A stretch of DNA of 64,000 nt from an uncultured bacterium (GCA_965366065.1 CBDUDV010000014.1:141-64140); one strand, 5' to 3'. Counted from the first letter of the stretch, positions 1 to 64,000 are shown. Notes: generated from the sequence alone by a model not told the origin. Numbers and translations are program-made.

Positions 1-1241
1 AAGTCGCGGATATGAGTTTATTGGATAGTTTTGTTGCTGACATTGAAAAATTACAAGGTGTCTTTATCGCTGACTTAGCCTTGTCTGGCAATACAGATAA
101 GCCAGTGATAACAGGCTTAGCGCAATGGGAAAATGGCCAATTTGATGTGCCGAGACTAGGTAATAGCTTTAAAAATATTCAGCTGCAAGTGAAGAGTGCT
201 GATGAGCAAGCGCAGCGTTTATTACTTAATTTAGCGGTCAACTCGGGTTCAGGAATCTTGACGGGCGTAGGGCATTTAGATTTATTACCGCAGCAACAAT
301 TTCCATTGCAGTTGCATTTAAAGGGTGAGCATTTTCAGTTGGCTCAATTACCCGAAGCGGAAGTGATTATTTCTCCGGATGTGCAGGTTAGCAAGCAGGG
401 AATGGTAAGTAAAATTGAGGGAGTGCTTAAAATAGATAAAGCTGAAATTGCGCTGCAAAGCTTACCGGAAACAGCGGTTAGTTTAAGTGAAGATGAGGTG
501 ATTATAAGCAAGCAGAAAAACACTGTAAAAAAACAGAGTTCACAGCAGTTACAAACGAATTTGAATATACAATTTGGTGAGAAGACGCATTTTGTAGGTT
601 TTGGTTTAGACACGTATTTGATGGGCAACTTGGATTATATCGCCACGCAGGATAAACAGCAGATGCAAGGCCAAGCGGCAATGAAAAAGGCGACTTATCG
701 CTCTTACGGGCAAGATTTAACGATTCGTAAAGGCAAATTTATTTTCAATGGTCCAGTCAATAATCCGTGGTTAAATATAGAAGCAATTCGCAAAGCCTCA
801 AAAGATGATGTGACGGCAGTATTAAAAGTCACAGGGCCTTTAAAATCGCCTACAACACAGGTTTATACCGAACCCAGTTTGCCGGAATCAGAAGCCTTAG
901 CTTACCTGGTGACAGGAAAGTCGCTAAAGAACACAAATAAAAGTGAAGGCAATGCCGTCGCTAATGCCGCATTTAGTTATGGTTTAGGTCAGCTTTCATG
1001 GCTGAGTGATCAGTTGGGAATTGATGAGTTTGAGGTTGAATCAGGCGATAATATTGAAGATAGTGCACTACGTTTGGGGCAGTATTTAAACCCTGATTTA
1101 TATGTTGGGGTTACCATGAGTTTATTTTCTAACCAACATGTAGCGAATATTAGATATCAGTTAAGCAAGCATTTTAGTATTAATACACGCGCCGGTGAGA
1201 CACAGCGTGTTGATTTGAAATACCATTTACAAAGCGATTAG
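1..1241 (+). CDS. tamB: Translocation/assembly module TamB, C-terminal part (5' end outside window)
   Basis: DUF490-type C-terminus (YRSYGQDLTIRKG, FNGPVNNPWLNIEA, GQYLNPDLYV); frame stays open upstream of the ATG at 12. Confidence 0.85.
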   Translation, partial: VADMSLLDSFVADIEKLQGVFIADLALSGNTDKPVITGLAQWENGQFDVPRLGNSFKNIQLQVKSADEQAQRLLLNLAVNSGSGILTGVGHLDLLPQQQFPLQLHLKGEHFQLAQLPEAEVIISPDVQVSKQGMVSKIEGVLKIDKAEIALQSLPETAVSLSEDEVIISKQKNTVKKQSSQQLQTNLNIQFGEKTHFVGFGLDTYLMGNLDYIATQDKQQMQGQAAMKKATYRSYGQDLTIRKGKFIFNGPVNNPWLNIEAIRKASKDDVTAVLKVTGPLKSPTTQVYTEPSLPESEALAYLVTGKSLKNTNKSEGNAVANAAFSYGLGQLSWLSDQLGIDEFEVESGDNIEDSALRLGQYLNPDLYVGVTMSLFSNQHVANIRYQLSKHFSINTRAGETQRVDLKYHLQSD

Positions 1242-1261
1242 CGCTTTTTTATATAACCTAA

Positions 1262-2710
1262 GTGATCACGTTTATGTATAAATTAATCAAACAAATATCA
1301 GTTATTATCTGCTCTGTTGCTCTGCTATCAGGCTGTACAGAGTCTGATCCTATTATGAAAGAGATAGGTAACAAAGGAAAATTGATCATCTGCTCCGTTG
1401 CTCTGCTACCAGGCTGTACAGAGCCTGACCCTATTATGAAAGATATAGGTAACAAGGGAAAATTGATCATCTTAACGCGTAACTCACCGAGTACATATTA
1501 TTATGATGCAGAGGGGAGTCCGGTCGGTTTTGAGTATGATTTAAGTAAAGCGCTGGCGGATTCACTGAATGTTGAGGTTGAGTACAAGCTGTTTGATAGT
1601 ATCGACGGTATTTTGCATGCAATGAATAAGGGAGAAGGGCATCTGGCTGCGGCGGGCTTAACTTTAACGGATAAGCGTGCGGAAAATTTTATTTTTGGGC
1701 CAAGTTATAAAACGGTGCAACAGCAAGTGGTTTGCCACCGTAAAGCGAATATACCTGAAAATGTAGAAGCATTAAAGAAGCGCAGTCTTTTGATTATTGC
1801 TGAAAGTAGTTATGAAGAATCATTAAAAGCATTGCAGGTAAGTTACCCAGAGTTAAGCTGGCAAAGTACCAATGAATTATCCACCGAGCAGGTACTGGAA
1901 AAAGTGATGCAAAAAGAGGTGGATTGTACGGTAGCTGATTCGAATATTATTGCGATTAATCGTCGTTATTACCCAGAACTGGTGGTGGCTTTTCCCTTGT
2001 CAGAGCCACAAGAACTAGCGTGGATTTTGCCTAATGATTCTGAGTATTTTAAAGAGTATGTGTTTAGCTGGTTAGAGCAAGTCCAAAATAATTCTAATTT
2101 AGATATTATTAATGAGCGCTATTATGGCTATGCTGATATTTTTGATTATTATGATAATTATGTTTTTCACAAGCGTATTAAAACTAGATTGCCGAAGTAT
2201 CAAAAGCTATTTCAAAAAGCCGTTAAACCTTACCCTTTTTCATGGAGCTTATTAGCGGCGCAAGCGTATCAGGAATCAGGGTGGAAAGCCGGTGCGCGTA
2301 GCCCTACAGGCGTAAGAGGCTTGATGATGTTGACACGTAATACGGCCAAATCACTGGGGGTGACAAATCGCTTAGACCCGCAACAAAGTATTGAAGGGGG
2401 GGCAAAATATTTAGATAAGATGATGAAACGAATTCCTGAGGAAGTGGCTGCTGAGGATAAAGTTTGGTTTGCTTTTGCGGCCTATAATGTGGGTTTTGCA
2501 CATTTGCGAGATGCTAGAAAGTTAGCGGTACAATTAGGTAAAAACCCGAATACTTGGAGTGATATGAAGTCGGTTTTACCCTTATTAAGCCAAAAACAAT
2601 ACTATAAGACCTTACGTTACGGATATGCCCGAGGTTCAGAGCCAGTACGCTATATAGATCGAATACGTTATTACCATGATGTATTATTAGAGCAGCTTAG
2701 TAAGGAGTAA
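1262..2710 (+). CDS. mltF: Membrane-bound lytic murein transglycosylase F
   Basis: N-terminal periplasmic binding domain (GFEYDL, AAAGLT) plus SLT domain (AYQESGW, GLMML, AAYNVG). Confidence 0.9.
   Translation: MITFMYKLIKQISVIICSVALLSGCTESDPIMKEIGNKGKLIICSVALLPGCTEPDPIMKDIGNKGKLIILTRNSPSTYYYDAEGSPVGFEYDLSKALADSLNVEVEYKLFDSIDGILHAMNKGEGHLAAAGLTLTDKRAENFIFGPSYKTVQQQVVCHRKANIPENVEALKKRSLLIIAESSYEESLKALQVSYPELSWQSTNELSTEQVLEKVMQKEVDCTVADSNIIAINRRYYPELVVAFPLSEPQELAWILPNDSEYFKEYVFSWLEQVQNNSNLDIINERYYGYADIFDYYDNYVFHKRIKTRLPKYQKLFQKAVKPYPFSWSLLAAQAYQESGWKAGARSPTGVRGLMMLTRNTAKSLGVTNRLDPQQSIEGGAKYLDKMMKRIPEEVAAEDKVWFAFAAYNVGFAHLRDARKLAVQLGKNPNTWSDMKSVLPLLSQKQYYKTLRYGYARGSEPVRYIDRIRYYHDVLLEQLSKE
1307..1468 (+). 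repeat. 81-bp in-frame tandem duplication (27 aa) in the mltF N-terminus
   Basis: Copies at 1307-1387 and 1388-1468; ICSVALLSGCTESDPIMKEIGNKGKLI vs ICSVALLPGCTEPDPIMKDIGNKGKLI. Confidence 0.95.
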
Positions 2711-2716
2711 ATTTTA

Positions 2717-3244
2717 ATGTTGATAACCCGAAGTTTAAAGAGTTTATTAGATAAGTTGTTCTTTGCTGGGGTTTTGTTACTAGGGATTCAGTTGCCGAAT
2801 TTTGTTTTGCAGTATCAGCAAAGTATGAATGCGCATTATCAGGAAATTAGCCATCAACTGCTGCAATATCAGGCGATTGCTGATCGGTTTTATGCGGGTG
2901 ATATGGAGCAATTATTACACACGCATCAGCAAAATTCAGTTGCAGCGATCCGAGCAGAAGCGAAAATTATTGCTGATTTAATGGAGCGTTATGCTTATTT
3001 TCAGGAGCAGTTGGATGGGCTACAGAATAAAGATTTATTAGATAAGTTAGGAAACTTAAGTGGGCAGCTTGATGCTGACATTGCGAAAGAAGTTTTAAAT
3101 CACTATATTTTAGCTTTCCCGCTTGATTTACAGGCGATTTATATTGGTGTAGTGCTGGCTTTAGTGGCTAGTGTTACGGTGCAAGTATTTTTTAGCTTAA
3201 TATTCAGCTTGTTAGGAAAAAATTCGGCTAAGCGGTCTGTTTAG
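2717..3244 (+). CDS. DUF2937-like membrane protein
   Basis: GIQLPNFVLQYQQ motif; N- and C-terminal hydrophobic segments. Confidence 0.65.
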   Translation: MLITRSLKSLLDKLFFAGVLLLGIQLPNFVLQYQQSMNAHYQEISHQLLQYQAIADRFYAGDMEQLLHTHQQNSVAAIRAEAKIIADLMERYAYFQEQLDGLQNKDLLDKLGNLSGQLDADIAKEVLNHYILAFPLDLQAIYIGVVLALVASVTVQVFFSLIFSLLGKNSAKRSV

Positions 3245-3296
3245 ATTGTTCATTATAAAGCTACTCAGTTAGTTATTTTTAGTAACGAAAATTGAG

Positions 3297-3517
3297 TATC
3301 AACAGCTTATACACAAAAATAGTCTAACTTTCAGTTATCAATATGAAATAGTTCAAAATAAGATCTCAAGCAAGCTATCGTTCGTAAGTCATTGAAATTG
3401 AGTTTATTATATGAATAATATAAAAACGATTCAATTTAAATCAAAGCTTAATTCTAAGGCTCCAAGTTCAGAGATAGATAGCTTATGCACAAAGTTATCC
3501 ACAGGTTTTGTGGGTAA
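3297..3517. promoter_or_regulatory. DnaA-box cluster with an IHF site
   Basis: TTATACACA 3307-3315, TTATGCACA 3483-3491, TTATCCACA 3495-3503, inverted TGTGGGTAA 3509-3517; IHF consensus TATCAACAGCTTA 3297-3309. Confidence 0.6.
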
Positions 3518-3646
3518 CTTTAAAAAACATTTATTCATTATTTTTTAATAAGCAAAAAAAACGCCTACAGCCTGAAGGCGGTAAGCGCAAAATAACAATA
3601 TACAAGGAGGGTGTTACGAGATGCTACATAAAAATTAGTGTGTAAA

Positions 3647-3802
3647 TTAAATTGTATTTAAGCGTTTAGTAAAATGGATGTTGCTTAATACGGCTGATAT
3701 TGCAAATACGACGGTAGAAACAATAAAGGCACCTGAGATAAATCCAAAAATACCAATAATGAATAATAAGCCAACTAAAATATCTTTCTGTAAGTCTTTC
3801 AT
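3647..3802 (-). CDS. Small membrane protein, 51 aa (not in ORF track): MKDLQKDILVGLLFIIGIFGFISGAFIVSTVVFAISAVLSNIHFTKRLNTI
   Basis: Manual translation; AAGG RBS upstream; hydrophobic core; hairpin plus T-run downstream near 3552-3587. Confidence 0.65.
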   Translation of the reverse strand: MKDLQKDILVGLLFIIGIFGFISGAFIVSTVVFAISAVLSNIHFTKRLNTI

Positions 3803-4064
3803 TGTTTTGCCTTTTATTAATTAGAGTGGGTGTTTAAATAACTTGATAGCTAGTATAGCAAGTTTTAATAAGAAAACAATATGGCAGTTTATTGTTATTT
3901 TGTTTCTTATTTTGAAACAATAAGGCGTTTGTTTTTAATGAAGTTGTCATATAGATTTGCTAGTCACCAGATAAGTTAAGTTAGATTCAAGTGATTCCTG
4001 TAATCGCTTAGCTTGTAAATGTAATAAAAAGCTAGGCTGAGTTGTGTTGGCCACTGTTTTATTA

Positions 4065-4317
4065 ACTGATGTTGCGCAGAGCCCCTATTTTTTCAATCTT
4101 TATTATATAAAGACTTACGATTAATTTTATCTATAACATCAAGTAGCCCGTATGAAGCTTGCGCAATACGGGGATTCGATGCACTGTTTATCCCGTATTC
4201 CGTACCTCCATACGGGCTACGATGGCTATGGTTACTTTGTTTTTAGCATCGGTGAAATGTGCCCCACTCGATATGCTTAACTTAATGATAATTTAAGTAA
4301 GACTGCGTAACATCAGT
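4065..4317. mobile_element. Non-autonomous TIR-bounded element (MITE-like), 253 bp, TA-flanked
   Basis: ACTGATGTTGCGCAG at 4065-4079 and CTGCGTAACATCAGT at 4303-4317 (1 mismatch); TA on both sides; no ORF. Confidence 0.6.
4143..4220. repeat. GTAG-type REP doublet (REPIN), 78 bp
   Basis: GTAGCCCGTATG...CATACGGGCTAC; near-identical inverted copy at 22711-22788 with about 37 bp of shared flank. Confidence 0.85.
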
Positions 4318-4595
4318 TATTTAGGGTGTTAAAGCATCTATTGTGAAAAATTGTTAAATAACTGCTTTGTATGTAAGTTATTGAAATAACACTATGTTAT
4401 TTTTTTTTAGTGAACTTATATAAAGTAATGTAAATTAGTTCTAGTAAATTTTTAAAAAAATCTATATAGTATTCACAGCTACAGATTTTGGTATTGGCAG
4501 TTTTGGTTGTTCCCTCCGTGTTACCCCATGTTCGTCTCCGTTTCAATAACTGTATGCAAACTATAATTTTTAATTAATTTTTCAGGTAAAGTAAC

Positions 4596-4799
4596 ATGGC
4601 AACAGGTACAGTTAAGTGGTTCAACGAAGCTAAAGGTTTTGGTTTTATTTCTCAAGATGACGGCGGCGCAGACGTATTCGTACATTTCAGTGCAATCGAC
4701 GGTAGTGGATTCAAAACATTAAATGAAGGCCAAGCTGTTTCTTACGAAGTAGAAAATGGTCCAAAAGGTCCTCAAGCAACAAGTGTTGTTGCTGCTTAA
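4596..4799 (+). CDS. cspA: Cold-shock protein, CspA family
   Basis: [15 protein letters not shown] and [12 protein letters not shown] motifs. Confidence 0.95.
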
Positions 4800-4817
4800 G
4801 AAGGCTTTATAGATTCG

Positions 4818-4852
4818 CAAAAAAAAACCTCGCTTCGGCGGGGTTTTTTTTT
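4818..4852 (+). terminator. Bidirectional intrinsic terminator after csp
   Basis: A-run, cctcgc-ttcg-gcgggg stem-loop, T-run. Confidence 0.85.
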
Positions 4853-4861
4853 GCTTGCAGA

Positions 4862-5359
4862 TTATTCTTCTGGCGTAGATTCTTCGGTTGGTGCGCTTTC
4901 TGTGTCTTCTGCACTTTCTTCTGTCGAAGCAGGATCGAGAAGTTTTATTAGGTGTTTATGTTGGGTTTTTTTTGCTCTATCTAACACGCTACTATTTTTT
5001 GTATCTTTAGCGCTAATATCAGCTCCCGCATTTAATAGCAGTTGAACGATTTGTTCATCACCAAAACTGACGGCATCCATAAGTGCAGTGATTCCCTGAG
5101 TGTCACGAGCATTTACATCGGCACCATAGGTTAACAGTAACTGTATGGTTTTATAGTTACCATTATGAGCGGCTGCCATAAGCGCGGTACGATCGCCATT
5201 TACCTTGCTGTTAACATCCATTCCTTGGCTGAGCATATTTTGTATACGATCTCGTTTACCTAAAATAGCGGCAGAAAATAAGTCTTGCTTCGATTCTGCT
5301 TGGCTAATCGAACTAAATAAGTTGCTGATGAATAATAGTGTAATCAGTAGAGGTTTCAT
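4862..5359 (-). CDS. Secreted ankyrin-repeat protein
   Basis: Signal peptide; TALMAAAHNG and TALMDAVSFG ankyrin repeats; acidic tail. Confidence 0.85.
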   Translation of the reverse strand: MKPLLITLLFISNLFSSISQAESKQDLFSAAILGKRDRIQNMLSQGMDVNSKVNGDRTALMAAAHNGNYKTIQLLLTYGADVNARDTQGITALMDAVSFGDEQIVQLLLNAGADISAKDTKNSSVLDRAKKTQHKHLIKLLDPASTEESAEDTESAPTEESTPEE

Positions 5360-6705
5360 TATAAATCTAAGCCTAATTTTTTTAGTCGATAGTGTAAAGA
5401 GCGAAAACTAATGCCTAGCTGTTTCGCTGTTGCTGTTTTATTCCATTCATTTTCTTCTAAAGCGCTAGTAATGGCTTGCTTCTCAGTAGTTTCTAGATAA
5501 TCTTCTAGTGATCCAAGTGAGGGTGCGTAATATGTGGAATTGGATAGGGGAGCTGGGCTGTTTTTAAGATTTAAATCATAGTTAGAAATATCACCTGAGT
5601 CATGTAATGCAACGGTACGTTCTAATATGTTTTCTAGTTCGCGCACATTTCCAGGAAAGCTGTAATGAGTTAGCGCGTTGAGAGCTGCATTAGAAAGGGC
5701 GGTATCAGTTACATGGCTATTTGTTTTGAGCAGTTTTTTTAAGAAATAGTTGGCGAGCTGCGGGATATCTTGTTTGCGCTCACGTAATGCGGGTACGTTC
5801 AGCTCAATAACATTGATACGATAATATAAGTCTTGGCGAAATAAATCATCAGCAACTAATTGCGCTAAATCCTTGTGGGTTGCGCTGAGTAAATGAATAT
5901 CAATACTTTCTTCTTCGTGTCCACCGACGGGGCGTACTTTTTTCTCTTGGATGGCGCGGAGTAATTTGACCTGTAAGTTTAACGGCAAATCGGCTACTTC
6001 ATCCAAAAAGAGTGTGCCTCCATTTGCTGCTTGAAATAAACCGGTTTTATTATCATTTGCCCCGGTAAAGCTGCCTTTTTTATGTCCAAAAAATTCGCTT
6101 TCCATCAGTTCTTGTGGGATTGCACCACAGTTCACGGCAATAAAGGGTGCGCTTGCACGCGAACTTTGTTTATGAATAAGGCGTGCGGCTAATTCTTTAC
6201 CTGTGCCTGACTCGCCCTTGATATACACAGGCGCTTGGCTGCGCGCTATTTTGGCTATTTTTCCACGTAAGTCACACATGACTTGTGATTCGCCAAGCAA
6301 GGTATCGCGCATGCGGCGATCGTGTTCGGGGGCTGTATGACTGCTGTTTAGTGCATTTTTAATGAGTAAGCGAAAATTACTTAGATCAACGGGCTTAGAT
6401 AGGAAATCAAAAGCGCCAAGTTTCATTGCTTTAACCGCCGCATCTGCACTGCCATGAGCGGTAATCATAATAACTGGAAGTGTTGGGTGCTTGTGTAGAA
6501 TGGTGGGTAAAAAATCAAGGCCATTACCGTCGGGCAAGCGCATATCTAACAAACAGAGATTGAATTCATGTTTTTGTAGATAATGGGTGGCGTGGCTTAT
6601 ACTTTCGGCGCTTTGTGTGTCTATTCCTAAGCGCTGTAAGGTGATTTCTAATAACTCACGGATGTCAGCTTCATCATCGATAATTAAGGCTAGTGGCTTA
6701 TTCAT
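5359..6705 (-). CDS. pilR: Sigma-54 response regulator PilR
   Basis: REC domain, AAA+ (GESGTGKE, GSFTGA, LFLDEV), Fis HTH; paired with pilS. Confidence 0.85.
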   Translation of the reverse strand: MNKPLALIIDDEADIRELLEITLQRLGIDTQSAESISHATHYLQKHEFNLCLLDMRLPDGNGLDFLPTILHKHPTLPVIMITAHGSADAAVKAMKLGAFDFLSKPVDLSNFRLLIKNALNSSHTAPEHDRRMRDTLLGESQVMCDLRGKIAKIARSQAPVYIKGESGTGKELAARLIHKQSSRASAPFIAVNCGAIPQELMESEFFGHKKGSFTGANDNKTGLFQAANGGTLFLDEVADLPLNLQVKLLRAIQEKKVRPVGGHEEESIDIHLLSATHKDLAQLVADDLFRQDLYYRINVIELNVPALRERKQDIPQLANYFLKKLLKTNSHVTDTALSNAALNALTHYSFPGNVRELENILERTVALHDSGDISNYDLNLKNSPAPLSNSTYYAPSLGSLEDYLETTEKQAITSALEENEWNKTATAKQLGISFRSLHYRLKKLGLDL

Positions 6706-8333
6706 AATTTAATCGCTTGTTGCTCGGGGGTTGCTAAACATAATCTAAAGCAACAGCCTTGCTCATTATCGGGTTGATGGTAGCTTAGTCGCGCTTGATT
6801 AAGCTCAGCTAAGTCTCTAGAAATATACAAACCTAATCCTGTTCCTGAGCTTGACGAGGTGACAAAAGGTTCGAATAGATGATGCAGTATTTTATCAGGG
6901 ATTCCTTTGCCATAATCAATCACATTGATACAGGGTTGGCCTAAAAATTCATTTAATTCGATAGTAATTTGTTTATCAAAAACATAACCGTATTTTAAGG
7001 CGTTTGCACATAGATTATTTAGAATTTGGGTTAAGTGCCCAGTATCAAATAAAGCGATGCTTGCTTTTGAGATGACAAATAAGTGAAACTGATTTTGATA
7101 ACCAGGGTTACCGCTGATTAAGCTATCTAAATACTCACGTAACCAAGTTGATAAGTTAATCGCTTCTTGGTTTGCTTGAGGGCTACGGGATAGTTGTAAT
7201 ATATCTTCAATAATCGCATTCATGCGCAAAGACTGGGTTTGAATAATTTCAGTTAAACGGTGGTCTTGGACGGGCAGTGATGTGCTTTCGGAAAGTAGCT
7301 GTCCTGCGTGACTAATAGCGCCGAGTGGATTACGAATTTCATGGGCAATGCTGGCGGTTAAGCGCCCTAAAGAGGCGAGCTTGCTTTGTTGTACGCGTTG
7401 TTTATAAACGGAAACATCTTCTAAAGTAATCATAAAGAATGTTTCATGTTGGGTTGGAAAAGAATTGAAGTGAACCTGTAATTCACTTTTATTGGCTGTC
7501 ATTAAGCTAACAAAATCCTTCTCTGGGTGAGAGAGCCAATATTCAAAGGCATGGGCCAGTTTCGGAGATATGTCGGATAGGTTATCCGGTAGGCTTGATA
7601 AGCCGAGCAGGCGTGAGCAAGCAACATTATGACGACTAAGCGTTTGTGCTTGGTCAGTGATAATAATGCCCGACTGCATGTTTTGGATAATATACTGATT
7701 TAGCTCCTCCAAAGAGATAATAGCTTCTTGTCGCTGTGATGAAAGTATTTCAGTTTGCTCAGTACGCTTTGCCAGAATATAAGAAAGTAAGGCAAGCATA
7801 AAAAATCCCGCTCCTAACATGCCTGCATAGGAGGCATAGCTACTATTAATCTCACTTAAGCGCAGGGTGTAAGCTTGCTCAGCAAACACAAATAAACTGG
7901 CAATCGCTGCAAATAACATGGCGCAGCGGCCACCGATTAATATACCACCAGCCGCAGTAGGAACTAAAATGAGTGCGCCTAATCCACTATTAATTCCACC
8001 GCAAGCATGCATGATTAAGGTAAGAAAAATGATGTCAGTAAACACATAGGCTTGTGCTTGCGATGCGTAGGGGATTATCTTTTTTAAAATTAAGCCCCAA
8101 CCGAGAAGCGTCAGAATAAAATAACTTAAGCTGGTGGATAAATAAAGCACCATGAGTTCAGAGTCGATTAATAACGCGCCTAAACGAGAGTAATATAAAA
8201 ATAATAATAGGCTAGATAAAATTAAGCGATAAAAATAGAAACCTTTGAGTAAAAGCCATGCTTGTTGTACAGGGATTTTATAACCTTTGGAAAAAGGGCA
8301 AGGTGATACTGTTTGGGGAGCCGTTTTATACAT
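6702..8333 (-). CDS. pilS: Sensor histidine kinase PilS
   Basis: Multiple TM helices, GRLTASIAHEIRNPL H-box, GTGLGL G-box. Confidence 0.85.
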   Translation of the reverse strand: MYKTAPQTVSPCPFSKGYKIPVQQAWLLLKGFYFYRLILSSLLLFLYYSRLGALLIDSELMVLYLSTSLSYFILTLLGWGLILKKIIPYASQAQAYVFTDIIFLTLIMHACGGINSGLGALILVPTAAGGILIGGRCAMLFAAIASLFVFAEQAYTLRLSEINSSYASYAGMLGAGFFMLALLSYILAKRTEQTEILSSQRQEAIISLEELNQYIIQNMQSGIIITDQAQTLSRHNVACSRLLGLSSLPDNLSDISPKLAHAFEYWLSHPEKDFVSLMTANKSELQVHFNSFPTQHETFFMITLEDVSVYKQRVQQSKLASLGRLTASIAHEIRNPLGAISHAGQLLSESTSLPVQDHRLTEIIQTQSLRMNAIIEDILQLSRSPQANQEAINLSTWLREYLDSLISGNPGYQNQFHLFVISKASIALFDTGHLTQILNNLCANALKYGYVFDKQITIELNEFLGQPCINVIDYGKGIPDKILHHLFEPFVTSSSSGTGLGLYISRDLAELNQARLSYHQPDNEQGCCFRLCLATPEQQAIKL

Positions 8334-8410
8334 GCATTATTAAAGCAAGAGGGTGAGAGTAGTTTATGCCCTGCATAGCTAGAGAAGACTATGCAGGGTG
8401 TTTTAAGTAA

Positions 8411-11059
8411 TTATGATGTTGGTTGCAGGCTTTTGTTGGCCACTTCAAAGACATCTTTAGAAATATTTTCAGTATTAATAATGCGCTCTAATTGTTGCTT
8501 GATCAGTGTTTGTCGCGATTCATCAAAACGTCGCCAAGAGGTTAATGCGCTGACCATGCGTGAGGCAACTTGTGGGTTGAGCGTATTTAAAGCAATCACT
8601 TGGTCTGCTAAAAATTGATAACCTAAACCACTCGCGGCATGAAAGTGCACCGGGTTAGCTTGGCTAAATGCACCGACTAAGGCACGCACGCGGTTGGGAT
8701 TTTTTAGGTCAAAAGCCGGGTGTTGTAGTAGCTTTTGTACTGTATTGAGGGTATCGCTTTGGGAGCTGCTAGCTTGCAATGAAAACCATTTATCAATCAC
8801 CAGTGCTTCATTTTGCCATTGCTGGTAAAACCCCGCTAGGCAATTCTCTTTTGCCGGATTATTGCTGTTTACAATAGCGCCTAATGCCGAGATTTGGTCA
8901 GTCATTGTTTTTGCTTGTGCAAATTGTTGGTTCGCTAAGTAGTAACTATCGCCGTGCCCTAATTGACTTAAATAGCTAAGGCAGATATTTTTAATTTTAC
9001 GGCTAGCAATGGCTTTCGGGTTTAATTCACCGGTTTCATTTTGCTGATTTGACTGATATAAATCAGTTAATTGTGTTTTTAGTTGTTCGGCAATCGCTGA
9101 TTTTACAAAGTTTCGGGCTTGATGAATGGCTGACGTATCAACCACGGTCATTTGTTCTGCTAAATAGTTTTCAGCAGGAAGCACCAGTAAGCAAGCTAGG
9201 TAAGATAAGTCATCCCACTCTTGCTCTAAGAGTGTAGCAAAGCTTTGTATTAATAAATTAGGAACGCTTAAGGCTTGCTGATTTTGTATTGCCGATACTA
9301 AATCAAAAATAACCGCCGCACTGAGTTGCTGTCCGGCTTCCCAGCGGTTAAAAGTGTCGTTATCATGCGCTAATAAAAAAGCCAGTTCAGTTAAGGGGCG
9401 TTGCATAATGAGCTTTACTGGCGCAGAAAAACCGCGCAATAAAGACAAGGTAGGGTTGCTAAGCACATTGTTAAAAACAAAGCTTTGCTGTTTTTCTATG
9501 AGGTTTAAGGTCACTTCATTATTACTTGAATTGACGCCATCAACTTCGGGTTTGATGATTTTTCCTTGGCCATCAAATAAAGCGCTTGTAATCGGTATAT
9601 GTAAAATTTTAGCTTTTGCTTGGTTAGAAATAGATTGCGAAAGCGTAATCGTTAATTTTTTCGCGTTAGTATCGTAATCTTGCGCCACTGTTACGCTGGG
9701 TGTTCCCGCTTGCGAGTACCAGTTTCTAAACTGTGTTAAATCTTTATCATTAGCATCTTCCATTGCCGCCACAAAATGCTCGCAGGTGACTGCTTGACCA
9801 TCATGGCGTTGAAAATATAAATCAGAACCTTTACGAAAGCCTTCGTGGCCTAATAAAGTACGAAGCATACGCACAATTTCTGCGCCTTTTTCGTATACGG
9901 TCAAGGTATAAAAGTTATTGATTTCTATATAGGCTTCGGGACGAATAGGGTGTGATAAAGGCCCTGCATCTTCAGCGAATTGGCGTGTACGTAACATATT
10001 GACATCATCTATGCGTTTTACGGCATGTGATGTCTGGTCGGCAGTGAATTCTTGATCTCTGAAGACAGTAAAACCTTCTTTTAGGCTAAGTTGAAACCAG
10101 TCACGACAGGTAACTCGGTTACCTGACCAATTATGAAAATATTCATGTGCGATAACCGCTTCAATATGTTCATAATCAACATCGGTTGCGGTGTCAGGGC
10201 GCGCTAAAACAAATTTAGTATTGAAAATATTCAGCCCTTTATTTTCCATCGCACCCATATTGAAGTGACCCACAGCGACAATCATATATAAATCTAAGTC
10301 GTATTCTCGGCCGTAGGTTTCTTCATCCCAGCGCATAGCATTCTTTAAAGATTGCATAGCATGGCTGCATTTATCAATGTCATGCGCTTCTACAAAGATT
10401 TGCAAAGTAATATCTCGACCGCTCATCGTAGTGAAGTGGTCTTCAATGCATTCTAATTGGCCGGCTACTAAGGCAAATAGATAGCAAGGTTTTTTAAACG
10501 GATCTTCCCAGGTTACCCAGTGACGATTATTAGTTAATTCACCGGTTGCGACTTTATTGCCATTAGATAATAGAACCGGATAAAGCGTTTTGTCTGCTAC
10601 TAGTGTGGTAGTGAAGCGGCTCATTACATCCGGTCTATCTAGGAAGTAAGTGATTTTTCTAAAGCCTTGTGCCTCACATTGTGTGCACAGCATATCGTTA
10701 GATATATATAAGCCTTCATACGCGCTGTTTGATTTCGGGTTGATGGTGTTTTCTATCGCAAGGCTAAACGGCTTATTTTGCGGAACATTGTTAATAATTA
10801 AGCTTTCCTTGCTTAAAGTATACTGTGATTCATCTAGTGCAACGCCATCTAAAGCAATGCTCACTAAACTTAAATCTTCCCCAAGTAACTCAATAGCAGA
10901 ATTTTTAGTGGTGCTTTCTGGGTTTGCCAATACCACTAAGCGTGAAACAACGCGCGTATGTTCGGCATCTAAAATGAAATTTAAATCGATAGAATCTACT
11001 AAATACTCAGGGACTTGATAATCTTTCAAATAAATAGTTTGGGCTTGAATTGCTGCCAT
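8411..11059 (-). CDS. pepN: Aminopeptidase N
   Basis: GAMEN and HEYFH zinc motifs; TQCEAQGFR. Confidence 0.95.
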   Translation of the reverse strand: MAAIQAQTIYLKDYQVPEYLVDSIDLNFILDAEHTRVVSRLVVLANPESTTKNSAIELLGEDLSLVSIALDGVALDESQYTLSKESLIINNVPQNKPFSLAIENTINPKSNSAYEGLYISNDMLCTQCEAQGFRKITYFLDRPDVMSRFTTTLVADKTLYPVLLSNGNKVATGELTNNRHWVTWEDPFKKPCYLFALVAGQLECIEDHFTTMSGRDITLQIFVEAHDIDKCSHAMQSLKNAMRWDEETYGREYDLDLYMIVAVGHFNMGAMENKGLNIFNTKFVLARPDTATDVDYEHIEAVIAHEYFHNWSGNRVTCRDWFQLSLKEGFTVFRDQEFTADQTSHAVKRIDDVNMLRTRQFAEDAGPLSHPIRPEAYIEINNFYTLTVYEKGAEIVRMLRTLLGHEGFRKGSDLYFQRHDGQAVTCEHFVAAMEDANDKDLTQFRNWYSQAGTPSVTVAQDYDTNAKKLTITLSQSISNQAKAKILHIPITSALFDGQGKIIKPEVDGVNSSNNEVTLNLIEKQQSFVFNNVLSNPTLSLLRGFSAPVKLIMQRPLTELAFLLAHDNDTFNRWEAGQQLSAAVIFDLVSAIQNQQALSVPNLLIQSFATLLEQEWDDLSYLACLLVLPAENYLAEQMTVVDTSAIHQARNFVKSAIAEQLKTQLTDLYQSNQQNETGELNPKAIASRKIKNICLSYLSQLGHGDSYYLANQQFAQAKTMTDQISALGAIVNSNNPAKENCLAGFYQQWQNEALVIDKWFSLQASSSQSDTLNTVQKLLQHPAFDLKNPNRVRALVGAFSQANPVHFHAASGLGYQFLADQVIALNTLNPQVASRMVSALTSWRRFDESRQTLIKQQLERIINTENISKDVFEVANKSLQPTS

Positions 11060-11064
11060 GATGT

Positions 11065-11589
11065 TTAAGTCTCGTGTTTAGTTGAGCTAGGTGAATGAGG
11101 GGGGAAGGATACCAGCCAATAGGTAATGCCTAAGGCTAAAACCACTGCGGCTGTTGCATAAACAAAGTCGGGCGTAATTTGCTTGAAATCTAAAACAATA
11201 ATTTTTCGCGCGATTGCCATTAGCGCAGTCGCAATTACTAGTTTTACGGGAAGAACATCTTTGCGTATATATAAAGTAATATTAACAAAGATTTCAATAC
11301 CAATCAGCGCAACTAAAAACGTACTGAATAGAGCCAGAATATCGCCGATATTAAGAAACATAAAGGGCGGGGTCATTAAACGGCCATAAAGTACAAAGAT
11401 GACATCGGCTACGCTCCATAAAATGACGATAGTCATTAAAATGGCTAAAATGCGCACCGCAACATGAATGACAATATGTAAAATTTTAATTAACCGATCT
11501 TCATGCTCGACAGGCAAGCTTTCTTCTTCTTCGTAAACTGGCGAATAGGGCGCCGGTTTTTTAGGGGGAATCATTGTCATTGCGTTCAC
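11065..11589 (-). CDS. PsiE-family membrane protein
   Basis: Four TM helices; IATALMAIARKIIVLD motif. Confidence 0.8.
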   Translation of the reverse strand: MNAMTMIPPKKPAPYSPVYEEEESLPVEHEDRLIKILHIVIHVAVRILAILMTIVILWSVADVIFVLYGRLMTPPFMFLNIGDILALFSTFLVALIGIEIFVNITLYIRKDVLPVKLVIATALMAIARKIIVLDFKQITPDFVYATAAVVLALGITYWLVSFPPHSPSSTKHET

Positions 11590-11965
11590 TGCGGTAATAA
11601 TTATAAGAATAAATGATTAGTAATAACCACGCGGCTAAAAAGCAAACACCCCCGAGTGGAGTGATCATTCCTAGCCATTTCAGTCCAGAAAGACTTAATA
11701 TGTATAGGCTGCCAGAAAAAAGTACGATTCCTGCAAGCATAAGCCAGCCAGCGTAGCGTAATAAGCGGCTACTTGAGTTGATATGGGTTAATAAGGCAAT
11801 AATGCCTAAACCCAGTGCATGCCACATTTGGTAGTTAACGGCTGTTTTGTAGATTGCTAGCATATCGGGGCTTAAAATAGCCTTTAAGCCATGTGCGCCA
11901 AAAGCGCCAAAAGCAACCGCTAAAAAAGCACTAATGGTACTAAGTAATAAAAAAAGAGGGTGCAT
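11561..11965 (-). CDS. DUF423 family membrane protein
   Basis: GAFGAHGL, YQMWH, FSGSLY, ITPLGG motifs. Confidence 0.9.
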   Translation of the reverse strand: MHPLFLLLSTISAFLAVAFGAFGAHGLKAILSPDMLAIYKTAVNYQMWHALGLGIIALLTHINSSSRLLRYAGWLMLAGIVLFSGSLYILSLSGLKWLGMITPLGGVCFLAAWLLLIIYSYNYYRSERNDNDSP

Positions 11966-12498
11966 TATTTTTCCAAAAGGCGTGGCATTAATTGTACAAG
12001 GTTACAAGGCTTTGTTCTAAAGTCTAGCTGTTCTTTAATTAAGCTATCCCAAGCAGTGCGACAAGCACTTGCAGAGCCGGGAAGGCAAAATAGATAGGTG
12101 GCATTAGCGACACCCGAAATAGCGCGAGATTGGATAGTGGATGTTTTGATATCATCGTAAGATAACATTCTAAATACTTCACCAAAGCCATCTAAGGTTT
12201 TATCTAATAGCGGTGCTATCGCTTCTGGGGTGCCATCACGTCCGGTAACGCCGGTTCCTCCTGTGCTAATGATAACGTTGACCTGTTCATCTGCAATCCA
12301 CTGGGAAACGGTTGCGCGTATTTGATAAATATCATCTTTAACAATCGCTTTTGCTGCTAAATGATGATTGGATGCTTGTAAGCGTTCCACTAGACATTTT
12401 CCAGAGGTATCGTCTGCTTCAGTGCGAGTATCAGAGACAACTAAAATGGCAATGTTAAGAGGGATGAATTGTTTTTCGCTATTGGACATAAAAATCAT
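11965..12498 (-). CDS. moaB: Molybdenum cofactor biosynthesis protein B
   Basis: STGGTGVTGRDGTPEA, LPGS motifs. Confidence 0.9.
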   Translation of the reverse strand: MIFMSNSEKQFIPLNIAILVVSDTRTEADDTSGKCLVERLQASNHHLAAKAIVKDDIYQIRATVSQWIADEQVNVIISTGGTGVTGRDGTPEAIAPLLDKTLDGFGEVFRMLSYDDIKTSTIQSRAISGVANATYLFCLPGSASACRTAWDSLIKEQLDFRTKPCNLVQLMPRLLEK

Positions 12499-12679
12499 CG
12501 TGTTAATTGGGGATAGAACTATTATTTTACCTAAAAAAACACAATGGGTAAAAAGAGCGAGCGCTAAGTCGCAAGGGGGGGGGTAATATTAACTGGTAGA
12601 ACTCATTGAGGCTCTTTATAATTAGCATATTGAATTATATTAAAATAAATAATAAAAAAACATAGGGTCGCTTGAAATT

Positions 12680-13549
12680 ATGAATGACGATAACTTGAGG
12701 GAGGGTTCTGCTGACGACTGGATGGAGTCTTTACTGAGAGCGCCTATTTTTCAAAATCTAGCTCCTGTTTACTTGCAGCAAATCCTAATAAATTTACAGG
12801 ATGTGCGTTATAAGCCAGGTGACGTTATTATTAAGCAAGGGGAAGCCGGAAAGTATTTCTATTTGATTCGCTCAGGGCGGTGTGCTTTAACGCGTAAAGC
12901 ATCTGAGCATGCTAAGTCCATAAGGTTATTAGAGTTAGCTGAGAATGAAACCTTTGGCGAGGATGCGCTATTATCCGGAGAGCCAAGAAGTGTCACCATT
13001 ACCGCACTATCAGATATGTTGTTATCAAGGATTGATAAAGAACATTTTATTAAGTTAATAAAAGAACCTGCATTAAAATATATCGATTATGCCGAGCTTG
13101 TTGCCAAGCAAAAGAGTGGTGCGGTTGTTATTGATGTGCGTGAGGCACGTGAGTATGTAAAAGACGCGATAGAAGGCAGTCGAAATATACCATTTTTCTC
13201 GCTACGGCTACATGCCAAAGACTTGGAGCAACAAAAGAATACTGCCATAGTTGTTTGTAACGATGGTGCTTTAAGTGAGGCAGGCGCGTTTGTTCTATTA
13301 AAAAATAGCGTTGATGTGTTTATCTTGAGAGCAGGAATCCAAGGTATAGATAGCTCTGCTGATGTTGCGCAAGAAGTGAGAGCCACTGCTAAGGAAGAAA
13401 GCGTTGAAGACAGCTTAAAAAAAGAGAATATTAGCTTAAGAAGCGAAGTAGCAAAGTTAAAGAATGAGCTGGAGATGCTAGCTAAACAAAACAGAATGTT
13501 AATTAAGCAGACTGATAAGTTGAAAGCGGTACTTGATAGGAAGTTGTAA
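12680..13549 (+). CDS. Cyclic-nucleotide-binding / rhodanese-domain protein with C-terminal coiled coil
   Basis: FGEDALLSGEPRS (cNMP domain); VIDVRE and SRNIPF (rhodanese). Confidence 0.75.
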   Translation: MNDDNLREGSADDWMESLLRAPIFQNLAPVYLQQILINLQDVRYKPGDVIIKQGEAGKYFYLIRSGRCALTRKASEHAKSIRLLELAENETFGEDALLSGEPRSVTITALSDMLLSRIDKEHFIKLIKEPALKYIDYAELVAKQKSGAVVIDVREAREYVKDAIEGSRNIPFFSLRLHAKDLEQQKNTAIVVCNDGALSEAGAFVLLKNSVDVFILRAGIQGIDSSADVAQEVRATAKEESVEDSLKKENISLRSEVAKLKNELEMLAKQNRMLIKQTDKLKAVLDRKL

Positions 13550-13629
13550 CGAGGTATAAACGAAGCTAAGCTTACACAGTAATGAATTTACTGTGTAAGA
13601 CAGCACCGGCAATCAAAGGGATAAAATCC

Positions 13630-13785
13630 TTATTTGATTTTAGCTTCTTTGTACATAACGTGCTTACGTACAACAGGGTCGAACTTTTTGATTTCCATTT
13701 TTTCTGGCATAGTACGTTTGTTTTTGTCAGTCGTGTAAAAATGACCTGTACCAGCAGATGAAACTAATTTAATTTTATCGCGCAT
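13630..13785 (-). CDS. rpmG: 50S ribosomal protein L33 (not in ORF track)
   Basis: Manual translation [51 protein letters not shown]. Confidence 0.95.
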
Positions 13786-13797
13786 TTCTAAACCCTC

Positions 13798-14034
13798 TTA
13801 AACTTTAAGTCCACGTTGACGCATATCTGCAAGAACAGCATCAATTCCTTTTTTATCGATAATACGCATACCTTTTGCAGATAATCTTAGGCGTATCCAA
13901 CGGTTTTCACTTTCAACCCAGAATCTATGGTTATGTAAGTTTGGATTAAAACGTCTTTTTGTTCTGTTTTTTGCATGGGATACGTTATTTCCCGAAACCG
14001 GGCGTTTGCCGGTTACTTGACAAATTTTTGACAT
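13798..14034 (-). CDS. rpmB: 50S ribosomal protein L28
   Basis: [21 protein letters not shown]. Confidence 0.97.
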
Positions 14035-14292
14035 AATTTACCTCTGATGTGCCAGTATTCTAAAGTTAGCCCGACTTTATACCAAATTTTTTCACCAAGG
14101 TAAACAATAAAATAATTATAGCTGAATTATAGTGCGCGTTGGAAAGTGAGTAAAAACCAGATGCAACAAGCCTTTAAGCGGAATTAAGTGAAAGTCCTCA
14201 GGCGTAATAAAAAAGTAAATGTAGTGCACGTAAAAAAGGACTCTCTTATAATGAACAATAATTGAGTATTTTTAGTAATAGAGGGATGGGTA

Positions 14293-15237
14293 ATGATTAA
14301 ACTGGGCATGGTCATGGATTCGATAGACCAAATCAACATACAAAAAGATACCAGTTTTGCTATGTTGCTAGAAGCAGAGGCGCGCGGCTGGGAAATTCAC
14401 TATATAGAATTAGGTGATTTATTTTTGCGCCAAGGGGAAGCCTATGCGAATACAAAAATTATTACCGTCCAACGTGCAGAGGATTACTACCAGTGCCTCA
14501 GTGAACAAACGATTGCATTAGAAAGCTTAGATTGCATTATTATGCGCAAAGACCCGCCCGTGGATCAAGAGTACATCTATGCAACGCATATATTAGAACA
14601 AGCAGAAGCCAAAGGGGTTTATGTGGCAAATAAGCCGCAATCGCTACGTGATGCCAATGAAAAATTATTTACCAGCTGGTTTCCTGAATGCTGTGTTGAT
14701 ACCTTAGTAACGCGTAATGCCAAGCAATTGCGTGAATTTATTAATGAGCACCAATCGGTTATCTTAAAACCCCTCGATGGGATGGGAGGTGCCTCTATTT
14801 TCCATTTGCGTGCTGGCGACCCTAATATCAGTGTTATTATCGAAACATTGACTGAACATGAGTCTTGTTATGTGATGGGGCAAAAATATCTCGCAGAGAT
14901 AACTCAAGGTGATAAACGCATTTTATTGGTTAATGGGGAAGCGATTCCTTATGCATTAGCACGTATTCCAGCCAAAGGTGAAACACGGGGTAATCTAGCC
15001 GCAGGTGGTTTTGCACAAGGGCAAGCTTTAAGTGAACGAGATATTTGGATTGCTAAACAAGTGGGTGCAACGCTAAAAGAAAAAGGCCTGGTTTTTGTTG
15101 GGATAGATGTTATCGGTGATTATTTAACCGAGATTAATGTCACTAGCCCCACCTGCGTACAAGAATTAGATCGGCAGTTTGGCTTAAATATTTGTGCTCA
15201 ATTATTTGATCATATAGAAGATGTGATTAAGCACTAG
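14293..15237 (+). CDS. gshB: Glutathione synthetase
   Basis: MRKDPP, NEKLF, KPLDGMGG, RGNLAAGG, EINVTSPT. Confidence 0.95.
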   Translation: MIKLGMVMDSIDQINIQKDTSFAMLLEAEARGWEIHYIELGDLFLRQGEAYANTKIITVQRAEDYYQCLSEQTIALESLDCIIMRKDPPVDQEYIYATHILEQAEAKGVYVANKPQSLRDANEKLFTSWFPECCVDTLVTRNAKQLREFINEHQSVILKPLDGMGGASIFHLRAGDPNISVIIETLTEHESCYVMGQKYLAEITQGDKRILLVNGEAIPYALARIPAKGETRGNLAAGGFAQGQALSERDIWIAKQVGATLKEKGLVFVGIDVIGDYLTEINVTSPTCVQELDRQFGLNICAQLFDHIEDVIKH

Positions 15238-15244
15238 CTTTTAC

Positions 15245-16099
15245 ATGAGACTTAGCATGGCAATTAAACAAAACAACGATAACATCCTCTTCAGCATGCT
15301 AGGAATTGCGATTGTTGTTCACGTATTAGTAATCTTAGGTATTAATTTTAAATACCCGCATACAAATAAACAAAGCCGTTCTTTAGCAGTGACTTTAGTC
15401 ACTAACTCGGCAAAAAAAGCACCTAAAAAAGCTGAATTTTTAGCACAAAATAATCAATTAGGTGCAGGAGAGAAAAAATCCAAACCTAATCCTGCAACAC
15501 TGAAAATTGCCAGTTCTGGTCAGCAAAAAAACAAACCTGCACAACAATCCTCGGCAAAGCAAACAGTTGCGATAAAAAAGCAGTTTTTGGCACAAAAGAA
15601 ATCTGAAAATACGCTTCAAGTGAGTAAAAAAACAGATAAAACGGCTGAAAAAATCACCCCTAAATTGTCAATGGCATCTTTACAAGCACAAGTCGCCGAA
15701 TTAGGTGCAAAAATACGCTATCAACAACCGAGTAGTAATGAAAATCGTATTAAGTTTGTTAATTCAGTCAGCGCACATAAATATTTAGCCTCACAATATA
15801 TATCCGACTGGCAACGCAAAATAGAAAGTATGGGGAATTTAAACTACCCGAATATTGCAAAGCGCGCAGGCTTTACCCAGTCACTGGTTATGGATGTAGG
15901 AATTAAACCCGACGGCACTATCTATAGTTTACGTATTAGAAAATCGTCTGGATACCCCGCCTTAGATACCGCGGCAAAACGTATCGTACGATTAAGTGAG
16001 CCTTTCCCTGCCTTGCCTCAAGAATTATTAAAAGAATTAGATGTTTTAGTGATCACTAGGGTTTGGAAGTTTACTGATAAGACTGGGGTTACACCTTAG
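15245..16099 (+). CDS. TonB-family energy transducer
   Basis: N-terminal TM with VHV motif; TonB_C domain (SSGYPALDTAA); follows gshB. Confidence 0.8.
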   Translation: MRLSMAIKQNNDNILFSMLGIAIVVHVLVILGINFKYPHTNKQSRSLAVTLVTNSAKKAPKKAEFLAQNNQLGAGEKKSKPNPATLKIASSGQQKNKPAQQSSAKQTVAIKKQFLAQKKSENTLQVSKKTDKTAEKITPKLSMASLQAQVAELGAKIRYQQPSSNENRIKFVNSVSAHKYLASQYISDWQRKIESMGNLNYPNIAKRAGFTQSLVMDVGIKPDGTIYSLRIRKSSGYPALDTAAKRIVRLSEPFPALPQELLKELDVLVITRVWKFTDKTGVTP

Positions 16100-16527
16100 C
16101 TTCAGGGCAAACATTATTTTATTATAATCAGGTTTTAATAACCCTGACATAGGCTTATTAACAGTCATGGAAAATAAAGGTTCACTCAAGCTCATGATCG
16201 CCTTTCATAAAGGAGGGTGAAACTCCATAATATAGAAAACCATCCGCATGTTTTTTTACAGTAGGAATAATTCATTTTCCGGTGTTATTGAGTTAAAAAG
16301 TGAGTAGCGTCATTGGCAGTTCATATTTTGCTTAAATACTAGAAGTCGGGCGTTAAAGAAAGGGGTGACTATATGAAGTGGTTATTTTATTTAAGCTCCA
16401 TAGAAAGTGAATTATCTCACAAATATAAAAAGGTTTTTTTTGAGGGGCATAGTTATGCTAGTATTGAGCCTTAGGTGCTAAAAGATATATTTTCTTTTAG
16501 TTATTTTTCTTTATCTGAGGTAATCAA

Positions 16528-19164
16528 GTGACTAGTAATAGAATAATGGATAAAAGTAAGCTAAAACGTTCCACATTAGCGATAGCCGTGGCTTTGTCGC
16601 TGAGTGCATGTAGTGAGTCGTCCTCCCCGGAAGTCGCTTTAAAATCTTTAGAGACAGTCGTTGCAGATGGCTACATCAGAGGTGCACTCGTTTGTTTTGA
16701 TACAAATGGTGATGGCTTTTGTACGGATGAGAAGCCTGAATATATAGGAACAACAGATGAAAACGGAAAGGTAACTATTAATGTACCTGCGGACTTCGCT
16801 TCAAGATACCCACTGATTGCTCAATTTACAGCCCAATCATTTGATGTAGAAAGAAATCAAGCAACAGGAGAAGGTGGCTACTCAGCGCCAGTAGGGAAAA
16901 CTGACGCATTAACACCATTAACAACTTTGGTGCATAAAGAAATAGTTAAAGATCCTACGATAAATATTGATACAGCGGTTGAAAATGTAAAAACACTTTT
17001 ACAAATAGACCCAACGAAAGATGATGTTGATTTATTTAAAGATCATATAGCTGAAGCAGAAAATGATGATGCTTATAAGAAATTAGCTTTAAAAGCAGAA
17101 TTAGCACATGATGTTTTAGATCAGATGGAAGAGGCTGTAGAAGCTGTGAAAACAGCTCTAGATGGAACGGACGTTGAGTTATCAGATTCTGAAGCATTGC
17201 AATTAGCATTTAACCAACTAGAAAATCAATTAAGAACTCTGATGGAGAGTTTACAAGCTGAAATTGAAACAGCGGAAACAAATGGTGATGATCTAGGTAC
17301 GTTAGCTGTGACAACAACAGTCACGACGGAAAGCTTTAAGATTCCAACTGCGGAAGAATTAGAAACTGAGTTAGACGAGGTTAAATCAGCTGAACTGATT
17401 ACTAGTGCAGAAGCAGCAGAAATTAAAGCAACTTTAAAAACTGGAATTTATGGATTTACAAGTGGTAGTTACGACAAAATCACCTTAAGTGCTGATGAGA
17501 CAACCCTCCTTTTTGAGTATTATGAATATAATGGCTCACAATGGGAAAAATGGGTTGATACTGACTCTGATGAAGGTTCATATAATGATTATTGTTTAGG
17601 TACAAATGGCTGGAAGCAAGACACGGATGATGAAGACGGTATAACAATTAATGCGGATAATACCGCAACCGTTGATACTGGCTGTAGTACTGAAATAGCT
17701 CAATTAAAAGCAATGGATTTATCAGGAAAGCGCTGGAGTGAAATCTATGATGGCCTTTTACCTTCCACTGTACCCTCAAGCTTGGTTGATAAAAGTTTTA
17801 CCGAGGGTGCTAAGGCTTATTTACTCTCACTAAAACTTTTGCAAGATGAGTACCGTTTGGAAAATTATTCCGGTGATTGTTCAGATTTAGGCGGAAATTG
17901 CAATGTTGCTCGTAATCCAGTTACCTACGAAGCAGCGACATCATTTGATGATATTTTGGTGACAGCAGGTGCATCATTACGTCAGGATGCTCGTCTTCAT
18001 CTAAATGGTAATGGAGTTGGTGGTTATTTGAGCATAATTGGCTCTGCTGGTGATCAAGAAGGAAAGGCAAAGATATTCGTGCCTGAAACAAGCTCGACAG
18101 GTGCGCAAGTTTATACTGAACTAGGTGGCATGGCTTATACTGAATTAATGGAAATTGATTGGGTTATAAAAACGATAAATACAGTACAAATAATGATCTT
18201 TCCTCAATTTCCTAGTGCATTTAGAGGGTATGATGATGAAGATTTGACCTTAGTATTAGATAATGGTTTTGTACGCAGAGGTGGGGTTAAATATGCGAGT
18301 GATGAGTTCAAAATTGAAGATATTTTCCTAGGGAAAGCAGCATTAGATCAAGTGATTACTGATGCTGATTTTCTAACTTTTTTAGAAAGCCAAAATAGTT
18401 CAGATTCAAGTTCGAGTGATGGTTCAAGTTCATCAGATTCAAGCTCGAGTGACGGGTCAGATTTTGGGCCAGCGATTGCAATAACAGATGCTGAGGTTGC
18501 TAGAAAAGCTTTTGTTACAAGTGATTCAGTAATAACTTTCTTTGAAGGTGGCTCAGGTCAGCTTTTTTACAGTGACATGAATGGTATTGGTAGTGAAGAT
18601 ATTACATGGTCTGTTGTAGATTCGATGATAAAGGTAACATATAGTGACCAATCGGTTGACTCTGTTAGCATTGCTGAAGGTCAAGAAAGTAATGCATATA
18701 ATATTACTATCGATAGCAGTACAGATGGAGTATCTTACGATACTGTTTGGACTCCAAAAGCATTAGCACTATGGCAGTTAGATGATGTTACATTAACATT
18801 TGTTTCAGATAACGAGTGTACAGGTAGTGATGATAGTACTAAGGTTACATTCTCGAGTGTTACACAAACAGAAGTGTCAGGCACATTAGTTGAGGTCTGT
18901 GACGGGGTGACTAGCACATCAGCATTAACCGTTTTAGAAGACCCTGAATTAGATAATGTACTTAATATTATGGGAACTGATAATGGTGTTGCTTATACTA
19001 TGAATGCAGGGATAGCGCATGGTGATCTAATGAGTGGCGCTATGTCTTTTGTTGAAGTAACTTCTGACGGTGAAGTGAAGGATATATTCTTTGATGATTT
19101 CACTGGAATGTGTACTATGCCTAAGATGTGGAGTGCAGCTATGGGGCACTGCATGGTAATGTAA
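16528..19164 (+). CDS. Large acidic lipoprotein of unknown function
   Basis: Lipobox LSAC; DGYIRGALVCFDTNGDG N-domain; Ser-rich linker; tail GMCTMPKMWSAAMGHCMVM. Confidence 0.8.
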   Translation: MTSNRIMDKSKLKRSTLAIAVALSLSACSESSSPEVALKSLETVVADGYIRGALVCFDTNGDGFCTDEKPEYIGTTDENGKVTINVPADFASRYPLIAQFTAQSFDVERNQATGEGGYSAPVGKTDALTPLTTLVHKEIVKDPTINIDTAVENVKTLLQIDPTKDDVDLFKDHIAEAENDDAYKKLALKAELAHDVLDQMEEAVEAVKTALDGTDVELSDSEALQLAFNQLENQLRTLMESLQAEIETAETNGDDLGTLAVTTTVTTESFKIPTAEELETELDEVKSAELITSAEAAEIKATLKTGIYGFTSGSYDKITLSADETTLLFEYYEYNGSQWEKWVDTDSDEGSYNDYCLGTNGWKQDTDDEDGITINADNTATVDTGCSTEIAQLKAMDLSGKRWSEIYDGLLPSTVPSSLVDKSFTEGAKAYLLSLKLLQDEYRLENYSGDCSDLGGNCNVARNPVTYEAATSFDDILVTAGASLRQDARLHLNGNGVGGYLSIIGSAGDQEGKAKIFVPETSSTGAQVYTELGGMAYTELMEIDWVIKTINTVQIMIFPQFPSAFRGYDDEDLTLVLDNGFVRRGGVKYASDEFKIEDIFLGKAALDQVITDADFLTFLESQNSSDSSSSDGSSSSDSSSSDGSDFGPAIAITDAEVARKAFVTSDSVITFFEGGSGQLFYSDMNGIGSEDITWSVVDSMIKVTYSDQSVDSVSIAEGQESNAYNITIDSSTDGVSYDTVWTPKALALWQLDDVTLTFVSDNECTGSDDSTKVTFSSVTQTEVSGTLVEVCDGVTSTSALTVLEDPELDNVLNIMGTDNGVAYTMNAGIAHGDLMSGAMSFVEVTSDGEVKDIFFDDFTGMCTMPKMWSAAMGHCMVM
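18400..18462 (+). repeat. 33-bp imperfect tandem repeat encoding a Ser/Asp linker
   Basis: TCAGATTCAAGTTCGAGTGATGG at 18400 and TCAGATTCAAGCTCGAGTGACGG at 18433. Confidence 0.8.
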
Positions 19165-19190
19165 GTTATTTAATTTAAACAACTCAATTA

Positions 19191-19226
19191 AAGCCCCGAT
19201 ATTTCCCATAAATACCGGGGCTTTTT
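19191..19226 (+). terminator. Intrinsic terminator after the lipoprotein gene
   Basis: aaagccccg...cggggcttttt. Confidence 0.75.
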
Positions 19227-19253
19227 TGTATAATAATCACAACCACTCTGCTT

Positions 19254-22200
19254 GTGATAAAAATCATGCTCATCCTACACAGCTCCAACAAAACAGAAAA
19301 CCTCCTCGAACACCTCGCAGTTATTCTCAATACAGCGCCTTTATCCTCGCCTTTTGCTAAAGAAGTTTTTCTTATTCAAAGCCAAGGGATGGAGCGTTGG
19401 TTATCGCAACAATTAGCGTCACACTTTCAAGTATTCGCTAATTTCGATTTTTTATTTCCAGGAAAATTTTTTAGCCAAATGGCGCGACGAATTCAGCAGA
19501 AGCTATCGACCGATGTGTTTGTGCGCGAATTGATGGTTTGGCGCTTTGAATTATTATTACGTGATATCGAAGATCCTGTTTTTGCCCCCTTACAGCATTA
19601 TTTAAGTGGTGAAAATACTGAGTTAAAACGTTTCCAATTAGCAACTCATCTTGCACAGGTGTTTGACCAGTATCAAATGATGCGCCCGCAGTTATTAAGC
19701 GATTGGCAACGTGGTAAATTGCATTACAACAGTAATACTGAAAAATGGCAGCAGGCGCTGTGGTTAAAAATTACTGAGCAAACGCAGGAACAACATCGTG
19801 GTGCTTTATGGCTACAAGCGATTGAACAATTTAATCGCTTAGAAGAGGGGGCGTTAAGCGCGCAATTGCCTGAGCGAATTTCAGTGTTTGGTTTAAATAC
19901 TATGCCGCCGCTGTTCATGGAATTTTTACAAGGGCTATCACGGCATACCGATGTGCATTTTTATTTATTAAACCCTGCGCAAGCCTTTTGGGCGGATATC
20001 GTGAATAAAAAGCAGGCGGAGTTAGAAGGCTTTGAAAATGGCCATCCTTTATTAGCAAGCCTTGGGCAGCAAGGGCGCGAATTTCAGCAAATGCTATTAG
20101 ACCGTGCTTTTACCTTAGAGCTGGATAGTTTTGAAGAAAATACCGATAATTTAAGATTATTAGAGCACTTGCAAAATGATTTATTAAACAATGATAGCTT
20201 AGGCCAAAAGTTAGATAAAGATGACTCGATCAGCATACATTCGTGTCATTCTCGCTCGCGTGAAGTAGAAGTATTAAAAACGCAGTTATTACACGCGTTA
20301 GAAACCGATGCCGATTTAGAGTTGCGTGAAATTGTGGTGATGGCACCGAATATAGAGCAGTATGCACCGTTTATTAGTGCGGTTTTTGCAGATATTCAAC
20401 ACGGGATTGCCGATAAAAGTTTGCGTAGCAGCAACGCGACCTTAGATGCGTACTTAAAATTTTTGCGCTTAACACAGGGGCGGTTTGGCTGGCAGTCGGT
20501 TATCGATTTACTGGAACAAAAAGAGGTTTATAGCTGCTTTGGGCTGAATGAAACCGATGTGATTTTAATTCGTCATTGGGTCGCAGAAACACGCATACGC
20601 TGGGGAAAATCCGCACAACATAAAAAGCAATTGCAACTACCCGAGTCGGTTGAAAATACCTGGCAAGCGGGTTTAGATCGATTGTTAATGGGCTATGCGG
20701 TCGGTAGCGATGATGAGTTTTTTGCGGATGTATTGCCCTATTCTGAGGTTGAAGGCAATTCAGCCGATGCTTTAGGTGGCTTGTACGATTTCATTCAGCT
20801 GTTATTTAAAGCCAGTAAAGTTTTAGCGAAATCGTATAGCACTAAAGAATGGGCTGAGACTTTGCTTAAGTATGCAGAACTTCTTTTTCCTGCGGAAGCG
20901 ATGTCCTCAGAGCAGCAAGCAGAAAAGCTACAAATGAATGAAATTCTGCTAGAGCTGAGCTCAGAGATTAATGAAGTACATGATCAGCCCATTTCACTCT
21001 CGGTCATCATGGCGTGGCTAGATGGGCGCGTCACCGAAACAAAATCAGCAAATGGTTTTTTGCGCGGGCAACTTACTTTTTGCTCCATGTTACCTATGCG
21101 CTCCATTCCTTTTAAAGTGATTGCTTTGTTAGGCATGAATGAAGGTGAATTTCCACATACCGATCATCATCTCACCTTTGATTTATTAGCTAAAGATTTT
21201 CAGGCCGGTGACAGGTCGCGTCGTGCTGATGATCGTTATCAATTTTTAGAGATTCTATTATCTACACGAAAGCAGTTGATTATGACTTATATCGGCCAAT
21301 CGATGAGTGAAAATGAAGCGATTCCTGCTTCCGTTATTATCCAAGAATTATTGGACGTAATGCACTCGCATTATCAGATCGATCAATTTGTGATTCAGCA
21401 CCCCTTACAAAGTTTTAGTGCGGCTTATTTTTCTGGTCAGCCTGATTTGATGAGTTATAACCCGAATGATTTAGCTACAGCGAATGCTTTAAGGAAACCC
21501 GTTACTGAGAATAGCGTGTGGTGGCAAGGGCAGTTGAATACTGAGCTGGAAAAGCAGCTTGAAGTTCATGAACTGTTTGCTTTTTATCGCCATCCTCAGC
21601 GATATTTCCTACAAACACAATTACAACTGCATTTACAAAAAATTGAAGCAGAGGAGCCAGAAAGAGAGCTGTTTTCTCTACTAGGAATGGATAATTATGC
21701 CATCGACCATGAGTGGATAGAGGCTGGTTTACAAGATGAGAGTTTATCTTTAGCTAAATTAAAAGCACAAGGGCGCTGGATTTCAGGTGAACTAGGTGAA
21801 GTATTATTTGAGGAAAAACAGCAGGAAATAGCGCGGTTTGTCGAAAAAATACAGGCTAAGCAGGCGGGTGATCTCATCGAGCCAGTGGCTATTGATATGC
21901 AAGTGGCGGACGTTAGATTACAAGGTGTACTGGCACAGCAATACAGCCAAGATTGTTTGTTTTATCGCCATACGGCAATGAAAGGTAAAGATTTTATGCA
22001 GGCATGGATACAGCACTTAATTATGAATCGGGTGGAGAAAAAAACCACACATTTGATTAGTAAAGATGCTTTTATTAGTTTTCAGCCTGAGCATATTCAG
22101 ACGGATGATTTGGAGCGCGTACTGCAATTTTTTCAGCAAGGTCAATCTCAGCCCAATGCCTTTTTCACAGAAGCTGCGTTTAGTTATATTAAGCAACAAG

Positions 22201-22406
22201 CCGCATTAAAAACATCCACTAGAGCGAGTAAACCCGCAATAGAAGCCGCGAAAGAAAGTCTGCATAAATCTATAGAGCAAATTTTTGAGCCTGAGTTAAA
22301 ATTGCTGTATGAAAATGTGGAGATAGATAGCTTACTTAATGCTGAGTTTGAGGCGGTCTGTAATGAGCTATTATTACCTGCGTGGGAAGCGGCGCAAGCA
22401 GAATAA
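19254..22406 (+). CDS. recC: Exodeoxyribonuclease V gamma chain
   Basis: QSQGMERWL, FDQYQMMRP, SMLPMRSIPF, DDRYQFLE. Confidence 0.93.
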   Translation: MIKIMLILHSSNKTENLLEHLAVILNTAPLSSPFAKEVFLIQSQGMERWLSQQLASHFQVFANFDFLFPGKFFSQMARRIQQKLSTDVFVRELMVWRFELLLRDIEDPVFAPLQHYLSGENTELKRFQLATHLAQVFDQYQMMRPQLLSDWQRGKLHYNSNTEKWQQALWLKITEQTQEQHRGALWLQAIEQFNRLEEGALSAQLPERISVFGLNTMPPLFMEFLQGLSRHTDVHFYLLNPAQAFWADIVNKKQAELEGFENGHPLLASLGQQGREFQQMLLDRAFTLELDSFEENTDNLRLLEHLQNDLLNNDSLGQKLDKDDSISIHSCHSRSREVEVLKTQLLHALETDADLELREIVVMAPNIEQYAPFISAVFADIQHGIADKSLRSSNATLDAYLKFLRLTQGRFGWQSVIDLLEQKEVYSCFGLNETDVILIRHWVAETRIRWGKSAQHKKQLQLPESVENTWQAGLDRLLMGYAVGSDDEFFADVLPYSEVEGNSADALGGLYDFIQLLFKASKVLAKSYSTKEWAETLLKYAELLFPAEAMSSEQQAEKLQMNEILLELSSEINEVHDQPISLSVIMAWLDGRVTETKSANGFLRGQLTFCSMLPMRSIPFKVIALLGMNEGEFPHTDHHLTFDLLAKDFQAGDRSRRADDRYQFLEILLSTRKQLIMTYIGQSMSENEAIPASVIIQELLDVMHSHYQIDQFVIQHPLQSFSAAYFSGQPDLMSYNPNDLATANALRKPVTENSVWWQGQLNTELEKQLEVHELFAFYRHPQRYFLQTQLQLHLQKIEAEEPERELFSLLGMDNYAIDHEWIEAGLQDESLSLAKLKAQGRWISGELGEVLFEEKQQEIARFVEKIQAKQAGDLIEPVAIDMQVADVRLQGVLAQQYSQDCLFYRHTAMKGKDFMQAWIQHLIMNRVEKKTTHLISKDAFISFQPEHIQTDDLERVLQFFQQGQSQPNAFFTEAAFSYIKQQAALKTSTRASKPAIEAAKESLHKSIEQIFEPELKLLYENVEIDSLLNAEFEAVCNELLLPAWEAAQAE

Positions 22407-22416
22407 GGGACTAAAA

Positions 22417-22530
22417 ATGACTAATTTAGATAGTTTTGAGCAAGATATTTTAAATAGTATTGAAAATGATGAGTGGCAAAGCAAAGGTCATATACAGGCG
22501 CGTTTAGCTGAACTGCAGAGGTTTTTAAAA
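22417..22530 (+). pseudogene. Probable truncated CopG/RHH-type antitoxin N-terminus
   Basis: MTNLDSFEQDILNSIENDEW resembles antitoxin N-termini (from memory); the sequence switches to repeat-end DNA at 22531. Confidence 0.4.
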
Positions 22531-22850
22531 GCTGATGTTAGGCAGGTGAGTGGAAAAGCACGTTTTCCCATGGCAGCGTATAAATCATTAACTGATGTTA
22601 CGCAAAACAGCTAACAATACAGAGGTTCTTATCTGGTGCGAAGGCTTTACATAATACTGTGTGAAAATAGTTTTTTCACCTATGCTAAAAACAAAGTAAG
22701 CATAGCTATCGTAGCCCGTATGGAGGTACGGAATACGGGATAAACAGTGCGTCGAATTCCCGTATTGCGCAAGCTTCATACGGGCTACTGATGTAGCCTA
22801 GTTGTAATCTTTATATAATCACCTGAGTCCAATTAAAGCAACGTTAGAAG
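22531..22850. mobile_element. Second member of the ACTGATGTT-ended element family, with REP doublet
   Basis: GCTGATGTTAGGCAG at 22531; TA-ACTGATGTTACGCA at 22591; REPIN at 22711-22788; right end degenerate or uncertain. Confidence 0.5.
22711..22788. repeat. GTAG-type REP doublet, inverted copy of 4143-4220
   Basis: Direct sequence comparison. Confidence 0.85.
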
Positions 22851-22893
22851 AAATCATTCAGTTGCATAAATAGTCATAAAATAAGAGCAAGCT

Positions 22894-25800
22894 ATGTCCA
22901 CCGCAGAAACTTTCAACCCCATATCCACGCCACTACAACAAGGCATTAGTTTATTAGAAGCCAGTGCAGGCACAGGTAAAACTTACGCGATTGCCATGCT
23001 AGCCTTACGTTTCGTAGTAGAAAAGGATTTAGCGATTGATAAAATCCTAATTGTTACCTTTACCAAAGCGGCGACTAAAGAATTAAAAGAACGCGTGCGT
23101 GCGCGATTAGCCGAAGCGAAAGCTTATTTATCGGGGCAAGACGTAGGCATCGATGAAAACGTCATCTCGTGGGCAGAAGCACTTATATTGTCTGGCGAGC
23201 TGGATGTTGAATTAATGCTTAAACGCATTAACACGGCTTTATTAAGCATAGACCAAGCGGGTATATTTACTATTCATGGCTTTTGTCAGCGCTTATTAAA
23301 AGAGCATGCTTTAGAAAGTGGGCAGATGTTTGATGTAGAGCTGAGTGATGAAGTAGCGAGTGTACGCCAGCAATTAGTCGATGATTTTTGGCGTATGCAA
23401 ATTTATCCGCGCCCCGCTTGGCACGTCGCCTTGTTATGTCATGAGCATAAAACGCCTGATGAATTATTAAATAGCTTAGGAAATGTTTCTACGCAATTAA
23501 AAATCTTGCCGGATAATGCGGTTTTAGATGAGCTGTTTCCTAAAATTGAAGGCTTGATAGAACAAGCACACGAGGTTTTAAATCGGCGTGGCGATGAAAT
23601 ACAAGCAGGGATAAACGCGGGCTATTTTAAAAAAACCTATCATAAAAAATTTGCGGCTAGTTACTCAGTACTTAAAGCTTGGTTAGCGGAAATGAGTTCG
23701 GAGACTAAAGGCACAAGTCCCCGTCCGAGTGATAGTTGTTTTGCCTGTTTTAGTGCGCAGACCTTTGAAAAAGAATTAGTTAAAGCGGGTAAAGGAAAAA
23801 TTGCTTTTGATAACCCTGTCTTTGACCAGTTATTACTACACATACAACAAGTCAGCTTAAGCTTGCGGCGTAATTTGGCGCAAGCGCTACAAGAAGGCTT
23901 AGATATTAAGTTACAACAGCTTAATATTATGTCGCACGATAGTTTAATTACGCGTACTTCAGAAGCAATAGAAGCTGAAGGCGGCGATTTATTAATTAAG
24001 GCATTGGGTCAGCAATATAGTATTGCCTTAATTGATGAATTCCAAGATACCGATCAGACGCAATGGCATATATTCTCGCGTTTATTTGCATCGTCCGAAC
24101 AAGCCTTATATTTAATTGGCGACCCTAAGCAGGCGATTTATAAATTCCGTGGCGCGGATATACATACTTATTTATCCGCTAAACAGCAAGCAACACAGCA
24201 CTATACCTTGGCGCATAATTGGCGTTCGCAGCCTAATTTAGTGGAAGCGATTAACCAATTATTTTTATTAAATGATCAGCCATTTGTATTTTCAGGTTTA
24301 GATTTTAATGCCGTTGCGCCGGCGTTAACGGCTGAACAAGGGACGCTAACGCAGAATGATGCCATATTACCTCCTTTGGCAATATGGCAGCTAGAAGAAA
24401 GTAAGGATAAAAATGGCCATTGGAGTAGTGGTAAAGCCGCAGAGGCATTAAAGCACTCAATATGTAATGAAGTGTTGCATTTGCTGACAGCGAATGTACG
24501 TTTAAAAAAAGAGGCAGATGAGCGTGCGTTAAAACCGGCTGATATTGCGATTTTAGTGCGTAGTAATGTGCATGCCAGTTTGTATCAAGCGGCTTTAAAA
24601 GAGCTCAATATTCCTGCCATTATTAACAGTAGCGATTCTGTTTTTAAGCAAGATGAGGCGCATTATTTACACCGTCTGATGCAAGCTTTAGCGGCTCCCG
24701 GTGATTTAGACTGTTTAAAGCAAGCCTTAACCTTGCCGTGGTTTGCTTTAGATGGGCAGCAATTGAACCAGCTATTAGATAATGAAATTCAGTTAAGCAT
24801 GTGGATGGAGCGTGTGCAAAATTATCATTTGTTATGGCAGAAAAAAGGCTTTATGCCGATGATGCTAAGCTTAATAAGCCAAGAGCAAGTGCTGGTTAAT
24901 ATTGCAAAAACACCCGCTGCAGAAAGACAAATCACCGATTTACAGCATTTATTAGAACTCATACAGCAAGCGAGCTTAGATGAGCATTTAGGCTTACATA
25001 AAACCATTGCTTGGTTAGAAAGTGCAATTACAGCAACAACAGGAACAGATGAACAGCAACTGCGTTTAGAAAGTGATGCTGATGCAGTTAAAGTCGTGAC
25101 CACGCATCGCTCTAAAGGATTGGAATATCCGGTGGTTTTTTGTCCTTACCTCTGGGATAGAAAAAATAAACTGGCCAGCGAAAAACAGTTGATCAATTGC
25201 CATAAAGACGGCGAAATGATTGCGGACTTAGGCTCGGAACAGTTTAATGAGCATAGAGAAATTGCGATAGAAGAAGAGTTGGCAGAAGATTTACGCCTGC
25301 TATATGTGGCGTTAACACGCGCCAAATATCGTTGTTATACACCGTGGATTAATGTGCGCAGTGAGAAAAAAGCGAATCAATCTGCGTTTGCTTATTTATT
25401 ATCAGCCAGCGAAAGTTTTGCCGGATATGATTTTTCTGAACAGCAACAGTTTTTACAAGACCTTGCAGCACAGCATCCGAATTATTTTTCTTATGATTTG
25501 ATTACGGCTGAATGCGAAATCAATGAAAGCTATCAGCCTAGTGCTAATGATGCAGAACTGACTGTTTTAGCTCAGACACGCGTGTTATATACCCCGTGGC
25601 AAATGAGCAGTTACAGCTCTTTAGCCTATTTAAGCCTGCATGAAAGTTCCGAATTGCCGTTAGATAAAGCGGAAGAGTTACATGATGATGTATTGCCGGT
25701 TGAAGCCGAAATACTGAATTTAGCCAAAGGCGCGCATACGGGGAATGTACTGCATGAATTACTCGAATATTGCCGCTTTAAAAACTTAGCAGAACGCGAC

Positions 25801-26403
25801 GATATTAGTGAATTAAGAGAGTCAGCCTGCCAGCGATATGGCTTAAAAGTCGATGACCCTGAAGTGATTAATGAACTGCTTTATCAGGCAGTCAGCACGC
25901 CATTAAGTAATGATGATGAGAACTTTTATTTGGCAAATATTAAAGAGCCGGCTTGCTTAAAAGAAATGCCGTTTTATTTAAGTTTGGCAGATTGTTCAAC
26001 GCAAAAGATCAATCGTTTATTAGCATCAGAACCGACGTACCAGAGTCTGTCAGCCAAACAGATGCAAGGCTATTTAACCGGGTTTATTGATTTAATCTGT
26101 GAATATGACGGACGCTATTATGTGATGGATTATAAAAGTAATGCCTTAGCTGATTATAAACAAGCCAGTTTGGTAGCTGCAATGCACGAGCATAATTACG
26201 GATTGCAATATTGGATTTATAGCGTCGTGTTGCATTTATACCTGCAACAACGCTTAGAAAATTACCAATTTCTCGAACATTTTGGGGGTGTACGTTATTT
26301 GTTTTTACGTGGCATGAAAAAGGATGTAGCCATGAGTGGTGTTTTTAGTGATTTACCTGATGAGCAAATATTAGACGAATTAAGTGCAGTATTTTCTGAA
26401 TAA
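22894..26403 (+). CDS. recB: Exodeoxyribonuclease V beta chain
   Basis: EASAGTGKT Walker A, DEFQDT, HRSKGLE, nuclease motif GFIDL...DYKS. Confidence 0.95.
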   Translation: MSTAETFNPISTPLQQGISLLEASAGTGKTYAIAMLALRFVVEKDLAIDKILIVTFTKAATKELKERVRARLAEAKAYLSGQDVGIDENVISWAEALILSGELDVELMLKRINTALLSIDQAGIFTIHGFCQRLLKEHALESGQMFDVELSDEVASVRQQLVDDFWRMQIYPRPAWHVALLCHEHKTPDELLNSLGNVSTQLKILPDNAVLDELFPKIEGLIEQAHEVLNRRGDEIQAGINAGYFKKTYHKKFAASYSVLKAWLAEMSSETKGTSPRPSDSCFACFSAQTFEKELVKAGKGKIAFDNPVFDQLLLHIQQVSLSLRRNLAQALQEGLDIKLQQLNIMSHDSLITRTSEAIEAEGGDLLIKALGQQYSIALIDEFQDTDQTQWHIFSRLFASSEQALYLIGDPKQAIYKFRGADIHTYLSAKQQATQHYTLAHNWRSQPNLVEAINQLFLLNDQPFVFSGLDFNAVAPALTAEQGTLTQNDAILPPLAIWQLEESKDKNGHWSSGKAAEALKHSICNEVLHLLTANVRLKKEADERALKPADIAILVRSNVHASLYQAALKELNIPAIINSSDSVFKQDEAHYLHRLMQALAAPGDLDCLKQALTLPWFALDGQQLNQLLDNEIQLSMWMERVQNYHLLWQKKGFMPMMLSLISQEQVLVNIAKTPAAERQITDLQHLLELIQQASLDEHLGLHKTIAWLESAITATTGTDEQQLRLESDADAVKVVTTHRSKGLEYPVVFCPYLWDRKNKLASEKQLINCHKDGEMIADLGSEQFNEHREIAIEEELAEDLRLLYVALTRAKYRCYTPWINVRSEKKANQSAFAYLLSASESFAGYDFSEQQQFLQDLAAQHPNYFSYDLITAECEINESYQPSANDAELTVLAQTRVLYTPWQMSSYSSLAYLSLHESSELPLDKAEELHDDVLPVEAEILNLAKGAHTGNVLHELLEYCRFKNLAERDDISELRESACQRYGLKVDDPEVINELLYQAVSTPLSNDDENFYLANIKEPACLKEMPFYLSLADCSTQKINRLLASEPTYQSLSAKQMQGYLTGFIDLICEYDGRYYVMDYKSNALADYKQASLVAAMHEHNYGLQYWIYSVVLHLYLQQRLENYQFLEHFGGVRYLFLRGMKKDVAMSGVFSDLPDEQILDELSAVFSE

Positions 26404-26460
26404 TTCAGTATAGTAATTGGGGTTATTTGTTGTAGCTAGAAAAATAAATTAGGAGCAAAA

Positions 26461-26856
26461 ATGGAAGTTTTATTATTTGGTGCAGTGGCTTGTATGGCGG
26501 CTTTAATCTTATCCGCCTGGTTGATGACCTTTGCGAGATGGTTTCCCATTGAAGGAATCGATGAAAAGTTTTTAGTAGATTATAAAACCATGATTCGTGC
26601 ACATATTGATTTTGCCTTGATGGCATTATTCAATATAGGATTTTATGCATCAGGTGTTGAGTTACCCATACTCGCTTGCTGGTGTGTTGCGGTAGGGGGT
26701 TTTACTAACCCGAGTGTTTTTGTTGTTGCGGCGTTTGATCCTGAGTTTTGGGATAAAAAAATATGGCGAATTTTATCGGCAATTAGCTTTGTGATTACGA
26801 CAGTGGGATTTGTCGGTGTGGGTATTGCGTTTGTTCAGCATGCCTTACAGGCTTAG
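26461..26856 (+). CDS. Four-TM membrane protein, possibly StyC (styrene oxide isomerase)-like
   Basis: Hydrophobic; IRAHIDFALM and GGFTNP resemble StyC ARAHSGPALN and DGWSN (from memory). Confidence 0.5.
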   Translation: MEVLLFGAVACMAALILSAWLMTFARWFPIEGIDEKFLVDYKTMIRAHIDFALMALFNIGFYASGVELPILACWCVAVGGFTNPSVFVVAAFDPEFWDKKIWRILSAISFVITTVGFVGVGIAFVQHALQA

Positions 26857-26938
26857 CGTTAAGTGGACTAATAAAAATAGTTGATAAATCGTATTAGCGC
26901 CTGTTTATTTACGGCGCTATTAGTAAAGGAGTTTTATT

Positions 26939-28321
26939 TTGCAACAATCTGTCACTTTCGATCTTGATCTTATTCGCCGTTACGATAAAGCTGGGCCACG
27001 TTATACTTCTTACCCCACAGCCGTTGAATTTAGTGAAGATTTCACAGCCAATCATTACCGCGAGCAGATAGCGATATCAAACCAACGTGGTGGGCCTTTG
27101 TCGTTGTATTTTCATATACCGTTTTGCGATACTGTTTGTTATTACTGCGCTTGCAATAAAATTATCACCAAAAATAGAGATCATGCTGTTCCTTATTTAG
27201 CTAATTTACACAAAGAAATTAAGCTGCAAGGCGAGTTGTTTGATTCTAATCGAGTGGTTGAACAACTTCACTGGGGCGGCGGTACACCCACATTTATTAG
27301 TCATGAGCAAATGCGTGAATTAATGGCAGTCACACGTGAAGCATTTAATTTGGCTGAGAATGATCAAGGTGAGTTTTCGATAGAAATTGATCCGCGTGAA
27401 GCAACCGCTGAAACTATTAAAGTGTTACGTGAGGTTGGCTTTAATCGCATTAGTTTAGGCGTGCAAGATTTTAATTCCATCGTACAAAAAGCAGTCAATC
27501 GTATACAAACGGAAGCAGAGACTTTTGCAGTGATTGATGCGGCGAGAGAGAATGGTTTTCGTTCGGTGAGTTTAGATTTAATTTATGGCTTGCCACATCA
27601 AACCCCTGCCAGTTTTGCGGAGACTTTAGCTAAAGTGATCGCAGTTAATCCCGATCGATTATCGGTGTTTAATTATGCGCATTTACCCGAGCGCTTTAAA
27701 GTGCAACGGCAAATGAATGATGCAGATATGCCGACGCCTGCTGTGAAATTAGCGATTTTACAACAATCGATCAAACAGCTGACGGATGCCGGTTATGTGT
27801 ATATCGGTATGGATCATTTTGCGAAACCCGATGATGAATTAGCCGTCGCGCAACGCGAAAATAAACTGTATCGAAATTTCCAAGGTTACTCCACGCATTC
27901 AGAGTGTGATTTGATTGGTCTCGGCGTAACTTCAATTGGCAGTGTTGGCGATTCTTACTCACAAAATCGTCGCACCCTAGAAGAATACAATGCTAGCCTG
28001 GCTAATGATGAACTACCGGTTTTTAGGGGCTTTACTTTGAATGACGATGACAAAGTGCGCCGCGTCGTCATTACTAAGCTGATCTGCCATTTTTCATTAG
28101 ATATAACCGCGATAGAGAAGCAATTGAACATTAACTTTGCTGACTATTTTGCTGAAGAGTTGCCGCAGTTAGAGCAGTTTGCAAAAGATGGCTTGTTAAT
28201 CCATAACGCAGAAAAAATTGAAGTACTACCGGCAGGGCATTTGTTAATCCGTAATATTTGTATGGCGTTTGATAAGTATATGCAACAAAAACAAGGTACG
28301 AATTTTTCTAAAGTAATTTAG
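26939..28321 (+). CDS. hemN: Oxygen-independent coproporphyrinogen III oxidase
   Basis: GPRYTSYPTA, CxxxCxxC (CDTVCYYC), YRNFQGY; TTG start after AAGGAG. Confidence 0.95.
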   Translation: MQQSVTFDLDLIRRYDKAGPRYTSYPTAVEFSEDFTANHYREQIAISNQRGGPLSLYFHIPFCDTVCYYCACNKIITKNRDHAVPYLANLHKEIKLQGELFDSNRVVEQLHWGGGTPTFISHEQMRELMAVTREAFNLAENDQGEFSIEIDPREATAETIKVLREVGFNRISLGVQDFNSIVQKAVNRIQTEAETFAVIDAARENGFRSVSLDLIYGLPHQTPASFAETLAKVIAVNPDRLSVFNYAHLPERFKVQRQMNDADMPTPAVKLAILQQSIKQLTDAGYVYIGMDHFAKPDDELAVAQRENKLYRNFQGYSTHSECDLIGLGVTSIGSVGDSYSQNRRTLEEYNASLANDELPVFRGFTLNDDDKVRRVVITKLICHFSLDITAIEKQLNINFADYFAEELPQLEQFAKDGLLIHNAEKIEVLPAGHLLIRNICMAFDKYMQQKQGTNFSKVI

Positions 28322-28505
28322 CAAGAGCAGGCATGAGTTTGTAGAATACATAAGTTGCTAGTAATACATTAATATGAAAATGCTAGTCTCGTGCTGGTGT
28401 AGTTAACTATCCTGAGTAGGAGGATTTGCATGCGTTGTTATGCATGCAAAATTAGCTTATGTATGCGGATAAATAGCAAATGAAAGTGAGATAAAGTAAG
28501 CCATT

Positions 28506-30131
28506 ATGATAATGGTGAATAAAGGAGAGGTAGAGATGATAAAAAACATTTTACAAAGCTGGAAGAGTCAATGGCCAACAATACATTCGACTAAACCCTT
28601 AGCTATCGACGAAGGCGTGATTGATCAAGGCGCGTTTAATGCGATTGAAGTGGGTGAGTTATTTGATACCGTAAATCAAGCCAGTACGATAGCGGGACAA
28701 GCGGTTTTATATCGGTCTTTAACGCAGCCCTCTGCCTCTGTTGTCGAGATTCAAGCCAAGCAAGATGCAGTCAAAGAAATTCAAGAAAATCCGGCTATTC
28801 GTGAGAACTTAGAGCGTATTGTGGCGAATGCGGCTACCACTGAAAACCATTTATATGTTTTGCTGTTTGGTGAGTTTTTAGGTGCGTTAGGTACGGCGCG
28901 CGAAAGCAAGCAAATTGAAGGCTATGGCCACCGCCAATATCGTCGTGGAATGCGATTTGTTGAGGATTTAACCGGCGCTATCTATGCTTCTAGCAATCCT
29001 GAAAGTACCTACCTGCAAAGTATTTTTAATAAAATAAATGGTTTTTCAAAAAGCCGTGTTCATTCCTTAATGATCGGGCCTGTTTATAATACGGAAAAAG
29101 GCTTTAAAACTAAAGAAGAGCGTAAAGGTGTCTTTACACCGGCAACGATCTTTCAGCCTAGCGTGTTTAAACCCTTATTGATCTTATCGCTGATTGTGGG
29201 CGTGGGCATCTTATCGCAAATGGTAACTTACAGCATTCCGGGCTTATCTTTTAGCACGGGTGGAATTTCGGGGGCGATTTTTGCACCACTGTTATTAGCT
29301 TATTTCCCGATTATAGGGTCATACGATCGAGATAACTGCATTATTCCATTGCGCAATGAGTTTAAAGAATCAGAAGAATTAGGCGATGCATTAGATGCTT
29401 TGGGGCAGATAGATGAATTATTAGCCTTTATTAAATTTTCTGAAAGTTTCGGTTCTGATATGGTGTTACCTACGATGGTAGAGAGCGAGCACCACAGCAT
29501 CAACCTTAAACAAGCAAAAAATCCCGTATTAGGCATGCGCAGCGATGGGTATGTCGGTAATGATTTTGTTTTAGAAAACGATAAACTGGTGTTTATAACC
29601 GGGCCAAATAGTGGCGGTAAAACGGCTTTTTGTAAAACGGTGACGCAGATTCAGCTGTTAGCGCAAATTGGCTGTTATGTGCCAGCGGAGTTAGCCACAA
29701 TGAGTGTTGCGGATAAAATAATTTATCAAGCCCCTGAAATTAGTCATCTTGATGATGGGGAAGGGCGCTTTGGCACGGAATTAAAGCGTACACGTGATAT
29801 CTTTTTAGCAACTACGGCAAAAAGCTTTGTAGTTTTAGATGAGCTTTCTGAAGGCACCACTTTTGAAGAAAAAATGGAATCATCGGGTAATGTATTAGAT
29901 GGTTTTTATCGCAAAGGAAACAATACTTTATTAATTACCCACAATCATCAATTGGTGGATGTGTTTATTAATAAAAGAGAAGGGGTAGCGAAACAGGTTG
30001 AGTTTGTGAATGATGCGCCTAGCTATCGCTTAATCGAGGGTATCTCGCGAGTGAGTCATGCCGATAGAGTGGCGAAGAAAATAGGCTTTTCTAAACAAGA
30101 TATCGATAATTATTTGGCGGATTCAAAATAA
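28506..30131 (+). CDS. MutS-related ATPase (domain V) with TM segments
   Basis: GPNSGGKT Walker A; LDELSEGT; ITHNH. Confidence 0.8.
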   Translation: MIMVNKGEVEMIKNILQSWKSQWPTIHSTKPLAIDEGVIDQGAFNAIEVGELFDTVNQASTIAGQAVLYRSLTQPSASVVEIQAKQDAVKEIQENPAIRENLERIVANAATTENHLYVLLFGEFLGALGTARESKQIEGYGHRQYRRGMRFVEDLTGAIYASSNPESTYLQSIFNKINGFSKSRVHSLMIGPVYNTEKGFKTKEERKGVFTPATIFQPSVFKPLLILSLIVGVGILSQMVTYSIPGLSFSTGGISGAIFAPLLLAYFPIIGSYDRDNCIIPLRNEFKESEELGDALDALGQIDELLAFIKFSESFGSDMVLPTMVESEHHSINLKQAKNPVLGMRSDGYVGNDFVLENDKLVFITGPNSGGKTAFCKTVTQIQLLAQIGCYVPAELATMSVADKIIYQAPEISHLDDGEGRFGTELKRTRDIFLATTAKSFVVLDELSEGTTFEEKMESSGNVLDGFYRKGNNTLLITHNHQLVDVFINKREGVAKQVEFVNDAPSYRLIEGISRVSHADRVAKKIGFSKQDIDNYLADSK

Positions 30132-30162
30132 GAATTAGCGGTTAAACATTGTTAGTAAGTAT

Positions 30163-30203
30163 AAAAAAGCCTCACCCATTATGAAAATGAGTGAGGCTTT
30201 TTT
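30163..30203 (-). terminator. Terminator of groEL copy A (bidirectional)
   Basis: aaaaaagcctcac...gtgaggctttttt. Confidence 0.85.
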
Positions 30204-30229
30204 GTATCGCTAAGTAAAAGCGGGGGAGC

Positions 30230-31948
<1,719 letters not shown>

Positions 31949-31959
31949 TTAAGCTTAGT

Positions 31960-32244
31960 TTATAGAGTGGCCATAATATCGTCTTCACGCATGACGATTA
32001 AGTCCTCACCGTCCACGGTGACTTCACTACCTGAATATTTAGTAAATAACACATGATCTCCGACTTTAACGTGCATTTCATGTAGTGATCCATTGTCTAA
32101 AACTTTACCAGAACCAATAGCGACAACTTTTCCTTCGCTAGGCTTTTCTGTTGCCGAACCTGGTAGTACGATGCCACTTGCAGTGGTTGTTTCTTCTTCA
32201 ACGCGTTTAATGACAACACGGTCGTGTAGAGGTTTAATCTTCAT
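31960..32244 (-). CDS. groES: Co-chaperonin GroES, copy A (divergent)
   Basis: [21 protein letters not shown]. Confidence 0.95.
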
Positions 32245-32282
32245 TATTTTCTCCTTGTTAATAATTGATAGTGATTAGGGTT

Positions 32283-32951
32283 TTATTGCATTGTCGCGAC
32301 ATCGGATGTTTCGTCTACTTCAATTTCTTGCTGCTTTTTTTGAATAATATAGCGACCGAATTCTTGTAATGTGTGTACGGAGACTGGAATAGCATCCATA
32401 AGATTAATAGTTAAGCGAGACTTCCATTCGTCACTACTAAACTCTTCTTTGGTGTTTTTCTTTATTGATTCTAATAAGTCGGTTGTATCAAATTCCTCAT
32501 CAGCTAAAGCTCTAAAAACTTCAACACTACTGACAATAGAATCTGATTTAGCCGAATTTTTTATCATGAATGGTGTGCTCCATACCGGTAGACGTAAGGA
32601 TAAACCGAACCAAAAACCATGAGACCAGTTGTAAATATTATCAAATACAGTCTCATCTAAATTTTTAATATCGAAAGGATAGCTTAGCTCCCCTTTGTGT
32701 CTTAATGCCGTGTAGTGAGAAAAGCAGTCCATCAAGAATTCAGCTAAATCTTTAGCCGTTTCATCCTCTTCAAAAACAGCAAGGTCGCCATAAAAAGGGG
32801 CGGGCAACCATTCGGTAGGTTTAATTAAATCAGGTGTAATAACCAGCGCATGCATAAATCCTTCTAACTCTTTTTGATTAAAACAGCCACCAGGAATATT
32901 AATCGGTGCAAAACGTAATTGAAATCGGTCTTCTAGTTCTTTAGTAAGCAT
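32283..32951 (-). CDS. UPF0149/YecA-family protein
   Basis: ELEGFMHALVITPDLIKPTEWLP and WSHGFWFG motifs. Confidence 0.7.
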   Translation of the reverse strand: MLTKELEDRFQLRFAPINIPGGCFNQKELEGFMHALVITPDLIKPTEWLPAPFYGDLAVFEEDETAKDLAEFLMDCFSHYTALRHKGELSYPFDIKNLDETVFDNIYNWSHGFWFGLSLRLPVWSTPFMIKNSAKSDSIVSSVEVFRALADEEFDTTDLLESIKKNTKEEFSSDEWKSRLTINLMDAIPVSVHTLQEFGRYIIQKKQQEIEVDETSDVATMQ

Positions 32952-32993
32952 AGGTTTGAAAATCCAAGGGTATAAGAAGTGATGTTAGGTGAT

Positions 32994-33575
32994 TTATAAA
33001 TTAATCAATAAGGAAGAGACAATGTTGAAATAGCTATTGAGTAGTAAGGCTAAAGACTCATAGTAGATGTTTTCTAAGCCTTGAATCGGTTGGTTGCTTA
33101 AAAAATCGATAATATTCGTCACTTGTAAATTCAGCGCATCAATGGTTTTTGTAGAGAGACTGATAGATGAGTCTATCAACACATTGACGCCATGGTTCAG
33201 TGTATTAAATGTATCTACTGTCACCATTTTAGGATGATCAATAAAGAACTGAATCGCATTTTGTGCCTGACTACTGTAATCGCTCGCAACACTAACAAAC
33301 TGCTGATAATCCGCTTGGGCGCTTGGAATAATATCGTTATTCAGATGCGCATAAAATTCATTTCCTTTATCCGTTATCTCGCCTTTCCAGCGCAAACTTG
33401 TTTCAACAGGCGCATCATAAAATTCGGTAGTTGCGTTAGCAATACTGGTGTGTAACTCATTACCAGAAATAGCTGCGCGTTCAAATAGCGCATTAGCTTG
33501 CTGGCTTAGTAATTGATATAGCTCTTTAGTTGGCGTGATTATTTTTTCATCGTAATTAATATTGGAAGCGTTCAT
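32994..33575 (-). CDS. Hypothetical helical protein, 193 aa
   Basis: Open frame with AGGTGAG upstream; no motif recognised. Confidence 0.7.
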   Translation of the reverse strand: MNASNINYDEKIITPTKELYQLLSQQANALFERAAISGNELHTSIANATTEFYDAPVETSLRWKGEITDKGNEFYAHLNNDIIPSAQADYQQFVSVASDYSSQAQNAIQFFIDHPKMVTVDTFNTLNHGVNVLIDSSISLSTKTIDALNLQVTNIIDFLSNQPIQGLENIYYESLALLLNSYFNIVSSLLINL

Positions 33576-33680
33576 TGCTCACTCACCTGGTCTTAGTAAA
33601 ATTTGAAGAGAGCATTCTATCTGCAACAAATGCACTAAGGGAATGAGTCATATTGACGCGCGGCAAAATGCCGCTGATAT

Positions 33681-33696
33681 TGGCATTATATTTGCT
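33681..33696 (+). promoter_or_regulatory. Candidate second sigma-54 (-24/-12) promoter
   Basis: TGGCAT-TATAT-TTGCT with exact GG/GC spacing. Confidence 0.45.
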
Positions 33697-33745
33697 GAGT
33701 ATTAAAGGTTTGTACTGAATATTTGCTTAATTAATTGTGGATAAT

Positions 33746-33758
33746 TAAGAGCTTGATA
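33746..33758 (-). promoter_or_regulatory. IHF consensus site upstream of mmoX
   Basis: TAAGAGCTTGATA is the reverse complement of WATCAANNNNTTR; a one-mismatch site lies at 33963-33975. Confidence 0.5.
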
Positions 33759-34004
33759 TCGGCAAAATATTTTTGGAAGTTTTTTGAAGCTAGTGAATTA
33801 AGGTGATTGATCGTGTTTAGCTACAGTAAATGACGAAAACTATTTTTATGAATAAAGTGCTTACACATTTTCGCAGTGTTCAAAAATAAATGTCTAATTA
33901 TTGAACGAATGATCAGTTTTTAAACAGTGAATGAATATTTCATAGAAGTGATTATATGTGGTTATCTAGTTGATTTTTAATGATTTAATTTATATTTTGT
34001 AGTT

Positions 34005-34020
34005 TGGCACACTCGTTGCA
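34005..34020 (+). promoter_or_regulatory. Sigma-54 promoter of mmoX
   Basis: TGGCAC-ACTCG-TTGCA; sMMO operons are known to be sigma-54/MmoR dependent. Confidence 0.9.
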
Positions 34021-34151
34021 ATAAGTTACTGAGAAGCTGTCGCTAGGCTTGAGTTAGCAGACACTTCAATACTGTACGTTATCAAGCAAATAGGCATAGT
34101 GATAGCGACAGCTTCATTAACACTACTAACAAAGAAACGAGGATAATAAAC

Positions 34152-35735
34152 ATGGCAATAAGTGCTGCAACAAAAGCTGCAACCGATGCTTTGGCTGTTA
34201 ATCGTGCACCGACTGGCGTCAATGCTCAGGAAGTACATAGATGGCTACAAAGTTTTACTTGGGACTTCGATAAAAATCGTACTAAGTATCCTACTAAGTA
34301 CAAAATGGCGAATGATACGAAAGAGCAATTTAAGCTCATCGCCAAAGAATATGCACGCATGGAGTCTGTTAAAGATGAGCGTCAGTTCGGTAGTTTACAG
34401 GATGTATTAACACGTGTGGATGCGGGTAACAAAGTTCACCCGAAATGGAATGAGACGATGAAAGTTATCTCTAACTTCTTAGAAGTTGGGGAATACAATG
34501 CGATTGCTGCGACTGGGATGTTGTGGGATTCTGCTCAAGCACCTGAGCAAAAAAATGGATATTTAGCGCAAACATTAGATGAAATTCGTCACACTAACCA
34601 ATGTGGTTATGTGAATTACTATTTCACTAAACATGGGCAGGATGCCGCAGGACATAATGATGCACGTCGTACTAGAACAATTGGGCCGTTATGGAAAGGA
34701 ATGAAACGTGTATTCTCTGATGGGTTTATTTCAGGGGATGCTGTGGAATGTTCAATTAACTTACAGTTAGTTGGAGAAGCGTGTTTCACCAATCCACTAA
34801 TTGTTGCTGTTACTGAATGGGCTGCTGCCAATGGTGATGAAATCACACCAACGGTATTCTTATCTATTGAAACAGATGAGCTGCGCCATATGGCAAACGG
34901 TTACCAAACAATTGTTTCGATTGCAAACGACGAAGCCGCTTCGAAATACTTGAACACTGACCTTAACAATGCCTTCTGGACACAGCAAAAATATTTTACA
35001 CCAGTTTTAGGTATGTCGTTTGAATATGGTTCGCATTTTAAAGTTGAGCCTTGGGTTAAAACTTGGAACCGTTGGGTGTACGAAGACTGGGGCGGTATCT
35101 GGATTGGTCGTTTAGGTAAGTACGGAGTGAATTCTCCTGCAAGTTTACGTGATGCTAAAAAAGATGCGTACTGGGCTCATCATGATTTATTTCTTATTGC
35201 TTACGCACTATGGCCGACAGGTTTCTTCCGTTTAACATTACCAACGGCTGAAGAAGCAGATTGGTTTGAACTTAACTACCCAGGGTGGCACGAGCATTAC
35301 GGTGTTATTTATGACGAATGGCGTGCGCGTGGATGTGAAGACCCAAGCAGTGGCTTTCTTCCTATTATGTGGTTTATTGAAAACAATCACCCTATCTATA
35401 TTGATCGCGTATCACAAGTGCCTTTTTGCCCTAGCTTATGTAAAGGTGCAAGTACTTTACGTGTACATGAGTATAACGGTAAGAAAAATACTTTCAGTGA
35501 TGACTGGGGCGAACGTATGTGGCTATCTGAGCCAGAGCGTTATGAGTGTCAAAATATGTTTGAGCAATACGCAGGACGCGAATTATCAGAAGTGCTGACT
35601 GAATTACATGGTGTACGTAGCGATGGTAAGACTTTAATCGCACAACCGCACACGGATAAAGATAAGAAAATGTGGACATTGGATGATATTAAAGCACTGA
35701 ACTGTGTTTTTTCTGATCCTGTTGACGCGCTGTAA
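34152..35735 (+). CDS. mmoX: sMMO hydroxylase alpha subunit
   Basis: MAISAATKAATDALA N-terminus; diiron motifs LEVGEY, DEIRH, LVGEAC, DELRH. Confidence 0.99.
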   Translation: MAISAATKAATDALAVNRAPTGVNAQEVHRWLQSFTWDFDKNRTKYPTKYKMANDTKEQFKLIAKEYARMESVKDERQFGSLQDVLTRVDAGNKVHPKWNETMKVISNFLEVGEYNAIAATGMLWDSAQAPEQKNGYLAQTLDEIRHTNQCGYVNYYFTKHGQDAAGHNDARRTRTIGPLWKGMKRVFSDGFISGDAVECSINLQLVGEACFTNPLIVAVTEWAAANGDEITPTVFLSIETDELRHMANGYQTIVSIANDEAASKYLNTDLNNAFWTQQKYFTPVLGMSFEYGSHFKVEPWVKTWNRWVYEDWGGIWIGRLGKYGVNSPASLRDAKKDAYWAHHDLFLIAYALWPTGFFRLTLPTAEEADWFELNYPGWHEHYGVIYDEWRARGCEDPSSGFLPIMWFIENNHPIYIDRVSQVPFCPSLCKGASTLRVHEYNGKKNTFSDDWGERMWLSEPERYECQNMFEQYAGRELSEVLTELHGVRSDGKTLIAQPHTDKDKKMWTLDDIKALNCVFSDPVDAL

Positions 35736-35769
35736 GTCACACCCTATTTAATAGATAAAGGAAATACTA

Positions 35770-36948
35770 ATGGCAATACAAATAGAAACAGGTCAACGGG
35801 GACTAACGGACCCAGAAATGCAAAAAGTCATTGCGGATGCAGTGCCTGATCAACCTTTAGAATCTAACCGTAAAATGAACTACTTCGTTAAGCCGCGTGG
35901 ACGTCGCTTATCAGAGTATGAAATTCTATGTTGTTATACACAACCGACACCCGATTGGATTGCTGGTGGATTGGATTGGGGTGATTGGACGCAAAAATTT
36001 CATGGTGGTCGCCCTTCATGGGGTAATGAAACCACAGAAATGAAGTCAACGGATTGGCATAAACATCGTGATCCTGATAAACGCTGGCACGCTATCTATG
36101 TTAAAGATAAGGCAGAAGAAGCGCGCTATACACAGCGCTTTCTAAAGGCTTATTCGGCTGAAGGTCAAATCCGTACCATGAATCCTGTTTGGCGTGATGA
36201 AGTGCTAAACGATTATTTAGGCGCTTTTTGCTTTAACGAATATGGATTATTCAACTCACATTCTTCTGCTACACGTGATTGCTTAGGCGATACATTGCGT
36301 ATGAGTATTGCGATGATTGGCTTTGATAAAGTTGATAATGCGCAAATGATTCAAATGGAAAGAACCTTTTTAGCTAAATTGGTACCTGATTTCCCAGAAT
36401 CAACAGCAGAGCCTAAAAAAGAATGGACTGAAGGGAAAATCTATAAAGGCGCAAGAGAAGTTGTTGAAGATATTTGGCAAGATACCTATGACTGGAATGA
36501 AATTCTATGGGCAGGTCACATGGTGCATGATGCGCTGTTTGGTCAATTTGTACGCCGTGAGTTCTTCTTACGTTTATCTTCGTTCTACGGTGATAACTTA
36601 ACGCCTTTCTTTATTAACCAAGCGCAACTGTATCATCAACAGACTAAGGGAATTACGCAAGATATGTTCTTCCATTGTTTGGGTGATGATGCTGAATTTG
36701 GTGACTATAACCGCCGTCTAATGCGGGCCTGGACAGACAAATGGCTGCCAAGAACGCTGAATGCAATGAAAGATTTTATGGGCATTTTAGATAAAATTCC
36801 TGAAATTGATCATGTCACCACTAGAGATGCTGTTGAAGCAGCTGTAGGGCGTGTTGTTGACGATTGGATTGAAGATTATGCGAATAAAATTGGTTATAAA
36901 GCGGATAGAGCAGCTATGTTAAAAACCGTTTTATCTGGGCTTAAATAA
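35770..36948 (+). CDS. mmoY: sMMO hydroxylase beta subunit
   Basis: GLDWGDWTQKFHGGRPSW; position in operon. Confidence 0.98.
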   Translation: MAIQIETGQRGLTDPEMQKVIADAVPDQPLESNRKMNYFVKPRGRRLSEYEILCCYTQPTPDWIAGGLDWGDWTQKFHGGRPSWGNETTEMKSTDWHKHRDPDKRWHAIYVKDKAEEARYTQRFLKAYSAEGQIRTMNPVWRDEVLNDYLGAFCFNEYGLFNSHSSATRDCLGDTLRMSIAMIGFDKVDNAQMIQMERTFLAKLVPDFPESTAEPKKEWTEGKIYKGAREVVEDIWQDTYDWNEILWAGHMVHDALFGQFVRREFFLRLSSFYGDNLTPFFINQAQLYHQQTKGITQDMFFHCLGDDAEFGDYNRRLMRAWTDKWLPRTLNAMKDFMGILDKIPEIDHVTTRDAVEAAVGRVVDDWIEDYANKIGYKADRAAMLKTVLSGLK

Positions 36949-36958
36949 AGGAAATACT

Positions 36959-37381
36959 ATGTCAAATAAAGCAAATTCGTATGGTGCTGGCATCATGGCG
37001 AAAACAGGCAAAGAGTTTGCCGATGAATATTTCGCTGAAGAAAACCAAGTGGTTCACGAAAGTAGTGATGTTGTTCTTGTCTTAAAGAAGTCTGATGAAA
37101 TTAACATCATTGTTGATGAAATCTTATTAGGTGACCGTAAAGATGACAATCCAACCTTAGTGATTGAAGATCGTGCGGGTTACTGGTGGTTAAAAGCGAC
37201 AGGTAAAATTGAAGTGGATTGTGAAGAAGCCGCTGAAGTTTTAGGTAAAGACTATAACGTCTACGACTTTTTAGTGGATGTGTCTTCTACTATTGGGCGT
37301 GCCTTTACATTGGGTGAAACTTTTACCATTACATCTGAGCTCATGGGGCTTGATCGTGAATTGGAAAACTTGGAAGCATAG
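36959..37381 (+). CDS. mmoB: sMMO regulatory protein B
   Basis: VVLVLKKSDEI, SSTIGRAFTLG, SELMGLDR. Confidence 0.98.
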   Translation: MSNKANSYGAGIMAKTGKEFADEYFAEENQVVHESSDVVLVLKKSDEINIIVDEILLGDRKDDNPTLVIEDRAGYWWLKATGKIEVDCEEAAEVLGKDYNVYDFLVDVSSTIGRAFTLGETFTITSELMGLDRELENLEA

Positions 37382-37390
37382 GAGCTAACA

Positions 37391-37894
37391 ATGGCAAATT
37401 ATAAAGTACATGACAACCCTGTGCGTGATGAGTGGATCGCTAAAATTGGGCAGCTCAATACGCTTGCAAAAGGCGCTGAGTTTTTAACGGGCTTCCGTAA
37501 AAAATACACGACACCGTTACGTGAAAGCTTCGATTTAGAGCTAGATTGGTGTTGGATTGAGGCAAAAATTGAAGAAAAAGTGGCGTTATTGAAGCACGCA
37601 GAATTGAATGATACACAGTTTTTAAACAACTGTACCTGTGGTGCAAATGCGCAAGAAGTTGCTGATGCTGTGGTTGCTAAAATGGATGCTTGTTCTGAAA
37701 AATATGTAGCTGAAAAGTTACATATTAATTTTAGAACAGATTTTAAGCCACCTATTATGCCAACCAATGTGTTTATGGACACGGATCGTTTATTAGGCAC
37801 CAAACTAATGGAGTTACGTAATGTTGATTATTACGACATGCCATTAGAAGAGTTGCGTAAAGAGCGTGGCGTTAAAATTATTACGATTCAGTAA
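37391..37894 (+). CDS. mmoZ: sMMO hydroxylase gamma subunit
   Basis: FKPPIMPTN, LEELRKERGV. Confidence 0.97.
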   Translation: MANYKVHDNPVRDEWIAKIGQLNTLAKGAEFLTGFRKKYTTPLRESFDLELDWCWIEAKIEEKVALLKHAELNDTQFLNNCTCGANAQEVADAVVAKMDACSEKYVAEKLHINFRTDFKPPIMPTNVFMDTDRLLGTKLMELRNVDYYDMPLEELRKERGVKIITIQ

Positions 37895-37964
37895 TAAGGC
37901 AGGGTAGTTTTGCCGTTATCACTGTGCTTTTAGTCATGCACGAAAGTGCAGTGATCTGGCAGCT

Positions 37965-38000
37965 TGTAAAAGCACTTTAATAGAGTGCTTTTACACTTTT
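37965..38000 (+). terminator. Strong stem-loop between mmoZ and mmoD
   Basis: tgtaaaagcact / agtgcttttaca 12-bp stem followed by a short T-run. Confidence 0.65.
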
Positions 38001-38021
38001 AACTAAAAAGTAAGGAAAGAT

Positions 38022-38291
38022 ATGACTGATCTGTATGAGCAACCGACTAGAAATGTTAGTGAAATGTTTGGTAAAAATGAAGATCTAAATAAGCTATATG
38101 ATGATGATACTTATACTGCCTATACTGAAGATTTAGAGTTTATGTGGCGCTGGACTATTTATCGTGAAGATAAGTTAGTTCAAGAAGGCTGTTCACTCAC
38201 TGAAGATGCTTCTAAACGCGCGGTTGATCACGTTATGGCTTTTTTTAATATTAATGCAAAATGTAAACAGCAACGAGAGGTGATTGGTTAA
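38022..38291 (+). CDS. mmoD: MmoD (OrfY)
   Basis: DLEFMWRWTIYREDKLVQEGCSL. Confidence 0.92.
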   Translation: MTDLYEQPTRNVSEMFGKNEDLNKLYDDDTYTAYTEDLEFMWRWTIYREDKLVQEGCSLTEDASKRAVDHVMAFFNINAKCKQQREVIG

Positions 38292-39325
38292 TGTTAAACC
38301 ATCAAATTAAGATCATCACAGAAGAAGGCGAAGTCACTGAATTTGATTGTGCCGAAGACGAAGATATTATTAGTGCAGCAATACGCCAAAGTATTTTTTT
38401 AATGTCATCTTGCCGAGAAGGTGGTTGTGCTACCTGTAAGGGGGAATGTACGGAAGGTGACTTTGAAATGGGTAAGGTAAGTGCGCAAGCTTTACCTCAG
38501 GAAGAACAAGAAGAAGACATGGTTTTATTGTGTCGTTGTTATCCAACAGACGATATGGTGGTTGAAGTACCTTATACATTTGACCGCATTTCTTACTCAG
38601 AAGAAGGTAAAGAGTTTTCTACTGAAATTACAGAGCTACAGCAAGTATCAAGTAATGTGACTAAATTATGTTTAAAACGCACGGATGGCGAAAAACAAAT
38701 TAAGTTAGATTCTGGGCAATATTATGATTTAGAAATACCAGGTACAGAGATAACGCGCTCTTATTCACCCGCGAATATTGGCAATAATGACGGCGAGATG
38801 GAGTTCCTAATTCGTGTATTGGATGACGGTAAGTTTTCTAATTATCTTAAGCAAGACGCTAAACTTGGGCAAGCACTTAATGTGAAAGGGCCGTCAGGGA
38901 TTTTTGGCTTAGTGGCGAATGGATTTACGCCGCGTTATTTTGTTGCGGGCGGAACAGGGTTAGCACCTATTTTATCAATGGTTCGGTTTATGAAGGAATG
39001 GGGTGAGCCTCAGCCTTGTACGATTTATTTCGGATCAACTTTTGAAGAAGAAGTTTTTTATATTGATGAGTTGAATAAGTTGGCCAGTGAAATGGATAAC
39101 TTAACGGTCAAGATATGCGTATGGAAAGCGACGGATTCTTGGGCAGGTGAAAAAGGCAGTGTAGTTGATGTCTTGAAAAAGGATTTACAAGAGGCTTCCA
39201 CTAAACCTGATTTGTATTTATGCGGCCCTCCTGGAATGGTGGATGCAACTTATGCTGCATGTGCTGAAGTAGGTATTTCTAAAGATAATATTTATCTAGA
39301 GAAATTCTTAGCTAGCGCTTCTTGA
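38291..39325 (+). CDS. mmoC: sMMO reductase
   Basis: [2Fe-2S] motif CREGGCATC...LCRC; RSYS, GGTGLAP, YLCGPPGMV. Confidence 0.98.
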   Translation: MLNHQIKIITEEGEVTEFDCAEDEDIISAAIRQSIFLMSSCREGGCATCKGECTEGDFEMGKVSAQALPQEEQEEDMVLLCRCYPTDDMVVEVPYTFDRISYSEEGKEFSTEITELQQVSSNVTKLCLKRTDGEKQIKLDSGQYYDLEIPGTEITRSYSPANIGNNDGEMEFLIRVLDDGKFSNYLKQDAKLGQALNVKGPSGIFGLVANGFTPRYFVAGGTGLAPILSMVRFMKEWGEPQPCTIYFGSTFEEEVFYIDELNKLASEMDNLTVKICVWKATDSWAGEKGSVVDVLKKDLQEASTKPDLYLCGPPGMVDATYAACAEVGISKDNIYLEKFLASAS

Positions 39326-39346
39326 TTTTTTGCTGCTAACGATTTT

Positions 39347-39631
39347 ATGGATAAGCAAGATATCGAATTCATTTATGAAATGGTCAATCAATTGGATAGC
39401 ACGATCCATAAGCTGGTTGAAGACGAAGAAAGGATTCGGCAGAAACTCAGTGATGAGCGTATCGAAGAGTTAAATGAATATTGGCAGCAGGAATTAAGCG
39501 ACGAAGACGCACAAGAATTAAAAGCGACATTCGATTATTGGGACAAAATGCTAATTGTTACTTGGGCGCATAGCCGTAGAGCACACATAACAAGAGCTGC
39601 CGCAGGGCAAAAACTCATGAAAGAAAGTTAG
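39347..39631 (+). CDS. Small orf between mmoC and mmoG
   Basis: 94-aa helical ORF in the slot where gammaproteobacterial sMMO clusters carry a conserved hypothetical gene. Confidence 0.75.
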   Translation: MDKQDIEFIYEMVNQLDSTIHKLVEDEERIRQKLSDERIEELNEYWQQELSDEDAQELKATFDYWDKMLIVTWAHSRRAHITRAAAGQKLMKES

Positions 39632-39702
39632 TTTACATCAATAGGTGGGTTTTAACCTGTATTGAGCCTATTGTTTATCAACAAATTTAATAAGAAATCA
39701 CT

Positions 39703-41388
39703 ATGCCTAAACAAATAATTTATGATGAAGAAGTACGTAATCGTTTTATGTGCGGTATTAATAAAGTCGCTAATGCGGTGAGTGTTACCTATGGCAGTGC
39801 AGGGCCTGCAGTGATGATTGAACATATTGCGTCTGGGTTGCCGCCTGTTTTTACACGCGATGGTGTGACGGTAGCAAAATCTATACAGTGCGAAGATCGT
39901 ACTGAAGATTTAGGCGCTAGAATGTTACGTGATGCAGCCAGTGCTGTTTCACGTAAGGTAGGCGATGGAACTACCTCAACGATAGTGCTTGCACAAGCAA
40001 TTAGTAAAGAATGCATGATACATGTAACGACAGGGTATCACCCTATTCAATTAAAGCGTGGAATGGATTTAGCGCTAGCCTTTGTTGAAGCTAAATTAAA
40101 AGAACAGGCGATTAGCGGAATTAATAGTGACTATATAGAAAGCATTTCAGCGATAGCGACTAAAAATGAGCCGGGCGTTGGAACTTTATTGGTTGAAGCT
40201 TTCGATAAGTTAGGCACGGAGAGCCCCTTAACATTTCAGCTGGGTAACAGTCGTGAAGATCAGTTGAGTATTGTTGACGGTCTTAGTTATGAGCAAGGGT
40301 ATTTATCCCCCTATTTTGTAACGGATTCAGATCGAGATGAAGCTATTTTAGAAAACCCTTATATATTGCTTTACGATAAAGAAATTAGTGATCTAATGGA
40401 CTTGGTTCCTATATTAGAAGAAGTCAGCGTAGAAAATCGTCCTCTATTGATTATTGCAGAAGACGTGGTTGATAAAGCGTTATCAGGCTTGTTACTGAAT
40501 CATGTAAAAGGGATATTTAAAGTAGCCGCCGTTAAGCCGCCAGGTTTTGGTGATAAATGTGAGAACCGTTTAAAGGATTTAGCGTTAATAACGGGTGGTG
40601 AAGCATTAGTTGGAGATTTCGCAACCAAGCTTGAACAGGTAACTTTAGACCAATTAGGCCAAGCGAAGCATGTCGTCATTACGGCTGAAAATATAACCAT
40701 TGTAGGGGGTTATGGTGATGCAACTGCGATTAAACAGTGTAGGCTACGATTAGAAGAAGAGGCTGATTTTATTCAGAATAAAAAACCGGGAGATGGATCG
40801 CCGACAGGGAATAAACATGATTTTGAAGAGCTAGAAGAGCGACTCGCTATTTTATCTGGAAAAACGGGTGTTTATGAAGTTGGAGGCATTAGCGATATAG
40901 AAATAAAAGAACGTATGGTGCGCATTGAAAATGCCTATATGTCGACTAAAGCAGCAATAGAAGAAGGTGTCTTACCGGGGGGAGGGGTAGGATTGTTTAA
41001 TATTATTCATCTCCTAGATGAATTGATAGCACCTAATATAGAGCAGCAGCAGGGTGTTGACATTGTTAAGCAGGCTTTGCAAAAGCCATTGCAGCGTTTA
41101 GTTAGTAATGTGGGTGTTAATAGCGAAGAAGTGATAGCGCGATTACGTAGTGAGAATAATCCTCGTTTTGCCTACAACACACAAGATAAGCAATATGGTG
41201 ATTTTTTAGAAATTGGTGTGATTGATGCGGTGAAGGTAATACGCCTTGCACTGCGTCATGCAGTTAGTGTGGTAGGAACATTGTTGACCACGGAAGTGGT
41301 CATCAAACATGTTCCTGATCATTCAATTATGGCAGGGTATTCACCCGAGTGGGCCGCGGCAACGCGTGAAGACCCGCGTGCGCCATAA
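39703..41388 (+). CDS. mmoG: GroEL-like sMMO chaperone MmoG
   Basis: Divergent chaperonin (TRDGVTVAK, GDGTTST, KPPGFGD), no GGM tail, ends WAAATREDPRAP. Confidence 0.93.
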   Translation: MPKQIIYDEEVRNRFMCGINKVANAVSVTYGSAGPAVMIEHIASGLPPVFTRDGVTVAKSIQCEDRTEDLGARMLRDAASAVSRKVGDGTTSTIVLAQAISKECMIHVTTGYHPIQLKRGMDLALAFVEAKLKEQAISGINSDYIESISAIATKNEPGVGTLLVEAFDKLGTESPLTFQLGNSREDQLSIVDGLSYEQGYLSPYFVTDSDRDEAILENPYILLYDKEISDLMDLVPILEEVSVENRPLLIIAEDVVDKALSGLLLNHVKGIFKVAAVKPPGFGDKCENRLKDLALITGGEALVGDFATKLEQVTLDQLGQAKHVVITAENITIVGGYGDATAIKQCRLRLEEEADFIQNKKPGDGSPTGNKHDFEELEERLAILSGKTGVYEVGGISDIEIKERMVRIENAYMSTKAAIEEGVLPGGGVGLFNIIHLLDELIAPNIEQQQGVDIVKQALQKPLQRLVSNVGVNSEEVIARLRSENNPRFAYNTQDKQYGDFLEIGVIDAVKVIRLALRHAVSVVGTLLTTEVVIKHVPDHSIMAGYSPEWAAATREDPRAP

Positions 41389-41454
41389 GTTTAAAGTTGT
41401 TCCTTGTAATACTACCTCAGCTCTTATGAGCTAATTTATTCTTTTTAGAATAAA

Positions 41455-41491
41455 GGCAGTGCGACACTATGTCGCATTGCCTCTTTTTTTT
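41455..41491 (+). terminator. Hairpin plus T-run after mmoG
   Basis: GGCAGTGCGACA-CTA-TGTCGCATTGCC followed by tctttttttt. Confidence 0.75.
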
Positions 41492-41600
41492 ATTCTGGTA
41501 TCTTAATAAATCACCCTAAGTTTTTGTTTTTAATCTAAAAAATAAGGATTATGGTTTTCTGTCGACACTATATCGGTCAGGATAAATAAATAAGATAAAT

Positions 41601-43367
41601 ATGGATATTGAATTTAAAATTCCCAATAAAATAAATATTGTTCAAGAGACGTTTTTAGTACGCCAATCTTTTGAATTTGAAATGTTTCGTCCCATTCAGG
41701 CGTGGCAATGGATGGTTCAGGCGCGCTCTGTTCCTGAGCAAAAGGACTGGGTTCGTTCGGATGTCGCTGAAGCTTGGCATCGATGCTTAGAAGACTATCA
41801 GTTGCCGTTAGGAAATTATGCAAATTGGGATAAGCATTTATTTACACAGATAGCCAATGACGAGAATGATAAGTCTGAAAAGGTTGCTCAACAAATAAAG
41901 CATTTAAGCCATCATTTTCAAGTTTTTTTAAAAGAAGCGGGCGTGATGATGGTCGTTGTAGCGCCTAATAGTAGCCTACTATACGTTGCTGGCGAAAAAC
42001 ACTTTCCACATGCCTTTCAATTACCGACTCAAATAAAAGATACGAATTGGAGTGAGTCTGTACTCGGTAATAATGGAATAGGCACGGCACTTAAATTAAA
42101 AAAACCGGTTGCCTTTCAAGGAATGGAGCATTATTTAAGTATTTTGCACCCCTACACAACAGTCGGATATCCACTCTTAGACGAATCAGGCGAGCTGCTT
42201 GCCGTTATTGGTTTAGTGAGTGATCACCAAGAGCAAATGAGTTCTCTATTTGCTTTTCTGCACCTTATTTGTGTTTTAGTGAATACACACCTTCCTATTG
42301 CTCAGGATGCTGAAGCTCAAGTCAGGGTGTTAGAGAAAATATCCTTTCAACCCGCTAAAAAAATAGCTGAGACTGAATTTTCATCTTCTGTCACCGAAGA
42401 CTTAGAGCGTTATGTGCATAAAGCGGTAAAGTTACAAAAACATAAAATTCCTATTTTGATTACGGGGGAGTCGGGTGCTGGTAAGGATCATTTTGTTAAT
42501 TTAATTAAAAAAGCAGGCCCTAGAAAGGACGCGCCTTTAATTGCCATTAACTGCTCATCTATCCCGCGTGATTTAATTGAAAGTGAATTATTTGGGTATG
42601 AAGCAGGTAGTTTTACGGGTGCTAGAAGTGGCGGTAAGCCAGGTAAATTTAGTCTGGCAGATGGCGGGACTCTATTTTTAGATGAAATTGGCGATATGAG
42701 TATTGATTTACAATCTACTCTACTGCGAGTATTGGAGAATTCTGAGTTTACACCCGTTGGAGGAACGCACCCTATTCGCGTCAATGTGCAAATTGTTGCA
42801 GCAACGAATGTAAAACTATCTGAAGCGGTTAAAGCGGGGAATTTTCGACAAGACCTGTATTATCGATTAAATGGTGCTCAAATTCATTTGCCGCCATTAC
42901 GCGATCGTGAGGATAAAGAACAAATTATTGAACATTTATTACAGCGTGAAATTAATAATATTGTGGGTGAAGAAGATATTTCAATTTCACCTGATGTGAT
43001 TAATTTATTTAATCAGCACCCTTGGCCAGGAAATATAAGACAGTTTATTAATGTTATTCGAGCCACCTTATATACCGCAGGAGGGGTTCACATTACTGAA
43101 GATGATCTTCCCATGGATTTTATGCAAGAATGGCATGAGAGAGACGATGCAGTAGACAAAGAAAATAGCGATATAGTCAGTCTTCTTACCAAGAATAGCC
43201 CGAGTTTGGCTGACTGGGAAAAGCATGGTATTCAAACCGCTTTAAGCGATTGTGAAGGCAATATTTCATTAACAGCTAAAAAACTAGGCATTACCAGGGC
43301 CACTTTATATAAGAAAATTGAGCGCTTAGGTTTAGCTCGATCAGGACATGAGGCTGTGACGAGTTGA
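41601..43367 (+). CDS. mmoR: Sigma-54 activator MmoR
   Basis: GAF-like N-domain, GESGAGKD, GSFTGA, LFLDEIGDM, Fis HTH; next to mmoG. Confidence 0.9.
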   Translation: MDIEFKIPNKINIVQETFLVRQSFEFEMFRPIQAWQWMVQARSVPEQKDWVRSDVAEAWHRCLEDYQLPLGNYANWDKHLFTQIANDENDKSEKVAQQIKHLSHHFQVFLKEAGVMMVVVAPNSSLLYVAGEKHFPHAFQLPTQIKDTNWSESVLGNNGIGTALKLKKPVAFQGMEHYLSILHPYTTVGYPLLDESGELLAVIGLVSDHQEQMSSLFAFLHLICVLVNTHLPIAQDAEAQVRVLEKISFQPAKKIAETEFSSSVTEDLERYVHKAVKLQKHKIPILITGESGAGKDHFVNLIKKAGPRKDAPLIAINCSSIPRDLIESELFGYEAGSFTGARSGGKPGKFSLADGGTLFLDEIGDMSIDLQSTLLRVLENSEFTPVGGTHPIRVNVQIVAATNVKLSEAVKAGNFRQDLYYRLNGAQIHLPPLRDREDKEQIIEHLLQREINNIVGEEDISISPDVINLFNQHPWPGNIRQFINVIRATLYTAGGVHITEDDLPMDFMQEWHERDDAVDKENSDIVSLLTKNSPSLADWEKHGIQTALSDCEGNISLTAKKLGITRATLYKKIERLGLARSGHEAVTS

Positions 43368-43403
43368 TTAAGTTTTGAAGGTGAAAATAGGTTAAATAGT
43401 TAT

Positions 43404-43447
43404 AAAAAAAGCCCCCTCCCTGATTAGCTCAAGGAGGGGGCTTTTTT
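43404..43447 (-). terminator. Bidirectional terminator between mmoR and groEL copy B
   Basis: aaaaaaagccccctcc...ggagggggctttttt. Confidence 0.85.
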
Positions 43448-43472
43448 GTGTAACGAGTTTAAGCGGGGGAGC

Positions 43473-45457
<1,985 letters not shown>

Positions 45458-45593
45458 TTATATCTCCTAACAATATTAAAAATAAAAAAGTTTAAAAAAT
45501 TATTAAGCTCTACCTATTATAGAATAGGCAAATCTTATTGCTGTTTGCGCTGTATGGCGTTATTTACATCACCCATAACTAATATATTACTTT

Positions 45594-46340
45594 ATGAATG
45601 ACGATCAACTGCTTCGCTATAGCCGTCAAATTATGCTGCCTCAAGTGGATATTGAAGGGCAAGAACGTTTACTTGCGGCTAAAATACTTATTATTGGCGC
45701 CGGTGGGCTTGGCTCACCGGCAGCATTATATCTTGCTGCTGCGGGCGTAGGCTCACTGGTAATCTATGACGATGATGAAGTTGATCTCTCTAACTTACAA
45801 CGGCAAATTACGCATTACACAGACGATATTGGGACGGATAAAGTCATTTCAACCCAAGAAACATTAAATAAAATTAATCCTGAAGTAAAGGTGAGAGCTG
45901 TGAAGCAACGCCTCGAAGGAAGTAAACTGGAGCAAGAAGTTGATGCGGCTGATGTGGTGTTGGATTGTAGCGATAACTTTACAACTCGCTTCGCTATTAA
46001 TGCCGCTTGCGTGCAATATAAGACGGCATTAGTATCGGGGGCAGCAATTCGTTTTGATGGTCAAGTGAGTGTGTTTAATGCGGCAGAAAATGCACCTTGT
46101 TATAACTGTTTGTATGCTGAAACGGGTGAAGAACTACAAAATTGCGCACTGAATGGGGTAATATCACCGCTGACGGGCATTATTGGCAGTATTCAGGCCT
46201 TAGAGGCAATGAAGCTAGTGATGGGGATAGGTGAGGCTTTAACTGGGCGACTTTTGCTATTGGATGGCTTAAGCATGCAATGGAATGAGATGAAGTTACG
46301 TAAAAATTCAGCCTGTCCTACCTGCGCAGTAAAAAATTAA
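45594..46340 (+). CDS. moeB: Molybdopterin-synthase adenylyltransferase, MoeB/ThiF family
   Basis: RYSRQI, GAGGLGSP, SNLQRQ, CYNC and CPTC zinc motifs. Confidence 0.85.
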   Translation: MNDDQLLRYSRQIMLPQVDIEGQERLLAAKILIIGAGGLGSPAALYLAAAGVGSLVIYDDDEVDLSNLQRQITHYTDDIGTDKVISTQETLNKINPEVKVRAVKQRLEGSKLEQEVDAADVVLDCSDNFTTRFAINAACVQYKTALVSGAAIRFDGQVSVFNAAENAPCYNCLYAETGEELQNCALNGVISPLTGIIGSIQALEAMKLVMGIGEALTGRLLLLDGLSMQWNEMKLRKNSACPTCAVKN

Positions 46341-46406
46341 AACCCTAGTCTAGTATTGATAGTCTAGAAATAGACTAAGGTTTTAGTTATTACGCTGTCT
46401 GATTTC

Positions 46407-46547
46407 TTAATGAGAATTTTTATGCTCTTTTTCTTCAAAAGGGCCTTCTGTAGAATTTTTAGTGTATTTGTAAATAAAATATCCCAGTGGTGCAAAAGCA
46501 GCAGTGGCAGCAATTAGCATTAAGATAAAGACCCAAGTAACACTCAT
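46407..46547 (-). CDS. Small single-TM protein, 46 aa (not in ORF track): MSVTWVFILMLIAATAAFAPLGYFIYKYTKNSTEGPFEEKEHKNSH
   Basis: Manual translation; AGGGG RBS. Confidence 0.6.
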   Translation of the reverse strand: MSVTWVFILMLIAATAAFAPLGYFIYKYTKNSTEGPFEEKEHKNSH

Positions 46548-46751
46548 GATTAATCCCCTGATTGTAATTATTATTTAAAGAGTAATGTTGAAATATACCC
46601 TTACTTCATTAATATGACAAGGGTATTATGCAGCAGTTCTTTGTTTTAAGGCATGTGGATGTTGCCAAAATAAAAACTTCATCGTATACTGCAAAGTAGC
46701 TTACTTGATCAAGCTAGCTATAAAAATTAAAAAATAACTCCGGAGAATATT

Positions 46752-46826
46752 ATGAAATGGGAAACACCAGCATACACAGACCTACGTTTTGGCTTTGAAG
46801 TCACTATGTATATCTACAACCGTTAA
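46752..46826 (+). CDS. pqqA: PQQ precursor peptide (not in ORF track): [24 protein letters not shown]
   Basis: EVTMY motif; GGAGA RBS; upstream of pqqB. Confidence 0.97.
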
Positions 46827-46839
46827 TTTTCGGTTTAGA

Positions 46840-46870
46840 TAAAAAGAGGCTCTTAATGAGCCTTTTTTTT
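46840..46870 (+). terminator. Terminator/attenuator after pqqA
   Basis: aaaaagaggctc-ttaat-gagcctttttttt. Confidence 0.8.
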
Positions 46871-46908
46871 TGCCTATTTTTCTCCACACTATAATAAACT
46901 AGTCATAT

Positions 46909-47817
46909 ATGAAAATCAGAGTTCTTGGATCAGGTGCAGGCGGCGGATTTCCTCAGTGGAACTGCAGTTGCCCCAATTGTAAAGCGGTTCGTGCAGGTAC
47001 CATAAAAGCGACGACACGTAATCAATCGTCGATTGCGGTTTCTTCCGATGGTGAGCATTGGGTTTTATTCAATGCGTCTCCTGACGTGCGTGCGCAATTA
47101 GAAAATTTTCCTGAAATTCACCCAAAAAATAAAGTACGTGGTACGGGCATAGAAGCGATTGTAATAATTGACTCGCAAATTGACCATGCCACTGGATTAC
47201 TTATCTTACGTGAAGGTGATCCACTGAATGTTTACTGTACGGAAATGGTAAAACAAGATCTGAGTACAGGGTTTCCTATCTTCAATATTTTAGAGCACTT
47301 TTGTGGTGTTAATGACCATACAATTCCGTTAGATGGTAAATCGTTTACTATTCCTAATATTGATGACTTAGAATTTACTGCTTTAGCACTAAAAAGCAAA
47401 GCACCACCGTATTCACCGCATAGAAATGACCCGCATGAAGGGGATAATATCGGTATGATTATTCGTCAGATTTCAACAGGAAAAACCACGTTTTATGCGC
47501 CCGGTTTAGGACTAATCGAACCGCATGTTGAACAAGCAATGACTGCCGCTGACTGCGTGATGGTGGATGGCACTTTTTGGACTGATGATGAGTTAGCCTC
47601 TGTTGGGCGTCCATTATTAGCAAGAAAAATTGGCCATTTACCGCAATCGGGTGAAGGCGGTATGATTGAATTTTTAGATACGCTAGAAAAACCACGTAAA
47701 ATTTTAATCCATATTAATAATACCAATCCTATTCTCAATGATGAATCGGAAGAGCGCGCTATACTTGATCAACACGGTATAGAAGTATCCTTTGATAATA
47801 TGAATATAGAGTTATAA
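46909..47817 (+). CDS. pqqB: PQQ biosynthesis protein B
   Basis: [33 protein letters not shown]. Confidence 0.97.
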
Positions 47818-47819
47818 GT

Positions 47820-48551
47820 ATGACAGAGCAAGCACCTTGGACACGGGCAGAGTTTGAAGCCAAATTACGTGGCATGGAGAATAAATATCATATTCACCAT
47901 CCTATGCATACCTTGATGAATGAAGGGAAACTTACTAAAAAGCAACTACAAGGCTGGGTTGCTAATCGGTTTTATTATCAGATTATGATACCGATTAAAG
48001 ATGCTAATATTTTAGCTAATTGCCCTGATAGAGAAACACGTGCGATTTGGACACAAAGAATTTTGGATCATGATGGCCACCCTGGAGATGAGGGAGGTAT
48101 TGAAGCATGGGTACAATTAGGTATTGCGGTGGGTATGACACGTGAAGATATTACCTCGTTAAAATTTGTACTGCCAGCAGTTAGGTTTGCAGTGGATGCG
48201 TATGTTAATTTTGCACGCCGCTCTGAGTGGCATGAGGCCGCAAGTTCATCATTAACCGAAATGTTCGCGCCTAAAATACATCAGCAACGCTTAAGTAATT
48301 GGCCAGAGCTTTACCCTTGGGTAGACGATGAGGGTTATATTTACTTTCGTAAACGGCTCACTGAAGCAAGACGTGATGTTGAACATGGTCTAGAAATTAC
48401 CTTAGATTGGTATCAAACCCGTGCGCAGCAAGAGCGCATGGTAGAGATATTACAATTTAAACTCGATGTTTTATGGTCGATGGCAGATGCGATGTATATG
48501 GCCTATGTTAATGATATGCCTCCCTACTTTAATGTAGAAGACACGATTTAA
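47820..48551 (+). CDS. pqqC: Pyrroloquinoline-quinone synthase
   Basis: [25 protein letters not shown]. Confidence 0.97.
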
Positions 48552-48611
48552 CGGCACTTGAAAAGGGCGACTTTTAAAGTCGTCCTTTAAATTTAATTAA
48601 AGATAATTATC

Positions 48612-48884
48612 ATGAGTATTAACCCTGAAAAAATTATTCAGTTCTCCCCTTTACATCGACTTCAATGGGAAGAAGCACAGCAAAAAGATGTGATTCTTTA
48701 CCCTGAAGGAATGGTTGAGCTGAACCAAAGTTCTGCTGAAATTTTAAAGCTTTGTGATGGTTCTCGTGCCTTAAATGGTATTGTGAGCGATTTAGAAGAG
48801 AAATTTAGCACAACAGGCTTAAAAAACGACATTATTGCTTTCTTAGAAGTGGCATTACAAAATGGCTGGATCAAACAAGATTAA
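48612..48884 (+). CDS. pqqD: PQQ peptide chaperone
   Basis: LYPEGMVELN; EILKLCDG. Confidence 0.95.
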   Translation: MSINPEKIIQFSPLHRLQWEEAQQKDVILYPEGMVELNQSSAEILKLCDGSRALNGIVSDLEEKFSTTGLKNDIIAFLEVALQNGWIKQD

Positions 48885-49986
48885 AATTACCCCACCGCGC
48901 TGGTTATTAGCTGAGCTGACATATAAGTGCCCATTACAGTGTCCTTATTGTTCTAATCCACTCGATTATAGTAAGCACAATAATGAAATTAGCACGGAAG
49001 ACTGGAAACGGGTTTTATCCGAAGCGCGGAAAATGGGTGCAGTGCAACTAGGGTTTTCTGGTGGTGAACCTTTAACGCGTACTGACTTAGCTGAATTAGT
49101 TAAACATGCGCGTGAATTAGGTTATTACAGTAACTTGATTACATCGGGTTATGGTTTAACTGAAGAAAAAATTCTGCAACTTAAAGAAGCGGGTTTAGAT
49201 CATATCCAAGTGAGTATTCAAGCCAGTACACAAGACTTGAATGATCATATTGCGGGGACTGAATCCTTTCATAGCAAAAAAGAAGTCGCTCGCTTAGTTA
49301 AAAAACACGGTTATCCTATGGTGCTGTGTGTGGTTATTCACCGTGAAAATATTCATCAAATGCCCGAAATATTAGCGATGGCTGAAGAGCTAGGTGCTGA
49401 CTATGTGGAGCTTGCAAATACACAATATTATGGTTGGGCACATGCTAATCGTGATTTGTTGATGCCGACTAAAGAGCAATATGAAGCCGCAGAAAAAATA
49501 GCACAAGATTTTAAAGAAAAAGTCGCGGGTAAGATGAAAATCTATTATGTGATTCCTGATTTTCATGAATCACGCCCGAAAGCCTGTATGAATGGTTGGG
49601 GCACGACTTTTTTAACGATTGCACCTGATGGATTGGCGTTGCCGTGTCATTCTGCGCGTGAACTACCTGGATTAGATTGCCCTAATGTGAATGATTCCAG
49701 TATTTCTGAAATTTGGAATGAGTCTAAAGCCTTTAATTTTTTCCGTGGTACGGAATGGATGAAAGAGCCTTGCGGTAGTTGTGATGAAAAAGATAAAGAT
49801 TTTGGTGGTTGCCGCTGCCAAGCTTATTTATTAACGGGGGATATGTACAGTACTGACCCTGTTTGTCATAAATCACCAGATAATCACGTAATTCAAGAGG
49901 CGATCGCTTCAGCCCGCGAGAGTGCTTTATCGGGAGACGAAAAACCTTTGATTTTTAGAAATTCTAAAAATTCAAAAAACTATTAA
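48862..49986 (+). CDS. pqqE: Radical SAM PqqA peptide cyclase
   Basis: WLLAELTYKCPLQCPYCSNP; SPASM cysteines. Confidence 0.97.
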   Translation: MAGSNKIKITPPRWLLAELTYKCPLQCPYCSNPLDYSKHNNEISTEDWKRVLSEARKMGAVQLGFSGGEPLTRTDLAELVKHARELGYYSNLITSGYGLTEEKILQLKEAGLDHIQVSIQASTQDLNDHIAGTESFHSKKEVARLVKKHGYPMVLCVVIHRENIHQMPEILAMAEELGADYVELANTQYYGWAHANRDLLMPTKEQYEAAEKIAQDFKEKVAGKMKIYYVIPDFHESRPKACMNGWGTTFLTIAPDGLALPCHSARELPGLDCPNVNDSSISEIWNESKAFNFFRGTEWMKEPCGSCDEKDKDFGGCRCQAYLLTGDMYSTDPVCHKSPDNHVIQEAIASARESALSGDEKPLIFRNSKNSKNY

Positions 49987-50054
49987 TAACGGGTGTTAGG
50001 TAGGTTTACTGAAAATTCATTAAGTTAAGTCTACCGAGTGGGGCGCAGACTTTA

Positions 50055-50173
50055 GAGGCTGTGAAAGTATTCCGAAATCAGGTTAAAAAACCTACTTCGG
50101 CAACGAACAATCAATAAGTTATAGCATATTTTTTGCTGTTTTTAGTTGTTTTATTGAATACTTTCACCGCCTC
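50055..50173. mobile_element. 119-bp MITE with 18-bp TIRs and a TTTA target duplication
   Basis: GAGGCTGTGAAAGTATTC / GAATACTTTCACCGCCTC (1 mismatch); TTTA at 50051-50054 and 50174-50177; internal IHF consensus 50109-50121. Confidence 0.8.
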
Positions 50174-50190
50174 TTTAGTCTGCTTTACAT

Positions 50191-50212
50191 GAAGGCTAAA
50201 GCCTTCGCCCCA
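50191..50212 (-). repeat. REP unit; partner of the MITE-interrupted REP at 50039-50183
   Basis: TGGGGCGAAGGCTTTAGCCTTC vs reconstructed TGGGGCGCAGACTTTAGTCTGC; all four differences are compensatory. Confidence 0.75.
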
Positions 50213-50303
50213 AATATTGGGATGCGAATCTTAGCCTGCCTTATTCAACAATAAGCTAAAGCTCTGCGTAACTCAGTTATTAATAACCGTGAATATTAAA
50301 GGC

Positions 50304-53099
50304 CTACTTCAGGCCTTTAACGTGACTTAAATCTAATGGATCACGTATTGGTTTACTCACATAATAACCTTGTGCATAATCCACACCTTGCTGTTCCAAT
50401 AACTGTAATATCATTTCGTTTTCTACGAATTCAGCAATAATCTTTTTGCCGAAGGCCTGGGAAACTTCAGTCAGTACTTTAACAAAAATTCTGTCTTCAT
50501 CGTTGGTATCCATTTGCTTAACAAAAGAGCCATCGATTTTTACATAATCAACAGGTAGCGATTTTAAGTAATAAAAAGAAGAAAAACCGACACCAAAGTC
50601 ATCGAGTGCAAAACTACAACCCAGTGCTTTTAATTTTTGAATCATCGATTTAGCAGATAAAAAGTTAGATACGGCTGAGGTTTCAGTAATTTCAAAAATA
50701 ATGAGTTCAGGTTTTACGCCGGGTTGGTGTAAGAGCTCTTCTATATAAGGCAGAATAGTTTCATCATTCATAGAGCGCCCAGATAAATTAATAGCGAGGC
50801 GCGCATTATTATTGATTTTTTGGAAGGCAAGGTGTCGGTCGATCGCTTTTTTTAGAACGAGGCGGTCTATTTGGTCAATAATACCAAGTGTTTCAGCTTG
50901 AGTAATAAAATCTCCAGGCATTAGGAGTTTTCCATCGGGGCCCTCAATTCTTAATAGGCACTCATAATGACTAATTATTTTGTATTTGATATCTAAAATA
51001 GGCTGATAAAATAACACAAAAGAATCGTCTTTTATCGCGTTTAGAATGGTGTTTTTCCAGTGTAATTGCTGTGTTAATACCGCTTGATACTCAAAATCAG
51101 GTGAAAATATATGGTGACGAGAGCGTCCTGATTTTTTTGCATGATACATTGCTAAATCAGCATTGGCTAAAAGAGCTTGCTGGTCTTTTCCATGCTGAGG
51201 ATAGATAGCAATACCAATACTAAAGCTGATGGGGTAAGGCTGATCATTAATTGTGTAGTGGATGTTTTTTAGAGTAGCAAGCAGTTTATTAGCTAACTTG
51301 ATAACCCCTTCTGTTGTAGCGGAAGGGGTTACTAGGGTAAATTCATCGCCGCCAATACGGCTGAGCAAATCGGTTTCACGTACTTCATATCTTAATTCGC
51401 GAGTAATGCTTTGCAGTAATTCATCACCCGCTTGATGGCCGTGAGTATCATTAATTATCTTAAACTGATCTAGATCTAAATAGAATAAAGCTAGGCTATC
51501 ATCATAGCGTTCAGCCACTGCTAGCATAGCATCAAATTTTTGTTGAAAATCACGGCGATTACTGAGCCCGGTGAGTTGATCGTGAGTGGCAATCCAGACT
51601 AATTGTTCATCCGCAATATGCTGTTCTGTGACATCCATACCTAAACTTAAGACAACGGGCTCTTGTTGGCTATTTGTCGCGTGTATCAGTGAATGAATCC
51701 ACGATATGTAGATAGCATCTTCAGAATTATTTAAATTTAGATGACCTGAATAGTTTATTTCTGCTTGCCCTTGTTTTTTTCTTAGTTGCTCAAGTTGTAG
51801 CAAATGCTTAATTTCATTTTTGGGAATGAAATCGGCAAAAGGGCGACCAATAATTTGCTCTGAGCTGGTCCCAAATTCTTGCAAGGCCTCTTTATTGATT
51901 GAGAGAATTTCACCTTGGATTGATTGGGTGATGATGATGATAGGAGCGGTTTCAATGAGTTGCTCCATAAAATTACGTTGTTTAGCTAATTCGGTAGAGT
52001 TTTGGATTAGTAGCTGTGTGCTTTTTTTTGCTTTAAGAGATAAGTTTTGTAATTGCTGAGAAACGCCAATAGCTGTTTTTGTTAGTGTGGATATTTCATC
52101 AGAAACATAAGGATTACTTGAGGTCGCGAGCTGCTCTGTAAAAGTGCTGTATTGATGTTTTGCTAATAAAGGAAGCGCATTAGACAATTGTAGGATTTTT
52201 TTAATACTCAGCTGAATAATAATAAAAACCATCAGAATGACTGATAAAAGTCCAATAAGCCCAGCGACAGCTTGCTGGTATAACTTGTTTTGTAAGCTAG
52301 TATACTCTTTGCTTATGTCGTTAATACTAACGAAATAAGGTGCTTTTAGATTTTGATTAATGCTGAAAGCGACTATTTCATAGCGGTGTTGATTACTAGT
52401 AAAGGGAAGCGCCTTGTTGGTAAATGAACTGAGAGGGTGTGTTGCTATGAATTGTTGCCAAATAGGTGTATTTTCTTGTGCTTGAGTGATGGCTGATAGG
52501 TGCTGATCATTTGTATGAATGAGTACCCCTAAGTCACTATTGGTAGTATTTTGGTATTGTAATAAGGTATCGACGAATGAGACAGATAAGGCGAGAGCAC
52601 CGATTACTTTAGAGTTACTTAATATAGGTGTAACGATTTGTTGCACACAGCCATTACGGCACTGTATTTCATTATAGGGCGCTTCATTGTTAAAAACTTG
52701 CTGTAAGGTCTCGTCCGATACCTGCGCGCCTTTCCCCCAGTGTTTCAATTTAGCTTGTTTTTTGACATACAGGGTAGCGCCTTCTAAGTTCCAAATAACT
52801 TGCCAATGTGACCAGTATTTATTAAAAAGAATGGTAATTTCTTTTTCTGAGCTTCTGGAGTGCCTTGGAGTAACTAAAATAGATTCATTAAAGCGTTCCA
52901 GCACAAAAACAGACTCGGCAGTAAGCGCGCGAGCAATATTCATTTGTTTTTGTTGTGTGACCGCACGATTTTGTAAGAAATTTTCAGTCGATTGTTGATA
53001 TATGTAGTAAGAGTAGGCGCTATAAAGTGTAATTAAAATAAAACCTAAGCTGAGAGAAAGCTTCCATTTTAAACTCAGAAAAGGTTTAAATTTCTTCAT
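50304..53099 (-). CDS. Membrane sensor with periplasmic domain, PAS, GGDEF and EAL domains
   Basis: Two TM helices, PAS, RETD I-site plus GGDEF, ECL variant motif, DDFGVGFSS. Confidence 0.9.
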   Translation of the reverse strand: MKKFKPFLSLKWKLSLSLGFILITLYSAYSYYIYQQSTENFLQNRAVTQQKQMNIARALTAESVFVLERFNESILVTPRHSRSSEKEITILFNKYWSHWQVIWNLEGATLYVKKQAKLKHWGKGAQVSDETLQQVFNNEAPYNEIQCRNGCVQQIVTPILSNSKVIGALALSVSFVDTLLQYQNTTNSDLGVLIHTNDQHLSAITQAQENTPIWQQFIATHPLSSFTNKALPFTSNQHRYEIVAFSINQNLKAPYFVSINDISKEYTSLQNKLYQQAVAGLIGLLSVILMVFIIIQLSIKKILQLSNALPLLAKHQYSTFTEQLATSSNPYVSDEISTLTKTAIGVSQQLQNLSLKAKKSTQLLIQNSTELAKQRNFMEQLIETAPIIIITQSIQGEILSINKEALQEFGTSSEQIIGRPFADFIPKNEIKHLLQLEQLRKKQGQAEINYSGHLNLNNSEDAIYISWIHSLIHATNSQQEPVVLSLGMDVTEQHIADEQLVWIATHDQLTGLSNRRDFQQKFDAMLAVAERYDDSLALFYLDLDQFKIINDTHGHQAGDELLQSITRELRYEVRETDLLSRIGGDEFTLVTPSATTEGVIKLANKLLATLKNIHYTINDQPYPISFSIGIAIYPQHGKDQQALLANADLAMYHAKKSGRSRHHIFSPDFEYQAVLTQQLHWKNTILNAIKDDSFVLFYQPILDIKYKIISHYECLLRIEGPDGKLLMPGDFITQAETLGIIDQIDRLVLKKAIDRHLAFQKINNNARLAINLSGRSMNDETILPYIEELLHQPGVKPELIIFEITETSAVSNFLSAKSMIQKLKALGCSFALDDFGVGFSSFYYLKSLPVDYVKIDGSFVKQMDTNDEDRIFVKVLTEVSQAFGKKIIAEFVENEMILQLLEQQGVDYAQGYYVSKPIRDPLDLSHVKGLK

Positions 53100-53101
53100 A
53101 T

Positions 53102-54397
53102 TTAGAATCGATATGCGAGTTGTAAGGCGTAGATATTCCAGTCTGCTACCTGTTGGGCAAGGTTTGGGTTATCAAATGCTGAGATAGTAGAGCTACCATG
53201 TACACGATGGTATTCGGCGCGTAACATCCAGGCTGGCGTAATATCCCAGCGCATGCCAAAAACAATGTCGTGAGTAAACATTAGCTGTGCGGGTAAAAAA
53301 GGTGGGTTTTGGCTAAAAGCGATTCCTTTTCTGTCATTAATATCTTGTGTAGATGAGTCATAGCGTAGAGTCGCTTGTAGATTATCTAAAATACGGTAGC
53401 CTGCTTGTACGTACCAATGCTCACTGACAGGTGATATTTCAAAGGTACTACCTGGAGCGAATGGATCGGGAAGCTGGCTGAATTGATTCCACTGTAAAGC
53501 ATATTCAGCTGTCAAGCTTAAACGTTCGCCATTATATTGGGCGGATAGCATAAAGGAATTAATTCTAGCGTTTAAGTCTTTGTAAGGGTCTAGTGCTTGA
53601 CCATCATAGCCTAGGGCGAGATTTGCATAACTGAAGGCAAAAACATATTTGCCGTTGTCTATCTCATAATTAAGGTTGGCTAATAAACTTAAGTCGGAAG
53701 TTAAATCGCCTTGAATGTTAGGGTTACCTGTAATTGCTGCAAGTAATTCTTTATCGGCAGGGTTGGTTAATCCTAGGTTAAATTTAAAAGTAAAGTTACC
53801 TAGGTTGGTATCGTAATCGCTATAGAGCTGCCCACCATCCATAGAAACAAACAGTGCGCGTGAACGTTCAAAATAAGCAAGCGGCAAAAAGATGGTTGGG
53901 TGTGTTGCTGCAACATCACGTGTTTCATTATATAAGCCCCAGGGGTTTTTAATTCGCCCAGCGCGTACACCGAACCGCCCCGCACTGTGTCTAAAAAAAG
54001 TGTAGTCAATAAACGCAAAATCTAAGGAAACCGTGCCTTCAGGGCCAGTACTTTCGCCTGCTCTTCTATATAAGCCTTGGGCTGCAAAGCTTAAGTTATT
54101 TAGGGCTTGATAGGAAATGTTTAAACCAAGCTCAGTTGAACCGGCAGAAACGCTATCTTTACTTTTGCCGTAAACATTATTACCTGTAGTAGAGAATAAA
54201 CCCTGACTTAAAAAACCATGTATTTGTATATCATCCATCCAGGGTTTTTTATAATCGGCCCACTTAAAGTCATCACTTTCCAATGAGCTAGCGGGTACTG
54301 AAACATTTTCTGTAGCCATTGTATTATTGACGGAGAATAATAAACAGCATAAAAAAGTGATGCTTGTAAGGGTGAATTTATTCATGAGACTCACCAT
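53102..54397 (-). CDS. Putative outer-membrane beta-barrel (porin-like)
   Basis: Signal peptide; IHGFLSQG, GRIKNPWGLYNETRDV; C-terminal YRF. Confidence 0.7.
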   Translation of the reverse strand: MVSLMNKFTLTSITFLCCLLFSVNNTMATENVSVPASSLESDDFKWADYKKPWMDDIQIHGFLSQGLFSTTGNNVYGKSKDSVSAGSTELGLNISYQALNNLSFAAQGLYRRAGESTGPEGTVSLDFAFIDYTFFRHSAGRFGVRAGRIKNPWGLYNETRDVAATHPTIFLPLAYFERSRALFVSMDGGQLYSDYDTNLGNFTFKFNLGLTNPADKELLAAITGNPNIQGDLTSDLSLLANLNYEIDNGKYVFAFSYANLALGYDGQALDPYKDLNARINSFMLSAQYNGERLSLTAEYALQWNQFSQLPDPFAPGSTFEISPVSEHWYVQAGYRILDNLQATLRYDSSTQDINDRKGIAFSQNPPFLPAQLMFTHDIVFGMRWDITPAWMLRAEYHRVHGSSTISAFDNPNLAQQVADWNIYALQLAYRF

Positions 54398-54824
54398 TGT
54401 CGATATAACCTATAGCATTTTTGGTCTGATTAACGAGCTCTAGCATTTCGGCAGCAGAATCGACAGTGCTAGGTGCTTGACCTGTGCCTGTGTAGGTTAG
54501 CCGGTTCCAGGTTCTGCGTAATTGATGAGGGAAAAGGTGTAAGTTTTCTTTTACGAAGCGCTGATGTATAGGGTTGTCATCAGGCATAACAATGACTCGG
54601 ATTCTTTCGCCATTAGGCCAATATAAAGTGCGCATAGCAAAAACTGAAGCAAGGTTGTGCTGTTGCTCAAGTTGCCTCAGTTGATCAATATTGTCTGGGT
54701 GGGTAATAACCTCTAATGCGTGGACGGAATGCGAACTTAAAATAAATAAGCAGGCACACAAAAATAGGCAGAAAGTACGCTGTTTTTTAAGTGTAGAGGA
54801 GGTGTTAAATAATCTAAAGTCCAT
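54378..54824 (-). CDS. Small periplasmic binding-protein-like protein
   Basis: Signal peptide; YWPNGERI, YTGTGQAP, NAIGYI. Confidence 0.65.
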   Translation of the reverse strand: MDFRLFNTSSTLKKQRTFCLFLCACLFILSSHSVHALEVITHPDNIDQLRQLEQQHNLASVFAMRTLYWPNGERIRVIVMPDDNPIHQRFVKENLHLFPHQLRRTWNRLTYTGTGQAPSTVDSAAEMLELVNQTKNAIGYIDNGESHE

Positions 54825-54866
54825 AAGTAAGTTTTAGCACTTTTATATTGCAAAGACAATGTAATT

Positions 54867-55328
54867 TTATGTGGATTCACTCAAGCGTAGTGCAACTTCA
54901 ATAAATTGCTTATTTTGAAGCTGATAGCCGCGGATTTCCATGATGCCCTTAATATTAAGAGAGATAATTAAATACAATGCTTCGGGGTAGTTGGCTTGGT
55001 GTAAGTCTGTTTGTGATGGTATCGCAGGTGCAGTGGGGTGCGAATGATAAATAGCAAAAAGCTGCTCTTGCTTGTTACGTATATCTGCCATTGCTTTAAT
55101 TTGTTGCTGAGCATCTAAATTAAAAAATTCAGTGGGCTTAGTTGCTGTATTTTTTATAGGGTAAGATTGAGTGGCAATATTATTTTTGCTACTCACTAGA
55201 CCGCAGACTTCTTCCTTTGGTGTTTGTTGTGCGTGATGAAGTAAGTTTTGTACTATTTTTCTGGGGATGGATATTTCATTCATGGAATTTGACATAAGAT
55301 TTTTAAGTATTAGATCGCCATTGTGCAT
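54867..55328 (-). CDS. M67/JAMM metallopeptidase
   Basis: EEVCGL; YHSHPTAPAIPSQTD. Confidence 0.88.
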   Translation of the reverse strand: MHNGDLILKNLMSNSMNEISIPRKIVQNLLHHAQQTPKEEVCGLVSSKNNIATQSYPIKNTATKPTEFFNLDAQQQIKAMADIRNKQEQLFAIYHSHPTAPAIPSQTDLHQANYPEALYLIISLNIKGIMEIRGYQLQNKQFIEVALRLSEST

Positions 55329-56151
55329 AACTTATTCGAGCTTGGCCGGATAAATCATTGAGGCAATGAATATTGTAATAATTATTTTCAGAGAGAATAG
55401 TATTAACCGCGTTTTTTTGGTCGTAGCCATGTTCTAAAATTAGATAGGCCTCTTGTTTTAAATACACTTTGCTCTGCTGTGCTATATAAATAATATCTTG
55501 TAAGCCTTGTTGTTGTGCAATTAATGCGCTATTTGGCTCAAATCGCACATCACCTTGTTGTAAGTGCGGATCGCTAGAGTTTATATACGGAGGGTTACTG
55601 ACAATAAAATCAAATTTCTGCTTGGGGATGTCGGTAAACCAGTCGCTTTGTATAAAGCTAATTTGTGGCGTTTGGTTTAATGCTGCATTTTGTTTAGCGA
55701 TGTTTAAAGCAGCGCTACTCTTATCAACAGCGGTAACCTGAATATATCTTCTTTCTGCTGCTAGGGTGATGGCAATAATGCCTGATCCAGTACCTAAATC
55801 AAGTAAAGAGTTGCTTGCTTTATCGTCAATTAAATCTAAACAAAGCTCGATCAGGGTTTCAGTTTCAGGGCGAGGGATCAGTACTGCTGGCGTTGTAATG
55901 AAATCACGTGACCAAAATTCGCGCGTTCCTGTTAGATAGGCTACCGGCGTCCCTTGTAAGCGCTTTTTGAAAAGTTGCTGGAACTGACCGAATTGCTCGT
56001 TAGTTAGTTGTTTTTCTGGCCATGCGCGTAAATGGCTACGGTCTTTTTTTAAAATATGGCACAGCAATATCTCAACGTCAATTTGAGCTGAATCTGAGCT
56101 AGCGTGTAATTGCTGGCTAGACTCAGTGAGTAGGTTTTGGATAGTGTGCAT
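55303..56151 (-). CDS. prmC: Release factor glutamine methyltransferase
   Basis: LIPRPETE, LDLGTGSG, SNPPY. Confidence 0.95.
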   Translation of the reverse strand: MHTIQNLLTESSQQLHASSDSAQIDVEILLCHILKKDRSHLRAWPEKQLTNEQFGQFQQLFKKRLQGTPVAYLTGTREFWSRDFITTPAVLIPRPETETLIELCLDLIDDKASNSLLDLGTGSGIIAITLAAERRYIQVTAVDKSSAALNIAKQNAALNQTPQISFIQSDWFTDIPKQKFDFIVSNPPYINSSDPHLQQGDVRFEPNSALIAQQQGLQDIIYIAQQSKVYLKQEAYLILEHGYDQKNAVNTILSENNYYNIHCLNDLSGQARISYAQWRSNT

Positions 56152-56160
56152 AAATTAGAG

Positions 56161-57249
56161 CTAAGCCTCATCGCCTAGCTGTGTTAATTGCTCTGCTTGA
56201 TGCTCACTGATAAGTGGTTCAATCACATGGTTTAAAGCGCCTTGCATGATTTCATCTAATTTATACAGTGTTAAGTTGATGCGGTGATCCGTCATGCGCC
56301 CTTGTGGATAATTATAGGTGCGAATGCGCTCAGAGCGGTCACCACTACCGACTTGTAATTTCCTATTTTCTGAATTCTCGGCATGCTGCTTATCTTGTTG
56401 CACAGAAAGTAAGCGTGACTGCAATACAGACAAGGCTTGCGCTTTATTTTTGTGCTGTGAACGACCGTCTTGGCACTCGACAACTAAACCAGTAGGTAAA
56501 TGGGTAACACGAATAGCTGAGTCGGTTTTATTGACGTGCTGACCACCGGCGCCAGAGGCGCGAAACGTGTCAATACGTAAGTCGCTTGGGTTGATCTCAA
56601 TATTATCAATTTCAGCGGCTTCTGGCATGACAGCGACGGTGCAGGCTGAAGTGTGTACTCGACCTTGAGATTCGGTTTCAGGAACGCGCTGTACGCGGTG
56701 TACGCCGGCTTCAAATTTTAGTTTGGAATAAACATCTTGTCCGCTGATACGTAGAATAATTTCTTTAAAACCGCCGTGGTCTCCGCGTGTTTCACTCGTT
56801 GTTTCTATTTTCCAGCCTTGGTTTTCTGCATAACGGGTGTACATGCGTGCTAAATCGCCCGAGAAAATTGCCGCTTCATCGCCGCCGGTACCCGCGCGAA
56901 CTTCTAAATAAATATTACGGTTGTCGTTAGGATCACGCGGTAATAAAAGAATTTGTAATTCGCTTTCTAAACGCGCTTGTTCTGCTTTGGCTTCGGCAAT
57001 TTCTTCTTTCGCCATCTCACGCATTTCATCATCGTCTTCTTCCAGCATCTCTTGAGCTGTGCTAATGCTTTCTTCCGTTTCTATATAGCTTTTATAGCAA
57101 TCGACGAGTGGGTTGATTTGTGAGTATTCTTGGCTGAGTGAGCGGAATTGATTTTGATCTGACTGTATTTCTGGCTGAGAAAGCAATACGGCGATTTCAT
57201 CGAAACGATCGTGAAGATTTTCGAGTTTAAGTTTTATTGATGATTTCAT
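56161..57249 (-). CDS. prfA: Peptide chain release factor 1
   Basis: GGQ motif; [12 protein letters not shown]. Confidence 0.97.
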
Positions 57250-57253
57250 AAGT

Positions 57254-58507
57254 TTAGTCAGCTAAATTGAATATTTCTCTTGCAGCAGCAATAAGTTCGT
57301 GACGTTCGTTTTCACTGGCTTTTCTTAATTGAGTACAGGGAGTGTGAGTTAATTTATTGGTTAATGTATGCGCAAGCTGCTGTAAAACAGCCTCGGGAGC
57401 TGTGCCATTTTTTAAGGCAGAGAGTGCTTTATTCAGACTTTCTTGTTGGTGTTGAGCTGCTTGCTGGCGATAATCAACAATAGTTGATTGGCCTGATTGA
57501 GCTTTTATCCAAGATGAAAAATTTTCAACTCGGGTATCAATTATTTCTTCTGCCTGCTCAGCTGCAAGGCGGCGGGAATTTAAGTTATCGCTAATAATAT
57601 TTTGTAGGTCGTCTACGGTGTAAAGGTAGACGTCATTAAGCTTGGCAACTTCGGGCTCAATATCGCGAGGGACAGCAAGATCAACCATAAACATCGGTTT
57701 ATGTTTGCGCTGTTTAATGGCGCTTTCTACCAAGCCCTTACCTAAAATAGGCAGTTGGCTTGCGGTTGAAGATACAATAATATCGGCATCAGCAATGTGT
57801 AAGGCTAAGTCAGATAAGGGGATTGCATAGCCGTCAAATTGTTTAGCTAAATTATGCGCTTTATCGTAAGTGCGGTTAGCAATGATAATGCGCTGAATGC
57901 CATTTTGATGTAGATGGCGCGCAGTAAGTTCGATTGTTTCACCTGCGCCAATGAGAATCGCGGTTTGCTGACCTAAATCATCAAAAATTTGTTTACTTAA
58001 TTGAACGGCGGCAAAAGCAACTGATACCGAACTAGAGCCTATTTCAGTATCGGTGCGTACTTTTTTAGCGGTAGAGAAGGTATGTTGAAAAAGTTTACTT
58101 AGATCTTTGCCTAATGTGCCGGCGGTATTCGCAGTGTGGTAGGCAGTTTTAATCTGCCCTAAAATTTGTGGCTCGCCGAGAATCATCGATTCTAAGCCGC
58201 TGGCGACACGAAATATATGCCTAATTAAGGCATTATCAATGTGCGTGTACAGGTAGGGTTGAAAGTCAGTTGGGTTGAGTTGGTGATGTTGTGCTATCCA
58301 GTCTATGACGGGATGGGGGTTGTTATCATCGAGTGCACAGTATATTTCTGTGCGATTACAAGTGGATAAAATAGCAGCTTCTGATATGTTTGGCTGCTGC
58401 CATAGATCCTTTACAGCTGTAGACAAGGTTTCGGCAGGAAACGCAAGCTGTTCACGAATGGAAACAGGAGCTGTTGTATAATTAATGCCGAGAGCAAGAA
58501 GAGTCAT
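57254..58507 (-). CDS. hemA: Glutamyl-tRNA reductase
   Basis: [27 protein letters not shown]. Confidence 0.97.
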
Positions 58508-58661
58508 TAATGCCTGTTGAAGTAAAGAAATGGAAAGGTAGAATAAGCTTGTAAACTTCTATTCTAAGGAATTTTATAGATTTAGCCAAATAGAATACTT
58601 GCTTATTAAAGTTATTAACTAAATTATAGAATGTGATAATGTATTTTTAATCCATTGCAAT

Positions 58662-60407
58662 TTGAGTCAAAAAGGAATTTCATTGAAAGTTATAAAGATA
58701 ATAGCGTTGAATAGTTTTTTTATGTTGGCCGCCTGTGCTGGGCTAGAGATGAAACCGGAAAAAGAAGCGGCGGTTGATGTAAAAAAAGCAAAGGAAAGTA
58801 TTGAGCTCGAAAAGCAAACGGCGATCAGCCCTAAAGTTATGTTTTTATTGCTTACCGCAGAGGTTGCTGGGCAACGAGGGCAGTATGGAATTGCTTTGGA
58901 TGGTTATTTACGAGCTGCGGCAATCGAAAAAGATATAGATGTTATCAAAAGGTCGGCAAGTATTGCGGTTTTTTTACAGGATGAGAAAAAATTAGATGAA
59001 GCTGTGGGGTATTGGCTAGAAATCGATGAAAATGATTTGGAGGCGCGACACTTAAAAGCAGTGGCTGCAATTCAGGGTGGCAGAAATGTAGTTGCCATAG
59101 AGCAGATTAATTTCATTTTAGATAAGGCGCCGCAAGATTTTGATGTGCGCATGCAAATTATAGTCAAAAATTTGCGTAAGCAAGAGAGCTTTCGGGTTGC
59201 TTATGATGTTTTTACTACGCTAAGTGCGCAGCACCCAGCTAATGAATCATTTTATTTTATCTTGGCTTATTTAGATTATCAGGCAAAGCAATATTTACCT
59301 GCACAACAGAAATTAAAGCAAGCGTTAGAGATTAAGAGTCACTGGGTAAAGGCATTATTGTTACAAGGGCAGGTTTATATTGGGCAAAATAAACTGGAGT
59401 TAGCAACAGAGTCTTTGCAGCAAGCTGTTGCTGAGGAAGAGAATGCTAAAATAAGTGAGCAAATAGCTCAGCTGCTAATCAATCAGAATAGATTTAATGA
59501 GGCGCTAGATGTCTTGGATGAATTGAGTGATAAAAACCCAGGAAATAACGCGATTAAGATGCAGCAAGCTTTAGTGATGTTGCAGTTGGATAGTGGGAGT
59601 GATGGGGCGGAAAAAATATTATTAGAGCTGGTGGAAGTCGCTAAATATAGGGATCAGTGCTTATATTATTTAGGGCGGATAGCGGTAAGTAAAAAGCAAC
59701 ACCAAAGTGCACTGAACTGGTTTGATGCAGTGGCTGAGGGGAAATATAAGTACGAAGCAAATGTTAGTGTTGTGCTAGTGTTGATGAAAGAAAATCGGCT
59801 GAATGAGGCGCTGCTTCGTGTTGAGCAAGTAAAGCAGGCCTACCCTCAGAAGGCGGATAAGTTGGTGCTGATTGAATCTGAAGTGCTGAGTCGAAAAAAA
59901 CAATATCAACAAGCGTTTGATGTACTTAGTAGTGCGTTATTGAAGTCCCCTGAGAATTCAGATATTTTATATGCCCGTGCACTAATGGCGGAAAAAACAG
60001 GCGATATAAAAACACTAGAGGATGATTTAAAATATATTTTAGAAAAACGTCCAAATGATGCAACCGCTTTAAATGCACTGGGGTATACCTTAGTGGATAA
60101 AACGCAACGCTATGAGGAGGCTAGGGGGTACATTGAGAAAGCGCTAGCAATTAAACCTAATGAAGCGGTTTTTATAGATAGTTATGGTTGGCTGTTCTTT
60201 AAAATGGGGCGATTTGAAGAGGCAAAAAAACAATTAGAAAAAGCGTATGCGTTGCAACCACAAGCGGAAATTGCAGGGCATTTAGTTGAGGTGCTTTCTG
60301 CTTTAAATCAGCATAAAGGAGCAAAGGAATTGCTAATGAAGGCATTGAAATTGAATGCTGATGATGACTACTTGCTCGCTTTGAAGCAACAGCTATTGAA
60401 TGAATAG
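58662..60407 (+). CDS. TPR-repeat lipoprotein
   Basis: Lipobox LAAC; LNALGYTL and DSYGW TPR motifs; usual position before lolB. Confidence 0.85.
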   Translation: MSQKGISLKVIKIIALNSFFMLAACAGLEMKPEKEAAVDVKKAKESIELEKQTAISPKVMFLLLTAEVAGQRGQYGIALDGYLRAAAIEKDIDVIKRSASIAVFLQDEKKLDEAVGYWLEIDENDLEARHLKAVAAIQGGRNVVAIEQINFILDKAPQDFDVRMQIIVKNLRKQESFRVAYDVFTTLSAQHPANESFYFILAYLDYQAKQYLPAQQKLKQALEIKSHWVKALLLQGQVYIGQNKLELATESLQQAVAEEENAKISEQIAQLLINQNRFNEALDVLDELSDKNPGNNAIKMQQALVMLQLDSGSDGAEKILLELVEVAKYRDQCLYYLGRIAVSKKQHQSALNWFDAVAEGKYKYEANVSVVLVLMKENRLNEALLRVEQVKQAYPQKADKLVLIESEVLSRKKQYQQAFDVLSSALLKSPENSDILYARALMAEKTGDIKTLEDDLKYILEKRPNDATALNALGYTLVDKTQRYEEARGYIEKALAIKPNEAVFIDSYGWLFFKMGRFEEAKKQLEKAYALQPQAEIAGHLVEVLSALNQHKGAKELLMKALKLNADDDYLLALKQQLLNE

Positions 60408-60966
60408 TTGGCTTCGTTGGATAGGTGTATTTCTATTGTTAGTGATAGGAAGCGCCTGTGTTAAAGCGCCTACATTAGACGTGCAGGAAGTGTGGCAGAA
60501 ATCTAGTGAATTACTAGTAATTGATGGCTGGGGATTTTATGGTCGAATGCTAATCCGCTCTGATGAAGTGGTCAATGCAAATATAAGCTGGCGGCACGAA
60601 AGTCAGCGAGATGAATTGAGTTTATTTGGTTTGCTGGGACTAGGTAAAAAGAAGATTGTTGTTGATTCTAATGGGATTAGCTTGGATGAAGGTGGTGGTG
60701 AAAGGGTGTATTCACAAAATGTAGATGAGTTTATTGCGCAAAAATTAGGTTTTTTAGTGCCAATAACAGCGTTAAGACAGTGGGTGCTTGGGCGGCCGCT
60801 GAATAGCGTCGCGGTTACAAAAATAGACGGTGGCTTTGAGCAGTTGGGATGGCAAGTTATGGCGGACAGATATAAGCTAACTGCGCTTGGGGTGTTGCCA
60901 CATAAGTTAAAAGTCAGTAAAAATAATATAAAATTAATCTTAATAATCGATCGATGGGAAAAATAA
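60400..60966 (+). CDS. lolB: Outer-membrane lipoprotein receptor LolB
   Basis: Lipobox GSAC; LRQWVLG; synteny. Confidence 0.85.
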   Translation: MNSWLRWIGVFLLLVIGSACVKAPTLDVQEVWQKSSELLVIDGWGFYGRMLIRSDEVVNANISWRHESQRDELSLFGLLGLGKKKIVVDSNGISLDEGGGERVYSQNVDEFIAQKLGFLVPITALRQWVLGRPLNSVAVTKIDGGFEQLGWQVMADRYKLTALGVLPHKLKVSKNNIKLILIIDRWEK

Positions 60967-61844
60967 TGATGGATCAAGCTGTCAGTAAACAAGGTTGGGG
61001 GCTTAGGTGGTCAGCGCCAGCGAAGCTAAATTTAATGTTGCGTATTACAGGACGTAGAGCAGATGGGTATCACTTGTTACAGACGGTTTTTCAAATAATC
61101 GATATCACTGATGGCTTGATTTTTACGGAAAATAAAGAAAACCAAGTTAGTCTGAAAAATCCGATCCCTGGTGTTAATGAAGAAGATGATTTGACTGTGC
61201 GGGCAGCAAATATTTTAAAAGCAGAGACGGGATATAAGGGCGGAGTTTGTATCGAGATGGAAAAAAACCTGCCGATGGGGGGTGGGTTGGGCGGTGGAAG
61301 TTCGGATGCCGCAACAGTTTTGTTAGTATTAAATAAATTATGGGGCTTAGACTTAGACCAACAAAAACTAATGGAACTCGGCGTGCAATTGGGTGCTGAT
61401 GTGCCTGTGTTTGTGAATGGGGCTAGTGTTTGGGCGGAAGGTGTCGGCGAGGAGTTGACGGAAATAAGCTTGCCTAATGCATGGTATGTTGTAGTGAAAC
61501 CGGTATGTCATGTTGATACTGCTAAAATATTTTCAGCAAAAGGATTGACACGCGATAGTGAATCGATCAAAATACCTGACTTTAATGCAGGACAGATTAG
61601 AAATGACTGTTCGGAAGTCGTTAGAATGCTTCATAAGGAAGTTGATGAAGCGCTAGAAGAATTGTCTGCTTATGGAGAAGCAAGATTAACAGGAACAGGA
61701 GCATGTGTTTTTGTACAATTCGATAATGAAGAGCAAGCAAAGAAAGTTTATGAGCTGTTGCCTTCAAGCAGGGAAAAATATTTAACGCAAGGATTAGCAA
61801 ACTCACCATTGATAGTTGAAATGAGTGAGGTCTTTAATATCTAA
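60954..61844 (+). CDS. ispE: 4-diphosphocytidyl-2C-methyl-D-erythritol kinase
   Basis: APAKLNL, PMGGGLGGGSSDAA, GADVP. Confidence 0.95.
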   Translation: MGKIMMDQAVSKQGWGLRWSAPAKLNLMLRITGRRADGYHLLQTVFQIIDITDGLIFTENKENQVSLKNPIPGVNEEDDLTVRAANILKAETGYKGGVCIEMEKNLPMGGGLGGGSSDAATVLLVLNKLWGLDLDQQKLMELGVQLGADVPVFVNGASVWAEGVGEELTEISLPNAWYVVVKPVCHVDTAKIFSAKGLTRDSESIKIPDFNAGQIRNDCSEVVRMLHKEVDEALEELSAYGEARLTGTGACVFVQFDNEEQAKKVYELLPSSREKYLTQGLANSPLIVEMSEVFNI

Positions 61845-61847
61845 AAT

Positions 61848-61922
61848 TGGGCTGTCGCCAAGCGGTAAGGCACGGGGTTTTGATCTCCGCATACCCAGGT
61901 TCGAATCCTGGCAGCCCAGCCA
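61848..61922 (+). tRNA. tRNA-Gln (anticodon TTG)
   Basis: Cloverleaf TGGGCTG...CAGCCCA-G-CCA; anticodon loop TTTTGAT; GTTCGAATC; between ispE and prs. Confidence 0.95.
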
Positions 61923-61966
61923 ATTTCTCCTAATTAAATCAATTATTTACTAAGTCAAGGTGCTCT

Positions 61967-62920
61967 ATGAGTGATTCTTCAATGATGATTTTTTCTGGGA
62001 ATGCTCACGTAAAGCTCGCTAGAAAAATTGCACAGCATCTTAATATTCGTCTGGGAATGGCGACTGTTGGTAGATTTAGTGATGGTGAGGTTACGGTAGA
62101 GATTGAGGAAAATGTAAGAGATAAAGATATTTTTATTATTCAGCCTACATGTGCGCCGACTAATGAGAATTTAATGGAATTACTGGTGATGATTGATGCG
62201 CTAAGGAGGGCGTCAGCATCACGTATAACTGCGGTTATGCCATATTACGGATATGCGAGACAAGATAGAAGGTCGCGTTCAGCAAGGGTGGCTATTTCTG
62301 CAAAGTTAGTGGCTAAAATGGTGGGTGTTGCTGGGGCGGATAGAGTTCTGACCGTTGATTTGCATGCTGATCAGATTCAAGGTTTTTTTGATATCCCTGT
62401 TGATAATGTTTATGCGTCTCCTCTTTTGCTGGGTGATGTGTGGCGACAAAAGTATAAAGATGTAATTGTAGTTTCACCTGATGTCGGTGGTGTTGTTAGG
62501 GCGAGAGCATTAGCAAAGCGATTGGATGATGCTGATCTGGCAATTATTGACAAGCGTCGACCAATGGCGAATGTTGCGCAGGTGATGCATATTATAGGTG
62601 ATGTTAGTGGTAAAACCTGTATTATGATTGATGATTTAGTTGATACTGCGGGTACGCTTTGTAGTGCGGCGAAAGCATTAAAAGAGCAAGGGGCGGTTAG
62701 GGTTGTTGCATATTGCACGCATCCTGTGTTGTCTGGAGCTGCAATAGAAAATTTACGCAACTCTGAATTAGATGAATTGATTGTTACAGATACAATTCCT
62801 TTAAATGAAGAGGCGGCAGGATTGGTTAAGATTAGGCAATTAAGTGTTGCTGAAATGTTGGCTGAAACAATTAGAAGAATTTCGGTGGGTGAGTCAGTGA
62901 GCTCACTGTATGTTGATTAA
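61967..62920 (+). CDS. prs: Ribose-phosphate pyrophosphokinase
   Basis: [25 protein letters not shown]. Confidence 0.97.
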
Positions 62921-62955
62921 AATTTAAGTTACTGTTTGTGGGTGTGGAGAGATAG

Positions 62956-63597
62956 ATGTCTAGTGTTTTTGAATTTGAAGCTGTAAGTAGAGAAAAGAAA
63001 GGCACGGGGGCTGCAAAGGCAACTCGTCGCGGTGGTGAAGTTCCTGCGGTTGTTTATGGTGGTTCTGCTGAGCCTGAGCATGTGGTGCTAAGTCATAATG
63101 AAGTTGCTAAAAGTTTGGCGAATGAAGCTGTCTATTCGCATGTATTGCAACTTGTTGTTGATGGGAAATCACAGAATGTGATTTTAAAAGATATGCAAAG
63201 ACATCCTGCAAAAGAGACGGTTTTGCATATGGACTTTTTGCGCATCAATATGAACGAAAAAATTAAAGTTCATGTGCCTTTGCATTTCATTAATGAAGCT
63301 GAGTCAATTGGTGTAAAAGCGGGTGGTGTTGTAACTCATTCAGTAGTTGAGATTGAGGTTGCTTGTTTGCCTGGTGTATTGCCTGAGTATATTGAAGTTG
63401 ATATGGCTGGAATTGATATTGGCGGCTCTGTGCATTTGACTGATATTGTGGTTCCTGAAGGTATTGAAATATTAGCGTTAACGCATGGCGAAGATCATAA
63501 TCTTCCAGTTGCACAAATTATGCTAACACGATCTTCTGCAAGTGATGATGAAGAGGTTGTTGCTGCTGCTGAAGAAGATGATTCTGCTGCTGAGTAG
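62956..63597 (+). CDS. rplY: 50S ribosomal protein L25/Ctc
   Basis: VPAVVYGG, QRHPAK, HMDFLR. Confidence 0.95.
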   Translation: MSSVFEFEAVSREKKGTGAAKATRRGGEVPAVVYGGSAEPEHVVLSHNEVAKSLANEAVYSHVLQLVVDGKSQNVILKDMQRHPAKETVLHMDFLRINMNEKIKVHVPLHFINEAESIGVKAGGVVTHSVVEIEVACLPGVLPEYIEVDMAGIDIGGSVHLTDIVVPEGIEILALTHGEDHNLPVAQIMLTRSSASDDEEVVAAAEEDDSAAE

Positions 63598-64000
63598 TGA
63601 TTAAGTTGGTTGTTGGCCTGGGTAATCCAGGGCAAAAATACTCAAAAACCCGGCATAATGCTGGGTTTTTGTTGTTAGATGAGTTGGCGAGAATTGAGGG
63701 GCGGGAGTTTTCCTTGCAGTCTCGATTTTTAGGGAGTTTGGCTGAGGTCGTTACTTCGGTAGGAAAGGTTTATTTGTTAAAGCCAAATACCTTTATGAAT
63801 CGAAGTGGTCAGTCGGTATCTTTAGTAATGAGGTACTTTAAAATTCTGCCAGAAGAAGTGCTGGTTGTGCATGATGAGTTGGATTTCTCGGTTGGCAGGA
63901 TGAAGCTGAAGTTTTCTGGAGGTCATGGAGGGCATAACGGTTTAAGAGATATTATTGCTGCATTGGGTGGTAAGGATTTCTTAAGGCTCAGAATTGGGAT
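63597..64000 (+). CDS. pth: Peptidyl-tRNA hydrolase, 5' part (runs off window; not in ORF track)
   Basis: GTG start overlapping the rplY stop; MIKLVVGLGNPG, TRHNAG, VVHDELD, GGHNGL. Confidence 0.93.
   Translation, partial: MIKLVVGLGNPGQKYSKTRHNAGFLLLDELARIEGREFSLQSRFLGSLAEVVTSVGKVYLLKPNTFMNRSGQSVSLVMRYFKILPEEVLVVHDELDFSVGRMKLKFSGGHGGHNGLRDIIAALGGKDFLRLRIG

Follow-up and report, generated by a model that had tools for sequence, protein, structure and literature searches.

Distinct groES ancestry and groEL-confined gene conversion as the likely basis of an asymmetric second groESL operon beside sMMO genes

Rhizobia carry extra chaperonin operons linked to the genes of a metalloenzyme that is hard to fold, besides a housekeeping copy; in Bradyrhizobium japonicum, groESL3 shares its regulation with nif, and nitrogenase depends on groEL3/4 (PMC6604987). 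Folding of the sMMO hydroxylase in E. coli requires GroESL (PMC9324122; bioRxiv 10.1101/2021.08.05.455234). GroESL2 of Methylococcus capsulatus, used as the "cognate" chaperonin for recombinant sMMO, improves the solubility of MmoX and MmoY, and GroEL2 alone is reported to be sufficient when combined with the E. coli co-chaperonin, which points to a generally low specificity of pairing (bioRxiv 10.1101/2021.08.05.455234). Cultured sMMO methanotrophs have no groES at the sMMO cluster, and MmoG has no known lid gene (PMC9324122). Hydroxylase folding and a possible MmoG lid are points that limit recombinant use of sMMO (PMC9324122; bioRxiv 10.1101/2021.08.05.455234).

We analyzed a stretch of 64,000 nucleotides from an uncultured bacterium (the window), in which an sMMO cluster lies between two groES-groEL operons, A and B (Table 1). 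The order is thiF / groES-B groEL-B terminator / mmoR to mmoX / orf193 UPF0149 groES-A groEL-A terminator / mutS-like, and the two groES-groEL-terminator modules, spaced at a period of 13,243 bp, enclose the sMMO genes as direct repeats. By analogy, the rhizobial nitrogenase-linked groESL operons appear to be the closest functional analogue of the groES-A operon. The two differ in that co-regulation in B. japonicum was shown via a -24/-12 promoter, whereas no sigma-54 site faces the groES-A operon, and in that here the enzyme genes lie between two directly repeated operons that seem to exchange groEL sequence. GroESL2 of M. capsulatus is comparable as a second methanotroph groESL, a likeness by role that implies no orthology. 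We consider it likely that GroES-A is a canonical GroES in an island-borne second groESL operon, and that an old difference between the groES genes, together with conversion between the groEL genes, explains the asymmetry between the two chaperonin pairs.

Table 1. Features of the sMMO-groESL locus, numbered from the first letter of the window
Feature	Position	Strand	Description	Basis
groES-A	31960-32244	-	94 aa, island-borne co-chaperonin	ORF and translation
groEL-A	30230-31873	-	547 aa, canonical GroEL; one direct-repeat arm; mosaic with groEL-B	
groES-B	45170-45457	-	95 aa, housekeeping co-chaperonin at ancestral thiF-linked locus	
groEL-B	43473-45125	-	550 aa, resident copy; second direct-repeat arm	
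Hairpin GCACUG-UUUUUC-CAGUGC	31919-31936	-	in the 86-nt groES-A/groEL-A spacer	folding
Intrinsic terminator 3' of groEL-A	30163-30201	-		alignment of downstream regions
Intrinsic terminator 3' of groEL-B	43404-43445	-		alignment of downstream regions
UPF0149 (YgfB/YecA-family) gene	32283-32951	-		Pfam PF03695, TIGR02292
orf193	32994-33575	-	193-aa orphan; divergent from mmoX	
sigma-54 promoter of mmoX (TGGCACactcgTTGC)	34005-34019	+		consensus match
sMMO cluster mmoX, mmoY, mmoB, mmoZ, mmoD, mmoC, orf94, mmoG, mmoR	34152-43367	+		ORFs
mmoD	38022-38291	+		translation
mmoG	39703-41388	+		
mmoR	41601-43367	+		ORF; domains matched
thiF/moeB-like gene	45594-46340	+	marker of ancestral left flank	
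pqqB, pqqC, pqqD, pqqE	46909-49986		after the thiF-like gene	
Truncated mutS-like gene	28506-30131	+	marker of ancestral right flank	

The orf193, UPF0149, groES-A and groEL-A genes all lie on the minus strand, separated by 42 bp, 38 bp and 86 nt, respectively, with a 576-bp intergenic region between orf193 and mmoX. No terminator lies between groES-A and groEL-A, just a 6-bp hairpin without a U-run, and the four genes form a putative operon with orf193 first. This hairpin is present in a second species (L001) and in L169/L170, and absent in L167. The spacer between groES-B and groEL-B, at 44 nt, has no hairpin and cannot be aligned with its 86-nt counterpart, while the terminators that follow the two groEL genes are homologous with differing stem sequences. 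The orf193 product matched no Pfam or NCBIfam family and had only seven homologue clusters among 5.8 billion proteins searched, which marks it as a lineage-restricted orphan; its AF2 model is all-helical and of low confidence (pLDDT 53.5). The UPF0149 protein had no match among PDB sequences. Identities of the sMMO genes come from the same genes on two other contigs (L004 and L179), assigned there by Pfam families. As the preliminary description had stated, mmoG has no adjacent groES: its neighbors are mmoR and a 94-aa ORF without a Pfam match, and neither is a Cpn10 gene. The MmoG encoded here has the usual features of MmoG from sMMO operons, with about 40% identity to GroEL and a retained hydrophobic apical groove. 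Unlike GroEL, it has no GGM tail, carries D398N, and is altered at inter-ring contact residues.

Which of the two operons is the resident one emerges from a survey of groES in species-representative genomes, which returned 80 groES loci, 46 of them from Methylococcales. The thiF gene is divergent from groES in all 46. The closest relatives, Methyloprofundus MAGs and the symbionts of Bathymodiolus and Gigantopelta, have pqq-thiF-groES-groEL as at locus B, and none of their loci has UPF0149 upstream of groES. Thus, groESL-B is the housekeeping copy at the ancestral Methylococcales locus (pqq-thiF / groES-groEL); GroES-B has thiF beside it, whereas the genes upstream of GroES-A are UPF0149 and orf193. 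A lookup of the exact GroES-B protein retrieved identical GroES in two further contigs, L180 (GCA_028599115.1, 91.6-kb contig) and L182. In L180 the order is pqq-thiF / groES groEL / mutS-like, hemN, uvrD-like, so that a single groESL joins the two flanks of the window, and there are no mmo genes and no second groESL at this site. On the shorter L182 contig, the one groESL has a partial ORF of no assigned identity behind it, and groEL is not followed by mmoR. Relative to the empty site of L180, the window holds an extra 13.2 kb made up of the sMMO cluster, orf193, UPF0149 and one groES-groEL-terminator module. The locus would hence be a housekeeping groESL site occupied by a 13.2-kb sMMO island that carries a second groESL module.

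GroES-A itself has the hallmarks of an ordinary GroES. It scored 122 bits against Pfam PF00166 (Cpn10; cut-off 21.1) over residues 2-93 of 94 and 147.5 bits against NCBIfam NF001527 (GroES; cut-off 120), and its best PDB matches were GroES chains (E=6e-35). Like E. coli GroES (1AON), it is a full-length Cpn10 of the same length, with the IVL loop, a Tyr aligned with Tyr71, and groEL next in the operon. Unlike canonical GroES, it is a second copy away from the thiF locus, has UPF0149 and an orphan gene upstream, and carries the clade residues H64 and T68 as well as K39 and I12, two residues seldom found in housekeeping copies. Among 5.8 billion proteins searched, a handful of metagenomic relatives were 83-99% identical, and below these came an unbroken series of ordinary Methylococcales GroES, from 80% downward. 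UPF0149 precedes each gene of the GroES-A clade on contigs that extend upstream, and orf193 is present as well in L167, whose GroES is 83% identical.

The preliminary description had drawn attention to a contrast of about 71% identity between the GroES proteins, with about 27 of 94 residues differing, and about 95% between the GroELs. Global alignment reproduced these figures, with 67 of 94 GroES residues identical (71.3%, exactly 27 differences) and 521 of 547 GroEL residues identical (95.2%, plus a 3-residue GGM indel), and every string that had been quoted (TTTASGIVL, LFTKY versus LFGKY and others) was found. For comparison, we drew 780 housekeeping GroES/GroEL pairs from 40 Methylococcales loci. 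Where GroEL was 94-96% identical, GroES was at least 77.9% identical (median 91.6%), and where GroES was at most 72% identical, GroEL was 81-86% identical. The regression line passes 3.3 SD above the A/B pair. Synonymous divergence is also unequal, with a dS of 1.52 (pS 0.65) for groES versus 0.63 (pS 0.43) for groEL. At the DNA level, A/B homology extends from groES to just past the terminator. Identity is 57-87% across groES (71% for the gene) and about 95% from the groEL start codon; it stays at 80-95% through groEL (about 88% over the 1.65-kb genes) and is lost within ~40 nt past the stop codon, just beyond the homologous terminator.

Could the contrast come from rate alone, if a tandem duplication was followed by faster evolution of GroES than of GroEL, without any recombination? 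GroES is indeed less conserved in general, with a housekeeping median of ~80% at GroEL identities of 84-94%. The A/B pair nevertheless falls outside the range of all 780 housekeeping pairs, the inequality extends to synonymous sites, the nearest tree neighbor of GroES-A is not GroES-B, and groEL sites sort by genome where groES sites sort by locus. We regard a pure rate difference as very improbable.

The sorting of sites was examined in a four-sequence set comprising both window copies, locus A of a second species at 88% nucleotide identity to the window (L001), and a thiF-groES-B-groEL contig from the same metagenome sample as L001, equally diverged from the window at 88% (L183). We infer that L001 and L183 are loci A and B of one organism. 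Informative sites of groES grouped 54 by locus, 1 by genome and 0 crosswise, versus 21, 45 and 15 in groEL, and the two genes differ sharply (Fisher P=3e-19). The by-genome sites of groEL are grouped in blocks (nt 44-385 and nt 1293-1490), and their longest run comprises 19 (P=5e-5; runs test P=0.002). A test independent of the L183 pairing, in which the two window copies and L001-A were combined with one of five outgroups, gave ratios of 28:5:1 for groES and about 30:32:25 for groEL; clustering in groEL was significant by the runs test with 5 of 5 outgroups (P<=0.009) and by the longest-run test with 4 of 5. Along groEL, dS ranges from an overall minimum of 0.23 (codons 1-50) to 0.95-1.36 in codons 151-250, and the highest values are near that of groES. 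With groES sorted by locus and groEL mainly by genome and in blocks, these patterns indicate repeated intragenomic gene conversion between the groEL copies after the species split, none of which reached groES. Conversion confined to groEL had been the fallback explanation in the preliminary description, and it is the one that the site counts favor.

Recombination requires roughly 20-30 nt of identity. The longest identical run between A and B is 15 nt in groES, compared with 53, 44, 41, 41, 38 nt and more in groEL. Because the 86-nt and 44-nt spacers cannot be aligned, A/B homology ends a few bases before the groEL start codon. The groES pair would thus be too unlike to convert, at 71% nucleotide identity, with short runs and unalignable adjacent spacers, while the groEL copies, with their long identical runs, would repeatedly convert each other within each genome. 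Concerted evolution by gene conversion is a textbook feature of tufA/tufB in enterobacteria. The likeness lies in within-genome paralogues that are nearer than between-species orthologues and in tracts bounded by the end of homology; the difference is that here conversion would act in one of two adjacent module genes, giving rise to the 71% versus 95% contrast. A search of the available literature on gene conversion between groEL paralogues found nothing relevant. The sample that contains L001 and L183 also holds other strains, including L170, a point against reading these two contigs as one genome.

The second contributor to the asymmetry would be ancestry. The GroES-A clade is monophyletic (93% bootstrap), and its weakly supported placement is among housekeeping GroES with the motif NGxxHxxHVKVGD, namely the mussel-symbiont/Methyloprofundus group, P0008/P0010, and a freshwater group. 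The nearest neighbor of GroES-B is L025, and the copies around it have VRALEV instead. The separate placement of A among H-type (NGxxHxxHVKVGD) sequences and of B with L025 among R-type (VRALEV) ones points to two different, old Methylococcales lineages and argues against A being a recent, drifted copy of B. The 71% versus 95% contrast would then arise because differently descended groES genes adjoin a groEL pair in concerted evolution. Within the GroES-A clade, omega is 0.03-0.10, equal to that of housekeeping pairs at similar dS and consistent with normal purifying selection on groES-A.

At the 27 positions where GroES-A and GroES-B differ, the majority housekeeping residue is in GroES-A at 8, in GroES-B at 18, and in neither at 1. 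Six GroES-A residues are absent from the 46 housekeeping copies (V41, S45, L54, H64, T68 and T93), and among these H64 and T68 alone are fixed across the clade. K39 and I12 are also clade-fixed and are rare in housekeeping copies, and the full clade signature is V11 I12 K39 H64 T68 L82. The mobile loop (residues 16-36) had been described as altered, yet the same TTTASG loop is found in housekeeping GroES of L025, L028, L017/18 and L052, and the tripeptide IVL at 25-27, through which the loop touches helices H and I of GroEL, is the same in E. coli and all relatives. As for the three histidines said to be gained, H64 is new, but 15 of the 46 Methylococcales housekeeping copies have both H55 and H58. 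These carriers include the symbiont of Bathymodiolus puteoserpentis (L010), which we take to have pMMO only. As for the replacement of a conserved G by T in LFGKY, G68T is clade-specific, and G68 is present in 45 of 46 Methylococcales housekeeping GroES, but the position is not universal in Cpn10, and other bacteria have N, S or P there. T68 sits just before the Tyr aligned with Tyr71 of E. coli GroES, which presumably lines the cavity roof, and is the one change that could plausibly be of importance.

The leading idea of the preliminary description was that GroES-A co-evolved with MmoG, or with GroEL-A/MmoG rings, as a specific co-chaperonin, with histidines that might bind metal. MmoG does retain the hydrophobic groove of helices H and I in which the mobile loop of GroES docks: Y199, Y203, F204, L237, L259 and N265 are kept, and the substitutions L234V, V263L and V264L are conservative. 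The idea also draws on the absence of a known lid gene for MmoG (PMC9324122), on the clade-fixed H64 and T68, found in 0 of 46 housekeeping GroES, and on linkage, as mmoX is present on each GroES-A contig that is long enough (the window, L001, L002 and L004-L006). The groove, however, is the same with and without GroES-A. Its helix H/I sequences, ISDLMDLVPILEEV and DKALSGLLLN, do not differ between the window, P0121, which has GroES-A, and L171/P0129, which has no groES nearby, and L173 and L174 (P0134, P0140) show conservative changes only (I/V, S/T, S/N). Moreover, GroES-A has its own GroEL 86 nt downstream, and its mobile loop and IVL match those of its relatives' housekeeping GroES, as H55/H58 do in 15 of 46 copies. 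The tests run gave no support to co-evolution with MmoG or to a metal-binding histidine cluster.

Comparison across sMMO-positive genomes points the same way. No groES or groEL was found in the 4-10 kb flanks of the related marine sMMO clusters L171, L173 and L174/L175, which lie in three different genomic contexts and encode MmoG 74%, 71% and 66% identical to the window copy, respectively; GroES-A does not, therefore, co-occur with mmoG across these genomes. Cultured sMMO methanotrophs have no such groES (PMC9324122), no sigma-54 site faces the groES-A operon, and the function of M. capsulatus GroEL2 with E. coli GroES (bioRxiv 10.1101/2021.08.05.455234) also counts against a dedicated lid. 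Taken together, a lid co-evolved with MmoG is improbable. We judge equally doubtful its fuller form, in which GroES-A would be the selected missing lid of MmoG or of MmoG-containing rings, orf193-UPF0149-groES-A-groEL-A a dedicated module for maturation of the sMMO hydroxylase in a marine, Methyloprofundus-like lineage, and H64/T68, near the cavity-lining Tyr, residues that tune the chamber.

The regulatory signals around the operon were also inspected. The mmoX promoter is the only exact sigma-54 match in the window; it is kept in L001 and L002 and points in the direction opposite to the groES-A operon. Another conserved sigma-54-like site, at 33681-33695, also faces mmoX, and the minus strand has no -24/-12 match ahead of orf193, UPF0149 or groES-A. 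Consensus scans for sigma-70, sigma-54 and sigma-32-like promoters of the orf193 operon gave nothing convincing on the minus strand, and conserved blocks are present in the orf193/mmoX intergenic region. None of the public RNA runs reached contained the groES-A/UPF0149 stretch. Five metatranscriptomes share 5-7% of mmoX words, with contigs mostly less than 95% identical and evidently from related species; these contigs covered mmoXYB and groEL, and none mapped to UPF0149 or orf193. MmoR was also tried as a metagenome query and set aside, as the matches listed were unrelated activators (at most 45% identity, sharing the sigma-54 AAA+ motif) with no orthologue among them.

A broader form of specialization is that GroES-A and GroEL-A are tuned as a pair to the sMMO hydroxylase, with selection, and not just loss of homology, preventing GroES-A from being overwritten. 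The gene order is consistent with this: orf193-UPF0149-groES-A is kept in several lineages, to 83% GroES identity, with groEL-A following where the contig continues, and the operon has remained beside mmoX in the two lineages with contigs that extend that far. In Methyloprofundus sp. GLR997 (L173), an orf193 homologue (49% identical) is divergent from mmoX without groESL. The GLR997 MAG also has a thiF-linked GroES (L028) that is 94% identical to GroES-B, and no A-type groES was among the matches from this fragmentary MAG. T68, a few residues before the Tyr that matches the presumed cavity-roof Tyr71, fits such tuning as well. Rhizobia supply a precedent in groESL3, co-regulated with nif, and in the need of nitrogenase for groEL3/4 (PMC6604987). 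GroEL-A, in contrast, has no residue that distinguishes it from housekeeping GroEL; it is being homogenized with GroEL-B, and any specialization would therefore depend on GroES alone. The clade omega equals the housekeeping omega, and most sMMO organisms do without such a pair. We therefore view a client-tuned pair as unlikely, though a better candidate than a lid for MmoG.

Under the preferred account of a canonical, island-borne GroES-A, the most likely partners that the protein caps are GroEL-A and, nearly identical to it, GroEL-B. The additional operon probably provides more chaperonin capacity beside a client cluster that needs GroESL. GroES-A may be able to cap MmoG as well, with no sign of specialization for it. 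A neutral barrier accounts for conversion stopping at groES, and selection that keeps GroES-A distinct may be compatible with it. At this locus an orphan gene, UPF0149 and an entire extra groESL operon accompany the sMMO genes, and they make up a short list of candidates for co-expression with sMMO. Conversion of a single gene in a duplicated operon can mimic asymmetric functional divergence, which calls for caution when paralogue identity is read as evidence of neofunctionalization.

Repeated groEL genes invite the suspicion of an assembly artefact, in which a collapsed or chimeric repeat made a false second copy or a hybrid groEL. Several metagenome contigs are indeed interrupted in groEL-A at their ends (L004, L005), and between L006 and the window, groEL-A is unlike at 49 aligned columns (37 substitutions and a 12-nt indel in the GGM tail) while groES-A is identical. 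Both junctions of the island nevertheless recur in independent assemblies at 98.7-99.5% nucleotide identity, that of groEL-B with mmoR in L179 and L181, and that of mmoX-orf193-UPF0149-groES-A in L004-L006. The second species, at 88% identity, has the same architecture (L001, L002), contigs from DNA runs span the whole stretch, and island depth equals flank depth. The architecture is therefore not an assembly artefact, an origin to which we assign a negligible chance. Some DNA-run contigs jump from groEL-A to groEL-B, for example from 30246 to 43472 at a depth of 263 versus ~5,500, with overlaps of only 21-29 letters within identical repeat sequence. We rejected these as proof of excision and take them as assembly-graph ambiguity or a minor island-free strain.

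The direction of events may have been insertion of the island, or its loss in L180 by recombination between the repeats. Insertion could have proceeded, for example, through a circular intermediate that recombined at groESL. A Campbell-type single crossover in groEL, which would leave a hybrid that is B-like at the 5' end and A-like at the 3' end in comparison with L180 and L016, was considered and dropped: groEL-B is nearer than groEL-A to the orthologues along the entire gene, so no single crossover point is visible. The groEL direct repeats around the sMMO genes suggest a simple route by which sMMO might be gained or lost, with homologous recombination acting at a gene that is universally conserved.

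Finally, the CIRCE operator (TTAGCACTC-N9-GAGTGCTAA) had no match with up to 3 mismatches in the whole window, and the sole 4-mismatch match is distant from groESL. CIRCE is also absent for GroES-B and its closest relatives, and therefore does not discriminate A from B. Exact CIRCE is present at 25 of 46 Methylococcales housekeeping loci and also at 4 loci of other gammaproteobacteria.

Across Methylococcales, the identities of housekeeping GroES and GroEL are loosely coupled (genome loci L007-L052). Housekeeping pairs whose GroELs are 92-94% identical have GroES identities that range from 72.6 to 96.8%, and within the Methyloprofundus group the thiF locus holds an H-type GroES (NGxxHxxHVKVGD) in some members and an R-type (VRALEV) in others. 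Together, the loose coupling and the presence of both types at one locus suggest a more general exchange of groES alleles between lineages.

Of the fetched loci (among L010-L059), 29 have CIRCE, the HrcA operator (TTAGCACTC-N9-GAGTGCTAA), ahead of their housekeeping groES; a search of the whole 64 kb found no CIRCE in the window, and none was found in the B loci of its closest relatives, among them the island-free L180 and L182 as well as L183 and L184. These CIRCE-less B loci have in common another conserved upstream sequence that carries a short palindrome. HrcA/CIRCE control of groESL seems to have been replaced in the window's sub-lineage.

MmoG, the GroEL-like protein of the sMMO cluster, departs from GroEL at several positions. 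In all 12 aligned MmoG sequences the catalytic D398 of GroEL is replaced by N and the inter-ring contact residues are altered (R452Q, E461S, K105I and A109T in the window's copy). The compared sequences also carry an 11-residue insertion (consensus KKPGDGSPTGN) within the stretch KKPGDGSPTGNKHDFEE, and a near-invariant SIM(A/D/E)GYSPEWAAA(T/S)REDPR tail replaces the GGM tail at the C-terminus. Taken together, these substitutions, the insertion and the tail hint that MmoG may hydrolyze ATP slowly and perhaps works as a single ring.

Conserved blocks are present between orf193 and mmoX. One of these blocks, the inverted repeat GTTCAA-N17-TTGAAC, is a candidate MmoR enhancer site, and the second sigma-54-like element sits within a conserved block that forms a hairpin. 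The divergent gene upstream of mmoX, orf193, is an orphan with just 7 homologue clusters in a search of 5.8 billion proteins. Of these, a single cluster has a named taxon, a Methyloprofundus MAG; the genomic contexts observed are Methyloprofundus-like. The gene takes this divergent position in two separate genomic contexts, and its predicted structure, of low confidence, is all-helical. We consider orf193 a candidate lineage-specific sMMO accessory gene.

Coordinates of features in the window and in related loci
Feature	Position	Remark
Truncated MutS-like protein gene, 541 aa	window 28506-30131	directly after groEL-A
orf193	window 32994-33575; homologue L173 251-832	proteins P0241-P0247
Second sigma-54-like element TGGCATTATATTTGC	window 33681-33695	~470 bp upstream of mmoX
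Inverted repeat GTTCAA-N17-TTGAAC	window 33878-33906	~100 bp upstream of sigma-54 promoter
mmoG	window 39703-41388	compared in alignment of 12 MmoG sequences
groES-B upstream region	window 45458-45593	palindrome CCTATTCTATAATAGG at 45513-45528
BLUF (blue-light sensor) domain gene	L178 5816-6241	inserted between mmoC and orf94 homologue

In the DNA runs, the island has the same depth as its flanks and is therefore not amplified. A few contigs (runs X1 and X3) pass directly from groEL-A to groEL-B and omit ~13.2 kb, as in one that jumps from 30246 to 43472 at a depth of 263 versus about 5,500. Excision between the repeats, or a minor strain that lacks the island, could account for such contigs; ambiguity of the assembly graph within identical sequence is an equally possible cause.

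The truncated MutS-like protein comprises MutS domains III and V only, without the mismatch-binding N-terminus, and its gene is kept at the same position in L001 and L002, from a second species, and in the island-free L180. The BLUF gene insertion was seen in one Methyloprofundus-like sMMO cluster.
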